Of a stretch of 64,000 bases of DNA, positions 1-64,000 are shown piece after piece. The DNA is from Spirochaetia bacterium (GTDB taxonomy: Bacteria > Spirochaetota > Spirochaetia > SZUA-6 > Bin103). The position numbers and the translations under genes were made by a program. The DNA is taken from positions 544,001 to 608,000 of the forward strand of contig CBDBOV010000002.1 of the NCBI GenBank assembly GCA_965208575.1. Direction: 5' to 3'. Each line of letters begins with the position of its first letter. Position 1 is the first letter of the stretch. The notes below the pieces were generated by a model. That model was not told the origin of the DNA. It saw nothing but the letters and a program-made list of their open reading frames with translations, and did not search any database.

Positions 1-104
1 TTCATGGCCGCAAGGTCGCGCTCCGCAAGCGCCCCCGGCAGCACCAGGTACCCCTGCAGATCGAACAAGTAATCGCACTGTCTGTCGTCGAGAACGCCGC
101 GCAT
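1..104 (-). CDS. Phytanoyl-CoA dioxygenase (PhyH) family protein, 5' part only (runs off the window)
   Basis: Manual translation from ATG at 104 gives MRGVLDDRQCDYLFDLQGYLVLPGALAERDLAAM. FDLQGYLVLPGAL is a typical PhyH N-terminus. GAGG lies upstream. Confidence 0.7.
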   Translation of the reverse strand, partial: MRGVLDDRQCDYLFDLQGYLVLPGALAERDLAAM

Positions 105-312
105 GGCCCTCACCCTGCCGCAACCGCCGCCGGTCGGCAACCCTCCGCCGCGCGCGGTGCGCGCTGTGGTCCTTCTCGGGACGGCGCTCGTAGCGGCCGC
201 GGCGGCGTTCGCCGGCCCGTCATCCGAGCCGTCCGCCTCGGGTGTACCGGAGCGCGGGGTGGAACCCGGCGGTGCGGCGCTCGAGCGCAGGCGGTGCTTC
301 GCCGCGAGCGCC

Positions 313-2166
313 CTACGGCGTCCCGATCATGCCGGTGCGGCGGAGAATCTGGTCGACGCACTCCTGTGCCGTGCGCGCGTTGGTGTCCACCCGGATCTCG
401 GGACTCTCGGGCGGTTCATACGGACTGCCGATGCCGGTGAAGTTGGGAAGCTCGCCGCGGCGTGCCTTGGCGTACAGCCCCTTGGTGTCGCGCGCCTCGC
501 AGGTACCGAGCGACGCGTCGACGAACACCTCCACGAAGTCGCCCTTCGCGAACAGGCGCCGCGCCGCGTCCCGGTCCGCGCGAAACGGGCTGATCAGGGC
601 TACGATGACGATCAGCCCCGCGTCGACCATCAGGCGCGCCACCTCGGCCACGCGCCGGATGTTCTCGATGCGGTCGTCCTCGGTGAATCCCAGGTCCCGG
701 TTGAGGCCGTGCCGCACATTGTCGCCGTCCAGCACGTAGCTGTGCCTGCCCTCCAGGTGCAGCCGCTGCTCCAGGAGATTCGCCAACGTCGACTTCCCCG
801 CGCCCGACAGGCCGGTCATCCACAGGCAGCGCGCGGACTGGCGCTTCGCTTCGCTGCGCAGGTGCTGGGTGACCTGAAAGCGCTGCCAGCGGATGTTCGA
901 CGAACGGCGCAGCGCGTACCGAATCATGCCGGCGCCCGCCACCGAGGCGGTGAGCTGGTCCAGGAGGATGAAACCGCCGAGCACTTGCGATTCGTCGTAC
1001 GGGGCGAACGGAATGCGCCGGTTGGTCGACACGTCCACCTCGGCCGTGTCGCTCCGCTCCAGCCTCGTGGCCGGGCGCGGCCCTTCCTCGGGGTCCACGA
1101 CGTGCTTGATACGGGTCACGGTGGCGCCCACCTCGATGCCGTGCAGCACAAGCGTCACGGCGCGGCCCACGTACAGGGGAGCCTCGGCCATCCACAGGAG
1201 CGTGGCGCGGAAGTGGTCGGCAACTTCGAGCGGCGCGGAAGCTCCGGCAATCACGTCGCCCCGGCTGACGTCGACGTCTTCGCTGAGGGTGAGCGTGACC
1301 GAGTCGCCGGCGCCGGCGCGCTCGCGCGTGCCCATACCGGCCACGATCGACTCCACCCGCGTTTCCAGGGCCGACGGGAACAGCGCGACCCGGTCTCCCA
1401 CTCGAACGGTACCCGAAGCGATGCGCCCGCAGTAGCCCCTGAAGTCCGGGCTCGGCCGATTCACGTACTGTACCGGCATGCGAAACGGGCCGGCGTCGCG
1501 CGCGGGCTCCTCCACGTCGACCGTCTCCAGGTACGCCAGCAGCGTCGGGCCCGCGTACCATGGCGCGTCGGCCGCGTTCCAGCGCAGGTTGGCGCCGGTC
1601 AGCGCCGAGGTGGGGATCGCGGTGACGTTCGGTATCCCCGCATCGGCCGCGAGCCGCCGGAAGTCGCCGGCGATGGCGTCGAAGCGTGGCTCGCTCCACG
1701 CGACCGCATCCATCTTGTTCACCGCAAGCACAACCGTACGGATCCCGAACGCGGCGGCGATGCGGGTATGGCGGGCGGTCTGGCGCAGCACGCCCTTCGA
1801 TGCGTCGACCAGCACCACCGCCAGGTCGGAGTTCGACGCCGCGGTGGCCATGTTGTGGGTGTACTGGCCGTGTCCCGGGGCGTCGGCCACCACGAAGCGG
1901 CGCCTGCCGGTCGCGAAGTGGAGGTAGGCGACGTCGATGGTGATGCCCTGCTCGCGTTCCGCCTTCAGTCCGTCGGCCAGCAACGCGAGATCGACGGCGT
2001 CTCCCTGGGTGCCGTAGCGGACCGAGTCCTTCTCGACCGACCGCAGCTTGTCTTCGAACACGCGGCCGCAGTCGTACATCAGGCGGCCGATGAGGGTGCT
2101 CTTGCCGTCGTCGACGCTGCCGCAGATCACCAGCTTCAAGGGCTTCCGGGCCTCCGAGCCACCCAT
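313..2166 (-). CDS. cysNC: Bifunctional sulfate adenylyltransferase subunit 1 / APS kinase
   Basis: GTPase motifs CGSVDDGKSTLIGRL, EREQGITIDVAY, DAPGH, NKMD. C-terminal APS kinase GLSGAGKST, LDGDNVRHGLN. Start ATG overlaps the cysD stop (TGATG). Confidence 0.95.
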   Translation of the reverse strand: MGGSEARKPLKLVICGSVDDGKSTLIGRLMYDCGRVFEDKLRSVEKDSVRYGTQGDAVDLALLADGLKAEREQGITIDVAYLHFATGRRRFVVADAPGHGQYTHNMATAASNSDLAVVLVDASKGVLRQTARHTRIAAAFGIRTVVLAVNKMDAVAWSEPRFDAIAGDFRRLAADAGIPNVTAIPTSALTGANLRWNAADAPWYAGPTLLAYLETVDVEEPARDAGPFRMPVQYVNRPSPDFRGYCGRIASGTVRVGDRVALFPSALETRVESIVAGMGTRERAGAGDSVTLTLSEDVDVSRGDVIAGASAPLEVADHFRATLLWMAEAPLYVGRAVTLVLHGIEVGATVTRIKHVVDPEEGPRPATRLERSDTAEVDVSTNRRIPFAPYDESQVLGGFILLDQLTASVAGAGMIRYALRRSSNIRWQRFQVTQHLRSEAKRQSARCLWMTGLSGAGKSTLANLLEQRLHLEGRHSYVLDGDNVRHGLNRDLGFTEDDRIENIRRVAEVARLMVDAGLIVIVALISPFRADRDAARRLFAKGDFVEVFVDASLGTCEARDTKGLYAKARRGELPNFTGIGSPYEPPESPEIRVDTNARTAQECVDQILRRTGMIGTP

Positions 2167-3062
2167 CAGAAATACCCCTCCCGCTTCTTGCGCTCCATCG
2201 ACGCCTCCTCGTCGTGATCGATGACCCGCCCCTCGCGCTCCGACCTGCGCGCCGCCTCGATCTCGGCGACGATCTCGCCGACGCTCGCCGCCGTGCTCTC
2301 CACCGCCGCCGACAGCGGATAACACCCCAGCGTCCGGAAGCGAACGCGCTTGCGGGCCGGCTGCTCACCGGGCTCAAGCGGCATGCGATCGTCGTCCACC
2401 ACGATCCACTGGCCGTTGCGCCGCACCACGGGGCGTTCGGCGGCCAGGTAGAGCGGCACGATCGGGATCTCCTCGCACTTGATGTAGCGCCACACGTCGA
2501 GCTCGGTCCAGCTCGACAGGGCCGCCACCCGCCACGAGTCGCCGGCGGCGAGCCGGGTGGGGTAGAGGCGCCAGATCTCCGGCTGCTGGCGCTTCGGGTC
2601 CCACTGGTGACGGGCGTTGCGCAGCGAAAAGACCCGTTCCTTGGCGCGCGAGGCCTCTTCGTCGCGCCGGGCGCCGATAAATATCACGTCGTGCCGCCCC
2701 TCGTCGAGCGCAGCCAGGAACGGACGCGTCTTCATCTCCGTCGTGTAGCTCTGCGGACTGTGGCTGAACGGGGTGATCCCCTTCCGCGCCCCCTCGTGAT
2801 TGGTGCGGACCCGCAACTCCAGGCCGAAGCGCGCGGCAATCTCGTCGCGGTGCTCGATCATGGCGCGGAACTTCCACGTGGTGTCGACGTGGAGGATGGG
2901 AAAGGGCGGCTTCGCGGGCCAGAACGCCTTGCGCGCGAGGTGCAGGAGGACCGACGAGTCCTTGCCCACCGAGTAGGCCATGACCGGCCGCCGCGCCCGC
3001 GCCACGCCTTCGCGCAAGATCTCGATCGCCTCGGCCTCCAGCTCGTCGAGCCACGCCTTCAC
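2166..3062 (-). CDS. cysD: Sulfate adenylyltransferase subunit 2
   Basis: [42 protein letters not shown]-terminal [14 protein letters not shown] start placed 7 nt after AGGAG. Confidence 0.95.
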
Positions 3063-3172
3063 GTGCACGCTCCTGCCGCCATCGCGTTCCTCCCGCCAGC
3101 CCGTCCCGCACGTTGCACCGTACGGCTCGGGCATGATAATAGACTGCTTGTACAACCATCCAGGACTCCTGA

Positions 3173-4303
3173 ATGGTGAACTTCCGCACGTCTTTTGCGG
3201 GGGAGGCCGAGACGTTGGCGCAGCGCGAAGAGTTCAACCCCATGTCGATGGCGCCTCTGCGCGTGTGGCTGCGCCTGGTCGCCCGGGCGGGCGGAGTGCG
3301 CCGCCCGTTTCGGGGGCGGTTGCAGCAGGCGCTCATCACGAGCGCGATCACCGCGGTTCCGCGCTGGCTCGAGTGGGCCGTCTACGGTGTGCCGATCGCG
3401 CGCACCCGGATCAGCAAGCCGCCGGTGATCATCCTCGGGTTCCCGCGCTCCGGCACGACCCTGCTGCACAACCTGATGGCGCACGATCCCGACCTGGGCT
3501 ACTGCTCCAACTACCAGGCGGCCATTCCGTTCTGCCTGGTCGGCGGCGAGCGGCTCAAGCGGCGGCTGGCTGCGCGGGTGCCGGAGAATCGAGGGATCGA
3601 CAACGTGGCCGCCGACCTGGACCTGCCGCAGGAAGAGGTGTTCGCGCTCGCCATGCACTCCCACCGTTCCTCCGCGCACGGGTTCACTTTTCCTTCCCTG
3701 ATGCCCGAACTGCACCGCAAGTACGTGCTGATGGACGCGCCGGAAGCCGAGGTGAGGGCGTGGCGCAAGGGCTACCTGCAGGTGGTAAAGAAGGCGACCT
3801 ACATGCACGGCGGCAAGCGGGTCGTGCAGAAGGCTACGCCCAATCTCGCGCGCATCCCGGTGATCATGGACATGTTCCCCGGCGCCCTCTACATCCACAT
3901 CGTCCGCAACCCCTACGAGCTCTATCCGTCCTACGTCCACCTGATCTCGACGCTCACCAGGAACTACGGCATGCAGGAGATCACCCCGCAGGAGCTGGAG
4001 GAGGGAGCGGTGCGCATGTACCGGCGAATCATGCGCAAGTATCTCGCTGAACGCCACCTCATCCCCGCCGACCGCTTCATCGAGATCCGGTTCGAGGAGC
4101 TGCGGGACGACCCGCTCGGGGTCCTGGAGCGCGTGTACGGGCATCTTGGACTGAACTGGGAGCAGGCGCGGTCGGCGATCGCGGCCTACGCCGGCACGCA
4201 GGCGTCGTACCGGCAGAATCGCTACGCGGACCGGGAGCACGTGCGGCGCGAAGTCGACGCGCACTGGGGATTCGCGGTGCGGGAGTGGCAGTACCGGCCT
4301 TGA
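3173..4303 (+). CDS. PAPS-dependent sulfotransferase (Sulfotransfer_3, Stf3-like)
   Basis: 5'-PSB loop [16 protein letters not shown], 3'-PB motif [23 protein letters not shown]. Divergent from cysDNC. Confidence 0.9.
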
Positions 4304-6303
4304 GCACGCTCAGCGTCGCGGAAGACCTCAGCCTGCTGCTGCTCGACGAGTCGTCGGGCGTGCTCTACCCGCTGCCGGGGCGGACGCTGGAGATCGGCCT
4401 GGCTGCCGCCGCGCTGCTGGAACTCACGCTGGCCGACCGCATCGACACCGACCTGGAGTCGCTTTACCTGGTGAATGCCGCGCCGCTGGGAGATCCGACG
4501 ACAGACCCGGTGCTGGCACAGATCGCCGCCGGCACGGAGACGCGGTCACCGGAGTACTGGGTGCGCCGTATCGGTGCGCAGCTCGGCGCACGGATCGGAG
4601 AGGCCGCCCTGGCACGGCTGGTGGAGCGCGGTATCCTGGAACGAGCGCCCGGCAACCATTACTTCCTCACCGCCCCGGTGGCGCGTTCGCGGCGCTATCC
4701 GGCGGCCAACGGCGACAGCGCGGACGAGGTTCGCATCCGGCTGATGAAGGTCCTGTTCAGCGACGACATCCCGGAACCGCGCGACGCCGACCTGATCGGA
4801 CTCGCCGAGGCGTGCGGCGTCTTCACCCGCATCCTGAGCCGCGCGGAGCTGGAGCGGGTGCGTGACCGGATCGAGCTGGTGAAGTCGCTCAACCTGCTGT
4901 GCCGCGCGGCCGCGCGGGCGATAGCCGGCGACCTGCGCGAGCGGCCGGCCGCCGCCCGCACCTACCAGCCGATTCCCGATGCCCGCGGGTTGCCGCTGAT
5001 CGGCGCCGGCCTGGCCATGAACGGCGATCTCCAGGAGTTCGTTGCCGGACTGTACCGCGACTACGGACCGATCTGCAGAGTCTCCGCGCCGGGGCGCAAG
5101 ATGATTGTCCTGGGGGGCAGGGAGGCGAACGCGTTCGTGCAGAAACACGCACGCACCCACCTGCGCAGCAACCGGTCGTTCACGGAGTTCTGCCACGCGA
5201 TGGAGACCGACCGGGCGATGATCTCCATGGACGGCCACGACCACATGAAGCTGCGGCGGACCGCGCAGGCGGGCTACTCCCGTTCGGTGATCGAGCGCAG
5301 CATGGACACGGCGATCGACATCGCGCGGCGTGCGGTGGCGTCATGGCCGGTCGGAGATCCGCTGCCGGCGTTTCGCTCGATGCAGCAGATAGTGGCCGAG
5401 CACCTGGGCGTTCTCGCCACCGGCCACTCGCCAGGGGAGTACGTCGAAGACCTGAAGTATTGGTTCGACTCGCTGATCTTCGCCGTGCGGCGCGACCGCC
5501 CGAAGTTCATGCGCGAGTACCGGTTGCGGAAGGTGCGGCCGAGGATAAAGCAGCTCTACCGCCGCGTGGTGGAGTTGCACGCCCCGGAACTGCGTGAAGG
5601 CCGCCCCGGCGACCTGATCGACGCGTTCCTGGAACTGCACCGCGACGAACCGCAGTTCCTGCCGGAGACCGACCTGATGTCCGCGGTGATCGGCCCCTAT
5701 ATCGCGGCGCTCGACACCGTGGCCGGCACCCTCGGCTTCGCGCTGTTGCGCCTGCTCCAGGAACCGGAACACGAGCGGGCGCTGCGCGACGAGGCGGATG
5801 CCGCGTTCGCCGGCGGGACGCCCGATGCACGGCAGATACGAGGGCTGGAGAAGACCCACGCGTTCGTGAAGGAGGTGATGCGCTGCCACACGATCACGCC
5901 GGTGCTCATGCGCACGGCGTGCAACTCGTTCGAGTTCGAGGGCTGCTTCGTGCCCGCCGGCGCTACGCTGCTGCTTGCAGCCGGGGTCGTGCATCGCGAC
6001 CCCGGCTACTATCCCGATCCCGAGCGTTTCGATCCCGACCGGCACCTGCCGCCGCGGCTCGAGTCGAAGCGGACGGGGGCGTTCGTGCCGTTCGGCATCG
6101 GGCCGCACACCTGCATCGGCGGCCCGTTCGCGGAGGTGCAGTTGGCGGTGACCCTCGCCACGATGGTGCACTGCGCCGAGTTCGACCGGGCTCCCTCCGG
6201 CGACCGCCGCATCAGGGTGACGGCCTACCCGAGCATCCGGCCGCACAGGAAGTGCCGCTTCCAGGTGGTGCGGCTCAGGCATGACGGGGGCGCCGCGCAG
6301 TGA
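4300..6303 (+). CDS. Cytochrome P450 with N-terminal GPP34/GOLPH3-like domain
   Basis: First ~205 aa: LSVAEDLSLLLLDESSG..GLAAAALLELTLADRI..LVERGIL..RRYP (GPP34 pattern). P450 part: I-helix AALDT, EVMR (ExxR), PERFDPDR, heme motif FGIGPHTCIG. TTG start overlaps the upstream stop (TTGA). Confidence 0.88.
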   Translation: MSTLSVAEDLSLLLLDESSGVLYPLPGRTLEIGLAAAALLELTLADRIDTDLESLYLVNAAPLGDPTTDPVLAQIAAGTETRSPEYWVRRIGAQLGARIGEAALARLVERGILERAPGNHYFLTAPVARSRRYPAANGDSADEVRIRLMKVLFSDDIPEPRDADLIGLAEACGVFTRILSRAELERVRDRIELVKSLNLLCRAAARAIAGDLRERPAAARTYQPIPDARGLPLIGAGLAMNGDLQEFVAGLYRDYGPICRVSAPGRKMIVLGGREANAFVQKHARTHLRSNRSFTEFCHAMETDRAMISMDGHDHMKLRRTAQAGYSRSVIERSMDTAIDIARRAVASWPVGDPLPAFRSMQQIVAEHLGVLATGHSPGEYVEDLKYWFDSLIFAVRRDRPKFMREYRLRKVRPRIKQLYRRVVELHAPELREGRPGDLIDAFLELHRDEPQFLPETDLMSAVIGPYIAALDTVAGTLGFALLRLLQEPEHERALRDEADAAFAGGTPDARQIRGLEKTHAFVKEVMRCHTITPVLMRTACNSFEFEGCFVPAGATLLLAAGVVHRDPGYYPDPERFDPDRHLPPRLESKRTGAFVPFGIGPHTCIGGPFAEVQLAVTLATMVHCAEFDRAPSGDRRIRVTAYPSIRPHRKCRFQVVRLRHDGGAAQ

Positions 6304-7493
6304 CCGGCGGGATCATCGACGACCCCACGTCGATTACGCCGGAGTGGATGCAGGAGACGCTGTCTCGGGGTGGCGCCGGCGCGGTGGCGGTCCGGCGGGT
6401 GGACGTCCGGGACCTCGGCGCCGGCGTCGGGCAGCTCAGCAGGATCCTGCGGGTGAGGCTCGCAGGCAGTGAGTCGTGTCCGGCGAGCGTGGTGGTCAAG
6501 CTGCCGAGCGCCGACCCGCGAATCTTCCGCATGTGCCGGCGCACGGGGCTGTACCGGCGGGAGGACCGTTTCTATCGCGCCGTGGCGCCCACCGTGCCGG
6601 TGTCGGTACCGTCGATTCTGTTCCGGGAGTTCGACGACCGCACGCACCGGTTCGTGCTGGTGATGGAGGACCTGGCAAACCGGCGCGGCGGCGGGGCGGC
6701 GGGCCGCGACCAGCTCGGCGGCGCGAGTGAAGCGGAGGCGATCACCGCCGTGCGGGCGGCGGCGCGCATCCACGCGGCGTACTGGCGCGCACCGAGCGGC
6801 CGTGCGGGGGCGCGGCCGGCATCCGCGCCGGCAGGCTACCGGGACATCTTCCGCCCGCCGGTGCGGTTCGCGTTGCAGTACGTCTACGCCAGAAGCGTGC
6901 CGAGGGTGCGGCGGGAGTTCCCGGGTGCGCTGTCCGAGGAGGAACTGTCGCTCGTGGAAGCGTTCGGGCCGTCCGTGGCGGCCGTGCTCGGCAGCCTGAG
7001 CCGCGGCGCGCGGACGTTCATCCACGGCGACTACCGGCTCGACAACATGTTCTTTCTGCCGGACGCCGCCGACCGGTTCGCCGTCGTGGACTGGCAGGCG
7101 AGCGCCATCGGCAGCGGACTGTACGACGTGGCGTACTTCATCTGCACCAGCCTGACCGAGACGGTGCGGCGGCGCGCCGAGGGCGGGCTGCTGGAGGCGT
7201 ACCACGCGGCGCTGGTCGAGGCGGGCGTGCGCGGCTTCGCCCGCGACGCGTGCCGGCGGCTGTATCGTGCGTGCGTCCTCGCCTGCCTGGTGAGGATGGT
7301 GATCGTGGCCGGTTCTTCGGGGATCGAGAATGACCGGGCGCGCGAGCTGGCGCGGCAGTGCCTGCGGCGAACGGTGGCGGCGATTCACGACCAGGACGCC
7401 TGGACGGTCGCTGCCGGACGCAAGGCCGGGGGGCTCGGCGGGGTGATCACGTGGCTGGCGGACAGGGCCGCGCGGCGCGAGGCGGCGCGATGA
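6300..7493 (+). CDS. Phosphotransferase, ecdysteroid-kinase-like / DUF1679 / APH superfamily
   Basis: SVVVKLP, REDRFY, LVMEDL, Brenner motif HGDYRLDN, VVDWQ. GTGA overlap with the P450 stop. Confidence 0.82.
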   Translation: MTGGIIDDPTSITPEWMQETLSRGGAGAVAVRRVDVRDLGAGVGQLSRILRVRLAGSESCPASVVVKLPSADPRIFRMCRRTGLYRREDRFYRAVAPTVPVSVPSILFREFDDRTHRFVLVMEDLANRRGGGAAGRDQLGGASEAEAITAVRAAARIHAAYWRAPSGRAGARPASAPAGYRDIFRPPVRFALQYVYARSVPRVRREFPGALSEEELSLVEAFGPSVAAVLGSLSRGARTFIHGDYRLDNMFFLPDAADRFAVVDWQASAIGSGLYDVAYFICTSLTETVRRRAEGGLLEAYHAALVEAGVRGFARDACRRLYRACVLACLVRMVIVAGSSGIENDRARELARQCLRRTVAAIHDQDAWTVAAGRKAGGLGGVITWLADRAARREAAR

Positions 7494-9115
7494 CCGGCCC
7501 GGGGCGCGGCCCGGCGCTCGCGTGGCGGAGCGCGATGGCGGCGCTGTTCCTGGTCGCCCTCGGCAACACCGCGGTGGTCACCGTGCTGCCGGCGATCATC
7601 GCGGACCTGGGCGGCTTCGACCGCTACGCATGGGCATCCACCTCCTACCTGATCGCCGCCACCACCGCCATGCCGATCGCCGGCAGGCTGGCCGATCTTC
7701 ATGGCCGCCGGGCGTTCTTTCTGATCGGCGTGGTGATCTTCATGGCGGCCTCCATACCGGTGGCGCTGAGCGGTACCATGGAGCAACTCGTCCTGTTCCG
7801 GGCCCTGCAGGGGCTCGGCGGCGGCATCATCATGGTCAACAGCACCGCCGCTATCGCGGACCTGGCGCCCCCCAAGGAGCGCGGCAAGTACCACGGCTTC
7901 ATGGGGATGGTGTTCAGCCTTGCCACCGTCGTGGGGCCGCTGGTGGGCGGGATCGTGGTCGACCGCTTGCATTGGTGGGGGTGGGCGTTCCTGATCAACG
8001 TGCCGCTGGGCATTCCGGTGTTGATCCTGCTCGCGCGCTTCTTTCCGCGTCCCGGCGCCCTGGCGCCGGCGCAACCGGAGACCTCAGCCGGCGCCGGCGG
8101 GTCCGCGAGCGCGCCGCGGATCGACTATGCAGGCATCGCCACCCTGGTGCCGGCGACCGTCGCCACCCTGGTGGCGCTGTCGGTGGCGGGGGTGCAGTTT
8201 CCGTGGCGTTCGTGGCAGGTCGTTTGCCTGCTCGCCGTCGGGCTGGCGATGACCGTGGTGTTTCTGGCGGTCGAGTCGCGCTCGCGGTGCCCGATCGTAC
8301 CGCTGACGATCTATCGCTACCGCGGCGTGCCGGCCGCGGTGGCGGCCACCTTCCTGGCAAGCTTCGGCCTGTACGGCATCATTCTGTTCGTTCCGCTGTT
8401 TTTCCAGGCGGTGCAGAATGCCTCCGCCGGACGCAGCGGCGTGTTCCTGGTGCCGATCATCGTCGGCGTCACGGTGGGCGCCGTGGCGGCGGGCCAGTTG
8501 GTGTCCCGCACCGAGGGGCGCGAGCGGCTCCTCGCCGTGGCGGGCGCCGTACTCCTCACCGGCGGCATCTACCTGCTTTCGACGCTGTCCGCCGAGACCG
8601 GCTCCGTGCTGGCCGTTGCCTACGTCCTGCTCATGGGCGCCGGGGTCGGCGCGGTGTTCACGCTGGCGGGGGTGGTGGTGCAGAACGCCGTCCCGCACGA
8701 GGATGCGGGCGCGGCCACCGCGGCCGTACAGTTTCAGCGGGCGGTAGGCGGTACGGTGGGCGTGGCGGTGCTCGGCGCGATGATGGCACGGCGCACCGCG
8801 GACCGGCTCCGCGAGGAGGTACCGGCGCGCGTGCGCGAACTGCTCCCCGACGGGTGGCTGGACCTGGCCAACGCAACCCAACTGCTCGTCGATCGGTCCG
8901 CTGCCGCCACCCTCGCCGAGCAGATTTCGGCGCCAGGGTCGGGCGCGGCCGAGCTGGCCCGGGAAGTAGCCGGCTACGCCGCGGCGGCGTTGGGCGGAGC
9001 GCTCGGCGACACCTTCCTGCTCGCGGCAGCGGTCGCCGGCGCTTCGCTGGCGGTCGCGTTCTTCATGCGCGTCCCCGGGGAGCGTACCAGGGCCGGAGAT
9101 CCGCCCCCAACCTGA
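7490..9115 (+). CDS. MFS transporter, DHA2 (14-TMS drug:H+ antiporter) type
   Basis: GRLADLHGRR (motif A), FRALQGLGGG, GPLVGG, WAFLINVPLG, many TM helices. ATGA overlap at 7490. Confidence 0.9.
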   Translation: MTGPGRGPALAWRSAMAALFLVALGNTAVVTVLPAIIADLGGFDRYAWASTSYLIAATTAMPIAGRLADLHGRRAFFLIGVVIFMAASIPVALSGTMEQLVLFRALQGLGGGIIMVNSTAAIADLAPPKERGKYHGFMGMVFSLATVVGPLVGGIVVDRLHWWGWAFLINVPLGIPVLILLARFFPRPGALAPAQPETSAGAGGSASAPRIDYAGIATLVPATVATLVALSVAGVQFPWRSWQVVCLLAVGLAMTVVFLAVESRSRCPIVPLTIYRYRGVPAAVAATFLASFGLYGIILFVPLFFQAVQNASAGRSGVFLVPIIVGVTVGAVAAGQLVSRTEGRERLLAVAGAVLLTGGIYLLSTLSAETGSVLAVAYVLLMGAGVGAVFTLAGVVVQNAVPHEDAGAATAAVQFQRAVGGTVGVAVLGAMMARRTADRLREEVPARVRELLPDGWLDLANATQLLVDRSAAATLAEQISAPGSGAAELAREVAGYAAAALGGALGDTFLLAAAVAGASLAVAFFMRVPGERTRAGDPPPT

Positions 9116-9233
9116 GCCGCCCGCCGGCCCGGCCGGCACGCGGGGCCACCCGCCGCCGGCCGTCGTACACGCACGCCCGGCAGCTTGCTGGTCAGGTCGC
9201 GTACTCTCCCCGAGACGCGGCACGGGCGCGAAC

Positions 9234-9740
9234 TCACTGCCGCGGAGGGTCGATCGCTCGGTGCAGGCGGATCTGTCGCCCCTGGTCGCGAACGCCCCCG
9301 CCGCGGCGCCACCCCATCGCCTGGTAGAAGTCGATGCCTTGGCGATAGCCGGCCACGGTCCACAGTATCGCCGCGCGGTAGCCGTCCAGGTCGAGGTGGC
9401 GGTGGGCAACGGCGATCAGCGCGCTGCCGACTCCCGTGCGCCAGTGCGGTTCGTCCACGAAGACACTGTCCAGCTCGCCGATCGAGGGATCCACCGGATC
9501 GCGGCTCGGGCCGATGCCGGCGCACCCGACGATCGAGCCCGCGCGCTCGGCGACCCACCACCGGTGCGGCACTGGCCGAGACAGGTCGCGCCGCCAGCGG
9601 GCGACCAGGTCCGGCGTCACGGTTCGATCCGCCTGCGACACCAACTCGCCGAACGAGGTATTCCACGAATCGACGTAGATGCGTGTGACAACCTCGGCGT
9701 CGGACGCCGACGCTGGCCGGATAACGAGCCCCGGCCTCAT
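9234..9740 (-). CDS. GNAT family N-acetyltransferase
   Basis: IRPASASDA..IYVDSW, GELDSVFVDEPHWRTGVGSAL, FYQAMGW. Confidence 0.85.
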   Translation of the reverse strand: MRPGLVIRPASASDAEVVTRIYVDSWNTSFGELVSQADRTVTPDLVARWRRDLSRPVPHRWWVAERAGSIVGCAGIGPSRDPVDPSIGELDSVFVDEPHWRTGVGSALIAVAHRHLDLDGYRAAILWTVAGYRQGIDFYQAMGWRRGGGVRDQGRQIRLHRAIDPPRQ

Positions 9741-10462
9741 GTCACCCCGCACTACCGGCACGCTTCCGGTCCGTCCTGTCCGGCGTTCGGGCACGCATGG
9801 CGCAGTTCCCGCGTTACGCCGAACGTGGTGGGTAACGCGACGGGCGAATGCAAGGGCATGTCGCCTGCACTGCCCCTACCAACCGCAGGAACGTGAACGA
9901 CACCTCGCTACGGCTGACGGCGGAGGTGGTGTTCGCCAAAGGCATGGAAGTAGTGCAGCAGGCGATCCACCATCGGCGCGGCCGACGGCGCGACGCGGCA
10001 CTCGTGTCGGGCCCGATCATGGATGCTGTCGAGCAGCGATTGACCGGCGCTGTCGGCGGCGGGCTGACCGCCATGCCGCGCGCACTCGCGGGCGCAGGAG
10101 AGCAGCACGATGGAGACCGCGGTGGCGACCGACTGCGGGGCTATCTGGGCCGCTTGCTTCAGGTATGCACTGCAGGCGGCGAGTTCCGTGGGTGTATCCG
10201 ACATCACGCTCCAATGCTCCAATGCCGGGCGCCCGTTGGTCCAGGTCAAGTGGCTTCCGAGCCCGTGGGCCGCCGGGGCCGTGGGCTGCCGGGCTCTTCG
10301 GCCACCGGGCCGGCGGGCCGCCACGGGCCAACCGGCTGCCGGCGGCACCGTGGGCGCCGGGCACTCCGGGCACTCCGGACTCCGGCACGGGGGCGCGTCA
10401 TCTCTGCTATTATCGCGCCCGGTGCGCCGTGGTGACGCGGCGCGCCTGAGGAGTGATGCCCT

Positions 10463-11425
10463 GTGGAAGCACGACCGACCGTCCTGGTGCTTGGCTCGCC
10501 GGCCCCGGCCCACCTGCCGGAGCGCACCGTCCTGGAGCCCCTGGCCGAGGTGGTCTACAACCGGGTGAAGACTCGCGAAGAACTGTACGCCGCGGTGCGC
10601 GACGTGGACGCGGTGATGATCGGGCTGGAGAACTTCGATGCGCCGCTGATCGAGAGCATGCGGCGCTGCCGGATCATCTCCCGCTATGGGATCGGCTACG
10701 ACAACATCGATGTCGACGCCGCCACCAGGGCGGGGATCTGGGTGGGGCGGGTGCCCGACTACGGCTGGGAGGCGGTGTCCGACCACGCCCTGGCGCTGTT
10801 CCTGGCCTGTGTGCGCGACCTCGGCAGCCTGGACCGCAGGGCGCGCGCCGGGCAGCCGGGCCGGCGGCGCCCGATGTTCCTGGTCAAGGGCCGTACCTTC
10901 GGAGTAATCGGTTGCGGCGGTATCGGCGGCGCGCTGGTGCGCAAGCTGGCCGGGTTCGGCTTGGCGCACATCCTGGTGCACGACCCGTATATGAGCGCGG
11001 AACAGGTGGCCGCCGCCGGCGGCGAGGCGGTCGACCTGGAGACGCTGCTGCGCGAGTCCGATTTCGTATCGCTGCACACGCCGCTGACCGACGGGACGCG
11101 CGGCATGATCGGCGCTGCGCAGCTCGCCCTGATGAAACCGAGCGCCGTCCTGGTCAACACGTCGCGCGGCCCCGTGGTGGACGAGGCGGCGCTGGCGGCG
11201 GCGCTGGCCGACGGCACCATCGCGGCGGCGGGGCTGGACGTGTTCGAGACCGAGCCGCTGCCCGCCGACAGCCCGCTCACCGGCCTGGACAACGTGATCC
11301 TGACCAACCACCTGGCGTGGTACACCGAGGAGTCGTCGGTGGAGCTGGCCACCAAGGCGGCCCGCAACATCCGCGAAGTGTTCTCCGGCCGCCCGCCCCT
11401 CTACCCCGTCAACCGCATCAAATAA
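10463..11425 (+). CDS. D-isomer-specific 2-hydroxyacid dehydrogenase (SerA/CtBP-like)
   Basis: RYGIGYDNIDV, GVIGCGGIG, SLHTPLT, VNTSRG, GLDVFETEP, TNHLAW. Confidence 0.92.
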   Translation: MEARPTVLVLGSPAPAHLPERTVLEPLAEVVYNRVKTREELYAAVRDVDAVMIGLENFDAPLIESMRRCRIISRYGIGYDNIDVDAATRAGIWVGRVPDYGWEAVSDHALALFLACVRDLGSLDRRARAGQPGRRRPMFLVKGRTFGVIGCGGIGGALVRKLAGFGLAHILVHDPYMSAEQVAAAGGEAVDLETLLRESDFVSLHTPLTDGTRGMIGAAQLALMKPSAVLVNTSRGPVVDEAALAAALADGTIAAAGLDVFETEPLPADSPLTGLDNVILTNHLAWYTEESSVELATKAARNIREVFSGRPPLYPVNRIK

Positions 11426-11457
11426 CCCGCCGGGCGAGCGACGTCAGGATCGGACGG

Positions 11458-12744
11458 GTGATCCGAAAGAAGCTGTTCGCAAGCGTGCTGCTGGTGGCGG
11501 TCGCTGCGATTGTCGCGGCCACACTCCCCGCCGAAGAGATCCCGACGGCGGTGCCGGGGGAGGTGGGGATGTCGGGCGAGCGGCTGCGCGCGATCGATGC
11601 CGTGATGCGGCGCCACGTCGACTCGGGGGAGATTCAGGGGGCGGTCACGGCGGTGGCGCGGCGTGGCAGGGTGGTGCACTTCGAGGCCTACGGACTGATG
11701 GACGTCGGGCGCGGCCGGGCGATGCGGGAGGACGCGATCTTTCGCATGGCTTCCTCGTCGAAACCGGTGCTCGCCGTGGCGGCGATGATGCTGATCGAGG
11801 AGGGGCTCCTGCACCCGAACGACGAGGTAGCCGCGTACCTGCCGGAGTTCGGGGCGATGCAGGTGGCCGTGCTCAAGGAGCCCGCGGACCGGGACGTCAG
11901 CCCCTGGTTCGTGGCCGCGGGCAAGGGCAAGGGGGCGAAGGGCGAGATACCGGAGCACCGCCTGGTGCCGGCACGGCGGGCGATCACCATCCACGATCTG
12001 CTGACCCACACCTCCGGGATCGACGCATCCGGCCTCGGCTCGGCGGTGTCCGCGTGGCCGGAACCGGGCCCGGAGGCGACCCTGGCCAGCCACGTTCCGC
12101 TCTACGCCGGCATGCTCCTGGACTTTCAGCCGGGCACGCGTTGGGGCTACAGCCCGCGGGTGGGCCACGACGTGGTGGCCCGTATCATCGAGATCGCCTC
12201 CGGGCTGTCCTACGACGAGTTCATCCGCGCCCGGATCTTCGCGCCGCTCGGCATGAGAGACACCCACTTCTTTCTGCCGCCGGAGAAGGAACCGAGGCGG
12301 GTGGTGATTCATAGTCTCGATGCCAAGGCGAAGGGCTGGGACCAACCGAGCCGCTACGTCTCCGCCTCCGGCGGGCTCTCCAGCACCGCGCGGGACTACC
12401 TGCGCTTCGAGCAGATGCTCGCCAACGGCGGCACATTGTTCGGGGAGCGCCTCCTCAGCGCCGAGTCGGTTGCGGCCATGTCCAGCAACCAGGTCGGCGA
12501 CCTCTACCAGGTGGACGGCAAGCAGGCAGGCCGCGGGTTCGGCTACGGCGTGGCGGTGGTCCTGGACCCGGCCACCGCAAACACGGCCCGCGGCCGCGGC
12601 GCGTTCGGCTGGGCCGGCGCGTTCGGCACCACCACCTGGACCGACCCGGAGCACGAAGTCACTGCCGTGCTGATGGTGCAGCAGGGCAGCGCACGAGTGC
12701 TCCACGACTTCGAGCACGCCATCCGCGCCGCAATTGTCGACTGA
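11458..12744 (+). CDS. Secreted serine hydrolase, beta-lactamase family (class C/esterase-like)
   Basis: N-terminal signal peptide, FRMASSSKP (SxxK), LLTHTSG, FQPGTRWGYS, FGWAGAFGT. Confidence 0.88.
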   Translation: MIRKKLFASVLLVAVAAIVAATLPAEEIPTAVPGEVGMSGERLRAIDAVMRRHVDSGEIQGAVTAVARRGRVVHFEAYGLMDVGRGRAMREDAIFRMASSSKPVLAVAAMMLIEEGLLHPNDEVAAYLPEFGAMQVAVLKEPADRDVSPWFVAAGKGKGAKGEIPEHRLVPARRAITIHDLLTHTSGIDASGLGSAVSAWPEPGPEATLASHVPLYAGMLLDFQPGTRWGYSPRVGHDVVARIIEIASGLSYDEFIRARIFAPLGMRDTHFFLPPEKEPRRVVIHSLDAKAKGWDQPSRYVSASGGLSSTARDYLRFEQMLANGGTLFGERLLSAESVAAMSSNQVGDLYQVDGKQAGRGFGYGVAVVLDPATANTARGRGAFGWAGAFGTTTWTDPEHEVTAVLMVQQGSARVLHDFEHAIRAAIVD

Positions 12745-13227
12745 GGGCTGCGCGACATCGATACGCCAGGACTATCCCACGCTACGAAACCGCGGTCTGT
12801 CACGCACCGCCTCGTCGCCGCCCCATCGATTCTGGCGACCTGCACCTGATCCGCGGTTCTCATGCCACGATTCACGTGAGCCGGTACGGTCACTCCGTGA
12901 CAGGGAAGACGATGAAAACCGATGCCCGAGCATCGCCCACCAGCCGGCTTTTTTCGGACCAGCCTACGGTCAGCGAACGGTTCGCCGTGGGCCGAGTGCC
13001 TGAAAAAAGTCGAGAAAATCGCTCGCTGCGGGCCTGAGGGGGTTGACATGGTTTCGGGCGCGCGATTGCGCCACGTCCCCGACCCCGCCTGTTCCGCTCC
13101 CCTTGGCGCCCTCAGCGCGCGCTCTCGGCCCGCCGCGTCCGGGTCTGGCGCGCAAAGCCCAAATCGGACGGGCGGCTCGTCCACGGGCCGGCACGGGGCC
13201 ACCGAATACCGGGTGTACCATGGCGGC

Positions 13228-14889
13228 ATGGCACCTGACACCTATACGCAGCCGCGCCCGCCGACGCCGTCAGCGCGGCCTGAACCGGCAGCCACCGGCC
13301 CAGCCGCGACCGCGGCCACCACCGCTGCGAGGGCGCCCGGCGCGAGCGAGACTGCGCCGCTCGCCGTTGCCGACAGCGCAGCGCCTCCGGCCCCGGAGGC
13401 ACCGCCCGACCTGAATCAGCTCGGCAACCGCATCGCCGAGCTGTCGGCGCGCATCCAGGCCGCCACCTACGAGTTGCTGTGTTACGTGCGCGAGTTCGAC
13501 CGCCACCACGGCTGGGAGGGCTTCCGTTCCTGCGCCCACTGGCTCAACTGGCGCACCGGCCTCGACCTCGGCGCTGCCCGCGAGAAGCTGCGCGTGGCCG
13601 CTGCGCTGGCCGATCTCAACCACCTCTCCGCGGCCATGGCCTGCGGTCGGCTGTCCTACTCCATCGTACGCGCCCTGACTCGAGTGGCCACCGCCGACAA
13701 CGAGGCACGGCTGATTGCCGTGGCCTGCTGTGCCACCGCGGCGCAGGTGGAGCGGCTGGTGCGGGGGTGGCGGCAGGCGGACCGGGAGGCGCAGCCGGAC
13801 GCGGAGCAGGTGCGGCTCGCGCGGCGCACGCTGACCACGCGGGTGGACGAGGACGGCATGGTGGTGCTGCGGGCGCGGCTTACGCCTGAGGTAGGCGCGG
13901 TAGTGCTGCGGGCGCTGGAGGCGGCCCTGGAGCAGGTGCCGGCGGCGGAGGAGGAGGATACCGCCGGCGGCGACGAGGCGAGCATCGCGCAGCGGCGTGC
14001 GGATGCGCTGGGGCTGGTGGCCGAGAGCGCGCTGGCCGGCGGGCTTGATCCGGGCAGCAGCGGCGACCGCTTCCAGGTGACGGTACACGTGGAGGCTGAC
14101 GGGCTTTGCTGCCGCGAGGCCGCCACGGCCCCGCGGCACGTTTCCGCGGAAATTGCGCCGGGCAGCGAGGCAGCCTTCGCACCGGCGGCAGCGTTACTGG
14201 GCGGGGTGGCGGAGCAAGTGTCGATCGAGCACGCGGAGAAACTACCGGCCACCGAGGCGCCCGACCGTGACCTGGCGGTCCCGATGCCTGGCCCCGACGC
14301 CGGGCAGGCGGTGATCGAACAAGCAGGAGGCATATACGTCGGCAAGGAGGCAGCGCGTCGCGTCGCCTGCGATGCCGGCCTCGTGGAGCTGCGCCACGGC
14401 GCCGACGGCGAGGTGCTCGAAGTAAGCCGCAGGACCCGCACCATCCCGACCGCGCTGCGCCGTGCCCTGCAGAGCAGGGATCGCAACCAGTGCCAGTTCC
14501 CCGGCTGCGAGTCCCGCCACTGCGACGCCCATCACGTCATGCACTGGGCCGACGGCGGGGAGACGCAGCTCTTCAACCTGGTTCTTGTGTGTAAATTCCA
14601 CCACCGCGCGGTCCACGAGGAGGGGTTTCAGGTGGTCGCTGACGGCGCCGGGGCGTTCCTGTTCCTCCGGCCGAATGGCGAGCCGCTGCCGGCGGTGCCA
14701 CCGGCGCCGCGCTGGGAGGGTGTCGGGCCGCCGCTGGCGCCGACCGTGGAGCGCTTGGCGGCGGCCGGCATCAGCATCGGTCCGCACACCGCTACGCCCG
14801 AGTGGTTCGGCGAATCGCTGCACGTGGCGGCGGCGCTCGACGTGCTGTGGCAGCCGCCGGTGGCGGCGGCGCGCGGCGGCGTTCCCTGA
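13228..14889 (+). CDS. DUF222 (13E12-repeat) / HNH endonuclease protein
   Basis: GFRSCAHWLNWRTG, QRRADAL, RRVACDA, RDRNQCQFPGC..DAHHVMHWADGG..NLVLVCKFHHRAVHE. TACCAT lies 6 nt upstream of the ATG. Confidence 0.88.
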   Translation: MAPDTYTQPRPPTPSARPEPAATGPAATAATTAARAPGASETAPLAVADSAAPPAPEAPPDLNQLGNRIAELSARIQAATYELLCYVREFDRHHGWEGFRSCAHWLNWRTGLDLGAAREKLRVAAALADLNHLSAAMACGRLSYSIVRALTRVATADNEARLIAVACCATAAQVERLVRGWRQADREAQPDAEQVRLARRTLTTRVDEDGMVVLRARLTPEVGAVVLRALEAALEQVPAAEEEDTAGGDEASIAQRRADALGLVAESALAGGLDPGSSGDRFQVTVHVEADGLCCREAATAPRHVSAEIAPGSEAAFAPAAALLGGVAEQVSIEHAEKLPATEAPDRDLAVPMPGPDAGQAVIEQAGGIYVGKEAARRVACDAGLVELRHGADGEVLEVSRRTRTIPTALRRALQSRDRNQCQFPGCESRHCDAHHVMHWADGGETQLFNLVLVCKFHHRAVHEEGFQVVADGAGAFLFLRPNGEPLPAVPPAPRWEGVGPPLAPTVERLAAAGISIGPHTATPEWFGESLHVAAALDVLWQPPVAAARGGVP

Positions 14890-15011
14890 GGGACCTGCGA
14901 CCTGGCGGTGCAGCGCAGCGCGGATGAGCAGCGCGCCCGCAATGGAGACTGCCTCCAGGGATTTTCAGTCCTCATCAGCATGGGATCGCCCTGTCGATCC
15001 GCCTGGGGGTG

Positions 15012-15040
15012 TTGACGTGCATATACATTTATGCAAACCT
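15012..15040 (+). promoter_or_regulatory. Promoter with palindromic operator for the BrnT module
   Basis: TTGACG (-35) followed by TGCATA-N6-TATGCA inverted repeat (15018-15035). Confidence 0.55.
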
Positions 15041-15050
15041 GAGGTGGGCG

Positions 15051-15320
15051 GTGGAGTTCGAGTACGATGCCAAGAAGTCCCGTACCAACGCAGACAAGCA
15101 CGGGATTGACTTTGAGCACGCTCAGAACCTGTGGCAGGACGCTGGACTGCTCACCTTGCCGGCACGATCCGAGAGCGAAGCTCGGTTTCTGGCGGTCGGA
15201 AAGATCATGGATCGGTACGACACGGCTGTCTTCACTGAGCGGTCCGCAAGGGTACGATTGATCAGTGTTCGGCGGTCTCGCGCGGAGGAGAAGGATCTGT
15301 ATGAGCGCAACCAACAGTGA
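15051..15320 (+). CDS. BrnT family ribonuclease toxin
   Basis: MEFEYDAKKSRTNADKHGIDFEHAQNLW..RFLAVG..RLISVRRS. Confidence 0.9.
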   Translation: MEFEYDAKKSRTNADKHGIDFEHAQNLWQDAGLLTLPARSESEARFLAVGKIMDRYDTAVFTERSARVRLISVRRSRAEEKDLYERNQQ

Positions 15321-15567
15321 GAATCTGGAACAGCGATTCGATGCCGGTGAATCGGTCCTCGACTACTTTGAGACGGATGTGACGTTGACCATAGGCCGGT
15401 TGGCAGACCTGGCGCGGATCCTCAACATGTCTGCGCTCTCTCGTGAGGCAGGGATCAACATCCAGACGCTGCAGGCGAAGATCAGGAGACGGACACCGCT
15501 GTCGGGAAGCGAGACGCGCCGGATCGTCCTTGCCCTCAAGCGCCATCACCTTGCAACCATCGCCTGA
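15301..15567 (+). CDS. Putative antitoxin (CopG/BrnA-like N-terminus plus HTH-like C-terminus)
   Basis: Overlaps the brnT 3' end. N-terminus EQRFDAGESVLDYF. C-terminus LNMSALSREAGINIQTL. Confidence 0.7.
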   Translation: MSATNSENLEQRFDAGESVLDYFETDVTLTIGRLADLARILNMSALSREAGINIQTLQAKIRRRTPLSGSETRRIVLALKRHHLATIA

Positions 15568-15582
15568 GCGTTCTGGGGACAA

Positions 15583-16125
15583 CTAGGTCAGGGAGGCGGT
15601 GGTGAGCGGCGAGATGTCGGGCCAGCCGTAGGCGATCTCGATCAGTTCGGTGCCGCCTATGGCGATCGTCTCCTGCTTGATCTGTACGCCGCCGAGCGCT
15701 TCGTAGAAGCCGCGGGATGGATTGTCCTCGAGGACCCAGAGCAGCATCGATCGCCAGCCGCGGGAGATGAACCAGTCGGCGAGCGCGGCAACCAGGCGAT
15801 GACCCAGTCGCAGTCCCTGCCACGACTCGAGGAGGTAGATCGCATACAACTCGGCGGGGTAGGCGGGGTCATTGCTCCGTTCCGGTCCACCGGAGGAGAA
15901 CCCGACGATCCGGGCGTCCCGATCCTCGGCCACGTACACCTTCTGGCGCCGGTCGGCCAGGGTGCGCTGCCAGTTCGCTTCCCGCCGATCGTAGTCCAGT
16001 GCGGCCAGGTGCTCCGCGGGGAGGATGCCGGCATAGGTGGAGCGCCAACTGTCGACGTGGACGCGCGCAATCCCCCGGGCGTCCGAATCGACCGCCTGCC
16101 GTACGTGAGCCTCGTGCGCTACCAT
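15583..16125 (-). CDS. GNAT family N-acetyltransferase
   Basis: IARVHVDSWRSTYAGI, AELYAIYLL..QGLRLG, LWVLEDNPSRGFYEALGG. Confidence 0.9.
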   Translation of the reverse strand: MVAHEAHVRQAVDSDARGIARVHVDSWRSTYAGILPAEHLAALDYDRREANWQRTLADRRQKVYVAEDRDARIVGFSSGGPERSNDPAYPAELYAIYLLESWQGLRLGHRLVAALADWFISRGWRSMLLWVLEDNPSRGFYEALGGVQIKQETIAIGGTELIEIAYGWPDISPLTTASLT

Positions 16126-16241
16126 GGGCGACTATAGCACGCCGAGCGTTGGTCATGCGCTGTCCAGGCCCGGCCGGTGGCCGTGGTGGCCGCCAGGGTC
16201 CGGCGGCACCAGGTCGAGGAAGTTGCTATACTGGTGGCGCA

Positions 16242-17420
16242 ATGTCATCTCGACACGATACGCCGTCTCGAGGAGCCGACAGCGAGGATTCGTCCCGCAA
16301 CGCTAGTTTGCTGGAAGCCATCCATATCAAGGGTTTCCGGTCCCTCTCCGATATCGAGATCACGGACTTGCCGCGGGCCGCCGTGCTGATAGGCGCCAAC
16401 GGCTCGGGCAAGTCCAACCTGATCCGCTTTTTCGAGATGATGAGCTGGATGCTGAGGTCCCGCCGCTTGGCACAATTCGTCACACTTCAGGGTGGAGCCG
16501 ACGATCAGTTATTTCGCGGAAGCAGTGTCAGCCCACGCATGGAAGCGACGCTCTCCATGCGCACCGACGCAGGCCGGAACGACTATCGATTCGCGCTCGC
16601 ACATGCTCAACCGGACAGGTTCATGTTTGTCGATGAAGCGTTTCGCTTCAGCAGCGAAGCAACCGATGCGGAGCACGGGCGAGAATGGTTTCTCCTTGGG
16701 AGCGGCCATACCGAAGCCGAGATACTGGAAATCGCCCAGTCCGACAGCGCCGGCAGCAAGACGGCACGGGTCATCGTCGCACTATTGCGGAGTTGCGCAG
16801 TCTACCAGTTCCATGACACCTCCAATGAATCGCGCTTCAAGCAGAGGTGGGACTCGAGCGACAACGCGCAACTGCGTTCTCACGGCGGGAATCTGGCCGC
16901 CGTCCTGCTCCGACTGGAGCGAGAGGATATAGGACGCTTCGAACTGATCTGCTATCACATCGGCCGGGTCCTTCCCGTTTTCGACCGCTTCGAAGTCGAG
17001 GAGACCAACGGCACCGTGCTGCTCAGATGGAAGGCCAGAGGCACAGACAAGACGTTCGGGCCGCATCTCACGTCGGACGGGTCCCTGCGTCTGTTCGCGC
17101 TCGTGACGCTGCTCAACCTTCCCTCTGACATGCTTCCCGACGTGTTGCTGCTGGACGAACCGGAACTTGGCCTGCACCCGGCCGGGATCGGATTGATCGC
17201 CGGCATGGTAAAACAGCGCTCCATGGATCGACAAGTAATCGCGGCCACCCAGTCGCCCCGGTTCCTGGATTCTTTCGATCTCCATGAAATTGTAGTACTG
17301 GAACTCAGTGATGGACGGACGCTGTGTCGCAGGCTCGAATCACAAGAGTATCAGCGCTGGATCGAGGAGTTTTCTCCCGGCCAGCTCTGGGAGAAAAATC
17401 TGCTCGGCGGCCGACCATGA
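16242..17420 (+). CDS. AAA_21 / ABC-type ATPase (AbiEii/RloA/OLD-like)
   Basis: IKGFRSL, Walker A GANGSGKS, signature SDGSLR, Walker B LLLDEPELGLHP, ATQS. Visibly lower GC than flanks. Confidence 0.88.
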   Translation: MSSRHDTPSRGADSEDSSRNASLLEAIHIKGFRSLSDIEITDLPRAAVLIGANGSGKSNLIRFFEMMSWMLRSRRLAQFVTLQGGADDQLFRGSSVSPRMEATLSMRTDAGRNDYRFALAHAQPDRFMFVDEAFRFSSEATDAEHGREWFLLGSGHTEAEILEIAQSDSAGSKTARVIVALLRSCAVYQFHDTSNESRFKQRWDSSDNAQLRSHGGNLAAVLLRLEREDIGRFELICYHIGRVLPVFDRFEVEETNGTVLLRWKARGTDKTFGPHLTSDGSLRLFALVTLLNLPSDMLPDVLLLDEPELGLHPAGIGLIAGMVKQRSMDRQVIAATQSPRFLDSFDLHEIVVLELSDGRTLCRRLESQEYQRWIEEFSPGQLWEKNLLGGRP

Positions 17421-18046
17421 TTCGCTTGGCAATCGTAGTAGAGGGGGAAACAGAGGAGGAGTTCGTGAAGCGCGTGCTTACCGCACATCTTCAGACGCGC
17501 GAGGTTCAGGCGACGCCTCACTCGATCGGCGGGAACGTAACGGTGGAGCGATTGGCATATGAGATGGCCAACTATTTCTGGTCGTACGATCGCGTGACAT
17601 CGCTCGTCGATTTCTACGGATTTCGGAACAAGGGTCAGGCGTCGCGGGAAGACCTGGAAGCACGCATACATGAACAGGTGAGCAAGAACATCAAACGGAG
17701 CTGGGATCGATCACGCGTGTTTCCGTACGTCCAACAGTATGAATTCGAGGGTCTGCTGTTCTCCGATGTCATGGTCTTTGGGAAGTTGCTGGATCGTCCT
17801 CCAAATCTGGTGGAGAAGCTGAGCGCGGTCAGATCGAGGTTCCCGACCCCGGAAGAGATCAATGACAACAAAGAAACGAAACCGAGCAGGCGCATCAAAG
17901 ACCTGATGCCGAGTTACCAAAAGAGGGTCGATGGGCCCTTTCTCGCCGGCAGCATCGGATTGGCTACGCTTCGCACAGAATGCCCGCGATTTGGAAGGTG
18001 GCTTGCGCGGCTGGAGCAACTGGAGAATCAGCAGCATCCGCAGTGA
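17417..18046 (+). CDS. DUF4276 family protein (TOPRIM/RloB-like)
   Basis: LAIVVEGETEEEF, SLVDFYG, YVQQYEFEGLLFSD, PEEIND, ECPRFGRWL. ATGA overlap with the ATPase. Confidence 0.8.
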   Translation: MIRLAIVVEGETEEEFVKRVLTAHLQTREVQATPHSIGGNVTVERLAYEMANYFWSYDRVTSLVDFYGFRNKGQASREDLEARIHEQVSKNIKRSWDRSRVFPYVQQYEFEGLLFSDVMVFGKLLDRPPNLVEKLSAVRSRFPTPEEINDNKETKPSRRIKDLMPSYQKRVDGPFLAGSIGLATLRTECPRFGRWLARLEQLENQQHPQ

Positions 18047-18330
18047 TCCAAGTTGGGGCCTCGCGATCGGCACCGCCGGTTGCTTGGTCAGGTGCTGTGT
18101 CCAGGACCGTCCGGTGGCCGCCGACGTGCGGGGGCTGCATGATGCGGTGGCGGCGGTCGGCGAGGTGGAAGGTGCCACGTTTGTCGTCAGTCACGGTATC
18201 GGCCGAGCTACAAACGCGCGCCAATCGCCCCGTCGACCATCCGCAATCGCTCTCTCCGCCCTTGCTCACACAGGCCCACTGGTCCGTGGCCCGTGGCACC
18301 GGCGCGGCCTGTCGTGCGATCTTTCCTACC

Positions 18331-19689
18331 ATGAAGCCCAATATTCTTCTGCTGATGACCGACCAGCAGCGCGCCGATGCGCTCGGCTGCGTCACGCCGT
18401 GGATGGAGACACCGCACATGGACCGCATTGCCGCCGAGGGGGTGCGCTTCAGCCGCTGCGTGACCAACTCGCCGGTGTGCATTCCCACGCGCCGGTCGAT
18501 GGCCAGCGGCCACTACCCGCACAACACCGGCATCTGGCACAACCAGAGCACGACGCTCGACCCGGAGGCGCCCAACTGGATGCGCACCGTGCGCGATGCG
18601 GGCTACCGCACCAGCGTGTTCGGCAAGACCCACCTCAATCACGCCGGCCCCGACCTCAGGGAGCGTGCGCACCTGCTCGTGGCGCAGGGCATCGACGACG
18701 TGTACGAGACGGTGGGGCCGCGGCAGTCCGCAACCACGCTGACGCACATGACCGCGGAGTGGGAAGCGCTGGGCATCTGGGACGCCTACAAGCGTGATTT
18801 CAAGGAGCGCTTCGCCACCAAGCCGCACCTGGTGCGCCCCTCGCCGCTGGGCTTCGAGCACTACTACGACACCCACGTGGGCCGGAAGGCGAAGGCCTAC
18901 CTGGAGGAGTACGACCGCGACCAGCCCTGGTTTTGCTGGGTCACCTTCGGCGGCCCGCACGAGCCGTGGGACACGCCGGAGCCCTGGTTCTCGCACTACG
19001 ATTCCGGACGGATGCCGCCCGCACTGCGCGGCGACCTGCGCGCCGGCCACCGGTCCCCGGGCCACCTCGACGAACTGCGCGCCCGGATGCCCGCCATGAC
19101 GCCGGACGACGTGGCCGCGATGCGCGCCAACTACGCCGGCAACGTGTCGCTGATCGACGACCAGGTGGGGCAGCTATTCTCGGTGATCGAGCAGCGCGGC
19201 GAGTGGCAGAACACGGTGGTGGTGCTGTGTTCGGACCACGGCGAGATGAACGGCGACTACGACATGATCTACAAGAGCAATTTCCTGAACAGCGCGCTGC
19301 GCGTGCCGCTGCTGGTCAAGGGCCCGGGCGTGGCGCGCGGCGTTTGCGAAGGCCCGGTGGAGTGGTTTGACGTCGGCCCGACGCTGGCCGAGTTCGCCGG
19401 CGCCGCGCTCGACTTCGAGCAGTTTGCGGTCTCCCTGATGCCGTCGCTGCGCGATCCCGCGGTAGAGACCCGCGCCGATGCGCTATCGGAGATCCACGGG
19501 GAGGCGATGGTGATGGACAAGCGCTGGAAGTGCGCCGTGAACGCCGACGGAAAGGCGTACCTGCTGTTCGACCTGGACAACGACCCTGCTGAGTCCGCCA
19601 ACCTGGCCGGCCTGCCGGAGTACCGCGACGTGGAAGAGCACCTGCGCCTGCGCCTCCTGGAGCGGATAATGGCCGCCCAGTTCACGTAA
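18331..19689 (+). CDS. Formylglycine-dependent sulfatase (S1 family)
   Basis: KPNILLLMTDQQR, SPVCIPTR (CxPxR), GKTH, GPHEPW, SDHGE. Confidence 0.92.
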   Translation: MKPNILLLMTDQQRADALGCVTPWMETPHMDRIAAEGVRFSRCVTNSPVCIPTRRSMASGHYPHNTGIWHNQSTTLDPEAPNWMRTVRDAGYRTSVFGKTHLNHAGPDLRERAHLLVAQGIDDVYETVGPRQSATTLTHMTAEWEALGIWDAYKRDFKERFATKPHLVRPSPLGFEHYYDTHVGRKAKAYLEEYDRDQPWFCWVTFGGPHEPWDTPEPWFSHYDSGRMPPALRGDLRAGHRSPGHLDELRARMPAMTPDDVAAMRANYAGNVSLIDDQVGQLFSVIEQRGEWQNTVVVLCSDHGEMNGDYDMIYKSNFLNSALRVPLLVKGPGVARGVCEGPVEWFDVGPTLAEFAGAALDFEQFAVSLMPSLRDPAVETRADALSEIHGEAMVMDKRWKCAVNADGKAYLLFDLDNDPAESANLAGLPEYRDVEEHLRLRLLERIMAAQFT

Positions 19690-19736
19690 CCTGCCCGCCG
19701 CTGATGTCACGTGTAGCCGGTCCGCGGGCGGTGGCT

Positions 19737-20618
19737 TCAGGACACGCGGGAGTATTCGTCGGCGGGGTAGCGGAAGGTGGCGGGGGTCTCGCCGTCAGCG
19801 AGCGGGCCCTTGTCGAGCGTCGGCGGCGGCCGGTAGTCGAACGGGGCCTCGTCGGTGGCGTAGGTCGTGGTGCGGCGCTCGCGGAGGCAGGCGCGCAGCA
19901 CCTTCTGCTTGGCGACCACGTACTCGCGGGTGAACGGGCCGTGCTCCCACTCGATCCGCACAGTGTGGAACGTGTAGTAGACCACGCGGCGCAGCTTGTC
20001 GGACACGTTGGGCGGCGAGCCGTGCAGCAGGCGCACGTTGTGGAACAGCACGTCGCCGGCGCGCAGCAGCACCGGCTCGGCGCCCTCGGTGGAGAAGCCG
20101 TCCCGGTTGCGCTCGGCGATCGCCGCGGCGGTGCGCGCGTCGGACCACTGGTGGCTGCCCGTCACCACCCAGATACAGGTGTCCAGGTCGGCATCGTCGA
20201 GGTAGAAGTCGGCGATGAACACCGGCGGGTCGGACGGGTAGTCGTCGGTGCTGGCGCGGTCGCGGTGCCACGGCACTTCGATGCCCTGGCCCGGCATCTT
20301 GAGCACCATGGCGTCCTGGGTCGGAAACAGGTCGGGGCCGGCGATCCGCTGCACGGCGGCGAGCACGCGCGGGTGGCCCATCATGGCGCGCGCCGCGTGC
20401 GACTTGTCGACCACGTACTGGATGCGGCGCAACACCTGAGAGCCGTCCAGGTGCCCGGCGCTGAACAGGTAGTCGGGCGCATCGGGATCCGCCTGGCCGG
20501 CCACGCGGTCCATGTCGGCGCGCATCGCCGCCAGCTCCTCGGCCGCGAGGCAGCCGGGCAGCACCAGCCAGCCGTTGTCCAGGAACGACTGCACTTCAGC
20601 ATCGGAAAGACAAGCCAT
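19737..20618 (-). CDS. Phytanoyl-CoA dioxygenase (PhyH) family protein
   Basis: FLDNGWLVLPG, KMPG..VPWHRD (HxD), GSH, GDVLFHNVRLLHGSPPN..RR. Confidence 0.88.
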   Translation of the reverse strand: MACLSDAEVQSFLDNGWLVLPGCLAAEELAAMRADMDRVAGQADPDAPDYLFSAGHLDGSQVLRRIQYVVDKSHAARAMMGHPRVLAAVQRIAGPDLFPTQDAMVLKMPGQGIEVPWHRDRASTDDYPSDPPVFIADFYLDDADLDTCIWVVTGSHQWSDARTAAAIAERNRDGFSTEGAEPVLLRAGDVLFHNVRLLHGSPPNVSDKLRRVVYYTFHTVRIEWEHGPFTREYVVAKQKVLRACLRERRTTTYATDEAPFDYRPPPTLDKGPLADGETPATFRYPADEYSRVS

Positions 20619-20984
20619 GAGTGTGGTTGTACCGACTCGGCGGGCACTCGTCAAACGCCTGCCTCCCGGCGACTGTGGCCGCCCGCCGCGCCCGACGGCG
20701 CCGACGACTTCCTGTTCTGGTGGGACGATGTGACCCTCAACGAGGAACTCACCCCCAGCGTGCCGTCGCAGAGAACTCGGGCGCATGACGCTCGATGAGA
20801 GGATCGCCCAGCTCCGTACGACAGGCCTCCCCGGGTCGTGTGGTCCGGGGTAGCGGGTATCGCAATGGACGTACCGGCTTCCAGTTGCGCCGCGGAACCT
20901 ACTATGGTCGGCCCTGACGCCGCATCGGCGTGGCTGTCAGCAGCCGGCTGCGTGCGTCACGGAGGTGGACGAGTGACAACTGTC

Positions 20985-22448
20985 ATGCAACGGGATCGGG
21001 GAGTGCGGCCGCGTATTGGCATCTTCGGGATTGGGCTGGCGGCGTATTGGCCGCAGTTTGCGGGGTTGAAGGAGCAGCTCCAGGGTTACCAGCGCAGCGT
21101 GGAGGAGCGCGTCGGGCAATGGGCGGAGGTGGTGTCGGCCGGGCTGGTGGACTCGGCGCCCGGCGCGGTGGAGGCGGGCAACCTGTTTCAGAGGAGCCAG
21201 GTCGATATGGTGTACTGCTACGTGGGCACCTATTCGACCAGCTCGCAGGTGCTGCCGGCGGTGCAGATTCCGCGCGTGCCGGTGCTGGTGCTCAACCTGC
21301 AGCCGAGCGCCGCCCTGGACTACGCGCGCACCGACACCAAGGAGTGGCTGGCCAACTGCTGCGCCTGCTGCGTGCCGGAGATCAGTTGTGCGTTCAGCCG
21401 CTGCGACATCGACTTCCACGTGGTGTCGGGCATGCTGACCGAGGAACCCGGCTGCGAGGAGCCGGCCCGCCGCGCCTGGGCGCAGATCCGGGAGTGGACG
21501 GAGGCGGCGGGCGTGCTGCGCACCATGCGCCGTAGCCGCATCGGCGTGCTCGGCCACACCTACCCCGGCATGCTCGACATGTACAGCGACTTTACCCAGC
21601 ACCAGGGACAGCTCGGCACCCACGTCGAGGTGCTGGAGATGTGCGACCTGGCCGTCCTGGTGCGCGCCGCGACCGAACGCGAGGTGCGCGCCAAGGAGGA
21701 GGAGGCGCTGGCGGTGTTCGAGCTGGCGGAGGACTCGCCGTCCGATCCGCTCGCCGTGCGGCCCGCCCCCGACGCGCTCGACTGGGCCTACCGGGTGGCG
21801 GTGGGCCTGGACCGGCTGGTGGCGGACTTCGCCCTCGACGGCCTCACCTACTACTACCGCGGCCTCGACCACAACGAGTACGAGCGCATCGCCGCCGGTT
21901 TCGCCCTCGGCTGCTCGCTGCTCACCTCGCGCGGCGTGCCGTGCAGCGGCGAGGGCGACCTCAAGAACTGCCAGGCGATGAAGATCGTGGACACCTTCGG
22001 CGCCGGCGGCAGCTATTCGGAGGTGACCGCGATGGACTTCCGCGAGAATTTCATCCTGGCTGGCCACGACGGGCCGTTCCACCTCGCCATCTCGGCGGAG
22101 CGCCCGCTGCTGCGCGGCCTGGAGCTGTTCCACGGCAAGCACGGCGCCGGCGTCGGGGTGGAGACGCAGGTGCGCCACGGCCCCGTAACCCTGCTGTCGA
22201 TGACGCAGACCCGCGCCGGCAACCTCAAGCTGGTGGCCGCGCAGGGCGACAGCATCCCGGGCCCGGTGCTGCAAATCGGCAACACCGACAGCCGCCTGCA
22301 GTTCAGCCTCGGCCCGGCCGAATTCATCGACGCCTGGTGCCGCGAGGGGCCCACCCACCACTTCGCCCTGGGCGTCGGCCACATCCTCCCCCGCATCGAG
22401 AAATTCGCCGCTATCGCCTCACTCGACCTGCGAGTCGTCGCTTCCTGA
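20985..22448 (+). CDS. L-fucose/L-arabinose isomerase family protein
   Basis: GLAAYWPQF, YPGMLDMYSD, SGEGDLK, GGSYSE, GHDGPFH, GPTHHFALGVGH. Confidence 0.85.
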   Translation: MQRDRGVRPRIGIFGIGLAAYWPQFAGLKEQLQGYQRSVEERVGQWAEVVSAGLVDSAPGAVEAGNLFQRSQVDMVYCYVGTYSTSSQVLPAVQIPRVPVLVLNLQPSAALDYARTDTKEWLANCCACCVPEISCAFSRCDIDFHVVSGMLTEEPGCEEPARRAWAQIREWTEAAGVLRTMRRSRIGVLGHTYPGMLDMYSDFTQHQGQLGTHVEVLEMCDLAVLVRAATEREVRAKEEEALAVFELAEDSPSDPLAVRPAPDALDWAYRVAVGLDRLVADFALDGLTYYYRGLDHNEYERIAAGFALGCSLLTSRGVPCSGEGDLKNCQAMKIVDTFGAGGSYSEVTAMDFRENFILAGHDGPFHLAISAERPLLRGLELFHGKHGAGVGVETQVRHGPVTLLSMTQTRAGNLKLVAAQGDSIPGPVLQIGNTDSRLQFSLGPAEFIDAWCREGPTHHFALGVGHILPRIEKFAAIASLDLRVVAS

Positions 22449-22562
22449 GCGTACCGGGGTGGTCGCCGGCGTGAGTCCTTCATGCGGCTTGCAGTCCGGG
22501 ACGATCACCTCGGCGCCCGACCTACCGGCTCCCACAGCGCTACGGCCGGCGTGTTGTCCTCC

Positions 22563-23786
22563 CTATGGCGCATCCCGAATTGCGGTCGCATAGACGGCGA
22601 GGTCTGATGCGCTCATCCGGAGTCCCCGCGCGACGTGCTGCCATCCGTCCAATGCACTCGCGACTTCATTGATGATGGCGTTGGCGCGGACCAGGCCGAG
22701 CGCGAAGTACGGTGCGGCGTTGCGGGCAAGATCGAGGTCCGCGTCGGGCCCTTCTTCCGATATCCACGTCGTCAGTTCCCGCTCCTTGTCGGCCAGCGGC
22801 ACCGGGTTCAGGTCATAGGCCGGCGAGAGGCGCCATTTGTTGTCGTGGTCGTACAGGAAGCCATGGTTGCGGAGGTGATCGTCGAGATTGCCGACCATCA
22901 CATTGAAAACGATTCGCCTCCACAGCTCATGCAGGTCTTCCGTCGGCGCACTCGAATACATCCTGATGACTTCTGCGATATCCGTATAGGTCGCTTCGTC
23001 GCCGTCGCTGGGCCCGAGTAGGGTCATGGCGGAAATGAACGGGATTCTTCGCTCTTCATCGCGGTCGAAACGGGTGATCAGCGACACCGGCCGACCGGCC
23101 ACGTCAAGCAGTCTTGCCCGAGCAACATCGATGCCGGCGGCGGCGGCGAGCTTCATCGCGAGGACTTCGCCATGCGGAATGCTGCGATAGTCGTCGTGCT
23201 TCGGAAACTTGGCGATCGCCAGGCGACCGTCACTGTCGATGACGGCGGACTTGGGGCGGGCGCCACCGAGGGGCGAACCCTCGTTGAGCAGAAGTCTCAG
23301 GTCTTCGGCGGTTTCGGCGTTGGACAGTACCGCATCGGCGGCGTTGAGGAGCGCCGGCAGCCGGATCAGGGGAGGAACGCGGTAGCGTCCGATGTCGTGG
23401 TCGAAGGTCGCTTCGCCTTCCCGGCGGTACCGGAGCGCGCCGATTCTCGTCTGATCGTTGATAGCGAGGAGATAGTCGATCTCGGACATGGTGCGCTGCT
23501 CGCCGGCCTTGCGAAAGGCGCGCCGAATCAGCGTCTGGCCCCAGCGGTCCGGGGCGGTGTCGCGCAACGCGCCAGGCAATGCCGACGTGCCGAAGGAGGT
23601 GTAGAACTGGCGGCGCTCCAGCGGCAGATTCGCCGGATCCAGGGCGAAAGCATCGGTGCGGTCGTGCCACGCGTCGGCGTACTCGAAGACCGAGCTCTGG
23701 CCGTGCCGCCTGGCGATGTAGTGGCACCGGCCGACGAGAGCAGTCTGACCATCGTGGTCGACGAATACCTCGATGGCGCCGTTCAT
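22563..23786 (-). CDS. hipA: HipA family Ser/Thr kinase toxin
   Basis: DTAPDRWG, GSPLGGARPK, IAKFP, RFDR, GNLDDHLRNHGF, LSPAYDLNP. Confidence 0.92.
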   Translation of the reverse strand: MNGAIEVFVDHDGQTALVGRCHYIARRHGQSSVFEYADAWHDRTDAFALDPANLPLERRQFYTSFGTSALPGALRDTAPDRWGQTLIRRAFRKAGEQRTMSEIDYLLAINDQTRIGALRYRREGEATFDHDIGRYRVPPLIRLPALLNAADAVLSNAETAEDLRLLLNEGSPLGGARPKSAVIDSDGRLAIAKFPKHDDYRSIPHGEVLAMKLAAAAGIDVARARLLDVAGRPVSLITRFDRDEERRIPFISAMTLLGPSDGDEATYTDIAEVIRMYSSAPTEDLHELWRRIVFNVMVGNLDDHLRNHGFLYDHDNKWRLSPAYDLNPVPLADKERELTTWISEEGPDADLDLARNAAPYFALGLVRANAIINEVASALDGWQHVARGLRMSASDLAVYATAIRDAP

Positions 23787-24118
23787 GACGGTGGCCGGGA
23801 GCGGCGGCGCGGTTGCACCTTCTTGGGCAGTCGATCCTCTTCGATGTCCAGTCCGAGGGAATCGTCGCGGCGGTCGGCCGCCAGAGCGAGACGATCAGCG
23901 AGCCCCAGGATGGCCAGGACCGTTGCGTAGATGCCGATCGAGACAGATGGGTCGCCTCGTTCGACCTTGTAGAGGGTGCCGCGGCTGATGAATGCGCGCT
24001 CAGCCATGGAGACTGTCGAGATGCGACGTTTCTTGCGGGCGACCGTGATGTCAGCGCCCAGCTTGGCGAGGGCCTGTTTGGCCGTTCCGGGAAGCGCATG
24101 TGTCGCTAGCGTTTTCAT
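23783..24118 (-). CDS. HipB-like XRE HTH antitoxin
   Basis: ARKKRRISTVSMAERAFISRGTLYKVERGDPSV. ATGA overlap with hipA. Confidence 0.85.
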   Translation of the reverse strand: MKTLATHALPGTAKQALAKLGADITVARKKRRISTVSMAERAFISRGTLYKVERGDPSVSIGIYATVLAILGLADRLALAADRRDDSLGLDIEEDRLPKKVQPRRRSRPPS

Positions 24119-24122
24119 CGTC

Positions 24123-24172
24123 TGTCTTATTTAATAAGCAATAAAAGCAGATATAGTTCACTATATAAGACA
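24123..24172. promoter_or_regulatory. AT-rich hipBA promoter with palindromic operators
   Basis: CTTATT-T-AATAAG (24126-24138), ATATAG-TTCA-CTATAT (24151-24166), outer TGTCTTAT/ATAAGACA pair. Confidence 0.65.
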
Positions 24173-24311
24173 TATTGGAGTTCAGTCAACAGACAGACTT
24201 CGGGGCTTGACCAGGGCTTGACCGGGGGTTGACGCCCGCATCGGGGTGGACTCGGGGGCGTGCGTGGCGGCGTCGGCGCCTTGTACCGACTCAGAGAGGA
24301 GATTGCGATCT

Positions 24312-24430
24312 ATGAAGGCTGATGAGTTCGACCGGCGCTTTGACGCGGGCGAGGACGTCACGAAGTACCTGGACGTGGCCGGTGCCCGGAGGCCGGGCCA
24401 AAGCGTCAAGCGGGTGAACGTTGACCTGTT
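24312..24430 (+). pseudogene. Truncated CopG/BrnA antitoxin with a trace of the toxin 3' end
   Basis: MKADEFDRRFDAGEDVTKYLDVAGARRPGQSVKRVNVDL, after which similarity stops abruptly. Confidence 0.7.
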
Positions 24431-24524
24431 GGGCGGACGTGAGCAGGGCGCCCCGGCTTACCGCCGGCGGGCGGATGCCCAGCCCCAGGAAGCTGAGCGC
24501 GGTGGCGTGTAGGCAGGGCGGCGG

Positions 24525-25550
24525 TCAGGAATCGGGGGCGGCGCGTACCTCGGCCAGCAGGGGAATGAGGACCGTGAACGTGGCTCCGGCGCCCGGCTCG
24601 GAGTGTACGGAGATGTTGCCTTCCCAGCCGCGCACCAGCCGGTACACGACGGACAGCCCGAGCCCGGTGCCGCCGCCGCCGCCCTTGGTGGTGAAAAACG
24701 GGTCGAACACGTGACGCTGAACCTCGGCGGCCATGCCGGGACCTTCGTCGGACACCGCGATGCGGACGTAGCCGCCCACCGTCAGGCCCTGCGCCAGCGC
24801 GGCCTCGGCATCGAGGGTGCAGGAGTCGAGCGTGACGGTGACGGTGCCGCGCCCCCGCATCGCCTCGAGCGCGTTGCTGAGCAGGTTGTCCATGACGTGC
24901 TCCAACTCGCCGGTGTTCACGCGCACCGCGCCGGCGCCGCTGCCGATCCGGGTCGCGAACACGGCGCCGTCGGGCGCCGATTCCCGGGCCTGCGCCACGA
25001 AGCCGGCAAGCCACTTCGCCGGGTCGACCTCTTCGGTGTCGCGGATGCCTCCCGTGGTGAACGACAGCGAGTGGCGGACGATGTCGCGGCCCCGCTCGGC
25101 CGCCTCGTGGATGTGGCGCATGCCGGTACGCACCTCGTCGGGCGTGTCCGCCCGGTCGGCGTGCAACTGCGCGAGGGTGACGATCGGCTGCAGGACGTCG
25201 TTCAGCTCGTGCGCGAGCCCGCCGGCGACGGTGCCCACGGCGGCGACCTTGTACGCCTCGCGAAGCTGCTCCTGCAGTTCGCGGCGCCGGCGAATCTCCT
25301 CCCGGAGTTCGGCGGCGTGGTGCTCCAGGCGCACGTTCAGCTCGACCGCCTCGCGGCGCCGGCGGATGGCGAACCAGGCCGCGACCACGGCCAGCGCCGG
25401 CACGCCGGCAAGGATCTCGTCGAGGTCCCAGGCCTCGTGCTGCCGGGTCCAGTCGAACACCAGTTCGACCAGTTCGATGCGGGTAAAGAAGTAGACAAGG
25501 ACCGCACACGCTACCGCGCCGATGACCAGGTCCCTGGCCGATGTGCTCAT
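24525..25550 (-). CDS. Membrane sensor histidine kinase (orphan)
   Basis: Two N-terminal TM segments, H-box GGLAHELND, N-box NLLSNALEAM, G1 SDEGPGM, FDPFFTTK, GTGLGL. Confidence 0.9.
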   Translation of the reverse strand: MSTSARDLVIGAVACAVLVYFFTRIELVELVFDWTRQHEAWDLDEILAGVPALAVVAAWFAIRRRREAVELNVRLEHHAAELREEIRRRRELQEQLREAYKVAAVGTVAGGLAHELNDVLQPIVTLAQLHADRADTPDEVRTGMRHIHEAAERGRDIVRHSLSFTTGGIRDTEEVDPAKWLAGFVAQARESAPDGAVFATRIGSGAGAVRVNTGELEHVMDNLLSNALEAMRGRGTVTVTLDSCTLDAEAALAQGLTVGGYVRIAVSDEGPGMAAEVQRHVFDPFFTTKGGGGGTGLGLSVVYRLVRGWEGNISVHSEPGAGATFTVLIPLLAEVRAAPDS

Positions 25551-25695
25551 GCAACGATGGTACCGCCCCCGGCGCCTGCGTCAATGACACGATCAATGAC
25601 GCGCCGTTCCGATACGAATTGGCGGCAACGAAGCAGACAGCGCAACTTGCATCGGGTACGATAGATGGATACTCACGTTTCGTGTGGAGGTTGTC

Positions 25696-27483
25696 ATGAA
25701 GAGAATACTCGCCGTGCTCGTTGCCGGCGCAGCCGCCGTAGCCGCCTGGGCCGGCCCCGAGGTGGAGATCGAACCGATGGCCGCGGCCGAGGAGATGAGC
25801 CCGATCGACCTGCTGGAGCCGGTCGATCACTCCGCGTGGGAACGCGGCCGCCACGGCGGACGGTTCGTGGTGACCAACATCTCCGACGCCAAGACCTTCA
25901 ACCCGGTGGTGGCGAAGGAGACATCGACCACCGACATCACCGATCGCATGTTCGCCGCTATCGTGCGGCGCAGCCAGCTCACCCTGGAATGGGAGCCCGG
26001 CCTGGCCGAGAGTTGGGAAATCTCGGAGGATCAGAAGACGATCACGCTCCACTTGCGCAGCGGCCTGGTGTGGTCCGACGGCGACCCGATCACCGCCGAC
26101 GAGGTCGTGTGGAGCGTGAACGAGATCTACAAGAACGAAGAGGTGGAGACCAGCGCCCGCGACGCGCTGATTGTCGGCGGCGAGTTCGCCGAGTTCGAGT
26201 TGATCGACGACCTGACCTACCGCATCGTGCTGCCGTCGGTATACGCCGGCATCTTCGAGATCGCCTCCATCGGGCCGATGCCGCGCCACATCTTCGAACC
26301 GCTGATCGAGGCGGAGGGCGCCGCCGCGGTCAACTCGTTCTGGGGGGTGGACACCGACGTGAGCACCATCGTCGGCAACGGCCCGTTCCTGATCGGCGAG
26401 TACGTGCCGAGCGAGCGGGTGGTGATGGTGCCCAACCCCAACTACTACGAGCAGGACGAGTGGGGCCAGCAGCTTCCTTACCTGGACGAGTTCGTGATCG
26501 AATTCGTGGAGGACCAGGACACCAGCCTGGCGCGCTTCGTGGCCGGCGAAACCGACGCCCTGGGGTTGCGCGGCGAGGACTACGGCGTCCTGGTCGACAA
26601 GCAGGAGTCGGACAACTTCCTGATCTACAACGTCGGCCCCGCCTCCAGCACCCAGTTCATCACCTTCAACCAGAACCCGATCGAGGGCGACGAAGACGGC
26701 GGCATCGAGCCGCCGGCGCTCACCTGGCTGTCCAGCAAGTCGTTCCGGCAGGCGATGGCGCACCTGATCGACCGCCAGACCATCATCAACAACATCGCCT
26801 TCGGCTTCGGCTACCCGCAGTACTCGTTCGTGTGGACCGTGTCCCCCTATTACTGGGAGGGCGCCGCCGACGCCGCCTTCAAGTACGACCCGGAGCGCGC
26901 CAAGGAACTGCTCGACTCGATCGGCTACACCGACCGCGACGGCGACGGCGTGCGCGAGGATCCGGACGGCAACAAGATCGAGCTGATCCTGAACACCAAC
27001 TCCGGCAACGACGTGCGCGAGCAGATCGGCGAGCTGTTCAGCCAGGAGGCGAAGGCGGTCGGCATCGACGTCACCTTCAAGCCGGAGGCGTTCAACGAAC
27101 TGGTCACCCGGCTGGTCGCCTCCTACGACTGGCAGATGATCCTGATCGGCCTGACCGGCTCGGTGGACCCGGTAGGCGGCGCCAACGTGTACCCGTCGCG
27201 CGGCTCCCTGCACATGATCGAGCCGAACCAGGATTCGCCGCGCCGCGACTGGGAGGCGGCGGTGGACGCGGCCTGGGACGAGGCCAACCTGACCACCGAC
27301 GAGGAGCAGCGCATCCGCGGCTTCCGCAAGCTGCAGGAGCTGTGGATCGAGGAGGTGCCGTGGGCGTACACGTTCGCACCGGCGTCGATGGCCGCCGTCC
27401 GCAACACGATCGGCAACATCAAGCCGCACCCGCTCAACGGCTACGGCATGCGGGGCCTCGCCGACCGGCTCTACCTCAAGTAA
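25696..27483 (+). CDS. Peptide/nickel ABC transporter substrate-binding protein (family 5)
   Basis: Signal peptide, KTFNP, GLAESWE, LRSGLVWSDGDPITADEV, GNGPF, PYLDE. Confidence 0.92.
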   Translation: MKRILAVLVAGAAAVAAWAGPEVEIEPMAAAEEMSPIDLLEPVDHSAWERGRHGGRFVVTNISDAKTFNPVVAKETSTTDITDRMFAAIVRRSQLTLEWEPGLAESWEISEDQKTITLHLRSGLVWSDGDPITADEVVWSVNEIYKNEEVETSARDALIVGGEFAEFELIDDLTYRIVLPSVYAGIFEIASIGPMPRHIFEPLIEAEGAAAVNSFWGVDTDVSTIVGNGPFLIGEYVPSERVVMVPNPNYYEQDEWGQQLPYLDEFVIEFVEDQDTSLARFVAGETDALGLRGEDYGVLVDKQESDNFLIYNVGPASSTQFITFNQNPIEGDEDGGIEPPALTWLSSKSFRQAMAHLIDRQTIINNIAFGFGYPQYSFVWTVSPYYWEGAADAAFKYDPERAKELLDSIGYTDRDGDGVREDPDGNKIELILNTNSGNDVREQIGELFSQEAKAVGIDVTFKPEAFNELVTRLVASYDWQMILIGLTGSVDPVGGANVYPSRGSLHMIEPNQDSPRRDWEAAVDAAWDEANLTTDEEQRIRGFRKLQELWIEEVPWAYTFAPASMAAVRNTIGNIKPHPLNGYGMRGLADRLYLK

Positions 27484-27504
27484 GCCGACTGACTGACTGA
27501 CGGG

Positions 27505-27540
27505 AGGGAGAGTCCGGGAGCGCATTCCCGGGCTTTCCCT
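27505..27540 (+). terminator. Intercistronic hairpin after the substrate-binding protein gene (terminator or mRNA stabiliser)
   Basis: AGGGAGAGTCCGGGA / TCCCGGGCTTTCCCT inverted repeat. No strong U tract. Confidence 0.5.
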
Positions 27541-27542
27541 GG

Positions 27543-28529
27543 TTGATCGTGAGCCTGTCGCTGCTGCGGCTGGTCATTCGCCGGCTGCTGAACATCGTGC
27601 CGATCCTGGCCGTGGTGCTGGCCATCGCCTTCTGGCTGATCCAGCTCGCGCCCGGCGACCCGTACACCGAGTACGCGCTCAACCCGGACATCCGCGCCGA
27701 GGACCTGGAGCGGTTCCGCGCCAACTTCGGCCTCGACCAGCCGTGGTACGTGCAGTTCGGGCGCTACCTGTGGAACGCCGCGCAGGGCGACTTCGGCTTC
27801 TCGCAGACGTTCAAGGCGCCGGTGTTCGCGCTGGTCTCGCAGCGCGCCGCCAACACCCTGCTGCTGGCGGTGGTGGCGCTGCTGCTGGCCTGGGGGTTCT
27901 CGGTGCCGGCCGGCATCATTGCCGCCGCCCGCCAGTACCGCTGGCAGGACCAGTCGATCGCCGTGCTGGCGTTCTTCGGCCTGTCGATTCCCAACTTCTT
28001 CCTGGCGTCGCTGATCCTGTTTGCAATCGCCTCCACCGGAAGCTGGCTGCCGATCGGCGGCATGACCTCGATCGACCACCCCGAAATGAGCCTGTTGGGC
28101 AAGACCTGGGACCTGGCCAAACACCTGGTGGTGCCGGCGCTGGTAATCTCCACCGCCATTACCGCGGGGCTGACCCGCATCATGCGCGCCAACATGCTGG
28201 AGGTGCTGGGGCAGCAGTACGTCACCACCGCGCGCGCCAAGGGGCTGTCCGAACGCGTGGTGCTGCTCAAGCACGCGCTGCGCAACGCGGTCAATCCGAT
28301 GATCACCATCCTGGGCTTCAACATCGGCGAGATCTTGAGCGGCGCGGCCCTGGTGGAGATCGTCACCGGCTGGCCCGGCCTGGGCAAGCTGATCCTGACG
28401 GCGCTGCTCAGCCAGGACTCCTTCCTGGTGTCGGGCAGCGTGGTGTACGGGGTGGTGCTGCTGATGATCGGCAACCTGGTGGCCGACATCCTGCTGGCGA
28501 TCACCGATCCGAGGATCCGCGTGACATGA
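27543..28529 (+). CDS. Peptide ABC transporter permease (OppB/DppB-like)
   Basis: APGDP, FGLDQPWYVQF, EAA loop YVTTARAKGLSE..HALRNA, DPRIR. Start may be GTG 27549. Confidence 0.92.
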   Translation: MIVSLSLLRLVIRRLLNIVPILAVVLAIAFWLIQLAPGDPYTEYALNPDIRAEDLERFRANFGLDQPWYVQFGRYLWNAAQGDFGFSQTFKAPVFALVSQRAANTLLLAVVALLLAWGFSVPAGIIAAARQYRWQDQSIAVLAFFGLSIPNFFLASLILFAIASTGSWLPIGGMTSIDHPEMSLLGKTWDLAKHLVVPALVISTAITAGLTRIMRANMLEVLGQQYVTTARAKGLSERVVLLKHALRNAVNPMITILGFNIGEILSGAALVEIVTGWPGLGKLILTALLSQDSFLVSGSVVYGVVLLMIGNLVADILLAITDPRIRVT

Positions 28530-29992
28530 GCAGGCGCGGCGGCTCCGCTACCCGGAACGCAAGCCAAGGCACGACACCGGCGCCGGCCGCCGGCCGGCAG
28601 GGGGCGCGCGCCGCTCCCGCCGCCGGTGCCGCGGAGGCGATGCACGAGCACACCGAGTCGTTGCTGGAAGTGTACTGGCGGCGGTTCAAGAAGCACCGGC
28701 TCGGGCGCATCGGCGGCGCGGTGCTGATCGTGCTGTACGCGCTGGCGCTGTTCGCCGATCCGCTGGCGCCGGCCACCATGCGGTGGACCGACAAGACCAA
28801 GTCGTACCAGCCGCCGACCGGAATCCGGTTCAGCTACCTGGACGGCGGCCGCCTGGTGGTGCGCCCGTTCGTGTACGAGATGCACATCGTGAACCAGGCG
28901 CTGCGCACCTACGGGCGGGTGCCGCGCCACACCCTGCGCGTCATCTCCCTGGAGCGCACCGCCGGCCGCGCCGAGCTGCGCTCGGTCGCGCTGCAACAGG
29001 ATGCGGGGGCCAGGAGCCGCGCCTCGCTGGAAGCGGTGCAGCGCTACTACCGCCTGCCGGACGGCGACCCGCGGCTGGGCGAGGTGCAGGCGCTGATCGA
29101 CGAGGTGGAGGCCGACCCGGCGCGCGACCTGCACCGCCGCGTGCGGCTGCACCTGCCCGGCGCTTCGCCGGAGACCCTGGAGCTGATCGTGGCCAAGGGC
29201 AACAAGAACTTCCTGGGGCTGTTCGCCCGCGGCGTGCCGTACCGGTTCCTGGGGCTGTTCACGGCACGCATCCACCTGCTCGCCTCGCCCACCGGCGGCT
29301 TCTTTCCGCTCGGCACCGACCACGCCGGCCGCGACCTGCTCTCGCGCCTGCTGCACGGCGCGCGCGTATCGCTGACCGTGGGCCTGGTGGGCGCCGCGAT
29401 CACCTTCGTCATGGGGCTGCTGATCGGCGGCGCCGCCGGCTACTTCGGCGGCGCCGTCGACAACCTGCTGATGCGCTGCACCGAGGTGCTGCTCTCGTTC
29501 CCGTCGTTGTACCTGCTGCTGGTGCTGCGCGGCACCTTCCCGCCGACGCTCAACAGCGTGCAGGTCTACTTTCTGATCATCCTGATCGTGTCGTTCGTGA
29601 TCTGGGGTTCGCTGGCCCGCATCGTGCGCGGCATGGTGCTGTCGCTGCGCTCGGAGGACTACGTGCTGTCCGCCCGCGCACTCGGACTGGGGCCGTTCAA
29701 GATCATCCGCCGCCACGTGCTGCCCAACACGTTCTCGTTCGTGATCGTGCAGGTGACCCTGACCATCCCCGGCTTCATCCTGGGCGAGTCGACGCTCAGC
29801 TTTCTGGGCCTGGGCATTACCGAACCGCAGTCGAGCTGGGGGCTGATGCTGGCCGCGTCGCGCAGCTACCGGGTGTTCCAGGACTTCCCGTGGATCCTGG
29901 TGCCCGGCGTCTGCATCTTCCTGGCGATCATGGCGTGGAACTTCGTCGGCGACGGGGTGCGCGACGCGGTCGATCCGAGGAGCCGGCATTGA
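28526..29992 (+). CDS. Peptide ABC transporter permease (OppC/DppC-like) with large extracytoplasmic insertion
   Basis: WRRFKKHRLG, LGTDHAGRDLLSRLLHGARVSL, YVLSARALG, RHVLPN, GDGVRDAVDPR. Confidence 0.9.
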   Translation: MSRRGGSATRNASQGTTPAPAAGRQGARAAPAAGAAEAMHEHTESLLEVYWRRFKKHRLGRIGGAVLIVLYALALFADPLAPATMRWTDKTKSYQPPTGIRFSYLDGGRLVVRPFVYEMHIVNQALRTYGRVPRHTLRVISLERTAGRAELRSVALQQDAGARSRASLEAVQRYYRLPDGDPRLGEVQALIDEVEADPARDLHRRVRLHLPGASPETLELIVAKGNKNFLGLFARGVPYRFLGLFTARIHLLASPTGGFFPLGTDHAGRDLLSRLLHGARVSLTVGLVGAAITFVMGLLIGGAAGYFGGAVDNLLMRCTEVLLSFPSLYLLLVLRGTFPPTLNSVQVYFLIILIVSFVIWGSLARIVRGMVLSLRSEDYVLSARALGLGPFKIIRRHVLPNTFSFVIVQVTLTIPGFILGESTLSFLGLGITEPQSSWGLMLAASRSYRVFQDFPWILVPGVCIFLAIMAWNFVGDGVRDAVDPRSRH

Positions 29993-30060
29993 GTCGGCGC
30001 AGAGGCGGGCGCGGGCGCGGGCGCGGACGCGGGCGCGGGGGCTCCGGGACGCCGCGGACC

Positions 30061-31223
<1,163 letters not shown>

Positions 31224-31227
<4 letters not shown>

Positions 31228-32597
31228 GCGGACGTGGCGGTCGCGACAGGAGGCCGGGGCAGGGCGCCGGGCCACGCCGCCGGGACGGCCGCCGGCGTGG
31301 CCCACGGCGCAGAGGCCGGCAAGGACCGCCGGCGCCCGGCACGCCTGAACAGCGGCACGCGCGACCCAACCAGGGGCCCGCCGCCGGCCGACCCCCGTCA
31401 TCGGCGGCGGGCGCCGGCGAGCGGGACCGGGAGACCGGACGAGGCGGGCGGCAGCCGGCGCGGCCGGTGCTGGACGTGCGCGGGCTGCGGACCTACTTCC
31501 CGGTCAAGACGGGCGCGTTCAAGGTGCGCCGGCTGATGGTGCGCGCCGTGGACGGCGTGTCGCTGCAAATGCGGGCCGGCGAGACCCTCGGCCTGGTGGG
31601 CGAGTCGGGCTGCGGCAAGACCACGCTTGGCCGCTCCGTGCTGCGCCTGTACCAGCCGCAGGGCGGGCGCGTGTACCTGGAGCCCGACCCGGAACTGGTG
31701 AGTGCCGTGTCCGCCCTGGACGCGCAGGCCGATGCGGTGCGGGGGCAAGCCGCGGAACAGGCGGGAGCGGGCTGGCGCGAACGGCGCCTGCTGCGCGCCC
31801 GCGAGCGGCGCCTGCGCGACGCGGCCGACCGGCGCGCGGCGACCGCCGACCTCCTGGCCATGCCGCGGGCCGAGCTCAAGCAGGCACGGCAGCGGCTGCA
31901 GATGGTGTTTCAGGATCCATGGGCGTCGCTCAACCCGCGCATGCTGGTGTACGACCTGGTCGCCGAGGGGCCGCGCGAGTTCGGCACCCACGCCGGCCCC
32001 GACCTCGACGCCCACGTGCGCCGGCTGCTCGACCGCGTCGGCCTGCCGCGCTCGGCGGTGCAGCGCTACCCGCACGAGTTCTCCGGCGGCCAGCGGCAGC
32101 GTATCGGCATTGCCCGCGCCCTGGCCCTGGCGCCGTCGGTGGTGATCGCCGACGAACCGGTGTCCGCGCTGGACGTATCAATCCAGGCGCAGATCCTCAA
32201 CCTGCTGATCGAGCTGCAGGAGGAACTGGGCCTGACCTACCTGTTCATCGCCCACGACCTGGCGGTGGTGCGCTACATCGCGGACCGGGTCGCGGTGATG
32301 TACTTGGGCAAGGTCGTGGAACTGGGCGACGCCGAGGAGATCACCGAGGAGCCGCGCCACCCCTACACCATCTCGCTGATGGCATCGGTGCCGGTGGCCG
32401 ACCCGGACCAGCCGCTTGCCGGCGGCGGTGCCTCCGGAGACGTGCCGTCACCGGTCAATCCGCCCTCCGGCTGCCCCTTCCACCCGCGCTGCCCCTACCG
32501 GGTCGACGCCTGCAGCCGCACCATGCCCGACCTGGTCACCGACCGCCACGGCCACGCCCTCGCCTGCCACAACCCGCCGCCTGCCGCCGCCTCGTGA
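31224..32597 (+). CDS. Peptide ABC transporter ATP-binding protein (OppF/DppF-like)
   Basis: [33 protein letters not shown]. Start uncertain (low-complexity N-terminus). Confidence 0.9.
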
Positions 32598-32688
32598 TCG
32601 CGGCACCTGCCGTGCGTGCCGGGCCCACCATTGCCCACCATCGGCACGCCCTGTAGCGGGAGGCGCCGGCCCCGGGTAGCATGAACTG

Positions 32689-34239
32689 GTGACCAAGCGC
32701 AGACTGCCGATTGGCATCCAGACGTTCCGTGAGTTGCGGGAGCGAAACTGCTACTACGTGGACAAGACCGCCCACGTCGAGCGCCTGCTCGACGAGGGCA
32801 AGCACTACTTTCTGTCGCGGCCGCGGCGCTTCGGCAAGAGTCTGTTCCTCGACACGCTCAAGGAGTGCTTCGAGGGCAACCAGGCGCTGTTCGCGGGGCT
32901 GTACATCCACGACCGGTACGACTGGTCGCAGCGCCACCCGGTGGTGCGGCTGAGCTTCGGCGGCGGCACCTTCACCGAGCCGGAGGCGCTGAACGCGGAC
33001 GTGATGGCGCAACTGGACGGTCTCGCGCGGGACAACGGGATCCCGGTGCGGTACGACACCGCTCCGGCGCGCTTCCGGCATCTGCTGCAGGCTCTGCACA
33101 AGGAGACGGGCCGGCGCGTAGTAGTGCTGGTGGACGAGTACGACAAGCCGATCCTGGACGCGCTTGTGGATGCGCCGGAGGTGGCGCGCGCCAACCGCGA
33201 CTACCTGCGCGGCCTATACGGGGTGATCAAGGACTGTGACGCACATGTGCGGTTCACGTTCCTGACCGGCATCAGCAAGTTCTCGAAGGTCAACCTGTTC
33301 TCGCAGTTGAACAACCTTACCGACCTCACCCTGCACCGTCGCTACTCGTCCATCTGCGGCTATACCGAGGCCGACCTGGACGCGGTGTTCGCGCCGGAGC
33401 TCGATGGACTGGACCGGGAGCAGGTGCGCGAGTGGTACAACGGCTATAGGTGGCGCGGCGCGGAGAAGGTCTACAACCCGTACGATCTGCTGTTGCTGTT
33501 TGACAGCCGGGAATTCGCTGCGCACTGGTTCGAGACGGGTACGCCGGCGTTTCTGGTGGATACGCTGTTTGAGCGGCGGGTCTCGTCGGTGTCGTTGGAC
33601 CGGACGGTGAGCACGGCGGAGCTACTGTCGTCGTTCGACGTGCACCACGTCGGCACGGAGGCGCTGCTGTTCCAGACCGGCTACCTGACGATCACCGGGG
33701 AAGAAGAACTGGGCGGCGAGCTGCTGTACCGGCTGGGCTATCCGAATCGGGAAGTGCGGCAGAGCCTGAACCGGGTGCTGCTGCGCCACCTGGTGCAGGA
33801 CGCGGCGCGGCAGATGGAGAACAGCATGCGCTTGGCGCGCCTGCTTGCGGCGCACGACTGCGCCGGGCTGGAGGAGCTCTTCAAGTCATTCTTTGCGAGC
33901 GTCCCGTACCAATGGTACACCAACAACGACATAGCGAACTACGAGGGCTACTACGCGAGCGTGATCTACTCGTACTTCGCCGCCCTGGGCTACGAGATCG
34001 CCGTCGAAGAGTCCAGCAGCCACGGCCGGCTGGACATGGCCGTGCGCACCGGCGGTCACGTCTACCTGTTCGAGTTCAAGGTGGTGGAGATGGCGCCGCC
34101 GGGGTCGGCGCTGGCGCAGTTGCAGGAGCGCGACTACGCGGCCAAGTACCGAGACCGGGGCGAGCCGATCCACCTGATCGGCGTGGAGTTCAGCCGCAAG
34201 ACGCGCAACGTCACCGCCTTCGAGGTGGCCGACGGCTGA
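32689..34239 (+). CDS. AAA-ATPase-like domain plus PD-(D/E)XK nuclease (DUF1703-type) protein
   Basis: LPIGIQTF..YYVDKT, SRPRRFGKS, LVDEYDKP, WYNGY, YNPY, EGYY, GRLDM..FEFK. Confidence 0.92.
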   Translation: MTKRRLPIGIQTFRELRERNCYYVDKTAHVERLLDEGKHYFLSRPRRFGKSLFLDTLKECFEGNQALFAGLYIHDRYDWSQRHPVVRLSFGGGTFTEPEALNADVMAQLDGLARDNGIPVRYDTAPARFRHLLQALHKETGRRVVVLVDEYDKPILDALVDAPEVARANRDYLRGLYGVIKDCDAHVRFTFLTGISKFSKVNLFSQLNNLTDLTLHRRYSSICGYTEADLDAVFAPELDGLDREQVREWYNGYRWRGAEKVYNPYDLLLLFDSREFAAHWFETGTPAFLVDTLFERRVSSVSLDRTVSTAELLSSFDVHHVGTEALLFQTGYLTITGEEELGGELLYRLGYPNREVRQSLNRVLLRHLVQDAARQMENSMRLARLLAAHDCAGLEELFKSFFASVPYQWYTNNDIANYEGYYASVIYSYFAALGYEIAVEESSSHGRLDMAVRTGGHVYLFEFKVVEMAPPGSALAQLQERDYAAKYRDRGEPIHLIGVEFSRKTRNVTAFEVADG

Positions 34240-34342
34240 CCCATGAGCACACCCGCATCTGAGCCATGACGGCCACCTCGGAGCTGCATTCCTGATGGCG
34301 CTGACGCCGACCGCTCCAGACCGTAGGCCGAGCTGTACCGAG

Positions 34343-34675
34343 CTATGTGCCGGCGGCGCCCTGTCCGGCCGCAGCCGAGTCAGGTACAGCTTCGGCACGC
34401 AGCTTCAGGCCTAGTGCCCCGATGACTCTGAGAACCGTACCCAGGGTCGGATTACGCTCTCCCGAAAGCGCCTTGTAGAGACTTTCTCGGGACAACCCGG
34501 CATCGCACGCAACTTGCGCCATGCCCTTGGCACGGGCGATATCGCCCAGCGCCTTGGCGATGAACGCTGCATCGCCGTCGGCCTCCTCCAGACATGCTTC
34601 CAGATATGCGGCCATCTCCTCCGAAGTGCGGAGGTGCTCGGCGACGTCATAGCGTGATGTAACGGTCCTGTTCAT
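34343..34675 (-). CDS. Addiction module antidote (HI1420-type HTH)
   Basis: YDVAEHL..MAAYLEA..ALGDIARAKGMAQVA..GLSRESLYKALSGERNP. Confidence 0.9.
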   Translation of the reverse strand: MNRTVTSRYDVAEHLRTSEEMAAYLEACLEEADGDAAFIAKALGDIARAKGMAQVACDAGLSRESLYKALSGERNPTLGTVLRVIGALGLKLRAEAVPDSAAAGQGAAGT

Positions 34676-34684
34676 GGCACCCAC

Positions 34685-34975
34685 CTACAGGTTTCGTGAG
34701 AGCCGAATCGCCGTCTCTATATCCCGACTCTGGGTCCGTTTGTCCCCGCCGGCCAACAGCACGACAATCGTGCGACTCTGCTGTTTGAAGTACACCCGGT
34801 AACCGGGGCCGTAGTCGATCCGAAGTTCCGAGACACCTTCGCCCACGGGCCTGACATCTCCCGGGTTTCCGATGGCCAGACGCTCGACCCGAACCAGAAC
34901 CCGCGCCCGGGCGCGGGTATCCCGCAAGCCGTCCAGCCACTTGGCGTAGATTTCGGTCTTGCGAACCTCGAACAT
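34685..34975 (-). CDS. Addiction module killer (HI1419-type RelE/ParE superfamily)
   Basis: WLDGLRD..GNPGDVRPVGEGVSELRIDYGPGYRVYF..LLAGGDKRTQ. Confidence 0.92.
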   Translation of the reverse strand: MFEVRKTEIYAKWLDGLRDTRARARVLVRVERLAIGNPGDVRPVGEGVSELRIDYGPGYRVYFKQQSRTIVVLLAGGDKRTQSRDIETAIRLSRNL

Positions 34976-34981
34976 GTACGG

Positions 34982-35011
34982 ATAGTAGCCAGACGGCTAC
35001 ATGCCTGTCAA
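34982..35011 (-). promoter_or_regulatory. Sigma70-type promoter with operator, probably leaderless
   Basis: Minus strand TTGACA-N18-TACTAT-N6-ATG. GTAGCC-N4-GGCTAC palindrome in the spacer. Confidence 0.7.
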
Positions 35012-35251
35012 TCTGTGCTTCGGTGACAGATAACGTCGTCGCCGTTCACTCTGGTTGCCGAAGCCGCGCAGGGTCTGGGCAGTCCATATCGGCACCAGCG
35101 ACACAGTCCTGCTGATCGGTGTCTGCACCTGCTGCGGGACCGAGGCACGCCAGCACGCCCCTCGACGGCCCGGTCTATTACTTCAAGTCGAGACCTCCAA
35201 TCGGTCAGAGCACCTCGCTACACCGCCTCGGCAATGGCCCGAGTGCACCGG

Positions 35252-35402
35252 CGTCCCACCGCACTACTGCGATCCGGGTGGGCGGCGGCGGACGGTGAAC
35301 TCGCGTTCGTTGGGGCGCAAGCGGCGGCGCTCGGCGGTCCACGCCTGTTGCTGCAGCCGCTCCTGGGCGTGGACCTCTACACGGCGCGTGGCTGACTCCT
35401 GC
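35252..35402 (-). repeat. Diverged copy 1 of the ppk 3' end
   Basis: Aligns by eye to about 37995-38145, including the stop region and downstream flank. Confidence 0.85.
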
Positions 35403-35449
35403 TGTGTGGGATGGCTTGACGGGTACCGTCAGAGAGCCATACTGCCGGC

Positions 35450-35671
35450 GTGGGCGTGGTAACGGTATGTCTGGATGAAGAGCTCCATCGCGCGCTTCGT
35501 CTGAAGTCCGCCGAGACGTGCGAGTCGATGTCCGAACTGGTCAACGATGCGCTTCGCCTGCTCCTGGCGGAGGACCTGGAGGATATCTCCGCGTGGCGGG
35601 AGCGCCGGTCGGAGGGGCCAATCGCGTACGAGGAGTTCCTGACGCAGCTTGCGTACGACGGCACGATCTGA
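35450..35671 (+). CDS. CopG/RHH antitoxin
   Basis: TVCLDEELHRALRLKSAETCESMSELVNDALR..AEDLED. Confidence 0.8.
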   Translation: MGVVTVCLDEELHRALRLKSAETCESMSELVNDALRLLLAEDLEDISAWRERRSEGPIAYEEFLTQLAYDGTI

Positions 35672-35895
35672 GACTACGGGATTCGGTTTATCCCATCCGT
35701 CCGCAAGGGTCTCCGCGACCTGCCGCTCGGCGCACTCCGAAAGCAATCGATCAACTTGCGGACGATCCGCGCCCCCCGAATTGCGGCGAGCTGACCGGTG
35801 ACGACCTATCACATTCGGGTAGGGGTCTGCCGAGTCGTATACGAGGTCCACGGCCGTGACTTGGTCATCGTGGTCGCGAAGGTGGGCCATCGCCG
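35660..35895 (+). pseudogene. Frameshifted RelE/StbE toxin
   Basis: Fragments in different frames: IDQLADDPRPPNCGELTG and YEVHGRDLVIVVAKVGHRR. Confidence 0.7.
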
Positions 35896-36009
35896 GCCAA
35901 CAGCACGACGAATCGTGCGACTCTGCCGCTTGAAGTACACCCGGTAAACCGGGTCCGTGGTCGATCCGAAGTTCCGAGACACCTTCGCCCACGGGCCCGA
36001 CATCTCCCG
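35891..36009 (-). repeat. Internal fragment copy of the HI1419-type toxin gene
   Basis: Near-identical to 34747-34863, with small indels. Confidence 0.85.
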
Positions 36010-36306
36010 CCGCACTACTACGAGCCGAGTGGGCGGCGGCGGACGGTGAACTCGTGGTCGTCGGGGCGCACGCGGCGCCACTCGGCGGTCCAGGCCTGCT
36101 GCTGCAGACGCTCCTGCGCGTGGATCTCGACCCGCCGCTTGCCTGATTCCTGCGGTGGCGGGCACCGCTTGCGGTAGCGGCCGTCGGGTTGCAGTTCGTA
36201 GGAGTGGCAGTTGTCGGCGAAGTACAACTCCAGGATCCGCACCTGGCGGCGGCGCAGGTCGGGCTGCTCCACGGGAAATATCAGTTCCACGCGCCGCTCC
36301 AGATTG
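36005..36306 (-). repeat. Diverged copy 2 of the ppk 3' end (~300 bp)
   Basis: Encodes ELIFPVEQPDLRRRQVRILELYFADNCHSYEL...RRRPLGS, matching the Ppk C-terminus at about 37997-38298. Confidence 0.92.
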
Positions 36307-36426
36307 GCGCGCCTGTAACGTGTCTCCGACCGGCAAGGTGGTACCTGGAGTACCCCCGGAACTGCCCGGCGGCCTGGTAGATTGACCGTGTTCCCGGAGC
36401 CGCCGCCGGAAGCACGGTCGCGGGTT

Positions 36427-36810
36427 CTACCTCAAGCCCTGCTGGAGCCGCCGGAGTTCCTTGAGCGTCGGGTTGTGCTCCAGGCCCTGCTGGAGTTGGC
36501 GGAGTTCCTTGAGCGCCGGGCTCTGCTCCAAGCCCTGCTGGAGCCGCCCATCTGCTTGCGACTGTATCCTGTGCACGTAGCTTTCGAGGACTTGGTTGAT
36601 CCGGGTTTGATAGCCTCTCCCTGAGGCCTTGAAATGGGCCAACACGGAGCCCTTCACACGTAAGGTGATCTGCACGGTGCGGTCGGGCTCGACCAGCTTC
36701 GCTTCCCGCCAAAGGCCGTCGTCCAGTTCAGGGACATCGCTGAAGTCGATATCCTCATCCTTTACCGCGGCGATCTGTTCGAGCGTGAGAGGCTTGTCGT
36801 ATCTGGTCAT
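36427..36810 (-). CDS. BrnA family antitoxin with repetitive C-terminal extension
   Basis: DEDIDFSDVPEL, QITLRV..VLAHFKASGRGYQTRINQVL, then LQQGL-containing repeats. Confidence 0.85.
   Translation of the reverse strand: MTRYDKPLTLEQIAAVKDEDIDFSDVPELDDGLWREAKLVEPDRTVQITLRVKGSVLAHFKASGRGYQTRINQVLESYVHRIQSQADGRLQQGLEQSPALKELRQLQQGLEHNPTLKELRRLQQGLR
36433..36548. repeat. 48-bp tandem repeat, about 2.4 copies, in frame
   Basis: Unit CA(A/G)GCCCTGCTGGAG...GGAGTTCCTTGAGCG...TGCTC at 36433, 36481 and 36529. Confidence 0.85.
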
Positions 36811-36890
36811 GGTATGTCTCCCGTTCCCTACGGCCCGCCGGACGAGCGGATATCAATCGAATCCGCCCGTTCCGGTCGGTATGGGCGGCA
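36794..36890 (-). pseudogene. BrnT toxin 3' remnant
   Basis: AHTDRNGRIRLISARPAGRRERETY. The 5' part is replaced by the next TA promoter. Confidence 0.7.
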
Positions 36891-36897
36891 CCCTCGC

Positions 36898-36927
36898 TTG
36901 AAGAGTATAGCGGGCACGCTATATAGT
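36898..36927 (+). promoter_or_regulatory. Promoter/operator of the RelE-HTH module, probably leaderless
   Basis: TTGAAG-N18-TATAGT-N5-ATG. TATAGCG-N4-CGCTATA palindrome (36906-36923). Confidence 0.65.
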
Positions 36928-36932
36928 TCGGC

Positions 36933-37256
36933 ATGGGCTGGACGGTTGAGACTGTTGCTGCCGTCGACGCCGAGATCAAGGCCCTGCCGATGAAGTTGAG
37001 CGCGCGGTTGGTCCGTCTGCTGGAGACGGTGGAGAACGTCGGCCTGGAGGCACTTCGCGCCCCGCACGTCAAGCATCTCGACGGCAAGCTCTGGGAGCTT
37101 CGGGTCAGAGCCGAGGGAGGAATCGCCAGAGGGATCTACGTGACGGCAGCGGAACGACGGGTGGTGGTTCTGCATGTGTTCGCGAAGAAGTCGCGGAAGA
37201 CGCCTCGGCGGGCGCTTGTGACCGCCAGGGAACGTATGAAGCAGGTGGTGCTATGA
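36933..37256 (+). CDS. RelE/ParE (Gp49/HigB-like) toxin
   Basis: PHVKHLDGKLWELRV..GIARGIY..VVLHVFAKKSRKTP. Confidence 0.9.
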   Translation: MGWTVETVAAVDAEIKALPMKLSARLVRLLETVENVGLEALRAPHVKHLDGKLWELRVRAEGGIARGIYVTAAERRVVVLHVFAKKSRKTPRRALVTARERMKQVVL

Positions 37257-37543
37257 CGAGACTGAAGGACCTGAAGAAGAGCCTCATGGAGAACCCTGAG
37301 TTCCGGGAGGAGTACGCGCGAGCTGATGATGAGTTCAAGCTGATCGAGGCGTTGGTGCGCGCCCGCACGGCGGCAAAGCTGACACAAGCAGAGATCGCCC
37401 GTCGCCTTGGCACAACCCAGTCTGCCGTCGCACGTTTGGAGGGCGGCCGGGTATCGCCGTCCTTGGCCACCTTGCGGCGCTATGCCGAGGCGACTGGTAC
37501 GCGGTTGACAGTGGGCCTGGAGCGGGACGTCCCGGGCAGATGA
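37253..37543 (+). CDS. XRE/HigA-like antitoxin
   Basis: ARTAAKLTQAEIARRLGTTQSAVARLEGG..PSLATLRRYA. ATGA overlap with the toxin. Confidence 0.9.
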   Translation: MTRLKDLKKSLMENPEFREEYARADDEFKLIEALVRARTAAKLTQAEIARRLGTTQSAVARLEGGRVSPSLATLRRYAEATGTRLTVGLERDVPGR

Positions 37544-37768
37544 GGTTGACACCGGCACCGATGTGCTGGACGCTGGCGGCATGCGGCGTTACTGCCTCCG
37601 CGGACGTGTAGGCTGAGGCCGATGCTGTCACCCATTCACGTAGTGGCGCGCCGTCCCGCCCCGTGCCACTTCGCCCACCTGCCGGGCCGCGGGCGCGGAG
37701 CCGCTCATCGGCGCAACCTGGGCGCGAATCCGGGCCGCGGCGGCCCCTTGGGAGGCCGGCAATTCCCC

Positions 37769-37942
37769 CGGCCGGCTGGACATGGCGGTGCGCACGGGCG
37801 CCCACGTCCACTTGTTCGAGTTCGGGGTGGCCGAGATGCCGCCGGGGTCGGCGCTGGTGCAGTTGCAGGAGCGGACTACGCGGCCAAGTACCGAGGTCGG
37901 GGCGAGCCGATCCACCTGATCGGCGTGGAGTTCAGCCGCAAG
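37769..37942 (+). repeat. Frameshifted copy of the 3' end of the AAA/PD-(D/E)XK gene
   Basis: Aligns to 34023-34200. Confidence 0.88.
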
Positions 37943-37951
37943 GACGATCCG

Positions 37952-37995
37952 CGTCTTAGGGTGAAGCAACGGTCCTGTTCATGGCACCCACCTAC
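37952..37995 (-). repeat. Copy of the HI1420-type antidote start region
   Basis: AACGGTCCTGTTCATGGCACCCACCTAC is identical to 34661-34688. Confidence 0.85.
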
Positions 37996-38009
37996 GTCCC
38001 ACCGAACTA

Positions 38010-40157
38010 CTACGAGCCGGGTGGGCGGCGGCGGACGGTGAACTCGTGGTCGTCGGGGCGCACGCGGCGCCGCTCGGCGGTCCAGGCCTGTTGCTGCAGG
38101 CGCTCCTGGGCGTGGATCTCCACCCGCCGCTTGCCTGATTCCGGCGCTGGCGGGCGCCGCTTGCGGTAGCGGCCGTCGGGTTGCAGTTCGTAGGAGTGGC
38201 AGTTGTCGGCGAAGTAGAGCTCCAGGATCCGCACCAGGCGGCGGCGCAGGTCGGGCTGCTCCACGGGAAACATCAGTTCCACGCGCCGCTCCAGGTTGCG
38301 CGGCATCCAGTCGGCGCTCGCCAGGTAGACCTGCTCGGCGCCGCCGTTGCGGAAGTAGGCGATACGGCTGTGCTCCAGGAAACGGCCGACGACGCTTACC
38401 ACGCGAATCGTGTCGCTCAGCCCCGCCACCTGCGGGCGCAGCAGGCACACGCCGCGCACGTTCAGGAGCACCGTCACGCCGGCCTGCGAGGCGGCGTACA
38501 GGGCGGCGATCACGTCGGGGTCGGACAGTGAATTCATCTTGGCCATGATCAGGCCGCCGCTGTCGGCGACGGCCGCCTCGCGCTGGATGTGGGCGAGCAG
38601 GGTCCGCTTGAGGGCCGCGGGGGCCATCGCCAGGTGCTGGAACCGGGGCGCCGACGAGTAGCCGGTGACGGCGTTGAAGAACAGGGTGGCCTCGCGCCCG
38701 ATCGCGTCGCGGGCGGTGAGCAGGCCGATGTCGGTGTACAGCCGCGCCGTGGTGTCGTTGTAGTTGCCGGTGCCCAGGTGGGTATAGGTGCGCACGCCGC
38801 CCTCCTCGCGGCGCACGATGAGCAGCGCCTTGGCGTGCACCTTCAGCCCGGCGATGCCATACACCACGATCGCCCCGGCGCGCTCCAGGCGCGCGGCCCA
38901 GTCGATGTTCTGCTGCTCGTCGAAGCGCGCCTTGATCTCGACCAGTGCCGTGACCTGCTTGCCGTTGGCGGCGGCGCGCTCCAGGGCGTGCACCACCGGC
39001 GAGTCTCCCGAGGTGCGGTACAGGGTCATCTTGATGGCGAGCACCGCGTCGTCGCCGGCCGCCGCCTGCAGCAGGCCGAGGACGTGGTCGAAGGTCTCGA
39101 ACGGATGGTGCAGCAGCACGTCGCGGCGCCGCAGCACCAGCCACGGGTCGGCCTCGGCCAGCACGGGGGCGGGCAGGGGGCGCCACGACGGGAAGCACAG
39201 CTCGCGCCGGCCGCTGTCCGGCAGCGCCTTCAGGCCGGTAAGGTCGATCGGCGCCACCCGGTAGATGTCCTGCTCGGCAAGGTCCAGTTGAGCGGCCAGC
39301 AGATCGGCCATGGCGTCGCCGCTCGCATCGATCTCCAGCCGTACCACTCCGCTGCTGCGCCGCTCCACCAGCACCGCGGCCATCGCTTCGATGAAGTCCT
39401 CGTCGGTGGCCTCGTCCACCTCCAGGTCGGCGTCGCGGGTGACCCGGAACACCGCATGTTCGGCAATCCGGTAGCCGGGGAACAACTGCCCGGCGTGCAG
39501 CACGATCGAGTCCTCGGCGAGCAGGTAGCTCGCCTCGCGGCGCCCGCGGGAGGGAATCGGGCGCAGCCGGTCGAGGCCGCTAGGGATCGCCACCAGCGCG
39601 ATCTGCTCGCCGCCGTCGGCTTCGTCCGCCACAAGTGCTGCCGCCTCGCCTCCGGTGGCGACCGGCTCCAGGCGGAATGCGAGGTGCAGGCGCAAGCCGG
39701 CCACGGCGGCCGCCCCGTCATCGGCCATGCGAACCGACGACAGGGCAGGGAAGATCTGGAACCGGAAGTCATCGGCCGCCGCCGTGCGTTGCTCCCCGGT
39801 CAGGTCGGCCGCGGCAACTAGGTGCACACCGGCGGCGTGAAGCTGCGGCACGATCCGCGAGTGCAGTGCGCGGTACTGGCCCGCGACCACCTCGTGCACG
39901 GCGGCCGCCACCTGCTCCAGGCGCTGGCTGCTGCCGGCGGCGCCGCCCAGCTCCCGCTTCAGCGCCGCCACGCGCACCATGAAGAACTCGTCGAAGTTGG
40001 AGCTCACGATGGTCAGGAAGCGCACCCGCTCCAGCAGCGGCACCTCCTCGCGCCGCGCCTGGTCGAGCACGCGGCGGTTGAACTCCACCCAGCTCAACTC
40101 GCGGTCGAGGAGGGTCTCTTCGGGCGCCGGAGACAGCTCAAGGTCGGGGCCGGCCAT
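38010..40157 (-). CDS. ppk1: Polyphosphate kinase 1
   Basis: RELSWVEFNRRVL, SSNFDEFFMVRVA, LLHHPF, IKMTLYRT, EIKARFDE, KVHAK, GTGNYN, YTD, KMNSL, GRFLEHSR, SADWMPRNL. Confidence 0.96.
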   Translation of the reverse strand: MAGPDLELSPAPEETLLDRELSWVEFNRRVLDQARREEVPLLERVRFLTIVSSNFDEFFMVRVAALKRELGGAAGSSQRLEQVAAAVHEVVAGQYRALHSRIVPQLHAAGVHLVAAADLTGEQRTAAADDFRFQIFPALSSVRMADDGAAAVAGLRLHLAFRLEPVATGGEAAALVADEADGGEQIALVAIPSGLDRLRPIPSRGRREASYLLAEDSIVLHAGQLFPGYRIAEHAVFRVTRDADLEVDEATDEDFIEAMAAVLVERRSSGVVRLEIDASGDAMADLLAAQLDLAEQDIYRVAPIDLTGLKALPDSGRRELCFPSWRPLPAPVLAEADPWLVLRRRDVLLHHPFETFDHVLGLLQAAAGDDAVLAIKMTLYRTSGDSPVVHALERAAANGKQVTALVEIKARFDEQQNIDWAARLERAGAIVVYGIAGLKVHAKALLIVRREEGGVRTYTHLGTGNYNDTTARLYTDIGLLTARDAIGREATLFFNAVTGYSSAPRFQHLAMAPAALKRTLLAHIQREAAVADSGGLIMAKMNSLSDPDVIAALYAASQAGVTVLLNVRGVCLLRPQVAGLSDTIRVVSVVGRFLEHSRIAYFRNGGAEQVYLASADWMPRNLERRVELMFPVEQPDLRRRLVRILELYFADNCHSYELQPDGRYRKRRPPAPESGKRRVEIHAQERLQQQAWTAERRRVRPDDHEFTVRRRPPGS

Positions 40158-41380
40158 GCCCCTACTCTACACCCACCCCGGCCCCGTGACGACGCCGGCA
40201 GGGCGGGAACATCAGACGCGGTAGCCTTGGACCTATGGTGGACGATGCGCGAGGCAACCTGCCGTCCCGACAGATAGCGAACATGAAGAGAATCGGAAAA
40301 GCGCGGCGTGCACCCCTTGAGGCGACGTGCGGGCTCCTATTGGCTCGCCGTGTTGCGCGCCGGCCCTCCGACTGCCCGGAAACGACTTGGCCTCCTCATG
40401 CACGACAGCACCCGCCGGGCGACCCTCCAGGCGGCGCTTCAACACCACGAGGACTGGGTGAAGTCGGTTATCTTTAATCCCATGTTATACTTACGATGTG
40501 CTTGATACGCTTTCTCCCGCTATATAGTCCACCGTCGCCGTGCTCCCCGATTACCTCCTCCTGGCGCAGAACACCACCGCGCCCGGCACAAGCAGCCACT
40601 GCCGATCCTGGTCTTCGACCACCAGCGCGAGATTGAGGCGCCCCCCTCCACCTGACCCGCGAATACCTTAGCCTGTTCGATTACGCGATCATAGGGTCTA
40701 ATTGTAAGTAAAATAAAGGGTTACACGCTTATCCAAGTTTGCCGTTATTGCTTTCGCAACCCCTTGGTGGTTTCCGAACATCCTTGATTCGCTTTGGTGT
40801 GGTGCCGTGACACGCGCGGAGCCGGTCATCGAGACCGTGGACCGCTCGGCCACCGCCGCACCAACGTCCCTGACCTGCTCTCACGCAGCTTGGGATTCCG
40901 TCAAGACGGTAGACATGAACGTTGCGACGGTGACGCCGAGCCGGGCGGCGTGTGCAGCGCCAAAGGTACGGACCGGCGCACGCATCATCCTCGCTTCTGG
41001 CCGGACGGCCCTAATCATCGCAAGACGTTGTCGATGAAGCCATCGACGAGAATGAGGAGGCCGTATCGCTCACAACGCCCCGAACGCGCGCATCGCCGAC
41101 ACAGCGGTCGCCCGCCAAACGGTATGCACTCTACTACCTGGCTACCGGTCCAATCGATTCGGGTCCACCGCACCTTCGAACAGCGCCTCGATCACTGCCG
41201 CCGCCATCACCGTCTCACGCTAGGTCGGCCACGATCACCACCGGCGCCGCCCCCCGGCGCCGCCGCGCCGCTGACTACGGCCCTCCGTCAGCGGCGGCCC
41301 ACCTCACTCCCAATCAGAGGGCTGCCAACCGCCTCGGCATTCTCACCTTGATTGTCGCTGCGTTCTCATCTTGGTTGTCG

Positions 41381-43379
41381 TCGCGCCAGGCCAAGCCTGG
41401 GGAAGGAGGAAGATGAAATAGACATCAGAAACCTTTCTTAGCCACCCCGTGGGTAGCCAATCCCATCCGGTAAAGCATAGCAAGCAGCCGGAAGCGAGTC
41501 TTGCGTCGGCAGGGGCGACCCTGAGGGCGAAGCGTAGACAGCGACCGCAGAAGCCGTGTGATTGAGCCTCGAAAGGAGAAAGCTCGCTGGGGCCTTCGTA
41601 GTCGACAATGCGGGGGCAGCACCGTACGTGCCGAAATGGCGAGGCACGGCGGCCCGGTCGGGGTCGGAGAGCAGGGCAGATGCGGAGCGGGTGGCCCAGG
41701 AACCTGGGAGAGCTCGATGTCTCCATGACGGGAGAGCCGGAGGGACGCCGGCACACCAACGTCCGGGCCTGCACGGGAGAGCGCCCGTGAACGTGCAGGA
41801 GCGAAGCAGCGGGTGCGGTCGTGGTACCGCCAAGCGAAGGCAACGAAGCGCGGCGGGAAGGGCAACGAGCAGTCTTAGCGCCCCCATAGTACCGAGGAAG
41901 CGGGGGAACGGTCGCCGCACCGGACCCGGCGGAGGGAAGGAGGGCGTCAAGTCGTAGAACTGGTGCGGGGAAACATGGAGGATGCGATGGAATCCGGGAA
42001 CGTGTTAACGAAACAGCAGCAGATAGCAGAGAACGCGAGAATCCACGCCGGCGTGGCATTCACGTCGCTGGCGTATCACATGGATCTGGAGTGGCTGTAC
42101 GAAGCCTACCGGCGTACCCGGAAGGATGGTGCAGTTGGAGTTGACGAACAGACTGCCGAGCAGTACGGGGAGAACCTGGAGCAGAATTTGAAATCACTGC
42201 TGGAGCGGGCGAAGGCGGGAACGTACCGCGCGCCGCCGGTAAGGCGGGCGCACATTCCGAAAGGGAAGGGCGGAGAAACCCGCCCGATCGGGATACCGAC
42301 CTTCGAGGACAAGGTACTTCAGCGGGCGGTACAGATGCTGCTTGAGCCCCTGTACGAGCGAGACTTTCTAAGCTGTGCACACGGCTTTCGCCCGAAGCGA
42401 TCGCCGCACACGGCGCTGCAAGCACTCTGGGACCAGATGATGGGTCAAGGGGGCGGTTGGGTGATAGACCTGGACATACGAAAGTATTTCGACACGCTGT
42501 CACACGCTACCATGCGCACGATTCTGGCACAGCGGATGCGAGATGGAGTGATCACACGATTGATCGGAAAATGGCTAAAGGCAGGGGTCATGGAAGATGG
42601 CTCAGTGACCTACCCGGAGCAGGGGACACCGCAAGGTGGCGTACTATCGCCGTTGCTCAGCAATGTTTATCTGCACGAGGTACTCGACCGATGGTTCTAT
42701 GAGGTGGTCCGACCGCGCCTGCGGGGGCGGGCGTTCCTGGTGCGTTTTGCGGACGATGCGGTACTGACGTTCAGCGACCGGCGCGATGCCGAGAACGTGC
42801 TGCGCGTGTTACCAAAGCGCTTCGCGAAGTACGGGTTGACCGTGCACGAGGAAAAGACACGGATGCTTCAGTTTCGACCGCCGGGAGGGAACGCGACAGC
42901 CCACCACGGGGCGAGTTTTCCATTCTTGGGATTCACGCACTATTGGGGGCGCTCGCGCAACGGGAAGTGGATCGTGAAGCGGAAAACCGCCTCCGACCGG
43001 CTGACCCGTGCGTTACGAGCACTCGCCGTGTGGTGTAAGCGCCATCGGCACGAGCCTCTGCGGGCGCAGCAAGCGGCCCTCCGGCGCAAGCTGCTGGGCC
43101 ACTATGGGTATTACGGCATTACCGGCAATGGGCGCTCGTTGGGGTACTTCCACGACGCCGCCAAGCGCCTCTGGTTGAAGTGGCTGAACCGGCGCGGTGG
43201 ACGACGCCTCACGTGGGCCTGCTTTGCGCGGTTGCTGGCCCGATATCCGCTGCCGGCCGTTCGTGTCGTCCAGTCCATCTATGCAGCGAACTCTACGACC
43301 TGAGGAACCGTGTGCGTCAATCGCGCTCGCACGGGACTGTGGGGGCCTGGGGCGGGCAACCGCCCTGGGCTACCCGGAC
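41381..43379 (+). mobile_element. Group II intron, endonuclease-minus (bacterial class E/F-like)
   Basis: RT ORF followed immediately by domain V (GAACCGTGTGCG..CGCACGG..) and domain VI ending ..CTACCCGGAC. 5' end at about 41381 (TCGCGCCAGG..CCTGG) is uncertain by a few nt. Confidence 0.85.
41963..43303 (+). CDS. ltrA: Group II intron reverse transcriptase/maturase
   Basis: AVGVD, RPIGIPTFEDK, HGFRPKRS, DLDIRKYFD, GTPQGGVLSPLLSNVYL, RFADD, FLGF, domain X GHYGYYG. No HNH domain. Start may be 41975 or 41987. Confidence 0.93.
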   Translation: MRGNMEDAMESGNVLTKQQQIAENARIHAGVAFTSLAYHMDLEWLYEAYRRTRKDGAVGVDEQTAEQYGENLEQNLKSLLERAKAGTYRAPPVRRAHIPKGKGGETRPIGIPTFEDKVLQRAVQMLLEPLYERDFLSCAHGFRPKRSPHTALQALWDQMMGQGGGWVIDLDIRKYFDTLSHATMRTILAQRMRDGVITRLIGKWLKAGVMEDGSVTYPEQGTPQGGVLSPLLSNVYLHEVLDRWFYEVVRPRLRGRAFLVRFADDAVLTFSDRRDAENVLRVLPKRFAKYGLTVHEEKTRMLQFRPPGGNATAHHGASFPFLGFTHYWGRSRNGKWIVKRKTASDRLTRALRALAVWCKRHRHEPLRAQQAALRRKLLGHYGYYGITGNGRSLGYFHDAAKRLWLKWLNRRGGRRLTWACFARLLARYPLPAVRVVQSIYAANSTT

Positions 43380-43532
43380 TCGCCACTGCAGCCTCGGGAT
43401 GCACGATCTCCGGTTGCGCCCTGCGCGCAACTCTGCGCGTCCGTGACCAGTCTCTCTCGACCGCCCTCCGCGCCCTCGAAACTGCCGGTCGCATCACCCG
43501 CACACCGCATGGCTGGTCCGCGGTGCAATAGC

Positions 43533-43585
43533 TGTTTCCCGTTTCCCTTCCTTACCGATCGCGGAAACGAGAAACACGGGAAACA
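43533..43585. repeat. Inverted repeat after the short ORF remnant that forms the intron 3' exon
   Basis: TGTTTCCCGT (43533-43542) / ACGGGAAACA (43576-43585). Confidence 0.6.
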
Positions 43586-43666
43586 CCCACCCCCTCGCTC
43601 CTTCCTGTCCAATCCTGTCCCTCGAATTACTCGATCAACGTCCCATCAATCAGCCCGAGCGCTCTT

Positions 43667-44613
43667 ATCGGGCGCGCATCGACGCCGCCACCTACGAACT
43701 GCTGTGCCATCTGCGCGAGTTCGACCGCCGCTATGGTTGGGAGGGGTTCCGCTCTTGCGCCCACTGGCTCAACTACCGCACCGGCCTCGACCTTGACGCC
43801 GCGCGCGAGAAACTGCGCGTCGCCGGCGCGATGGCCGGCGGGCTCGATCCGGGCAACTCCGCCGACCGCTTCCAGGTGACGGTGCACGTGCAGGCGGACA
43901 CCCTCGCCTCCCGCGAAGCCGCCGATGAGGTGCGGCGCGTTTCCGCGGAAACGCGGGTGGCCAACCTCGCGCAGAAAGGGCCGGCCAGTGCCACGGCAGC
44001 CCGACGCCGCACACTTCCGTTAGCAAGCCGGGCGGCCAACCCGGGGGACACGGTACCGCCCAGCACCAAAGCAGACGCCGCGCCGCACGTTGCCGCGGAA
44101 ACCCGATCGGCCGGCTCGATAGCGTCGGAGTCGCCCACCACGGTAGCGGACGCGGGGCGGCCACTCCGCAATACGCGAACCTGGAACAGCCGCAGCGAAG
44201 TGACAGCCGACACGTCGCCGCGAGGTTGCGCGGCATCCGCAGCTCGGCCGCCGTTCCACGATGGGTCCGCACGACACAGCGGCGGCGGCGCCGAGCTTCC
44301 GCCAACTCCGGAGCCGGCGTCGGCACCACCGGTCGCTACGGCGGTAACGAGGACGCCGTCGCCAATCGTTCTGGCGGCGAACCTCGCCGCGCCGTGCTCG
44401 GGTCGGATCAACTCGATGGTGCGGAAGCGGAAACGTGGCAGGTGAGCGAAGAGGCGGACGGGGTGCGAGTTGGATGACCGATCTGGACGCCGGCCAAGCG
44501 GCCATCGAGCAGGCGGGCAGCCTCCACGTGGGCAGGGACGCGGCCCGCCGCGTGGCCTGCGATGCCGGCCTCGTGGTGCTTAGCCACGGCGCCGATGGCG
44601 AGGTTCTGGACGT
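43667..44613 (+). pseudogene. Decayed second DUF222/HNH gene copy
   Basis: Segments match about 13443-13612, 14029-14100 and 14296-14423. Internal deletion, and the HNH part is absent. Confidence 0.85.
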
Positions 44614-44800
44614 ACGCATATGCCTTCCGCCTGTTTGTTCACCTTCGGCGCCGAGCGTCTCGGCATCAGACCGTCGGCGCTTCACCTCGAACATCTCGAC
44701 GCCGCGCTCATCGTCGCTTTCCTGACCCACTTCGAAGTGGATCGTGGCGGCAGCCCAGCCAGCCGCAACGTCCGACTGGCGGCGGTGAAAGCCCTCATGT
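44613..44800 (+). pseudogene. Tyrosine recombinase (RitC-like) N-terminal fragment
   Basis: YAYAFRL/FTFGAERLGIRPSALHLEHLDAALIVAFLTHFEVDRGGSPASRNVRLAAVK. Confidence 0.7.
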
Positions 44801-44880
44801 CCCGATGCGGCCCCTCATACCACCCGCCCGCCAACCGTCAAGCACGAGCTACTCGACGTCACCTGTGATAGAATTCCGGT

Positions 44881-45105
44881 GTGCCGTCATTCGCCCGCGA
44901 TACACGCCCCGCAGCCGAGCGGTTTCAGACCGAGGTGTATCGCAGAATGGATCCGGCGCGGAGATACTCCGTTGGTGCAGAACTCAGCGACAGCGTCAGA
45001 GACATAGCTCTTGCGGGCCTCCGCGAGCGCTTGCGGGGCGCTACGGAGGGAGCGCTGCTACGGCGCTACGTGCTTGAGCTCTGGGGCGTGAGCGTCGAGG
45101 AATGA
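44881..45105 (+). CDS. Small helical protein, putative antitoxin partner of the downstream nucleotidyltransferase
   Basis: TAGAAT 6 nt upstream of GTG, DTRPAAERFQTEVYRRMDPARR, ATGA overlap with the next gene. Confidence 0.6.
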   Translation: MPSFARDTRPAAERFQTEVYRRMDPARRYSVGAELSDSVRDIALAGLRERLRGATEGALLRRYVLELWGVSVEE

Positions 45106-45671
45106 AGAGCCAAGCCGAGTTTCTCGGCGAAATCGCATCGCTGCTGGACGAGGCCCAGGTGCGATACATGGTTACCGGGTCAATCGCCAGCACGTACCAC
45201 GGCAGACCGCGCGCCACCCAAGATGTCGACGTGGTCGTGGCGACCAACCGCGATCACCTCATCGCTTTCGTTCGCGCCTGCGCTGCCCGTGGGTTCTACG
45301 TGGACGCTGAAGACGCCAAGGACGCCCTGGAACATCGCTCGATCTTCAACGTAATCGACGCTTCCAGCGGCTACAAGGTTGACATCATTGTCCGCAAGGA
45401 TCGGCCGTTCAGCGTCGAGGAGTTCTCGCGGCGGCGCCGGGTGGAGTTGCCAACGTTCGTCGTCTCCATGGTCACCGCGGAAGACGCCATCCTCAGCAAG
45501 CTTGAATGGAGTCAGGCCGGCGGCTCGGATCGTCAGTATCAGGATGCGGTGGGAATCGCCTTGTCCCAGGGCGATCTGCTCGACCTCGCGTATCTCCGGC
45601 GGTGGGCAGTCGAACTCGGTGTGGAGAGTGAACTCCGTCGGCTCCTCGCCGAACGTGAACGGCACCGGTAG
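45102..45671 (+). CDS. Pol-beta-type nucleotidyltransferase (AbiEii/DUF6036-like)
   Basis: YMVTGSIAS..HGRPRATQDVDVVV (GS..DxD), KVDII, AEDAILSKL, LDLAYLRRWA. Confidence 0.75.
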   Translation: MKSQAEFLGEIASLLDEAQVRYMVTGSIASTYHGRPRATQDVDVVVATNRDHLIAFVRACAARGFYVDAEDAKDALEHRSIFNVIDASSGYKVDIIVRKDRPFSVEEFSRRRRVELPTFVVSMVTAEDAILSKLEWSQAGGSDRQYQDAVGIALSQGDLLDLAYLRRWAVELGVESELRRLLAERERHR

Positions 45672-46164
45672 CGAAAGCGAACGGAACGACACCGGACCGA
45701 ACCAGGTCACGGATGCGTGCCGTGTGCCGTGCAGCAAACCCGCCGGGAGGTCAGGCGTGTCGCGGCTGCACTTGGCCGACCGCGAGCAACGACTCCACGC
45801 AGTCGCGCAGCGACTCGTCGAATCGGCGGAACCGTACTCAGGTCACCGCGCGGACGCGGTCGTTGCGGCGGCTGATCGCCTCGAGGCCGTGCCGCTCGAC
45901 CGACCACGCCAGGTAGCGATCGCCGCTGCGCACCTGAACGCTTTCCAGCAGGCCGATGCGACAGTCGGCGTTGTCGCGCACGTCGACCGGCATCCACGGC
46001 CGGCGGGATCGGTTCTGCGGATATTTCCCCTGCGGCATCATCGCGACCTGGCTCTGCCACGGCCCTATCGCCTTCCGGGGCGGTCCTCACAGGGCCAACC
46101 AGCGGATTGTGCTCCGCCGCCGTGTCCGACGCCGTAGCTGCGCCCGGGAGTGAGATGAGATCGA

Positions 46165-46412
46165 TTACTCCGCGAACAGGTCGGCAGGCGATCCGGTTCG
46201 GACCAACCGCAACTCATTGCCCACGACGCGGTAGATCAACAGCCAGTCAGGCTCGATGTGAGCCTCCGGATACCCCTTCCAGATCCCACGGAGTGGATGG
46301 TCGAGATGGCGTGCGGTCAACGGCTGCTGCTCGATCAGCGACCACAGAAGCGCTCGCAGCCTGGTCAGGTCCCGACCTCGCCTGGCAGCCCGCCGCCGTA
46401 GGTCGCCGATTC
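46165..46412 (-). pseudogene. yafQ: YafQ mRNA interferase, 5'-truncated
   Basis: DHPLRGIWKGYPEAHIEPDWLLIY..RLVRTGSPADLF. The conserved His of TG(S/T)H is replaced by Pro, and no dinJ partner is present. Confidence 0.75.
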
Positions 46413-46414
46413 GT

Positions 46415-47233
46415 GACGCCGAAACGCCGATTGTACTCATGTTGAGCGACCACAGGGAGCTGTTCCACGACGAACCAATTCAAGTGTTGCCCCTGAACCT
46501 TCTGACGGGCAACGAAATCGAATACCACGGAGTTCAAGCAAGCCGCTAGAAGCCATACTTGTTCACGGTAGGCGGTAATCTGCTCGGGGAGTGGTAAGAG
46601 CAACGGTAGGGTATTGCCGAAGCCAGCCCGCGGCACCATACACGCAATCATGGTGCGTATGTTCGTCGGCGCGGTAACGTCCTTGAATGCCACCGCCCAA
46701 CCGAGATTCGCGGGCCAGTCAGACCCGTCCGCTGGAGTCCAAAACTGCGGCTCGGGGAGCCAGTCGGGGTCGGCGTGTTGCTCCGGCGTAGCCTCTCGTG
46801 GTTGGGCGGGACGGTTCAGATTGTTCGGGTTGACGACGACGCTGGCGGCCCGGTGGTCGAATGCCTGGACCATCTTGCCCTCGTACAGCGGAAGGCAAAG
46901 CTCGTCACCCTTCTTCCATCGGTTGCCGGAAACACGGTAGAACCCGTCGGCGTCGAGTTGCGCGGCGGTCCGAAACAGTCCCGAGTCATTGGTCATGTGG
47001 AACATGGTGTGGTAGCGAACCGGCCAGGCTCGGCGCTCCTCGCTACCTGACCGGTCGACCAGCACGGGATGGTTCTCGTAGATGCGGCGAGTGATGTCGG
47101 CGTCGCGGCGGGTCCGGAACACCGGAGCGGTGCCGGTGTTGGGGTTGACGCGGGAGAAGTCGCTCGGCGTCAGCGGGAAACAACGCTCGGGATCGTCCAC
47201 GTCCCGGGTGTCGTGCAGGAAGAAGGCGCACAT
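46415..47233 (-). pseudogene. Internal fragment of a large type IIG / DrmMI-like N6-adenine methyltransferase
   Basis: RVNPNTGTAPVFRTRRDA, MFHMTNDSGLF, LPLYEGKMVQAFDHR, FKDVTAPTNIRT, LNSVVFDFVARQK..EQLPV. Catalytic N-terminus is absent. Confidence 0.75.
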
Positions 47234-47282
47234 GGTTTGGTCGAACTGGCGTTCGTCGCCGCCTCAGCCACACCGCCGCCGG

Positions 47283-47773
47283 GGCGATACCCTGCCGCCC
47301 TCCAAACGTGCGACGGCAGACTGGGTTGTGCCAAGGCGACGGGCGATCTCTGCTTGTGTCAGCTTTGCCGTCATGCGGGCGCGCACCAACGCCTCGATCA
47401 GCTTGAACTCATCATCAGCTCGCGCGTACTCCTCCCGGAACTCAGGGTTCTCCATGAGGCTCTTCTTCATACGTTCCCTGGCGGTCACAAGCGCCCGCCG
47501 AGGCGTTTTCCGTGACTTCTTTGCGAACACATGCAGAACCACCACCCGTCGTTCCGCTGCCGTCACTTAGATCCCTCTGGCGATTCCTCCCTCGGCTCTG
47601 ACCCGCAGCTCCCAGAGCTTGCCGTCGAGATGCTTGACGTGCGGAGCGGGAAGTGCCTCCAGGCCGAGGTTCTCTACCGTCTTTAGCAGACGGACCAACC
47701 GCGCGCTCAATTTCAACGGCAGGGCCTTGATCTCGGCTTCGACGGCTGCAACAGTCTCAACCGTCTAGCCCAT
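47283..47773 (-). pseudogene. Inverted, inactivated copy of the 36933-37543 RelE/XRE module
   Basis: Reverse complement of about 36933-37458. Codon 3 TGG>TAG, a second stop, a 35-bp deletion and a 3' truncation. Confidence 0.9.
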
Positions 47774-47974
47774 TTCCCGCGCACAGCCAGCGACCGATAA
47801 TGCCGCGTTCGGTCGATCCAGCCTGCGGCTTCGCTCGCGGGCCACGCGTTCCCCAGCGCGGTCAGTACGCTCAGCAGCGCCAGCGGCGTCGCTTCGGCGG
47901 TGGCCTCGGGTTGCCGTTGCGTGGGGTGACGTGACCTGTTCCACTGGAAGGTAGAAAACACGCCTTTCATGGAA

Positions 47975-48199
47975 TCAAACAGGAGGCGTTGTCGACCTCC
48001 CAATGAGCCGCTCCAGGCGGAGAGAGATAACCGCAAGCAGTGATGCGTTGATTTTCATCTGATGGAACAGAAGAAGTGTTGAATCTTCATGACGGGCTTC
48101 GGTCAAGAGCCTTCCAACTTCAAGCGCGGATGCCTTTATCTGCCCATCCAGCTTGATAATATCTTCGCTGATTTTGAGTTCATCTTGCGGTGACATCAT
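47975..48199 (-). CDS. Hypothetical small protein, AT-rich
   Basis: Strong RBS AGGAGGAG upstream, protein-like composition, no recognised motif. Confidence 0.5.
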   Translation of the reverse strand: MMSPQDELKISEDIIKLDGQIKASALEVGRLLTEARHEDSTLLLFHQMKINASLLAVISLRLERLIGRSTTPPV

Positions 48200-48403
48200 A
48201 TGATTCTCCTCCTATTTCGATTCGCGGGGCATCACTACCGCTGTCCCGAATAGAGCCTATTAGTGGAGTGAATCGTCAGGCGATAGCCGGCGGTCAGGCC
48301 CCGAATCAGCCATCCAACAGCACGTAGGTCGCCCCTACTTCGGCACCCACTGGGCGGGCAGCGGTGATGGTCCGGCGCAGATTCGGGTGCTCGGCGCAGC
48401 GAT

Positions 48404-48697
48404 TCATTCCTCATGCTCGGCCTCCGGCTTAACGAGTACCGGGAACGAGGGCGCCGATGCGGCAGGCGTACCGTTCGCTGGCGGGCGCCACGGGCCGGTC
48501 AGCATGCCCTCGATGCGCGCCACGCGGTCACTCAGTACGTGGAGGTCTCGGCGCACTTCGCCCACGTCGATGCGGAGCGTGTCTATCTCGCGGCGCAGGG
48601 CCGCCCCTTGCGCACGGATCACCGGCACCAGAACGGCCAGCAGCGCGGCCACTGCTCCCACCGCGCCGAACAGTACGGTAACTCCGTCCGTCATGAT
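48404..48697 (-). CDS. Small protein with N-terminal TM helix and coiled coil
   Basis: VTVLFGAVGAVAALLAVLVPVI, then LRREIDTLRIDVGEVRRDLHVLSDRVARIEG. TATGCT lies 7 nt upstream of the ATG. Confidence 0.65.
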   Translation of the reverse strand: MMTDGVTVLFGAVGAVAALLAVLVPVIRAQGAALRREIDTLRIDVGEVRRDLHVLSDRVARIEGMLTGPWRPPANGTPAASAPSFPVLVKPEAEHEE

Positions 48698-48895
48698 GAT
48701 GAGCATACTACATCCGAGAAGGCCCGGTATCCAGGAACTGTCTACCCGGCGCTGGCTGCGCAGATAGCCGCCCCGTACTACTGGAGCTCCGCCGCGTCAC
48801 GCCGCTTCAGGACAGTAACCGCCACGCTGCTCGGTGAGCCGGTCACTCTCGTGCCGGGCCTCCCCTGTCAGGCGGCGTGGCCGCCTGCTATTCCG

Positions 48896-49215
48896 TCACT
48901 CCTGGGCCAGATCGTAGATGACCTGCATCCGCATCCAGTGTTCTGCGTCGCTCCAACCTATCCGCTCCAGCGCGAGCACCAGCGACGCTGATACGCCGGC
49001 GTGGCCGTTCAGCACCCGCGACAGCGCCACCCGACCCATGCCCAACCGTTCGCCGTCTCCTGTAGCCCTCTGTGCTTGATCTGCACGTCGCCATCCACCG
49101 ATTCCACGATCCCGGCGGTGGTCGACCGCCTGCCCGATCCGGAACGATTCAGGAGCGGCCGTCGGTGCGACGGCGGACAATCCAATCTGCGAGGTGGCAG
49201 AATATGGATGGCGAT
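48896..49215 (-). pseudogene. HigA/VapI antitoxin pseudogene
   Basis: RLGMGRVALSRVLNGHAGVS..LALERIGWSDAEHWMRMQ..YDL. 5' part is frameshifted. Confidence 0.7.
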
Positions 49216-49234
49216 GCTAACGGCTTGGCCGAGA

Positions 49235-49660
49235 CCTAAGCCGAAGTTCCAGAGCGGGAATCTTGTTAATTCGTTATTGATCTGAAAATTGCGCTCAACA
49301 GCCGATGTCCGTTACTGGCTACACTTGGGCGCTGACCTCCAGGAGATCGAAACAGCGCTGCTGCAGCGCGGTCGGTTCGCTGTGCATGGTGAACGTGGCG
49401 CCGCTGTCCACCATCCGCACGCGGTTGGCCGTCAGCGTCCCCAACAGCCGGCGGCGGTACACAGCACTCAGCGGGGCGCTGTGCTTGCCACTGGCGTCCG
49501 GCTGCTGCACGTTTGTTCGAACGGGACGGAGACGGGAAGCAATGCTCGACGCGAAGTCACTACACACTGGGCGGTCTGAGCATCGACCGAGTCTGGAAGC
49601 TGCGGAAACGGTGTTCGAGGCCAAGCGGACCGGCCTCGCCAGGCGATCTCGCCGATGGCC
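49235..49660 (-). mobile_element. IS1634-like transposase 3' remnant with element end
   Basis: LGTLTANRVRM..TFTMHSEPTALQQRCFDLLEV, HRFRSFQT fragment, end sequence GGAACTTCGGCTTAGG. Confidence 0.55.
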
Positions 49661-49828
49661 GGTTGTGGAATGAACCCATGGTCGGGAGTGGGTGCCGGAG
49701 GTTCCGATGCGGTCGCCCCGGCGGCGCGGCGGCCCGCCAGCCCGTCGGCGGACGGAGCGCGTGGCGTTGACCGGAGGGGCGGCAGCGGTTGTAATGGCAG
49801 GTGGCGGTGCGCCGTGGCGGGGAGGGCG

Positions 49829-50806
49829 ATGGAACGGGAGCTGTACGCGGGGCTCGACCTCGGTGGTACCAAGATCGCGGCGGCGCTGCTGACCGGCGAC
49901 GGGCGCGTGGTGGGGCGGGCGCGGCTCGGCTCGCGCGCCGGCAGCGGCGGCGAGGTGGTGGCCGATACGATGGTCGCCGCCGTGGACGAGGCGCTGCAGC
50001 GCGCCGGCGCGACGCGGGCGGCGTTGCGCGGCGCCGGCATCGGCGCGCCCGGCCCGCTCGACTTCGACACCGGCGTGATCGTGTTCGCACCCAACCTCGG
50101 CATGCGCGACTTTCCGCTGCGCGACTACATCGCCGAGCGGCTCGCGGTGCCGGTGTTTCTCGACAACGACGTCAACATGGGCACCTACGGCGAGTACCTC
50201 GCGGGCGCCGCGCGCGGCTTTCGGCACGTGCTCGGGGTGTTCCCCGGCACCGGCGTGGGCGGCGGCCTGGTCGTGAACGGCGCGGTGTTTCGCGGCGCCA
50301 ACGGCACGGCGGGTGAGGTGGGCCACATCATCGTGCAGCACGGCGGTGCGCTGTGCGGCTGTGGCCAGCGCGGCTGCCTGGAGGCGTATGCCAGCCGCAG
50401 CGCGATCGCGCGCGACTTGGTGATGCTGGCCGCCATCGGCCAGGCGCCGACCGTGCGCGCGGCCGCCGGGACCCGCCTGAAGGCGGTCAAGAGCGGGGTG
50501 ATCGCCCGGGCGGTCGCCGCCGGGGAGCGCGCGGTGTGCGAGGTGGTCGAGCGCTCGGCGCGCTACCTCGGCATCGGGATCGCCAACTGCGTCAACCTGT
50601 TCAGCCCCGACCTGGTGGTGCTCGGCGGCGGCCTTGTGGAGAAGCTCGGAGACCGCTACGTGGCCCAGGTGGAGCGCGCCATGCGCAAGCACGCCCTGGC
50701 GGCGGCCGCCGCCGGCGTACGCGTGGTCGCCGCCGAGCTCGGCGACGAAGCCGCCGTCCACGGTGCGGTGGGCGGGTTGCGCGAGATGCTCGCGGAGCGC
50801 GCCTGA
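49829..50806 (+). CDS. ROK family sugar kinase (glucokinase-like)
   Basis: GLDLGGT, DNDVN, GTGVGGG, GEVGH, CGCGQRGCLE. Confidence 0.92.
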   Translation: MERELYAGLDLGGTKIAAALLTGDGRVVGRARLGSRAGSGGEVVADTMVAAVDEALQRAGATRAALRGAGIGAPGPLDFDTGVIVFAPNLGMRDFPLRDYIAERLAVPVFLDNDVNMGTYGEYLAGAARGFRHVLGVFPGTGVGGGLVVNGAVFRGANGTAGEVGHIIVQHGGALCGCGQRGCLEAYASRSAIARDLVMLAAIGQAPTVRAAAGTRLKAVKSGVIARAVAAGERAVCEVVERSARYLGIGIANCVNLFSPDLVVLGGGLVEKLGDRYVAQVERAMRKHALAAAAAGVRVVAAELGDEAAVHGAVGGLREMLAERA

Positions 50807-52419
50807 TGGCAGCGCCCGGTCGCGTGGCCGGCGGCGGGTCGGGGCACCTGACGGCGGTGGTGGACGTGGGCTCCAGCGCCTTCCGCCTGCTCATCGTCGA
50901 CCGCCACCCGGACGGCACCTGGGACGTGGTGGACCGCGCCGTCAAGCCGGTCCCGCTCGGCCACGACGTATTCTCCTCCGGGCGCATCGGGCGCGCCACC
51001 CTCACCCGCGGCGTGCAGGTGCTGAGCGCCTACTGCGAGCTGCTCGCCGGCTGGAACATCTCCCCCGCGGACACCCTGGTGTTCGGCACCAGCGCGCTGC
51101 GCGAGGCGCGCAACGGCGATACCTTCGTGGACCGGGTGGCGCTGCGCACCGGCCTGACGATCCAGGTGATCGGCGAGGTGGAAGAGAGCGAGCTGACCTA
51201 CCTCGCCGTGCGCCGGGCGCTCGGCGCCGAGCTGGCCGACGTGCTGCGCGCCAACGCGCTGATCGTCGAGGTAGGCGGCGGGCACGCCACGCTGATCCTG
51301 GTCAGGCGCGGTCGCATCTCCGCGCTGCGCACCCTCAAGGAGGGTACCGTGCGCATGCGCCGCCCGCTGCAGCTCGCCGGCGGCACCGGCATCGCACCGC
51401 GCGAAATCGTCGAGGAGACGATGGGACCGTTGCTGGCGTCGGTGCAGAAGGATCTGCGCCTGAGCCGCGTCGGCACCTTCATCGCCATCGGCAGCGACGT
51501 GAGCTTCCCGGTTACGCCGCTCGGCGGCGGCAGCAAGCCGGTCTCGCGTCTCGGCCTCGCCGCGTTCGACCGCTTCATCGACGAGGTCGCGGCGCTGCCG
51601 GTGGCGGACCTGGTGCGCGACCTGCAGGTCTCCTACAGCGACGCGGAGCTGCTGGTGCCCGGACTGCTCATCTACCGGTCGTTCCTGAACCTGACGGCCG
51701 CGCGGGAGATCCTGGTGGCGCGGGTCAGCATCCGCGAGGGCGCCCTGCTGCGCCACCACGACGCGCACGACAGTCCCGCGCTGCGCGAGATGCGCGCCCA
51801 GGTGACGGCAAACGCCATCAGCCTCGGCAAGCGCTACCGCTTCGACGAGCGCCACGCCCGCCACGTGGCACAGCTTTCCTGCCGCCTGTTCGACGAGTTG
51901 CGCGCCGAGCACGGCCTCGACGACCGCAGCCGGCTAATGCTGGAGGTGAGCGCCATCCTGCACGACATCGGCCAGGTGATTCGCACCAGCGGACACCACA
52001 AGCACGGTCACTACATCGTCAGCAACTCGGAGATCTTCGGACTCGACGGGCGCGACCGGGCGATCGTGGCCAACGTGGTGCGCTACCACCGGCAGGCGCT
52101 GCCGGCGCCGACGCACGGCGCATACATGCAGCTTGCGCGCGCCGACCGGATCGTGGTGAGCAAGCTCGCCGCCCTGCTGCGCGTGGCGGAGGCGCTCGAC
52201 CGCGGCCACAAGGGCCGCGTGGCCAGCCTGCGCGTGCACAAGAGCGACGACGAGGTCACCCTTGCCTGCGCGTGCGCCGGCGCGCTCGCGCTCGAAGAAC
52301 TCGCCATGGAACGCAAGGCCGACCTGTTCCGGGAGGTGTTCGGCCTGCGCGTGCGCCTGGAGCGCTCAGCCGGGCAGCCGCGCCCGCGCCTGCGGGCGCG
52401 GCCGGAACCTACAGGCTGA
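50806..52419 (+). CDS. ppx: Ppx/GppA exopolyphosphatase with C-terminal HD domain
   Basis: VDVGSSAFRL, GTSALREA, EESEL, EVGGG, SIREG, HARHVA, ILHDIG..HHKH, RYHR. TGATG overlap with the ROK gene. Confidence 0.9.
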   Translation: MAAPGRVAGGGSGHLTAVVDVGSSAFRLLIVDRHPDGTWDVVDRAVKPVPLGHDVFSSGRIGRATLTRGVQVLSAYCELLAGWNISPADTLVFGTSALREARNGDTFVDRVALRTGLTIQVIGEVEESELTYLAVRRALGAELADVLRANALIVEVGGGHATLILVRRGRISALRTLKEGTVRMRRPLQLAGGTGIAPREIVEETMGPLLASVQKDLRLSRVGTFIAIGSDVSFPVTPLGGGSKPVSRLGLAAFDRFIDEVAALPVADLVRDLQVSYSDAELLVPGLLIYRSFLNLTAAREILVARVSIREGALLRHHDAHDSPALREMRAQVTANAISLGKRYRFDERHARHVAQLSCRLFDELRAEHGLDDRSRLMLEVSAILHDIGQVIRTSGHHKHGHYIVSNSEIFGLDGRDRAIVANVVRYHRQALPAPTHGAYMQLARADRIVVSKLAALLRVAEALDRGHKGRVASLRVHKSDDEVTLACACAGALALEELAMERKADLFREVFGLRVRLERSAGQPRPRLRARPEPTG

Positions 52420-54226
52420 GGGTCACGCCGACCCCGAAGCGATGGCGGGTGGCGTCCTCGCCCTCCTCCAGGTCGAGATTCCCGACGTGCTCCACGGAAT
52501 AGCTGACCCGCGTACGCACGGCGACCGGCTCCGCCGCCAGGTGGGCGGTCGCGGCGAGCTCCAGTTGCAGGACCTCCTCCAGCACCGGCGCGTCCAGCAG
52601 CGACGGTTCGGGGCCGACGAAGGTGGCGCGTCCGTCCGCGTCGTAGCCGTCGTCCCAGATCGAGCCGTCGTCGTACGGTCCGCGGTTGTCGCGCCGCGCG
52701 GAGGCGTTGCCGTGGCGGATGCGGCGCGCCGCCAGCTCCAGGTCGAGCCACGCCAGCGGCGTGAACAGCGCCGCGAGCGTCACCTGGTCGGAGTTGGGCG
52801 GCAGGTTGTTGGCCAGCGGGCGCGCGCGGTGGGTGTAGGTGAGGTAGTTGATCGGCTGATGGCTGGAGTGGGTGTACATGTAGGGCGCCACGAACAGGTA
52901 GTCGAGCGACACGATGCCGGTGGTGTCGATCGCGCCCGACGCTGCCGGACTCCAGGAGATCAGCGCCTGTCCGGCGGTCTTGTTGGAGAACGGACTCGGG
53001 TTGAACGTGTCGTCGCCCACGAACGTGTTGTAGTCGTCCACGTACAGGCTCGCGGCCGCCCGGAACCCGGCCGGCAGGCGCGCGGTGGCGGCGAGTCCGG
53101 CGAGCGTGTTGTCGTAGTCGCGGGTGTACGGCTCGGTGATGAACGCCGTCGGCAGCAGCGAGTACAGGCTGAGGCGCGCCCCGAACAGCGACGCCGTGAA
53201 CGCGTCCACGCTGAGCCACGGCAGGGCGTGCCACTGCAGCGTGTGCAGCATCAGGTACTTGGCGGGGAACCCGTCGCTGAATTTGTCGCTGTGCACCCGG
53301 TTCTTGAGGACGTAGAGCTTGCCGCCGGGCTCGGCGGCGCGCTCGGCGACCAGTTCCAGGAACGCCGCGGTATAGGTGAGATGCTCGCCGGACAACGCGC
53401 CCACCAGGTGCGCGGTCGGCGGCGCGCCGGCGCCGAGCACCAGGCTGTCGGCGAACGGCGAGCCGTAGGCGCCTTGGCTGAAACCCGCGCGCAGGTGCAT
53501 GGTGCCGGTGCCGAAGCTTGCCGATGCGCGCAGGTCCTCCCGGCCGCTGAAGCGCGACTCGCCGATGGCGAAGTTGGGCCCGGCGTTCGGGAACACCGGC
53601 ACGGGTGAGAAGCGGTAGCGCAGTGCCGGTTCCGGGGTGCTCTCCCACCAGTAGCGGAACGCGGCCGAGTAGGCGAACAGGCCGTAGCGCGCGGTGGACT
53701 CGATGCCGCCGCCGAACCGGTAGTGGTCGTCGCCGGCGTCGTTCCCGCGCGGTGCGGTGAGCACGGCGCCGCCGAATATCGCCGCCTCGACGGGCGGCAG
53801 CACGGTCACTCCGGGACAGGCAAGACGATCAAAACCGCTGTCCAGGCATCGCCCGCCGGCCGGCTGTTCCGGACCCGGCGGCGGCACCGCATCCGGATTC
53901 CGCCGTGGCACTAGCCGCCGCAGGTAGGATGCGGCGAGCTCGCGGTCGAGCGCCGAGCCGGTCTCCTGCACCTGGCGCAGCAGGCCGATCACGAGCTGCG
54001 GTGCATACGGGCGCAGTGCCGGCAGCGGCGCCAGGTAGCCGTTCTGTTCCCAGATCGCGAGATGCCGGTAGATGCGGTCTGCGGGGTCGTACAGCGATTG
54101 GGCGGCGAGGGTTCCGGCCAGGCCGGCGAGCAGCAGCACGGCGATGGCAGGTACGGCGGCGGGCGCGCGCGCTCGGACCCGCGGCGAGCCCCGGTTACGG
54201 CGTGACGAGGAGTTCAGCTTCAGCAA
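52409..54226 (-). CDS. Putative outer-membrane beta-barrel protein (Wzi-like)
   Basis: Signal peptide, LPALRPY, YVDD, PYMYTH, LPPNSD, amphipathic C-terminal strand FGVGVTLSL. Start uncertain. Confidence 0.6.
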   Translation of the reverse strand: MLKLNSSSRRNRGSPRVRARAPAAVPAIAVLLLAGLAGTLAAQSLYDPADRIYRHLAIWEQNGYLAPLPALRPYAPQLVIGLLRQVQETGSALDRELAASYLRRLVPRRNPDAVPPPGPEQPAGGRCLDSGFDRLACPGVTVLPPVEAAIFGGAVLTAPRGNDAGDDHYRFGGGIESTARYGLFAYSAAFRYWWESTPEPALRYRFSPVPVFPNAGPNFAIGESRFSGREDLRASASFGTGTMHLRAGFSQGAYGSPFADSLVLGAGAPPTAHLVGALSGEHLTYTAAFLELVAERAAEPGGKLYVLKNRVHSDKFSDGFPAKYLMLHTLQWHALPWLSVDAFTASLFGARLSLYSLLPTAFITEPYTRDYDNTLAGLAATARLPAGFRAAASLYVDDYNTFVGDDTFNPSPFSNKTAGQALISWSPAASGAIDTTGIVSLDYLFVAPYMYTHSSHQPINYLTYTHRARPLANNLPPNSDQVTLAALFTPLAWLDLELAARRIRHGNASARRDNRGPYDDGSIWDDGYDADGRATFVGPEPSLLDAPVLEEVLQLELAATAHLAAEPVAVRTRVSYSVEHVGNLDLEEGEDATRHRFGVGVTLSL

Positions 54227-54259
54227 TTCGGTTCCCGGTTCGTTACAGGTTGGTGTCCG

Positions 54260-55210
54260 CTACAGCGCTTCGCTCAGCGGGGGCACGCCCACCGAGTCGA
54301 CGACCCCGGCGATGAATTCGCGTTCGTCGACGCGCTGCGACTGTCCCCCAGCCTTCAAGATAATGCGCTTGCGCAACACGGGATAGGCCACCTCCTGGAT
54401 GTCCTCCGGGGTGACGTAGTCGCGGCCGCGCAGCGCCGCAAGCGCCTGCGCCGCCTTGTACAGCGCCAGCGAGCCGCGCGGCGACACGCCGAGCGCCAGG
54501 CGGCGGTCGCTGCGGGTGGCGCCCACCAGGGCCAGGATATAGGAGCGCAGCGAGTCGTCGACGTGCACCTGCAATACCCGCTGCTGCATGTCGATCAGCG
54601 TCGCGATGTCGGCTACCGGGGTGATGCGCGACAACGGGTGGCTGACGGCCGTGCCGAGCGCCATAACCGCGCGTTCCGCGTCGCGGTCGGGGTAGCCGAT
54701 CGACACGGTCATGAAGAAGCGGTCCTTCTGTACCTCCGGCAGCGGGAAGGTGCCCTCGGCGTCGCCGGGGCTCTCGGTGGCGATCAGGAAGAACGGGTCC
54801 GGCAGCGGCCGGCTGGTGCCTTCCACGCTCACCTGCCCCTCCGCCATCGCCTCCAGCAGCGCCGACTGGGTGCGCGGGGTGGCGCGGTTGATCTCGTCCA
54901 CCAGCAGCACGTTGGTCATCACCGGGCCTTCCCGGAACACGAATTCGCCGCTCTGCGGGTGGTAGATCGACACCCCGAGCACGTCGGCGGGCAGCAGGTC
55001 GGGAGTGCACTGCACCTGCTTGAACATGCCGCCCACGGTGTTGGCGAGGGCGCGCGCGAGCACGGTCTTGCCGACGCCCGGCACGTCCTCGATCAGCACG
55101 TGGCCGCGGCACAGCAGCGCCACCAGCACCTTCTCGGTGACCTCGTCCTTGCCGAAGAACGCGCCGCGCACGGCGTCGGTCACGCGTCCGGCCCACTGAG
55201 CCACGGTCAT
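54260..55210 (-). CDS. MoxR family AAA+ ATPase (paralog 2)
   Basis: HVLIEDVPGVGKT, QCTPDLLPAD, LLVDEINRATPRTQSALLEAM, GVSPRG. Confidence 0.93.
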   Translation of the reverse strand: MTVAQWAGRVTDAVRGAFFGKDEVTEKVLVALLCRGHVLIEDVPGVGKTVLARALANTVGGMFKQVQCTPDLLPADVLGVSIYHPQSGEFVFREGPVMTNVLLVDEINRATPRTQSALLEAMAEGQVSVEGTSRPLPDPFFLIATESPGDAEGTFPLPEVQKDRFFMTVSIGYPDRDAERAVMALGTAVSHPLSRITPVADIATLIDMQQRVLQVHVDDSLRSYILALVGATRSDRRLALGVSPRGSLALYKAAQALAALRGRDYVTPEDIQEVAYPVLRKRIILKAGGQSQRVDEREFIAGVVDSVGVPPLSEAL

Positions 55211-55519
55211 GCCGCCTGTCCTCCTTGCCCGCGTGTGGGGTTCGCACGGTCAGCAGCCCGCGGCGAGACTCCGGCTCCGTTCGGGCGCCGCCGCCGGTCC
55301 GCCGCCCGGTTCCACCACAGGCTGGCGGCTCCGCGCTGCGCACCGGTGCGCGGGGAGGAGACCGGTCGAGCGGGACGCACCGCCGCACCGTCCGTGCGCG
55401 GTTCACGGTCGCGCACCGCCTTGGCCGCGATCCTCCCGGTGGCGCTCATCCGGCCGACCGCCGGCAAGCTCCGGCCAACGGGCCGCGTGCTGTTGCCCGA
55501 CGCACCGACTCACCGGCGC

Positions 55520-55620
55520 CCGTGGCGCCCGCGATCAGCAGGTGCGGCGTGGCCGTCAGGTCGATCACCTGCGTCTCGGCGGTGATGTCCGTGCCGAGCG
55601 CGTGCCGCGGCCGGCACTGT
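55520..55620 (-). pseudogene. FtsK/SpoIIIE motor fragment
   Basis: ALGTDITAETQVIDLTATPHLLIAGATGAGESV. Walker A Lys is replaced by Glu, and flanks are unrelated. Confidence 0.6.
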
Positions 55621-55837
55621 GGTCGCTGGTCGACGGAAGCGCGACGAGTCGTCCGGAGCACCGCGCCGCCGGCGGCCGCGGCCGAGCCGTCCCATGGCAT
55701 CACGCCGCGTCCCCGTCTGCGCATCACGGCGCGCAGCGGTCCTTGCGTGCGGTTCGCGCCGTGCCGGCGGCGCGGGATTCTCCGGTCAGCGTTCATCGCG
55801 CCGTTCATGCCCACCGGCGCGAGCGTCTCGGAGGCGC

Positions 55838-57394
55838 TCATCCTGACCGCCTCCGCCCGCGCAGCACGCTGCGCAGTTGTCCCTGGAACCGGTCGCCGCC
55901 GTCCGCGCCGGCGCCGGCGGCAGAGTACACCAGTTCCTCGAACAGCACGCCGAGTGCCAGCAGTTCGTCGTGCTGCTCGGGCAGCTTGGCCGCCAGCGCG
56001 CGCACGTAGTCGAGCGGCGCCAGCGAGCGCCGGAACGGCACGCCGGCGCGTTCGCCCCAGCGGATCAGCCGCACGAAGCCGCGCACCGCGGCGCCGTGCG
56101 TCCCGGAGCGCAGCCGATCGCGCAGCGCGCGCCGCACCGTCGCCTGGCGCCGCCGCTCGCGGGCCGCCTCGCGCACGGTATCGGCCAGCCGTGCCGCCGC
56201 GCCGCGCGGCGCGGACGCCATGCGTCGCAGGATCGCCAGCGCCGTGTCCAGCGCCTGCGAGATGCCCGCGGCCAGGCCGCGCAGCAGCCGTCCCACCGAC
56301 AGCGTGCGCAGTATCTCGCCGAAGTCGCGCGAGAACAGCGGCCGCACCAGGAACACTGCCAGTGCGCCGCCCAGGGCGACCAGGACCGTGACCAGGAATG
56401 CCTGGAACAGCCGCGCGGCCAGGTCCGACCCGTGCCGCTCACCGATCATCTGCGCGAATTCGCGCGTCTGCTCGGACTCCTCGGCCCGCGAGCTCGAAAG
56501 CGACATCGCCCGCCGGCGCACCTCGCGCGGTCCGTCCGGGGTCAACAGGTCGTTCAGCCAGGAGAAAAACGCCTCCAGGTGGCTGGCCGGCAGCGGCGGC
56601 TCGGGGCGCACCGTCGGCCATACGAGCACGGCGGCAAGCGCCACGAACAGCAGCGCGGCTCCCACGCGGCGGCGGCGCAGCGAGGCGGGCAGCACGAAGC
56701 CGCCGCCAAAATAACCCTGCTCCTCCTGGTAGCCGTTGAGCGCCGCGGTGTAGGCAAGTCCCAGGGCCAGGTGCAGCACCACCAGCAGCAGCAGGCCGGC
56801 GCCCACCTCGCGGCCGCCGAGCAGCGCCGCGCAGAATGCCAGCAGCACCAGCAACTGGAACCAGATCACCACCCGCTTCACCTGCCGCATGCGCGCCACC
56901 GACTCGGTGGCCTCGGTGGAGTAGGAGCGCACCGCGGTGCGCAGCTCGTTGCCCTCGATGCCGGTGATCGTGCTCAGAAACACCTCGCGCTCGCGGAACG
57001 CGCGGTGCAGCGAGAAGCAGGTCAGCCACATGACGAGCACCAGCGCCAGCGCGTAGATCACCTCCGGCTTGGCCGGGATGAGGTCGCCGGCGAACAGGTA
57101 GCCGCGGGTAGCCATGAACACCACCGCGGCGAGGATCAGAATCAGCAGCAGCTCGCGCAGCCGCGGCAGGCCGCCGCCCACCTTCTCGCGCGCCAGGGTG
57201 TTGGCTACCGCCGCCTGCGCGCCGCCAGCGAGCAGCAGCACCAGGATGGTGCCCGGCGGATTGGGCGCGAGCACCAGGTCGAGCACCAGCACGCGCAACA
57301 ACCGGTCGAGCAGCACCAGGAACAGGAACGGAATCGCCACCGCCAGGCTGGGATGGATGGCGGCGCGGTACACCGCCAGGCGCCGTTCATCCAC
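55838..57394 (-). CDS. Polytopic membrane protein with DUF4129-like C-terminus
   Basis: Multiple TM helices, C-terminal RSLAPLDY..LFEELVYS, MoxR/DUF58 context. Confidence 0.7.
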   Translation of the reverse strand: MDERRLAVYRAAIHPSLAVAIPFLFLVLLDRLLRVLVLDLVLAPNPPGTILVLLLAGGAQAAVANTLAREKVGGGLPRLRELLLILILAAVVFMATRGYLFAGDLIPAKPEVIYALALVLVMWLTCFSLHRAFREREVFLSTITGIEGNELRTAVRSYSTEATESVARMRQVKRVVIWFQLLVLLAFCAALLGGREVGAGLLLLVVLHLALGLAYTAALNGYQEEQGYFGGGFVLPASLRRRRVGAALLFVALAAVLVWPTVRPEPPLPASHLEAFFSWLNDLLTPDGPREVRRRAMSLSSSRAEESEQTREFAQMIGERHGSDLAARLFQAFLVTVLVALGGALAVFLVRPLFSRDFGEILRTLSVGRLLRGLAAGISQALDTALAILRRMASAPRGAAARLADTVREAARERRRQATVRRALRDRLRSGTHGAAVRGFVRLIRWGERAGVPFRRSLAPLDYVRALAAKLPEQHDELLALGVLFEELVYSAAGAGADGGDRFQGQLRSVLRGRRRSG

Positions 57395-58688
57395 GGATCA
57401 GGTCCCTTCCGTAACCGCCGACGGCGTGGCTGGTGAGCCCTGCCACCGCCAGGTCCTCGCGCCGCGCCCGGTGGGTGCTGACCAGGAACACCTCCACGTC
57501 GTAGCCGCGCCGGCGCAGGGCCAGCAGTGCGGCGCGCTGCCGCTCGGACGGCGGCGGCGTCACCACCACGATGCGCGTGCCGTTGGCCACCGGCACGGCG
57601 CCGCGCTGCACGATGTCGACGAAGTTGGCGGCGCCCTCGCCGGCGGTATTGATGCGGGCGAGTTGCTCCAGCAGGTGGGCGGCGTGGGCGTAGCCGGCGC
57701 GAACCGGCTCGGCGGTGCAGGCAGCGCCGCCGGGCGCCGGCAGGGTCGCGGCGGGATCCTCCGAATGGCCGTCGGATGCGGCGGTGTCGGCCGGTGCGGA
57801 CGCCCGCCCGGCGGCCGGCGGTGCCGCGGGAGCACCGGTCCGCGGTCCGATCAGCCCGCTGCTGGCCAGGCCCACCTCCTGGCCGATGCCGACGAAGTGG
57901 AACACCAGCGAAGCGGCGGTCTCGACGGCGCGTTCCACCAGGTGGGCGCGCTGCGCGAGCGGGTAGTCGTCCGCGGTGAGGTTGAGCAATACCAGCACCG
58001 GGAAGTAGATCGACGGCACGTACTCCATCGAATACAGCGCCCCCATGCGCGCGCTTGCCTTCCAGTTGATGCGCCTGGGCTCGTCGCCCGGCTGGTACTC
58101 GCGCAGCGAACGGTAGCGGGTCACGTCCTCGTACAGCTTGTTGAGCACCGTCAGGCTGCCGGAGGGCAGGCCGCGCTTGTGATGCAGGTCGAGAGCGAAG
58201 ATGTCGGGGTAGACGATGACCTGCTGATGGCTCGGCGCCTGCGTGCGCCACGGGAAGAATCCGAACGGATCGGTTCCGACCAGGTCGACCGGCCCGAGGT
58301 GGAACTCGCCGCGCTCACGGCCCTCGAGCCGATAGCTGAAGGTGCGCTCCTCCCACGGTCCGAGGCCGGTTACGAACTGCGCCGGGCGGCGCGCCGCGAA
58401 GCTGCCGATGCGGTCCGCCACGGTGAGGAAGTGGATCGGCAGCGGCGTCCGGTTGCGCACCGTCAGCGAACAGGTAAACGGCGCGAACCGGTTGGCGTGC
58501 ACCAGCGCCTCGCCGCGCGACACCACGACGCCGCTGCGCACGGTCAGCAGGTAACCGAACGCCAGCAGGCGGATCGCCAGCAGCCCGGCGGCGACCGCGC
58601 GCATCAGCGGCGGAGGGGCGAACAGCACGATGAACAGCAGCAGCAGGGGCACCACCACGTCGGGCCCCAAGCGCACGCGCGGCTTCAC
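57387..58688 (-). CDS. DUF58 domain protein
   Basis: RERGEFHLGP..DPFGFF, VIVYP, SLREYQPGDEPRRINWKASAR, ERAVETAASL. Confidence 0.9.
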   Translation of the reverse strand: MKPRVRLGPDVVVPLLLLFIVLFAPPPLMRAVAAGLLAIRLLAFGYLLTVRSGVVVSRGEALVHANRFAPFTCSLTVRNRTPLPIHFLTVADRIGSFAARRPAQFVTGLGPWEERTFSYRLEGRERGEFHLGPVDLVGTDPFGFFPWRTQAPSHQQVIVYPDIFALDLHHKRGLPSGSLTVLNKLYEDVTRYRSLREYQPGDEPRRINWKASARMGALYSMEYVPSIYFPVLVLLNLTADDYPLAQRAHLVERAVETAASLVFHFVGIGQEVGLASSGLIGPRTGAPAAPPAAGRASAPADTAASDGHSEDPAATLPAPGGAACTAEPVRAGYAHAAHLLEQLARINTAGEGAANFVDIVQRGAVPVANGTRIVVVTPPPSERQRAALLALRRRGYDVEVFLVSTHRARREDLAVAGLTSHAVGGYGRDLIRG

Positions 58689-59665
58689 CCCGCGGCCCTG
58701 CCGCCCGCGCCCGCGCCGGGCGCCGTCTGCCGGTGCGGAGCGAGCACCTCGTTCAGGATGCCGTCGATCACCGCCTCCGGCTGCAGGCCGCGCAGCAACT
58801 GCTCCGGCTTCACGCCGATCCGCTTGAGCAGGATGGCGGGCGCCAGCTCGCGCACCTCCTCCGCGCCGCCGACATCCTTGCCGCGCACCGCGGCCAGCGC
58901 CTGCGCCCCCTGGTAGAGCGCCATGGAGGCGCGCGGCGAAGCGCCGTACGCCAGCCGGGCGTCGTGCCGGGTGCGCTCCACCAGGTCCAGGATCAGGTCC
59001 TCGGTGGCCGGCGCGACCGCAACCGCGGCCACCTCCCGCTGCAGGCGGCGCACCGTCTCCAGGTCGGTGGCCGCCTCCAGGTCGGTGACCGGGTGGGTCA
59101 GCCGGCGCTGCGAGTGCAGGATTTCCTGTTCCGCCTCCGGCGACGGGTAGCCCATGCGCAGGGTCAGAAAGAAGCGGTCGCGCTGCGCCTCAGGCAGCGG
59201 GAAGGTGCCCTCGAACTCCACCGGGTTTTCGGTGGCCAGCATGAAGAACGGCTCGGGCAGCGGCGTGGTCTCGCCCTCCACGCTGATCTGGCCCTCCGAC
59301 ATCGCCTCCAGCAACGCCGACTGCGTGCGCGGCGTGGCGCGGTTGATCTCGTCGACCAGCAGGATGTTGGTCATGATTGGGCCCTGCCGGAACTCGAACC
59401 GGCCGCTGCGGGCGTGGTACACGGAGCCGCCGAGCACGTCCGCCGGCAGCAGGTCGGGGGTGCACTGGATGCGCCGGAACTCCCCGCCCAGGCAGGTGGA
59501 CAGCGCGCGCGCCAGCACCGTCTTGCCGACTCCGGGTACATCCTCCAGCAGCGCGTGGCCGCGGCACAGCAGGGTCACCAGCAGTTTCTCGACCACCTGC
59601 TCCTTGCCATAGATCACCCTGCCCACGGCCGCGGTCAGCGCCCGCGCCCAGCCCCGCGCGTCCAT
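58685..59665 (-). CDS. MoxR family AAA+ ATPase (paralog 1)
   Basis: HALLEDVPGVGKT, RIQCTPDLLP, DEINRATPRTQS, ATENPVEFEGTFPLPEAQRDRF. Confidence 0.93.
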   Translation of the reverse strand: MDARGWARALTAAVGRVIYGKEQVVEKLLVTLLCRGHALLEDVPGVGKTVLARALSTCLGGEFRRIQCTPDLLPADVLGGSVYHARSGRFEFRQGPIMTNILLVDEINRATPRTQSALLEAMSEGQISVEGETTPLPEPFFMLATENPVEFEGTFPLPEAQRDRFFLTLRMGYPSPEAEQEILHSQRRLTHPVTDLEAATDLETVRRLQREVAAVAVAPATEDLILDLVERTRHDARLAYGASPRASMALYQGAQALAAVRGKDVGGAEEVRELAPAILLKRIGVKPEQLLRGLQPEAVIDGILNEVLAPHRQTAPGAGAGGRAAG

Positions 59666-59675
59666 CTCGCCTGTT

Positions 59676-60052
59676 GTACCACACCAGCCCGTTGCATGTA
59701 CGCCGGCCCGCGGCAAGTGCCGCGTCAGCCGGCTCCCGGCGCCGCGTCCGCGGCTGGCGTGCCACACCAGCCCGTTGCAAGTACGCCGGCAGGCGGCAAG
59801 CGCGTGTCGGCCGGCTCCGGGCGTCGCGTCGGCGGTTGACGTGCCACTCCAGCCCGCTCCAAGTACGCCGGCCGGACGGGAAGGGCGGCGTCAGCCGGCT
59901 CCGGGCGTCGCGTCCGCGGCTGAGGTACCACACCAGCCCGTTGCAAGTACGCCGGCAGGCGGCAAGCGCGTGTCGGCCGGCTCCGGGCGTCGCGTCGGCG
60001 GCTGACGTGCCACACCAGCCCGCTCCAAGTACGCCGCCGGGCGGCAAGCGCG
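59676..60052. repeat. Intergenic tandem repeat, 82-84 bp unit, about 4.5 copies
   Basis: Core GT(A/G)CCAC(A/T)CCAGCCCG(T/C)T(G/C)CA(A/T)GTACGCCG at 59676, 59759, 59841, 59925 and 60007. Intervening parts alternate between two related variants. Confidence 0.92.
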
Positions 60053-60112
60053 ACCTCGACCGGCGCGGACACCAATTGAGTGACAGATCGAGTCGCCGGG
60101 CTCCCCGACTGC

Positions 60113-60418
60113 TCACTGGTCTGTATCGTTCGTTGCTTCCAGCGTGTCCAACCCCGCCAGCACCGACTCGGCGGTGGCGTTGCCGGTGGCGCCCAGCGCG
60201 GCAAGCCGGTCGAGGGCCTCCCACAGCGTCACTCCGAGGAGGCCGGCGGCCTGCCGCAGGCTGACCTCGCCGGCCCGGTACTGGCCGGCGACGTACGCTT
60301 CAAAGCCCATACGCGCCAGCTTGCGCAACGACTGCGCCTGCTCGGCGTCTTCCCGCTCGGCGACGTACCGGATGGCCGCCTCAAGATCCTCGGTGATGCG
60401 TATGCTGCGAACACTCAT
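60113..60418 (-). CDS. UPF0175 family antitoxin-like protein
   Basis: RSIRI..SLRKL..YRAGEVSLRQAAGLLGVTLWEALD. Confidence 0.75.
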   Translation of the reverse strand: MSVRSIRITEDLEAAIRYVAEREDAEQAQSLRKLARMGFEAYVAGQYRAGEVSLRQAAGLLGVTLWEALDRLAALGATGNATAESVLAGLDTLEATNDTDQ

Positions 60419-60879
60419 GGATATAGTCCTTTCAGGAGGTGGCGGATGATCTGATATTCGGCGCTGCTGATAGACGGCTGCAGGCGCTGCAGCGATCGCT
60501 CGGCGTCTTGCCGCGACACCTGTCCAAGCCTGGCAAGCTCATAGAGCAGAAGGCCGGGGACCACACAGGGGATGCCCAGCGTCGTCAGGTGATTGATCAG
60601 CCGTCGGTCGTCGGTCCCCACGCAGTCGAAGGTTCCGGCGCGATAGACGGTCGCGAGAGCGTTGTCCCCGGACTCTCCCGCGGCCGCCCGTACCTCGATG
60701 CGGCGCGCTGCGATGTTCTTCGCAATAAGTTCGGACGAGGCATGGCCGGAGCCTTGGGCCACGACCTCTTGCACGACAGCCTCCGGGACAATCACCTTGA
60801 AGGCTCCGACGGCGCTCTCCTTGAATCCCGCCCGGGTGACCTTGATGAGGCAGTCCGCGTCCATCAGCACGCGCAGCAT
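60415..60879 (-). CDS. PIN-domain (DUF3368-like) toxin
   Basis: VLMDADCLI, VPEAVVQEV, GTDDRRL. ATGA overlap with the antitoxin. TACAAT lies 7 nt upstream of the ATG. Confidence 0.78.
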   Translation of the reverse strand: MLRVLMDADCLIKVTRAGFKESAVGAFKVIVPEAVVQEVVAQGSGHASSELIAKNIAARRIEVRAAAGESGDNALATVYRAGTFDCVGTDDRRLINHLTTLGIPCVVPGLLLYELARLGQVSRQDAERSLQRLQPSISSAEYQIIRHLLKGLYP

Positions 60880-60985
60880 GTAGCGGATTGTAGCGGATAC
60901 ATGACGCAGCGGCAAGCAGGGCAAGCCTCCACCCTGCCTCCACCCGGCCGTCGCTTCTCCGCGATTCTGTGCAATGATTTGGGAC

Positions 60986-63370
60986 ATGAGGTTGTGGTAC
61001 AAGGCGCCCGCGAGGGAGTGGTTGGAAGGATTGCCGATCGGCACGGGGCGGCTGGCGGCGATGGTGCTCGGCACCTTCCGGCGGGAACGCGTCGCGCTGA
61101 ATCACGAGTGCCTGTGGAAGGGGGTGAACCGCAACCGGGACAACGCCGTGAGCAGGGATGCGCTGCCGGAAGTGCGGCGCCTGCTGCTGGCGGGCAACTA
61201 CGTGGACGGGACGCGCGCCGCCCGGGACGCGTTCGGCGGCGGTGGCGGCGGCAGCGGGCGCCCGCAGCGGGTGGACCCGTACCAGCCCGCCGGCGACCTG
61301 CACCTGGAGCTGCTAACCCCCGGTCCCATTGCCGATTACCGCAGGGAGCTGGATCTGGATACGGCCAGTGCGACGGTGTCGTATCTGGCCGGGGGCCGCC
61401 GGTTCACCCGCCAGTACGTCGCGCACCTGGTCGAGGACCTGGTCCTGGTGCGGCTGACCCACGACGGCGAGCCGTTCGACTGCGTGGCGTGGCTCGACCG
61501 CACCCACGATCACGACTGCGAACTCACCTTCACCACCGAGGCGCCGGCCATGGATGGCGCCGGCACCGGTGCCGGCGGCGGCGCCGCCGGTGCGGGCGAG
61601 GCGGACGCGGCGGCGTGCCTGACCATGACCGGGGACATTCGCGGCGGCGTGGATTTCCGGGTGCGCGGTGAGGTGTGGTGCCGGGGCGGGCGGCGGCGCG
61701 TCGTCGATGGGCGCAAGCTGCTGTGCGAAGGGGTCACCGAGGCGCTGTTCGCGGTCGACATCGGCGTGTCGGCGTTCGGCAGGTCCGCCGCCGACGAGTG
61801 CGGGGCGCGGCGGCTGCGCCCCGCACTTGCATCGGATGCGGGCGCCTGGGACGACCTGCTGCGGACTCACGTCAGCGAGCACGAGCGCCACTTCGGCAGC
61901 ATGCGGCTCGACCTGGCGCTGCCGGACACCGACGTGGCCGGCCTGCCCACCGACGAGCGCATCCGGCGCGTGCGGGAGGGGCAGCCGGACCCCGGCCTGG
62001 CGCTGCTGTACTTCCACTACGGGCGCTACCTGCTGTGCGCCTCCTCGGCCACCGCCGCGCTGCCGGCCAACCTGCAGGGCAAGTGGAACGAGGACCTGCA
62101 GCCGCCCTGGGAGAGCGATTACCACCACGACATCAACCTGCAGATGAACTACTGGATCGCCGAGCCGGCCGGCATGCAGCGCTACGTGGAGGCGCTGCTG
62201 CAGCACATCGAACGCTTCGTGCCGCACGCCCGCAAGGCGGCCATGGACCTGTACGGCTGCCGCGGCGTCTGGTACCCGATCCAGACCGACGCCTGGGGCC
62301 GCTCGACGCCGGAATCGTACGGCTGGGCGGTGTGGATCGGGGCCGCCCCGTGGCTGGCGCAGCACGTGTGGTGGCACTGGGAGTACGGGCACGACGCCTG
62401 CTTCCTGCGCACCCGCGCCTACCCCTTCTTCAAGGAGGTGGCGGCGTTCTACGAGGACTACCTGGTCGAAGATGACGCCGGCGTGTTGCAGATCGTGCCG
62501 TCGCAGTCGCCCGAGAACCGCTTCGTCGGCGACGGCGGCCCGCCGGTGAGCATCTGCGTGTCGGCGACCATGGACGTGATCCTGGCCCGCGCGGCCTTCG
62601 ACTACGCGGTCCGCTCGGCCGAGATCCTGGACGTCGACCCCGAGTTGCGCCGCCGCTGGCGCGGCATGGCGGCGCGCCTGCCGGAACTGCAGATCGGCCG
62701 CCACGGCCAGTTGCAGGAGTGGAACGAGGACTTCGACGAGGTGGAGCCATCGCACCGGCACGTCTCCCACCTGGTCGGGCTGCACCCCGGCGACCTGCTG
62801 GACCCGGAGCGCACCCCCGAGCTGTGGCGGGCGGCCGAGGTGAGCCTGGAGCGGCGGCTGGCCGCCGGCGGCGGCCACACCGGCTGGAGCCGGGCGTGGA
62901 CCGCCTGCCTGTTTGCCCGGCTGGGCCGCGGCGAGGACGCCTGGGAACACCTGAACCACCTGATCACCGACTTCGCCACCGACTCGCTGCTGGACCTGCA
63001 CCCGCCGCGCATCTTCCAGATCGACGGCAACCTGGGCGGTGCCGCGGCGGTGATCGAAATGCTGCTGCACAGCTACCGCGGCGAGCTTCACCTGCTGCCG
63101 GCCCTGCCGGCGGCGTGGCCGGAGGGCCGCGTGTCCGGCCTGCGGGCGCGCGGCGGCGTTACCGTAGCGATGGCGTGGCGCAACGGCGAGCTGGTCGAGG
63201 CGACGCTGGAAGGCTGCGTCGCCGGCCCCTGCACCATCCTGCACGCCCCCGTACACTGGCAGGTCACCGACACCGCCGGCCGCGCCGTGCCCATCATCCG
63301 CACCGGCCACCGCATCACCTTTCACCTCGCCCCCGGCGAACACCGCCACTTGCAAGAGGGCCACGACTGA
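60986..63370 (+). CDS. Glycoside hydrolase family 95 (alpha-L-fucosidase/L-galactosidase)
   Basis: LWYKAPAREWLEGLPIGTGRL, YQPAGDL, YGRYLL, ANLQGKW, DINLQMNYW, SPEN, HRHVSHL, TGWSRAW, FQIDGN, LLPALP. Confidence 0.93.
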   Translation: MRLWYKAPAREWLEGLPIGTGRLAAMVLGTFRRERVALNHECLWKGVNRNRDNAVSRDALPEVRRLLLAGNYVDGTRAARDAFGGGGGGSGRPQRVDPYQPAGDLHLELLTPGPIADYRRELDLDTASATVSYLAGGRRFTRQYVAHLVEDLVLVRLTHDGEPFDCVAWLDRTHDHDCELTFTTEAPAMDGAGTGAGGGAAGAGEADAAACLTMTGDIRGGVDFRVRGEVWCRGGRRRVVDGRKLLCEGVTEALFAVDIGVSAFGRSAADECGARRLRPALASDAGAWDDLLRTHVSEHERHFGSMRLDLALPDTDVAGLPTDERIRRVREGQPDPGLALLYFHYGRYLLCASSATAALPANLQGKWNEDLQPPWESDYHHDINLQMNYWIAEPAGMQRYVEALLQHIERFVPHARKAAMDLYGCRGVWYPIQTDAWGRSTPESYGWAVWIGAAPWLAQHVWWHWEYGHDACFLRTRAYPFFKEVAAFYEDYLVEDDAGVLQIVPSQSPENRFVGDGGPPVSICVSATMDVILARAAFDYAVRSAEILDVDPELRRRWRGMAARLPELQIGRHGQLQEWNEDFDEVEPSHRHVSHLVGLHPGDLLDPERTPELWRAAEVSLERRLAAGGGHTGWSRAWTACLFARLGRGEDAWEHLNHLITDFATDSLLDLHPPRIFQIDGNLGGAAAVIEMLLHSYRGELHLLPALPAAWPEGRVSGLRARGGVTVAMAWRNGELVEATLEGCVAGPCTILHAPVHWQVTDTAGRAVPIIRTGHRITFHLAPGEHRHLQEGHD

Positions 63371-63418
63371 CCGGCGCCATGCCTTGGCAAGAGCCAAGCC
63401 ACAGGTCAACATCGTGGG

Positions 63419-63688
63419 ATGCGGATCGAGTGGGACGAGGACAAGAATCAACGTCTCCTTGCGTCGCGCGGTATTTCCTTCGAGGTGGTCGAGGAAATCC
63501 TCGCCGAAGGGGTATACGAGATCAGACCTCACTCGGATCAAGCGCGCTATCCGGGTCAGGTGCTCCTACTCTTCGAGTTCCGGGAACACACGTGGGTGTG
63601 CCCTGCCGATAGCCGAGCCGGCCGCATGACGCTGACGACGATCTATCCGTTCCGCAAGTACCACCGCGAATGGGGGAGGAATGGCTGA
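63419..63688 (+). CDS. BrnT-like toxin
   Basis: IEWDEDKNQRLLASRGISFE..H..RYPGQ..LTTIYPFRK. Confidence 0.75.
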   Translation: MRIEWDEDKNQRLLASRGISFEVVEEILAEGVYEIRPHSDQARYPGQVLLLFEFREHTWVCPADSRAGRMTLTTIYPFRKYHREWGRNG

Positions 63689-63977
63689 TTCACCGCTTAC
63701 CTATATCGATGACGACGAGCGTGAGCTGATCGACAGTATCGAGGGTCCGCCGCAGCTCGGCCAGCCGCTCGAACCGGAGGAGGAGCGCAGAATTCGGGAA
63801 CTGCTCATGGTTGCCGCGCGCAGGAAACCCAAGGATACGAAGATCACCATGAGTATATCGTCCGATGATCTGTTGGCCATCAAGGCACTGGCCCGCCGGC
63901 TCGGGGTCGAGTATCAGCCGCTCATCCCCGAGGCAATCCACCAGGATGCACATGGCCGGCTGAGGCGCTCCGGTTGA
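63681..63977 (+). CDS. CopG/BrnA-like antitoxin
   Basis: DDDERELIDSIE..KDTKITMSISSDDLLAIKALARRLGVEYQPLI. Confidence 0.78.
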   Translation: MADSPLTYIDDDERELIDSIEGPPQLGQPLEPEEERRIRELLMVAARRKPKDTKITMSISSDDLLAIKALARRLGVEYQPLIPEAIHQDAHGRLRRSG

Positions 63978-64000
63978 CACCGCTGACACCCTGGCGACGC

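Follow-up and report, generated by a model that had tools for sequence, protein, structure and literature searches.

Two divergent transcription units at the left edge of the window

The window analyzed here is a 64,000-nucleotide stretch of DNA, and the genes of interest lie at its left edge. Gene identities were assigned with Pfam and NCBIfam models. On the reverse strand are cysD (2166–3134), the small subunit of sulfate adenylyltransferase, and cysNC (313–2325), a fusion of the large subunit with APS kinase. On the forward strand are a 362-aa PAPS-dependent sulfotransferase of the Sulfotransfer_3/mycobacterial Stf type (3215–4303; Pfam, 129 bits), a GPP34–cytochrome P450 fusion (4300–6303), a 397-aa EcKL/APH (CHK-like) small-molecule kinase (6300–7493; EcKL 63.6 bits, APH 58.2 bits) and a 541-aa MFS efflux transporter, DHA2/EmrB-like (7490–9115; MFS_1, 175 bits). 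The four forward genes are joined by 4-nt stop/start overlaps (TTGA at 4300–4303, GTGA at 6300–6303 and ATGA at 7490–7493), suggesting translational coupling. Models and sequence both agree with this divergent layout, which an original prediction had described. The same prediction placed a PhyH-family (Fe/2-oxoglutarate) dioxygenase gene downstream of cysNC, and one is present ~208 bp away on the reverse strand; its 5′ part (1–104) was recognized by translation, and the remainder, which matches Pfam PhyH, leaves the window and reaches ~C2:543236 on the same contig.

One dimension of this layout changes. The divergent gap, previously given as 110 bp, is more likely ~80 bp (3135–3214), because a TTG start for the sulfotransferase at 3215 is favored by a three-way alignment with two genomes of the window's family, G006 and G017. 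The codon is ATG in the G017 orthologue, a GGAGG lies 8 nt upstream, conservation begins at 3215, and the frame from the ATG at 3173 is broken in G006 by a 1-nt indel. The cysD ATG at 3134 is kept in both genomes. For cysNC, translation probably begins at the ATG at 2166 (the longest open reading frame starts at GTG 2325). This codon and the cysD stop share a TGATG, and the overlap, with a GGAGG upstream, probably couples the two genes. Both promoters presumably lie within 3135–3214; no sigma-70-like site was found in that region, and a scan for promoters and terminators returned nothing beyond shuffled expectation.

A dedicated second copy of the sulfate-activation genes

CysD and CysNC both exceed curated cut-offs (NF009214, 441.1 bits against 413; NF004035, 827.9 bits against 715). 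CysD also matches Pfam PAPS_reduct, and the APS_kinase domain of CysNC is full length (residues 3–152 of 152, 220 bits). CysNC makes APS and, from it, PAPS. As originally noted, there is no cysH or sulfite reductase gene in the window. We also looked for an assimilatory operon continuing to the left and found no cysH, cysI or cysJ among 15 ORFs scanned over 20 kb. A separate cysH-cysD-cysN-cobA/hemD operon exists elsewhere in the genome. PAPS_reduct-family matches number three in all, namely the window's cysD and, at C2:347980–349331, a cysH-like gene and a second cysD; the NIR_SIR match falls on contig C1. The second cysD/cysN pair (C2:348.5–351.3 kb) is ~195 kb away, immediately preceded by the cysH-like PAPS_reduct gene and followed by a TP_methylase/HemD (siroheme) gene. 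The members of the pair are 34% and 33% identical to the window's copies, and the APS-kinase domain there is a partial match (3–82 of 152). This housekeeping operon is kept in all four relatives tested, at 78–95% nucleotide identity (81% between the window's genome, G000, and G017). The cysDNC of the window is a dedicated second copy, separate from sulfur assimilation.

The sulfotransferase, kinase and exporter

The best solved relatives of the sulfotransferase are 2z6v (E = 8e-14), 4gox, 2zq5 and the CurM sulfotransferase; 2z6v and 2zq5 we take to be mycobacterial Stf9 and Stf1. No variation was seen among 12 fusion-linked homologues at the R, G, T and T of the PRSGTT motif or at the R, N, P and final S of RNPxxxxxS. 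There is homology behind the analogy with Stf3 drawn in the original prediction, since homologues at 32–38% identity bear the JGI name omega-hydroxy-beta-dihydromenaquinone-9 sulfotransferase (Stf3). The sole match to a nodulation model was to the sulfotransferase NoeE, at 22.7 bits against a cut-off of 500.

In the kinase, the H, G, first D, R and N of HGDxRxDN, together with a DWQ motif, are invariant in all five aligned fusion-linked homologues, and the second D is kept in four. Its solved relatives are weak (3dxp, ACAD11 kinase domain), and its Atlas assignment is to 'CHK kinase-like' clusters. The exporter's best subfamily, DHA2/EmrB (TIGR00711), scores 216.3 bits, just below the cut-off of 230.2, and 13 hydrophobic peaks show up in a crude hydropathy scan.

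The P450 carries an N-terminal GPP34 domain

The gene described earlier as a P450 does contain a P450 domain, but what had been overlooked is that the protein is a two-domain fusion. An N-terminal GPP34 (GOLPH3/Vps74-like) domain (4300–4944; residues 12–213 of the 672-aa ORF, 116 bits) precedes the P450 domain (4945–6303; Pfam p450, 189 bits) in one 667-aa protein of the GPP34_L type, and it is the most distinctive feature of the cluster. An AlphaFold model has a pLDDT of 87.3 and a pTM of 0.81. All 26 sequences compared keep the heme ligand C605 and the ExxR residues E525 and R528. The best solved relatives of the P450 domain are CYP51 of Methylococcus, CYP184A1, CYP170A1 and P450 BM3, with CYP51 the best sequence match; the fold matches the fatty-acid P450s CYP184A1 and BM3 as well as CYP51, which counts against a steroid reading.

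A profile of 23 fusion GPP34 domains retrieved GOLPH3 (3kn1, E = 1.5e-11). When the GOLPH3 pocket residues (PMC2806290) were aligned to these domains, W81 was Pro in 16 and Trp in none, R90 was Ala in 22 and Arg in none, and R171 was Asp or Glu in 16 and Arg in none. R174 was Arg in nine and is Gly in the window protein. No hydrophobic N-terminal segment was found in the fusion, and there is no room for a signal peptide because the GPP34 domain begins at the protein's first residues (~residue 4).

A recent paper describes GPP34_L as a family found exclusively in sponge symbionts (Ferreira et al., Microbiome 2025, PMC11706023), and the window protein, with the same two-domain architecture and length, is a member. 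That paper proposes a secreted PI4P-binding effector. Its main text analyzes flanking genes for the short GPP34 form only and does not use the words sulfotransferase, MFS or sulfate. Here, in contrast, the long form sits in an operon with a sulfotransferase, a kinase and an exporter beside PAPS genes, its relatives have efflux pumps and steroid-type enzymes as neighbors, and the residues of the PI4P pocket are not conserved. The published exclusivity supports the earlier conjecture that the host is a sponge symbiont, as do contigs 94–97% identical to the window in runs labelled 'sponge metagenome' from three studies.

The six genes are conserved, and decay, as a unit

We compared 24 genomes of the family, G000 and 23 others. 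Window positions 313–9115 match G006 end to end at 95% nucleotide identity, and 313–9068 match G017, from a different genus, at 87–89%; the flanks in G017 match five other places in G000, at only 66–79%. The four forward genes and cysDNC are therefore syntenic in both, and synteny in other genomes was one of the points on which the original prediction had staked itself. A deletion in G020 has removed sulfotransferase, fusion and kinase and brought cysD up against the MFS gene, and G013 retains a 654-bp piece. With these two counted as decayed remnants, 3 of the 24 genomes, G000 included, have the complete block. The six genes thus form a compact, horizontally mobile accessory unit. The PhyH gene adjoins cysNC in G006 and not in G017, where the mobile block does not include it; it is possibly an accessory gene, and the window's genome has at least nine PhyH paralogues.

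Neighborhoods of the fusion family in other genomes

Among metagenome-assembled genomes (MAGs), relatives of the fusion occur in more than 10 phyla of the kind typically found in sponge microbiomes. We examined 91 loci extending ±10 kb: the window, 10 loci of its family, and 80 public MAG loci that represent the best 80 of 496 relatives. ORF calling was crude, some loci are near-duplicates (e.g. L014/L015 and L049/L051), and the background control was the fall-off of matches with distance within each locus. In 49 loci the fusion has an AcrB-type RND pump or DHA2-like MFS transporter no more than 3 kb away, and AcrB matches, found in 42 loci, are within 3 kb in 40 of them. A Rieske oxygenase with a KshA_C domain, whose best solved relatives are KshA (E = 6e-22), is within 3 kb in 31 of the 91, and a Sterol_MT_C methyltransferase within 7 kb in 11. 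Eight loci have an SdmB/HpnA-like reductase, scoring ~215 bits on both models and so under their cut-offs, and a Steroid_dh 5α-reductase adjoins it in L076 and L080. The nearest outside relatives of the window protein (L005 and L006) have DUF1295, KshA_C and FA_desaturase genes between tandem fusions. PhyH genes lie 0–145 bp from the fusion in L023, L027 and L073.

Sub-modules of the cluster also recur in other phyla. Within 3 kb of the fusion, 13 of the 91 loci have a homologous sulfotransferase and 10 an EcKL kinase; only the window and its two orthologous loci have both. Fusions adjoining a sulfotransferase, or a kinase with an MFS gene, make up one clade of 15 rows, drawn from Latescibacterota, Chloroflexota, Gemmatimonadota, Pseudomonadota and the window's family. 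A HAL2-type PAP phosphatase (TIGR01330, 303.7 bits in L027 against a cut-off of 267) is 1.9 kb from the fusion in L027 and L045, just past the sulfotransferase, in keeping with a recycling of PAP. With the query used, none of the 80 public loci has cysDN near the fusion and none has all four genes together. The closest outside relatives (L003–L007, 58–64% identity) have no sulfotransferase, kinase or MFS gene within 10 kb.

The sterol idea of the original prediction gains indirect support insofar as steroid-type enzymes adjoin the fusion's relatives in other genomes. In the window's own genome, a sterol methyltransferase and an Amino_oxidase flavoprotein were not found and the Rieske search gave one weak match, so the steroid argument is borrowed from proteins 32–64% identical.

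A proposed pathway and its alternatives

We somewhat favor a reading in which the six-gene module oxidizes a steroid-like or isoprenoid lipid, sulfates and/or phosphorylates it, and exports it. The P450 would hydroxylate the hydrophobic lipid, with the GPP34 domain acting as a lipid- or membrane-docking module and not as a PI4P reader. PAPS made by CysDNC would allow the sulfotransferase to esterify a hydroxyl with sulfate, the kinase would phosphorylate the same or another hydroxyl, and the MFS pump would expel the anionic product. Which lipid is modified, in what sequence the steps run, which way the product is moved and whether sulfate and phosphate end up on one molecule are inferences. 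Further points count against this reading: the six-gene block contains no ferredoxin or reductase partner, and the substrates usually associated with DHA2 pumps are cationic and lipophilic drugs rather than anionic esters. Of the earlier design, the grouping of a private PAPS supply, P450, sulfotransferase, kinase and exporter into one unit is upheld by synteny and by the separate assimilatory operon; its substrate, its reaction order and its role in detoxification or biosynthetic tailoring stay predictions.

The same mechanism could serve detoxification, a phase I/II/III inactivation and expulsion of a toxic non-steroid metabolite of the sponge or a co-symbiont (a terpenoid or alkaloid), with the kinase acting like an antibiotic phosphotransferase. 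Pumps near the fusion in 49 of 91 loci, the antibiotic kinases included by name in the APH/EcKL family, the patchy, mobile distribution with decay in G020 and G013, and confinement to the chemically rich sponge habitat (PMC11706023) all fit such a role. It differs from the favored reading only in substrate and purpose, and we think it unlikely, as the recurrent sterol methyltransferase, SdmB/HpnA-like reductase and 5α-reductase neighbors fit steroid tailoring better and a costly private PAPS supply would be unusual for resistance. Somewhat more doubtful is a sulfomenaquinone-like product, an envelope or signaling lipid made when the cell's own polyprenyl quinone or other endogenous isoprenoid is hydroxylated at the chain end and sulfated by an Stf3-like enzyme. 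M. tuberculosis modifies menaquinone-9 in two steps, hydroxylation by CYP128 followed by sulfation by Stf3 (PMC7404182), so the P450-beside-Stf arrangement has a published counterpart, and the Stf3 names of homologues and the solved relatives 2z6v and 2zq5 point the same way. Those names are automatic annotations of distant homologues, though, and the cyp128-stf3 operon as described there has no kinase or private cysDNC. A patchily distributed mobile block, found in 3 of 24 family genomes, is not where an endogenous core lipid would be expected, nor would such a lipid explain the confinement of the P450 family to sponge symbionts reported in PMC11706023.

The remaining two alternatives leave the neighboring genes unrelated. 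According to the published proposal, a secreted GPP34 effector would bind host PI4P and block phagosome maturation. Homology of the domain to GOLPH3/Vps74 and the restriction of the family to sponge symbionts (PMC11706023) agree with this, but the pocket residues W81, R90 and R171 are not conserved, which speaks against an effector role for the fusion, and the domain starts at ~residue 4 with no hydrophobic segment before it. Its partner domain is moreover an intact P450, needing heme and reducing partners, its gene overlaps cytoplasmic enzyme genes by 4 nt on both sides, and in most loci the fusion is linked to pumps and oxygenases; we consider the effector proposal very improbable here. Least credible of all is ordinary sulfur assimilation, with cysDNC serving cysteine synthesis beside coincidental neighbors. 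In its favor, CysD and CysNC are genuine by curated cut-offs, but it is the separate cysH-cysD-cysN-siroheme operon that is conserved, the window's copy alone has an APS-kinase domain of full length, and that copy moves between genera with the four-gene operon and decays with it in G020.

Comparison with known systems

In rhizobia, nodPQ-nodH combines a dedicated CysDN/CysC-type PAPS supply with an adjoining sulfotransferase that decorates an exported symbiosis molecule, and the window likewise has a second, pathway-dedicated sulfate-activation copy linked to a sulfotransferase. Sulfation in the Nod system acts on a lipo-chitooligosaccharide, and both a P450 and a kinase are missing there. The cyp128-stf3 pair shares with the window a P450 adjoining an Stf-type sulfotransferase, in a system described as hydroxylating and then sulfating a lipid (PMC7404182). 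The window differs in having the sulfotransferase first, GPP34 on the P450, an added kinase, an MFS pump and a private cysDNC.

Sterol methyltransferases (SMTs) of sponge symbionts have been reported in clusters with sdmA/sdmB (Brown et al., Nat Commun 2023, PMC10070321), and an SMT and an SdmB-like reductase recur beside the fusion's relatives. The window's block, in contrast, has no SMT, sdmA or sdmB, and the Rieske oxygenase neighboring the fusions is KshA-like, not SdmA (28.9 bits, cut-off 600). GPP34, Rieske and P450 do not occur in that paper's main text, nor in the six of its seven supplementary files that were searched. The likeness to eukaryotic phase I/II/III handling, by analogy only, is in the logic of oxidation, conjugation and export; the window's sulfotransferase belongs with the bacterial Stf enzymes and not with the cytosolic SULTs, and its kinase resembles the insect EcKL kinases in matching their family model.

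Organization of the six-gene block

The window (C2:544001-608000) has a G+C content of ~70%, and the block within it consists of two divergent sets of genes. On the minus strand are cysNC (313-2325, likely start ATG at 2166) and cysD (2166-3134), both scoring over their NCBIfam cut-offs (NF004035, 827.9 bits vs. 715 for CysNC; NF009214, 441.1 bits vs. 413 for CysD). In TGATG, one base belongs to both the cysD stop and the cysNC ATG; a GGAGG lies upstream. On the plus strand, Pfam places a sulfotransferase (Sulfotransfer_3) first, then a protein of 667 aa with GPP34 at its N terminus and P450 at its C terminus, followed by a kinase (EcKL/APH) and an MFS exporter. These four genes are joined by 4-nt stop/start overlaps, TTGA at 4300, GTGA at 6300 and ATGA at 7490, at which the fusion, the kinase and the exporter start, respectively. 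The original prediction had described this divergent arrangement, and it is borne out by the sequence together with the NCBIfam and Pfam matches. The main correction concerns the gene it called a P450: the P450 domain is present, but the product is a GPP34-P450 fusion. The divergent gap also had to be revised, from 110 bp to ~80 bp, because the sulfotransferase most likely starts at a TTG at 3215. The aligned codon in the orthologue from another genus (G017) is ATG, a GGAGG lies 8 nt upstream, and the longer reading frame is broken by a 1-nt indel in a genome of the same genus (G006). A PhyH-family dioxygenase gene begins ~208 bp beyond cysNC and runs off the left edge of the window. Scans for promoters and terminators returned 0 promoter-like sites (0.4 expected from shuffles) and 4 terminator-like sites (2.9 expected).

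The fusion belongs to a family associated with sponge symbionts

With both domains in one chain, the window protein matches the definition of GPP34_L, and the same two domains are found in all but two (P0110 and P0112) of the 120 homologues listed. A scan of species-representative genomes returned 496 fusion relatives. The best 80 of these all come from metagenome-assembled genomes (MAGs), spanning more than 10 phyla, with names typical of sponge symbionts among them (Poriferisodalis, Entotheonella, Multivorans, Palauibacter, Latescibacterota and SAR202). GPP34_L was named by Ferreira et al., 2025 (PMC11706023), whose main text reports it only from sponge symbionts; the published set comprises 656 GPP34_L genes. 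Few gene families other than the GPP34-P450 fusions have been reported as exclusive to sponge symbionts of many phyla. Part of window 3100-9115 is contained in 24 sequencing runs from 9 studies, and no RNA run is listed among them. Together, four runs, each from a different study and three carrying the label sponge metagenome, cover all 30 bins of window 1-9400. Among the matches listed for these four runs, contig pieces 94-97% identical to the window bridge the divergent gap and the 6300 and 7490 junctions, and none bridges the 4300 junction. The window-matching contigs in sponge-metagenome runs and the sponge exclusivity given in the main text of PMC11706023 thus agree with the earlier guess that the host is a sponge symbiont.

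Some relatives have unusual architectures. P0025 (926 aa) carries two GPP34 domains ahead of the P450, P0026 (649 aa) is chimeric, joining GPP34 to an N-terminal P450 half and a C-terminal sulfotransferase half, and in P0042 a truncated MFS precedes GPP34-P450. We dropped P0026 and P0042 as domain fusions indicating a functional link, since they look like truncated or read-through gene calls and may be assembly artefacts. The window's own genome (G000) also has stand-alone short GPP34 genes at C5:811878-812495 and C3:380409-381011 (49-51% and 39% identical to the fusion N-domain), with similar copies in nearly every genome of the family. A P450 match at C3:759086-760528, 25% identical to the fusion P450 domain, contains two in-frame TGA stops and may be a pseudogene.

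Features of the P450 and GPP34 domains

Judged by its motifs, the fusion P450 is probably catalytically competent. The heme-ligand cysteine C605 and G599, G601 and G607 of FxxGxxxCxG, as well as E525 and R528 of ExxR, do not vary across 26 sequences; AALDT in the window's sequence supplies the acid-alcohol pair of the I-helix. An AlphaFold model of the whole fusion is confident (pLDDT 87.3, pTM 0.81). In a Foldseek search with this predicted model, the P450 half resembles the lipid-oxidising P450s CYP184A1, BM3 and CYP51; the whole-model search is dominated by the P450 domain and does not separate substrate classes. The best solved match by sequence is Methylococcus CYP51 (E 1.5e-30), covering only residues 409-634. 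We rejected an identification as CYP51, the sterol 14α-demethylase, because only the C-terminal half matches and Foldseek ranks CYP184A1 and BM3 equally.

GPP34 proteins have been proposed to be secreted PI4P-binding effectors, and the main text of the same paper offers the sole published functional idea for the GPP34-P450 fusions, a secreted effector that blocks phagocytosis (PMC11706023). In the crystallographic account of GOLPH3, the PI4P pocket consists of W81, R90, R171 and R174, and a sulfate ion is bound in it in the crystal (Wood et al., 2009, PMC2806290). A profile built from the N-domains of 23 fusions finds GOLPH3 (3kn1) with an E-value of 1.5e-11, indicating homology of the helical domain; 3kn1 is reached by the profile only, and no solved structure was matched by a single GPP34 domain sequence. 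When the 23 domains are aligned, at low identity, the pocket residues of GOLPH3/Vps74 are not kept: the W81 column holds Pro in 16 and Trp in none, the R90 column Ala in 22 and Arg in none, the R171 column Asp or Glu in 16 and Arg in none, and the R174 column Arg in nine. In the window protein these four residues are Pro, Ala, Ala and Gly. Invariant instead are R47, D69, R147, D162 and C172. The GPP34 domain begins at about residue 4 of the fusion, and the protein has no hydrophobic segment. Combined with the resemblance of the P450 half to lipid-oxidising enzymes, these features suggest that GPP34 may serve the oxygenase as a docking module for lipids or membranes. The few GPP34 domains fused instead to a Rieske domain, as described in section 18 of PMC11706023, would fit such a role.

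The block carries its own PAPS supply

The APS_kinase domain of Pfam is matched over its full length (3-152 of 152) in the window's CysNC. Exactly three PAPS_reduct-family genes occur in the genome: the window's cysD, a cysH-like gene (C2:347980-348504) and a second cysD (C2:348669-349331). The latter two belong to a housekeeping cysH-cysD-cysN-cobA/hemD operon at C2:347.7-353 kb, in which the second cysD is followed by a cysN with only a partial match to the APS-kinase domain and then by a TP_methylase/HemD fusion for siroheme. A sulfite reductase gene is found on contig C1. This operon is present in all four relatives tested, at 78-95% nucleotide identity, and its CysD and CysN are only 33-34% identical in protein sequence to those of the window. 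The prediction would have failed had cysDNC belonged to an assimilatory operon continuing to the left. None of the 15 ORFs scanned in the 20 kb left of the window is a cysH, cysI or cysJ, the assimilatory set being located elsewhere, and this stretch contains instead a DUF4143 ATPase, a GFO/IDH/MocA oxidoreductase, more PhyH genes, a peptide-type ABC importer and a transposase. Because a separate housekeeping set exists, and because the window's cysDNC is co-inherited with the sulfotransferase, cysDNC is a private, non-assimilatory supply of PAPS.

Sulfotransferase, kinase and exporter

The sulfotransferase scores 129.2 bits against Sulfotransfer_3 (cut-off 27). The R, G, T and T of PRSGTT and the R, N, P and S of RNPxxxxxS are shared by 12 of 12 sequences; we take these motifs to bind the 5'-phosphosulfate and the 3'-phosphate of PAPS. 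Its best solved relatives are 2z6v and 2zq5, presumably mycobacterial Stf9 and Stf1, and the OLS and CurM sulfotransferase domains. Of its 155 homologues, those nearest to it outside the family are 70-75% identical, Gemmatimonadota MAG proteins among them. Two homologues at 70-71% (P0124 and P0127) lie on contigs as long as those of fusion homologues at 61-62% (P0005 and P0014). In the five genomes with L003-L007, which are public MAG loci around fusion relatives, the best sulfotransferase homologue is only 39-43% identical and lies outside the locus in three, and no homologue was found in the other two.

The kinase (EcKL, 63.6 bits vs. cut-off 22) has the catalytic motif HGDYRLDN (HGDxxxxN) and, further downstream, VVDWQ with the metal-binding Asp; H, G, D, R and N of the first and DWQ of the second are kept in 5 of 5 sequences. 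Its family, bacterial and CHK-like, is large (432 proteins at E ≤ 1e-20); the kinase's solved relatives, the ACAD11 kinase domain among them, are weak, and its nearest outside relatives, 52-58% identical, lie on other contigs. For the exporter, the best subfamily model is DHA2/EmrB (TIGR00711), which falls just below its cut-off (216.3 vs. 230.2 bits). A crude hydropathy scan gave 13 peaks, two pairs of them overlapping, vs. the 14 transmembrane segments that define DHA2.

The six genes are transferred and decay as one unit

Among the 24 genomes of the family, including that of the window, the stretch 313-9115 is whole in three: G000, G006 and G017. In G006 the block is 95% identical at the nucleotide level and the flanks are collinear too. 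In G017 the block is 87-89% identical, and the match runs from the cysNC stop to ~45 nt short of the MFS stop (window 313-9068). The sequences that flank it in G017 align elsewhere in G000, at five places (66-79%, blastn), PhyH lies outside the block, and the housekeeping cys operon is 81% identical between these two genomes. Two sister-genus genomes retain remnants. In G020 (C2:847061-855410) cysNC is split by ~4 kb, cysD is joined to the MFS 3' part with nothing in between, and the sulfotransferase, fusion and kinase are gone; in G013 (C1:345630-346283) all that is left is 654 bp of cysNC. For the block, the rest of the family (genomes 76-98% complete) yielded weak matches to paralogues at most. 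The six genes are therefore one mobile unit, transferred and decaying together. The synteny expected of the four plus-strand genes holds in G006 and G017, and it extends to cysDNC.

Neighbourhoods of the fusion family

We compared 91 loci (80 public, 10 from the window's family and the window itself), using family HMMs made from clustered neighbours of the fusion. These loci are a best-hit sample with some near-duplicates, ORF calling in such high-GC DNA is crude, and the sole background control for the counts is the fall-off of matches with distance. With these limits, an AcrB-type RND pump lies within 3 kb of the fusion in 40 loci (42 anywhere in ±10 kb), a DHA2-like MFS in nine, and either pump in 49. 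Also within 3 kb are a Rieske oxygenase with a KshA_C domain (31 loci), a homologous sulfotransferase (13), an EcKL kinase (10) and a 3β-HSD/epimerase-type reductase (8); within 7 kb are an Amino_oxidase flavoprotein (17) and a Sterol_MT_C methyltransferase (11). The only loci to combine a sulfotransferase with a kinase are the window and the two orthologous to it. The best solved relatives of the Rieske representative are KshA (E 6e-22). We did not accept this neighbour, found in loci other than the window, as SdmA (28.9 bits vs. 600). The reductase was likewise not accepted as an SdmB or HpnA equivalog: these are its best models, yet it reaches only 215.8 bits vs. 600 and 214.4 vs. 367.65.

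Individual loci have richer arrangements. In a Bryobacterales MAG (L076:12907-13800) and a Latescibacterota MAG (L080:13087-13848), a gene of the Steroid_dh 5α-reductase family (Pfam, 170 bits) directly follows the SdmB/HpnA-like reductase and GPP34-P450. In L004, L005 and L006 (~10000-16000 in each), two tandem GPP34-P450 genes follow an RND pump; the tandem fusions of L005 and L006 are separated by KshA_C, DUF1295 or FA_desaturase genes and followed by an Amino_oxidase flavoprotein and a KshA-like Rieske gene. Two genes past the fusion-linked sulfotransferase, L027 and L045, which share the same arrangement, have a HAL2-type PAP phosphatase; the copy scored, that of L027 (13873-14838), is a eukaryote-type 3'(2'),5'-bisphosphate nucleotidase above the cut-off of TIGR01330 (303.7 bits). 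HAL2 nucleotidases remove PAP, the by-product of sulfotransferases. A PAP phosphatase also occurs close to the fusion of L074 and L075, but its neighbours there are housekeeping genes (prs, L25, Pth) and we left it out of the linked cases. In L023, L027 and L073, a PhyH gene is found 0-145 bp from the fusion.

A tree of 69 fusion proteins, from which 22 loci lacking a clean full-length fusion call were excluded, has three well-supported clades. One contains the window trio with L003, L005, L006, L007 and L019, a clade of 15 contains all other sulfotransferase-type and kinase+MFS-type loci in the tree, and a clade of 46 contains the contexts with RND pumps, Rieske oxygenases, methyltransferases and reductases. 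Inside the clades, the phyla are mixed throughout, and the window's family is represented in all three, a pattern that fits frequent horizontal transfer of the fusion family.

Possible substrates and roles of the block

The best-supported reading, towards which we lean, takes the block for a self-contained module by which a hydrophobic lipid is hydroxylated, conjugated and exported. Contrary to the published idea of a secreted effector, the operon and the neighbourhood census point to cytoplasmic small-molecule chemistry, namely oxidation of a steroid-like or isoprenoid lipid followed by conjugation and efflux. By analogy with the genes that travel with the fusion family, a steroid-like skeleton would be the leading candidate for the substrate. 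The argument is indirect, because the sterol methyltransferase and flavoprotein partners were not found in the window's own genome. One main alternative is an endogenous polyprenyl lipid, like that of sulfomenaquinone synthesis (PMC7404182); several sulfotransferase homologues at 32-38% identity bear the automatic JGI name for Stf3 (omega-hydroxy-beta-dihydromenaquinone-9 sulfotransferase). The other is a non-steroid sponge toxin.

A broader proposal, which we regard as rather unlikely, is that GPP34-P450 clusters form a steroid-remodelling toolkit common to sponge symbionts and spread by horizontal transfer across more than 10 bacterial phyla. If so, sterols of the holobiont would be taken up, oxidised, alkylated, reduced, sulfated or phosphorylated, and pumped back out, and part of the unusual sterols found in sponges, polar sterol sulfates included, would come from symbionts instead of the animal. 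GPP34 would then be a sterol- or membrane-docking module for oxygenases and not a PI4P effector, and among the sulfating versions the window's block, with its own PAPS factory, would be the most complete. A sterol substrate would bear on which organisms make sponge sterol sulfates and other odd sponge sterols, and on how sterane biomarkers attributed to sponges are read.

As single ingredients, GPP34_L, the pairing of a P450 with an Stf sulfotransferase and a private PAPS supply are known already. New relative to the literature searched are their combination in one mobile block and the link of the sponge-specific GPP34_L family to efflux and steroid-type chemistry, although Fig. S11 and two supplementary files of PMC11706023 may show some of these neighbourhoods. 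The main text of that paper describes flanking genes for the short GPP34 form only and does not mention sulfotransferase, MFS or sulfate. Full-text searches found no relevant literature tying GPP34 to sponge sterols, and none on a sponge-symbiont sulfotransferase with a cytochrome P450. The block is also an example of a scaffold-free tailoring cluster with a private cofactor supply, a kind that core-synthase-based genome mining would miss.

Genes to the right of the block

A 763-aa ORF at 10453-12744 is a composite of two genes, a 2-hydroxyacid dehydrogenase in another frame (10463-11425, GC3 0.92) and a beta-lactamase-family serine hydrolase in the C-terminal half. A sulfatase gene (17980-19689, plus strand) lies back to back with another PhyH dioxygenase (19737-20786, minus strand); the genome gave 60 tblastn matches to one sulfatase query and has at least nine PhyH paralogues. 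Genes of mobile or defence type lie at 12922-14889, 14500-16000, 22563-23786 and 41963-43303, and the right-hand genes include a DUF222+HNH protein, an AAA_21/AbiEii-like ATPase (15999-17420), a HipA kinase and a group-II-intron-type reverse transcriptase. At 14.5-16 kb the G+C falls to 0.61-0.65.

Follow-up and report, generated by a model that had tools for sequence, protein, structure and literature searches.

What could a GPP34 domain do on a bacterial cytochrome P450? In the window, a stretch of 64,000 nucleotides (64 kb), the first-pass annotation had recognized one ORF of about 667 aa coding for a GPP34/GOLPH3-like domain followed by a complete P450 with the ExxR, PERF and FGIGPHTCIG motifs, and Pfam, the open frame and the motifs bear this out (Table 1). 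Translation may start at GTG 4285 (672 codons) or at TTG 4300 (667 aa). The latter, the start chosen in the first-pass annotation, overlaps the stop codon of the upstream sulfotransferase gene as TTGA and gives the length of the closest homologues. The codon-position GC content (0.71/0.48/0.89) is that of a real gene in a genome of 67-68% GC. In Pfam, PF05719 scored 116 bits against a cut-off of 29.1, over profile positions 2-198 of 201, and PF00067 scored 189 bits against a cut-off of 22.8. The linker runs into the conserved Pro-rich motif of P450 N-termini, IPxxxGLPLxG (230-240; motif residues are counted from the GTG start). The P450 part has the I-helix acid-alcohol pair (AALDT, 474-478), ExxR (EVMR, 530-533), PERF (579-582) and the heme-thiolate loop FxxGxxxCxG (FGIGPHTCIG, 603-612); as anticipated, it is complete and lacks a redox-partner domain. 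An AlphaFold2 model of the whole protein had a pLDDT of 91.1 and a pTM of 0.89, with a drop in pLDDT to 65-76 at residues 221-250.

Table 1. Features of the GPP34-P450 locus (window coordinates)
Feature	Position	Strand	Remarks
cysNC, sulfate adenylyltransferase large subunit and APS kinase (makes PAPS)	313..2325	-	APS_kinase E 1.6e-65, GTP_EFTU E 2.4e-40
cysD, sulfate adenylyltransferase small subunit	2166..3155	-	PAPS_reduct E 1.5e-45; true start probably internal
PAPS-dependent sulfotransferase (Sulfotransfer_3)	3173..4303	+	Pfam E 3.6e-37; start uncertain (ATG 3173, 3242 or 3248)
GPP34-P450 fusion (GPP34_L family)	4285..6303	+	One open frame, no interruption
GPP34 domain	4318..4923	+	Residues 12-213; PF05719, E 3e-33
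Linker ERPAAARTYQPIP	4939..4977	+	Residues 219-231
Cytochrome P450 domain	4981..6186	+	Residues 233-634; PF00067, E 1.6e-55
EcKL/APH-fold small-molecule kinase	6300..7493	+	EcKL E 2.4e-17, APH E 1.4e-15
DHA2-family MFS efflux transporter	7490..9115	+	MFS_1 E 2.3e-51; ORF open from 7358

The fusion is not an assembly artefact, a possibility that had been raised for it. Both Pfam domains are present in 120 of the 120 best homologues listed, and 341 of 357 candidate stretches from bacterial genomes, taken at one genome per species, encode a relative (an alignment query gave the 341; a single-protein query found none). Moreover, an independent public run yielded an 811-nt contig (X12, record 4) that covers window positions 4330-5140, across the domain junction, with 31 letters different. 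Parts of the stretch occur in runs labelled 'sponge metagenome' from several studies, in pieces that are 95-99% alike. These pieces are short, and among those listed none covers the whole operon.

The architecture has been published, and the window gene belongs to the GPP34_L family. In a survey of 780 symbiont genomes, 656 of the 663 long GPP34 forms were GPP34+P450 proteins, coming from sponge symbionts that span many phyla (Ferreira et al., Microbiome 2025;13:4, PMC11706023). The window protein shares with them an N-terminal GPP34 and a C-terminal P450, a length of about 660-680 aa, the spread over many phyla and, probably, the habitat signal. With 656 published proteins and 341 relatives in species-representative genomes, the fusion is not rare in the sponge habitat nor undescribed, as had been supposed; that no member has been experimentally characterized still holds. 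In its main text that paper leaves the P450 without a function, examines flanks for the short form only and proposes a secreted PI4P effector. The gene context of the long form was not found in print, and Fig. S11 of the same paper (flanking genes) may show neighbours.

Ferreira et al. (2025; PMC11706023) propose that the symbiont secretes its GPP34 proteins, those fused to a P450 included, as effectors; by binding PI4P of the host on the phagosome, these would stop the phagosome from maturing and so spare the bacterium from being digested. Such a role would fit the enrichment of the family in sponge symbionts and its absence from free-living relatives (PMC11706023, Table 1). It would also fit the distribution around the window: a match was present in 22 of the 23 genomes from the window's family and in 0 of 17 genomes from seven further families within the order. 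This distribution also agrees with a lineage-restricted gain within the order. The fold, too, is that of the eukaryotic PI4P effectors GOLPH3 and Vps74. A profile built from 40 sequences matched GOLPH3 (3kn1, E 3e-11) and Vps74 (2zii, E 1.7e-9) in the PDB; the domain alone, as a single-sequence phmmer query, matched nothing there at E≤1. The eight Foldseek matches of the domain model (pLDDT 90.7) to PDB entries at E≤0.001 were all GOLPH3 or Vps74 (TM 0.58-0.73), so that profile and structure agree with the GPP34 identity first assigned to the N-terminus. The likeness extends to a beta-hairpin (strands 118-121 and 125-128) after the long helix, as in 3kn1, 9qpq and 2zih, whereas sequence identity is 14-18% and the bacterial domain, which is attached to an enzyme, is acidic and, at about 205 aa, shorter.

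The ligand pocket tells against PI4P binding. In GOLPH3 the pocket is formed by W81, R90, R171 and R174 (PMC2806290); an HMM profile alignment, which is not a structural superposition, places P31, A40, A102 and G105 of the window protein at these positions. By the same alignment of 120 sequences, the W81 position is Pro or Ala in 96, the R90 position is Ala in 119 and the R171 position is Asp or Glu in 84. Arg is kept at the R174 position in 88, the window itself having Gly. The canonical PI4P pocket thus appears not to be conserved, with three of its four residues (W81, R90 and R171) lost family-wide, and the change of R90 to Ala is one of those made in the W81A/R90A loss-of-binding mutant of GOLPH3 (PMC2806290). 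The family has a basic motif of its own, V132-x-R134-x-R136-R137-Y138-P139, plus R152. The GPP34 domain as a whole is acidic, with a net charge of -6 in the window and a median of -14 over 120 sequences; the P450 part is basic (median +7). An acidic domain is not expected to dock by simple electrostatics on the anionic membranes of bacteria, which weakens the idea of a membrane anchor. With the pocket replaced and the domain acidic, the membrane recruitment in the manner of GOLPH3/Vps74 envisaged in the first-pass annotation is unsupported as stated. Another surface of GPP34 may serve for membrane contact or substrate delivery.

The gene lies in a co-directional operon in the order sulfotransferase, GPP34-P450, EcKL/APH-type kinase and DHA2 MFS exporter. 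The four genes are translationally coupled by 4-nt start/stop overlaps (TTGA 4300, GTGA 6300 and ATGA 7490, the last two supplying the GTG start of the kinase and the likely ATG start of the transporter). A sigma-70 promoter scan of positions 2900-9800 gave no sites, and terminator-like matches were at chance level. Catalytic motifs are intact in all three enzymes, the sulfotransferase having the PAPS-loop motif PRSGTT and the kinase HGDYRLDN and DWQ. About 70 Arg-rich residues precede the Pfam domain of the sulfotransferase. Its nearest solved relatives are 2z6v (5e-14), the PKS sulfotransferase 4gox (8e-11), 2zq5 (6e-9) and the CurM ST; 2z6v and 2zq5, named only 'putative uncharacterized protein' in the PDB, we take to be mycobacterial Stf enzymes. 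The kinase has weak matches in the PDB to 3dxp and the ACAD11 kinase domain. Against the NCBIfam efflux_EmrB subfamily the transporter scored just below the 230-bit cut-off (216 bits, E 7e-64), and neither the fusion, the sulfotransferase nor the kinase reached the cut-off of any equivalog there. In tblastn searches of the 6.5-Mb genome, the sulfotransferase was the sole strong homologue (772 bits, against 70 for one further, weak match), and the kinase was a single copy with no further match.

Divergent from the operon is a cysD-cysNC pair. Second copies of both genes are present in the genome, cysD at C2:348546-349475 (34% identity) and cysNC at C2:349598-351259 (33% identity). The position of cysNC is kept in two relatives, and so is the whole seven-gene layout, one of them being of the same genus (G006, 91-97% aa identity) and the other of another genus (G017, 81-90%); cysD is conserved in loci L093 and L094. 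Among the loci examined the window is the most complete version, with sulfotransferase, kinase, exporter and dedicated PAPS supply together.

No signal peptide or transmembrane segment is found in the GPP34-P450, as its GPP34 fold begins at residue ~11 (the Pfam domain at 12). The sulfotransferase and the kinase depend on PAPS and ATP of the cytosol, and the P450 on a redox chain; together with the lack of export signals, this argues for a role inside the bacterium. Heme, NAD(P)H and a redox partner are all required for any P450 activity, a further point against a phagosomal effector. A secreted PI4P effector therefore looks unlikely, and we give the idea very little credence: it would be an effector that is acidic, has neither a signal peptide nor an intact pocket, and shares a translationally coupled operon with an efflux pump and with cytosolic enzymes that use PAPS and ATP. 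The terms 'signal peptide', 'binding site' and 'sulfotransferase' do not occur in the main text of PMC11706023, nor does 'sulfotransferase' in its spreadsheet supplement. In contrast to the model given there, the genes flanking the long form suggest that a lipid is hydroxylated and conjugated inside the cell.

On balance we lean toward an intracellular pathway in which a lipophilic, possibly sterol-like compound is hydroxylated, converted to a sulfate or phosphate and exported. The GPP34-P450 would be the oxygenase, acting on a lipophilic substrate that is most plausibly a sterol- or isoprenoid-like lipid. This lipid would not be made by the bacterium but taken from the sponge host. The new hydroxyl would be sulfated by the upstream PAPS-dependent sulfotransferase, with PAPS from the neighbouring cysD-cysNC pair, and/or phosphorylated by the downstream EcKL-type kinase, and the product would be expelled by the MFS pump. 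GPP34 may act as an accessory of the P450, giving access to a membrane-embedded substrate or docking a partner through a surface other than the PI4P pocket. We infer the order of reactions, the class of substrate and the export step. A precedent is the Mtb cyp128-stf3 operon, in which a P450 hydroxylates menaquinone, which is then sulfated to give sulfomenaquinone S881 (PMC6469627). Like that operon, the window has a P450 and a PAPS-dependent sulfotransferase together, here on the same strand with overlapping stop and start; unlike it, as described in PMC6469627, the window adds a GPP34 domain, kinase, exporter and cysDNC, and the likeness is one of gene arrangement. By this analogy, a sulfated, hydroxylated lipid is the putative product. 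EcKL kinases, for their part, phosphorylate steroids and xenobiotics in insects (PMC10859841). The presence of both a sulfotransferase and a kinase in one operon is not explained by such a pathway. Nor does a ferredoxin or reductase gene adjoin the P450 in the window, and Pfam scans of ORFs from 17 related loci (12 + 5) showed none.

GOLPH3 and Vps74 also grip the short basic cytosolic tails of Golgi enzymes, GOLPH3 binding basic client tails via an acidic patch. By likeness, the acidic GPP34 (-6; family median -14) could be a protein-protein module that docks the basic P450 onto a transporter, onto a redox protein or onto the Arg-rich stretch at the start of the sulfotransferase, forming a metabolon in which the domain binds neither lipid nor membrane. 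GPP34 fusions to other enzymes (Rieske, ABC ATPase) have been reported (PMC11706023), and would suit an adaptor. So would the two short stand-alone GPP34 genes, of the kind described in that paper, that the window's own genome holds and that directly adjoin PhyH dioxygenase and CtaA/CtaB. However, kinase-type loci that have no sulfotransferase conserve the domain just as well, and the N-terminus of the kinase is not basic; any partner is a candidate only. We think a pure adaptor quite improbable.

The best 80 of the 341 related loci were surveyed for neighbours, counting tblastn matches of at least 100 bits within 9 kb (thresholds of our own choosing). Fifty-seven, from many phyla, were fused; here fusion was judged by adjacency, the one-ORF status being checked with Pfam in the 17 scanned loci, and in one locus (L083) the GPP34-P450 is split in two ORFs. 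A sulfotransferase or an EcKL-type kinase accompanied 44 of the 57: there were 20 loci with sulfotransferase only, 21 with kinase and MFS, two with sulfotransferase, kinase and MFS, and one with kinase only; one further locus had MFS only and 12, some of them short contigs, had no partner. Partner genes were nearly always on the same strand and directly adjacent, a sulfotransferase adjoining the P450 in 22 of 57 loci, and they covered at least eight taxon labels for the sulfotransferase and at least ten for the kinase. The neighbourhood is thus conserved across phyla. An MFS homologue was absent from the 20 sulfotransferase-only loci in this tblastn census; an RND (AcrB) pump lay near the gene in nine loci and MMPL transporters in two (L078 and L005, the latter with one that has a sterol-sensing domain). 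The related loci stem from MAGs whose taxa are typically associated with sponges. Pfam scans covered 105 ORFs of 12 loci and then five more loci; L020, L033, L042, L055 and L057, where antisense ORFs at ~70% GC confound calls, as well as L011 and five long ORFs, were left out of the scan of the 12. One apparent three-domain fusion of sulfotransferase, GPP34 and P450 (P0025) was rejected as natural. In P0025 a GPP34-P450 breaks off after its N-terminal two-thirds and continues, at a common ELHRK word, as the C-terminal half of a sulfotransferase; both the heme loop and the PAPS loop are missing, which marks it as a chimera or deletion.

The recurrence across phyla of a P450, a conjugating enzyme and a drug-type DHA2 MFS or RND pump could also describe a phase I/II/III defence unit that oxidizes, conjugates and pumps out toxic lipophilic products of the sponge holobiont, with sterol neighbours being incidental. 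EcKL kinases have been proposed as detoxification enzymes in insects (PMC10859841), and the P450 gene tree (FastTree), which does not follow phyla, would fit horizontal spread of a useful cassette. The own genome, moreover, has no homologue of the cyclase, epoxidase, SMT, ERG4/24 or KshA-like genes at tblastn E≤1e-8; any sterol would thus be exogenous. We nevertheless regard defence as unlikely, because it leaves the GPP34 domain unexplained, because a PAPS supply of its own points to a steady flux such as biosynthesis needs, and because two GPP34-P450 subfamilies lie repeatedly inside clusters for sterol synthesis and tailoring.

Lipids are the substrates of the nearest P450 structures. The closest folds are CYP184A1 with oleic acid (TM 0.84), the P450 BM3 heme domain and CYP51-ferredoxin. 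The last two share with the window protein an extra domain on the P450 chain and a close P450 fold (TM 0.80-0.85), but theirs is a C-terminal electron donor and the one here is N-terminal, non-redox and of a lipid-effector-type fold. By sequence, the nearest solved P450s are M. capsulatus CYP51 (4e-31), CYP184A1 and CYP170A1 (3e-28). Orthology to CYP51 was rejected, the match being confined to the C-terminal half (residues 189-414 of the 447-aa domain). A stand-alone P450 of L005 is likewise closer to CYP170A1 (1e-68) than to CYP51 (1e-43).

In a FastTree of 86 P450 domains, from which two L025 fragments (<430 aa) were left out, the window P450 groups with L004a-L007a and L009 (support 99). 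These nearest out-of-family relatives adjoin or sit inside clusters for sterol synthesis, tailoring and transport: neighbours in L004-L007 include a second GPP34-P450, a sterol methyltransferase, an ERG4/24 reductase, DUF1295, a KshA-like Rieske oxygenase, a sterol-sensing MMPL and a squalene-epoxidase/cyclase fusion. Such neighbours, with the adjoining lipid-type conjugating enzymes and exporters, favour the lipid substrate, still putative, that the first-pass annotation had suggested. The sterol association comes from a few related lineages, with L004, L006 and L007 being mutually >90% identical and L005 a second lineage, and in the window's own clade the sterol genes are neighbours of neighbours. 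In the sister sub-clade (L008, L010-L012 and L015), the Pfam-scanned loci, that is all but L011, have no sterol genes. L007 resembles the msbA-F sterol locus of a sponge symbiont (PMC7074536) in its msbC-D-E-like ERG4/24 reductase, P450 and squalene epoxidase/cyclase fusion. As in the SMT clusters of sponge symbionts, whose methyltransferases are functional (PMC10070321), a sterol methyltransferase and a Rieske oxygenase are immediate neighbours of the GPP34-P450 of the window's clade in L004 and L005. The window's own genome, in contrast, has none of the sterol genes of these clusters. The term 'P450' does not occur in the main texts of PMC7074536 and PMC10070321, which mention neither GPP34 nor these P450s.

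Polyhydroxylated, sulfated steroids have long been isolated from sponges. A bolder reading, which we find doubtful, is that the GPP34-P450 is the missing sterol-oxidizing step. Symbionts, not the sponge, would then make these sulfated (and phosphorylated) steroids from host or self-made sterols; GPP34 would be a new sterol- or lipid-handling module replacing the membrane anchor of eukaryotic sterol P450s; and the family would be a trait of metabolic symbiosis, the phagosome effector model being wrong.

Few genes specific to sponge symbionts are as widespread as GPP34_L, for which the sole hypothesis in print is host manipulation (PMC11706023). The operon partners offer a concrete and cheaply testable alternative, namely hydroxylation of a lipid followed by sulfation or phosphorylation and export, and the completeness of the window, with sulfotransferase, kinase, exporter and PAPS supply, makes it a good test case. 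If the substrate is a sterol, the finding bears on who makes the sterol sulfates of sponges and on how sponge sterol biomarkers are read. If the pathway is true, a bacterial GPP34 domain would for the first time be given a biochemical role.

The first-pass annotation had placed a GPP34 domain and a cytochrome P450 in one uninterrupted ORF. We found both domains by Pfam in a single unbroken frame, together with the linker and the ExxR, PERF and FGIGPHTCIG motifs it had named, all of which are present in the translation (see table). With GTG 4285 as the start codon, the gene has 672 codons; TTG 4300, the start proposed earlier, shares TTGA with the stop of the upstream gene and gives 667 residues, matching both the length first estimated (about 667 aa) and that of the closest homologues. 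The codon-position GC of the fusion fits a genuine gene in a 67-68% GC genome. A full-length AlphaFold2 model, built from 120 homologues, had a pLDDT of 91.1 and a pTM of 0.89, and the GPP34 domain modelled separately had a pLDDT of 90.7. Comparison with the eukaryotic protein Vps74 had been suggested; in the PDB, the GPP34 model matched GOLPH3 and Vps74 only (8 matches at E<=0.001, TM 0.58-0.73), and a profile from 40 sequences reached GOLPH3 at E 3e-11. The closest folds to the P450 domain were CYP184A1 with oleic acid, the P450 BM3 heme domain and the Methylococcus CYP51-ferredoxin. The P450 that ranks next in similarity within the same genome (C3:759086-760528) is reported with two in-frame TGA codons within the match; Pfam recognises a full P450 in the shorter ORF, L086:7069-8313.

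Features of the fusion gene, its operon and the stand-alone GPP34 genes. Residues are counted from GTG 4285; C3 and C5 are contigs of the window's genome, and L084 and L085 are loci in it.
Feature	Position	Strand	Remarks
GPP34-P450 fusion	4285..6303	+	single unbroken frame (ORF listing, translation)
GPP34 domain (PF05719)	residues 12-213		Pfam E 3e-33
p450 domain (PF00067)	residues 233-634		Pfam E 1.6e-55
Linker			ERPAAARTYQPIP (translation of fusion)
I-helix	residues 474-478		AALDT
ExxR	residues 530-533		EVMR
PERF	residues 579-582
Heme loop	residues 603-612		FGIGPHTCIG
Sulfotransfer_3 sulfotransferase	3173..4303	+	PAPS-loop motif PRSGTT
EcKL/APH-fold kinase	6300..7493	+	HGDYRLDN and DWQ motifs; GTGA overlap
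DHA2-type MFS exporter	overlap at 7490	+	ATGA overlap
cysD and cysN-APS-kinase fusion			divergent from operon; PAPS-making enzymes
Short GPP34 gene	C3:380403-380999 (locus L085:7365-8015)	-	directly ahead of CtaA/CtaB
Short GPP34 gene	C5:811896-812495 (locus L084:7879-8535)	+	immediately after PhyH-type Fe/2OG dioxygenase
PhyH-type Fe/2OG dioxygenase	L084:6841-7620

An assembly artefact, which the first-pass annotation had named as one way to refute the fusion, is ruled out, since both domains occur in every one of the 120 best database homologues and one contig from an independent public run covers window 4330-5140, over the domain junction. One homologue, P0025, is annotated as sulfotransferase, GPP34 and P450; it is a chimera whose parts meet at an ELHRK word common to both, produced by misassembly or by a deletion between neighbouring genes. 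Relatives are encoded in 341 of 357 candidate stretches from one-genome-per-species bacterial genomes, and the best 80 of these 341 loci lie in MAGs carrying the labels Binatia, Latescibacterota, Acidobacteriota, Chloroflexota, Gemmatimonadota, Proteobacteria, Spirochaetia, Nitrospirales, Trueperaceae and Entotheonella. Within the order, a match to the fusion protein was found in 22 of 23 genomes of the window's own family versus none of 17 from seven other families. Several studies have runs with the label 'sponge metagenome' that contain parts of the window. Ferreira et al. (2025; PMC11706023) described this architecture as GPP34_L, counted 656 GPP34+P450 proteins among 663 long forms, and reported it from sponge symbionts only. 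The window gene is thus a further member of a known, uncharacterised family.

The fusion lies in a series of four plus-strand genes with overlapping stops and starts, coding in order for a sulfotransferase, the fusion, a kinase and an exporter. This and the divergent cysD/cysN genes belong to a seven-gene layout that is kept, at 81-97% amino-acid identity, in one genome of the same genus (G006) and one of another genus of the same family (G017). Because another cysD/cysN pair, 33-34% identical, is present elsewhere in the genome, the pair in the window is an extra copy. Elsewhere in the genome, the sulfotransferase has a single, weak match and the kinase none. Shortly downstream of the cluster, a DUF222 and HNH endonuclease protein (12922-14889) possibly marks a mobile or variable region. 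Genes for a sulfatase, a PhyH dioxygenase, an arabinose-isomerase-like protein and a GH95 fucosidase lie at 17980-22448 and 60974-63370; such a sulfated-glycan- and lipid-scavenging set is typical of sponge-associated bacteria. At the related locus L015, GH95 likewise comes after the cluster.

The neighbourhoods of the best 80 of the 341 loci were searched for the window's neighbours by tblastn (at least 100 bits, up to 9 kb on each side). Fifty-seven loci were scored as fused, meaning that the two domain matches are adjacent, and 23 had the P450 alone. A kinase and an MFS gene accompanied 21 of the 57 fused loci, a sulfotransferase only 20, and all three partners two (L010 and L015); one locus had the kinase only, one the MFS gene only, and 12, several of them on short contigs, had no partner. 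Partners were nearly always immediately beside the fusion and on the same strand. The kinase was also present in 7 of the 23 P450-only loci, in one of which (L019) it lies 7.9 kb off on the opposite strand, beside the second, fused copy of that locus. An AcrB-type RND pump was close to the gene in nine loci. When 105 ORFs from 12 loci and 70 ORFs from 8 loci (3 among the 12) were scanned with Pfam, these assignments were confirmed and no ferredoxin or reductase appeared beside the P450. In four Latescibacterota loci of the window's clade (L008, L010, L011 and L012), a PfkB-family kinase recurrently follows the sulfotransferase, with a PhyH gene nearby.

The best-supported reading is an intracellular hydroxylate, conjugate and export pathway for a lipophilic molecule. 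The P450 would hydroxylate the molecule inside the cell, the hydroxyl would be conjugated by the kinase, by the sulfotransferase drawing on a PAPS supply of its own, or by both, and the pump would export the product; the reaction order, the kind of substrate and what GPP34 contributes are inferred. The mycobacterial cyp128-stf3 sulfomenaquinone operon follows the same logic (PMC6469627). The action of EcKL kinases on steroids and xenobiotics (PMC10859841) is consistent with this pathway, and polyhydroxylated sulfated steroids are known from sponges. A general detoxification role is also a live explanation.

In a FastTree phylogeny of 86 P450 domains (two fragments omitted), the window P450 fell within an 11-member clade (support 100) and, inside it, grouped with L009 and one P450 copy each of L004 to L007 (support 99). 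At L007 the window-clade gene is followed by a divergent second GPP34-P450, an ERG4/ERG24 sterol reductase, a stand-alone P450 and a squalene-epoxidase/cyclase fusion. The last, a 1273-aa ORF (L007:15332-19153) two genes downstream of the tandem GPP34-P450 pair, combines squalene epoxidase with a squalene/oxidosqualene cyclase and resembles the bifunctional MsbE of a Melophlus symbiont. L004 has DUF1295, a sterol C-24 methyltransferase, a second GPP34-P450, an FAD oxidoreductase and a KshA-like Rieske oxygenase, and L005 additionally an MMPL transporter with a sterol-sensing domain; at L082 and L083 a Rieske gene is immediately upstream of the second-type fusion. At L083:9001-11016, in a gammaproteobacterial MAG, two ORFs share the GPP34-P450, the first with GPP34 and part of the P450 and the second with the P450 C-terminus, owing to a frameshift, pseudogene formation or sequencing error. 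The L007 block corresponds to the msbC-D-E sterol locus of a sponge symbiont (PMC7074536), and functional sterol methyltransferases of sponge symbionts sit in such clusters (PMC10070321); the main texts of these two papers mention neither GPP34 nor these P450s. The sterol link has its caveats: L004, L006 and L007 are near-identical lineages, and no sterol genes were found in the sister sub-clade (L008, L010-L012 and L015). Nor did the window's genome yield a cyclase, epoxidase, SMT, ERG4/24 or KshA-like gene (tblastn, E<=1e-8). The substrate, if a sterol, would therefore be of external origin.

A published model holds that GPP34 proteins are secreted, bind PI4P and block phagosome maturation (PMC11706023). 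In GOLPH3 the PI4P pocket is formed by W81, R90, R171 and R174, and W81A/R90A or R171A/R174A abolish binding (Wood et al., 2009; PMC2806290). By profile alignment these residues correspond to P31, A40, A102 and G105 of the window protein. Among 120 family members the W81 position is Pro in 66 and Ala in 30, the R90 position Ala in 119, the R171 position Asp in 60 and Glu in 24, and the R174 position Arg in 88. The GPP34 domain has a net charge of -6 in the window (medians of -13 in 40 and -14 in 120 sequences); for the P450 part the median is +7, a basic charge. Neither a signal peptide nor a TM helix was found in the fusion. We disfavor secretion as an effector: the pocket residues are replaced, the domain is acidic, an export signal is missing, and the operon context speaks against it. 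The acidic charge also weakens, without refuting, the earlier suggestion that the domain may anchor the P450 to membranes; an adaptor role is a live alternative. The family conserves a basic motif of its own, V-x-R-x-R-R-Y-P (132-139), shortly after the beta-hairpin, as well as R152, W92, R111 and R195.

The 6.5 Mb genome, in 6 contigs, has two short GPP34 genes besides the fusion. Downstream of one, and on its strand, lie CtaA/COX15 (heme A synthase) and a UbiA-family gene that is probably CtaB (heme O synthase), a hint that GPP34 domains may generally cooperate with membrane enzymes of heme or prenyl lipids. The other adjoins a PhyH gene, a type that is greatly expanded here (36 tblastn matches with one protein query). 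With PhyH and CtaA/CtaB as neighbours of the short genes, GPP34 is found beside oxygenases and beside membrane enzymes that handle lipids or heme. The value of the window gene lies in its unusually complete operon, which makes the function of GPP34_L directly testable.
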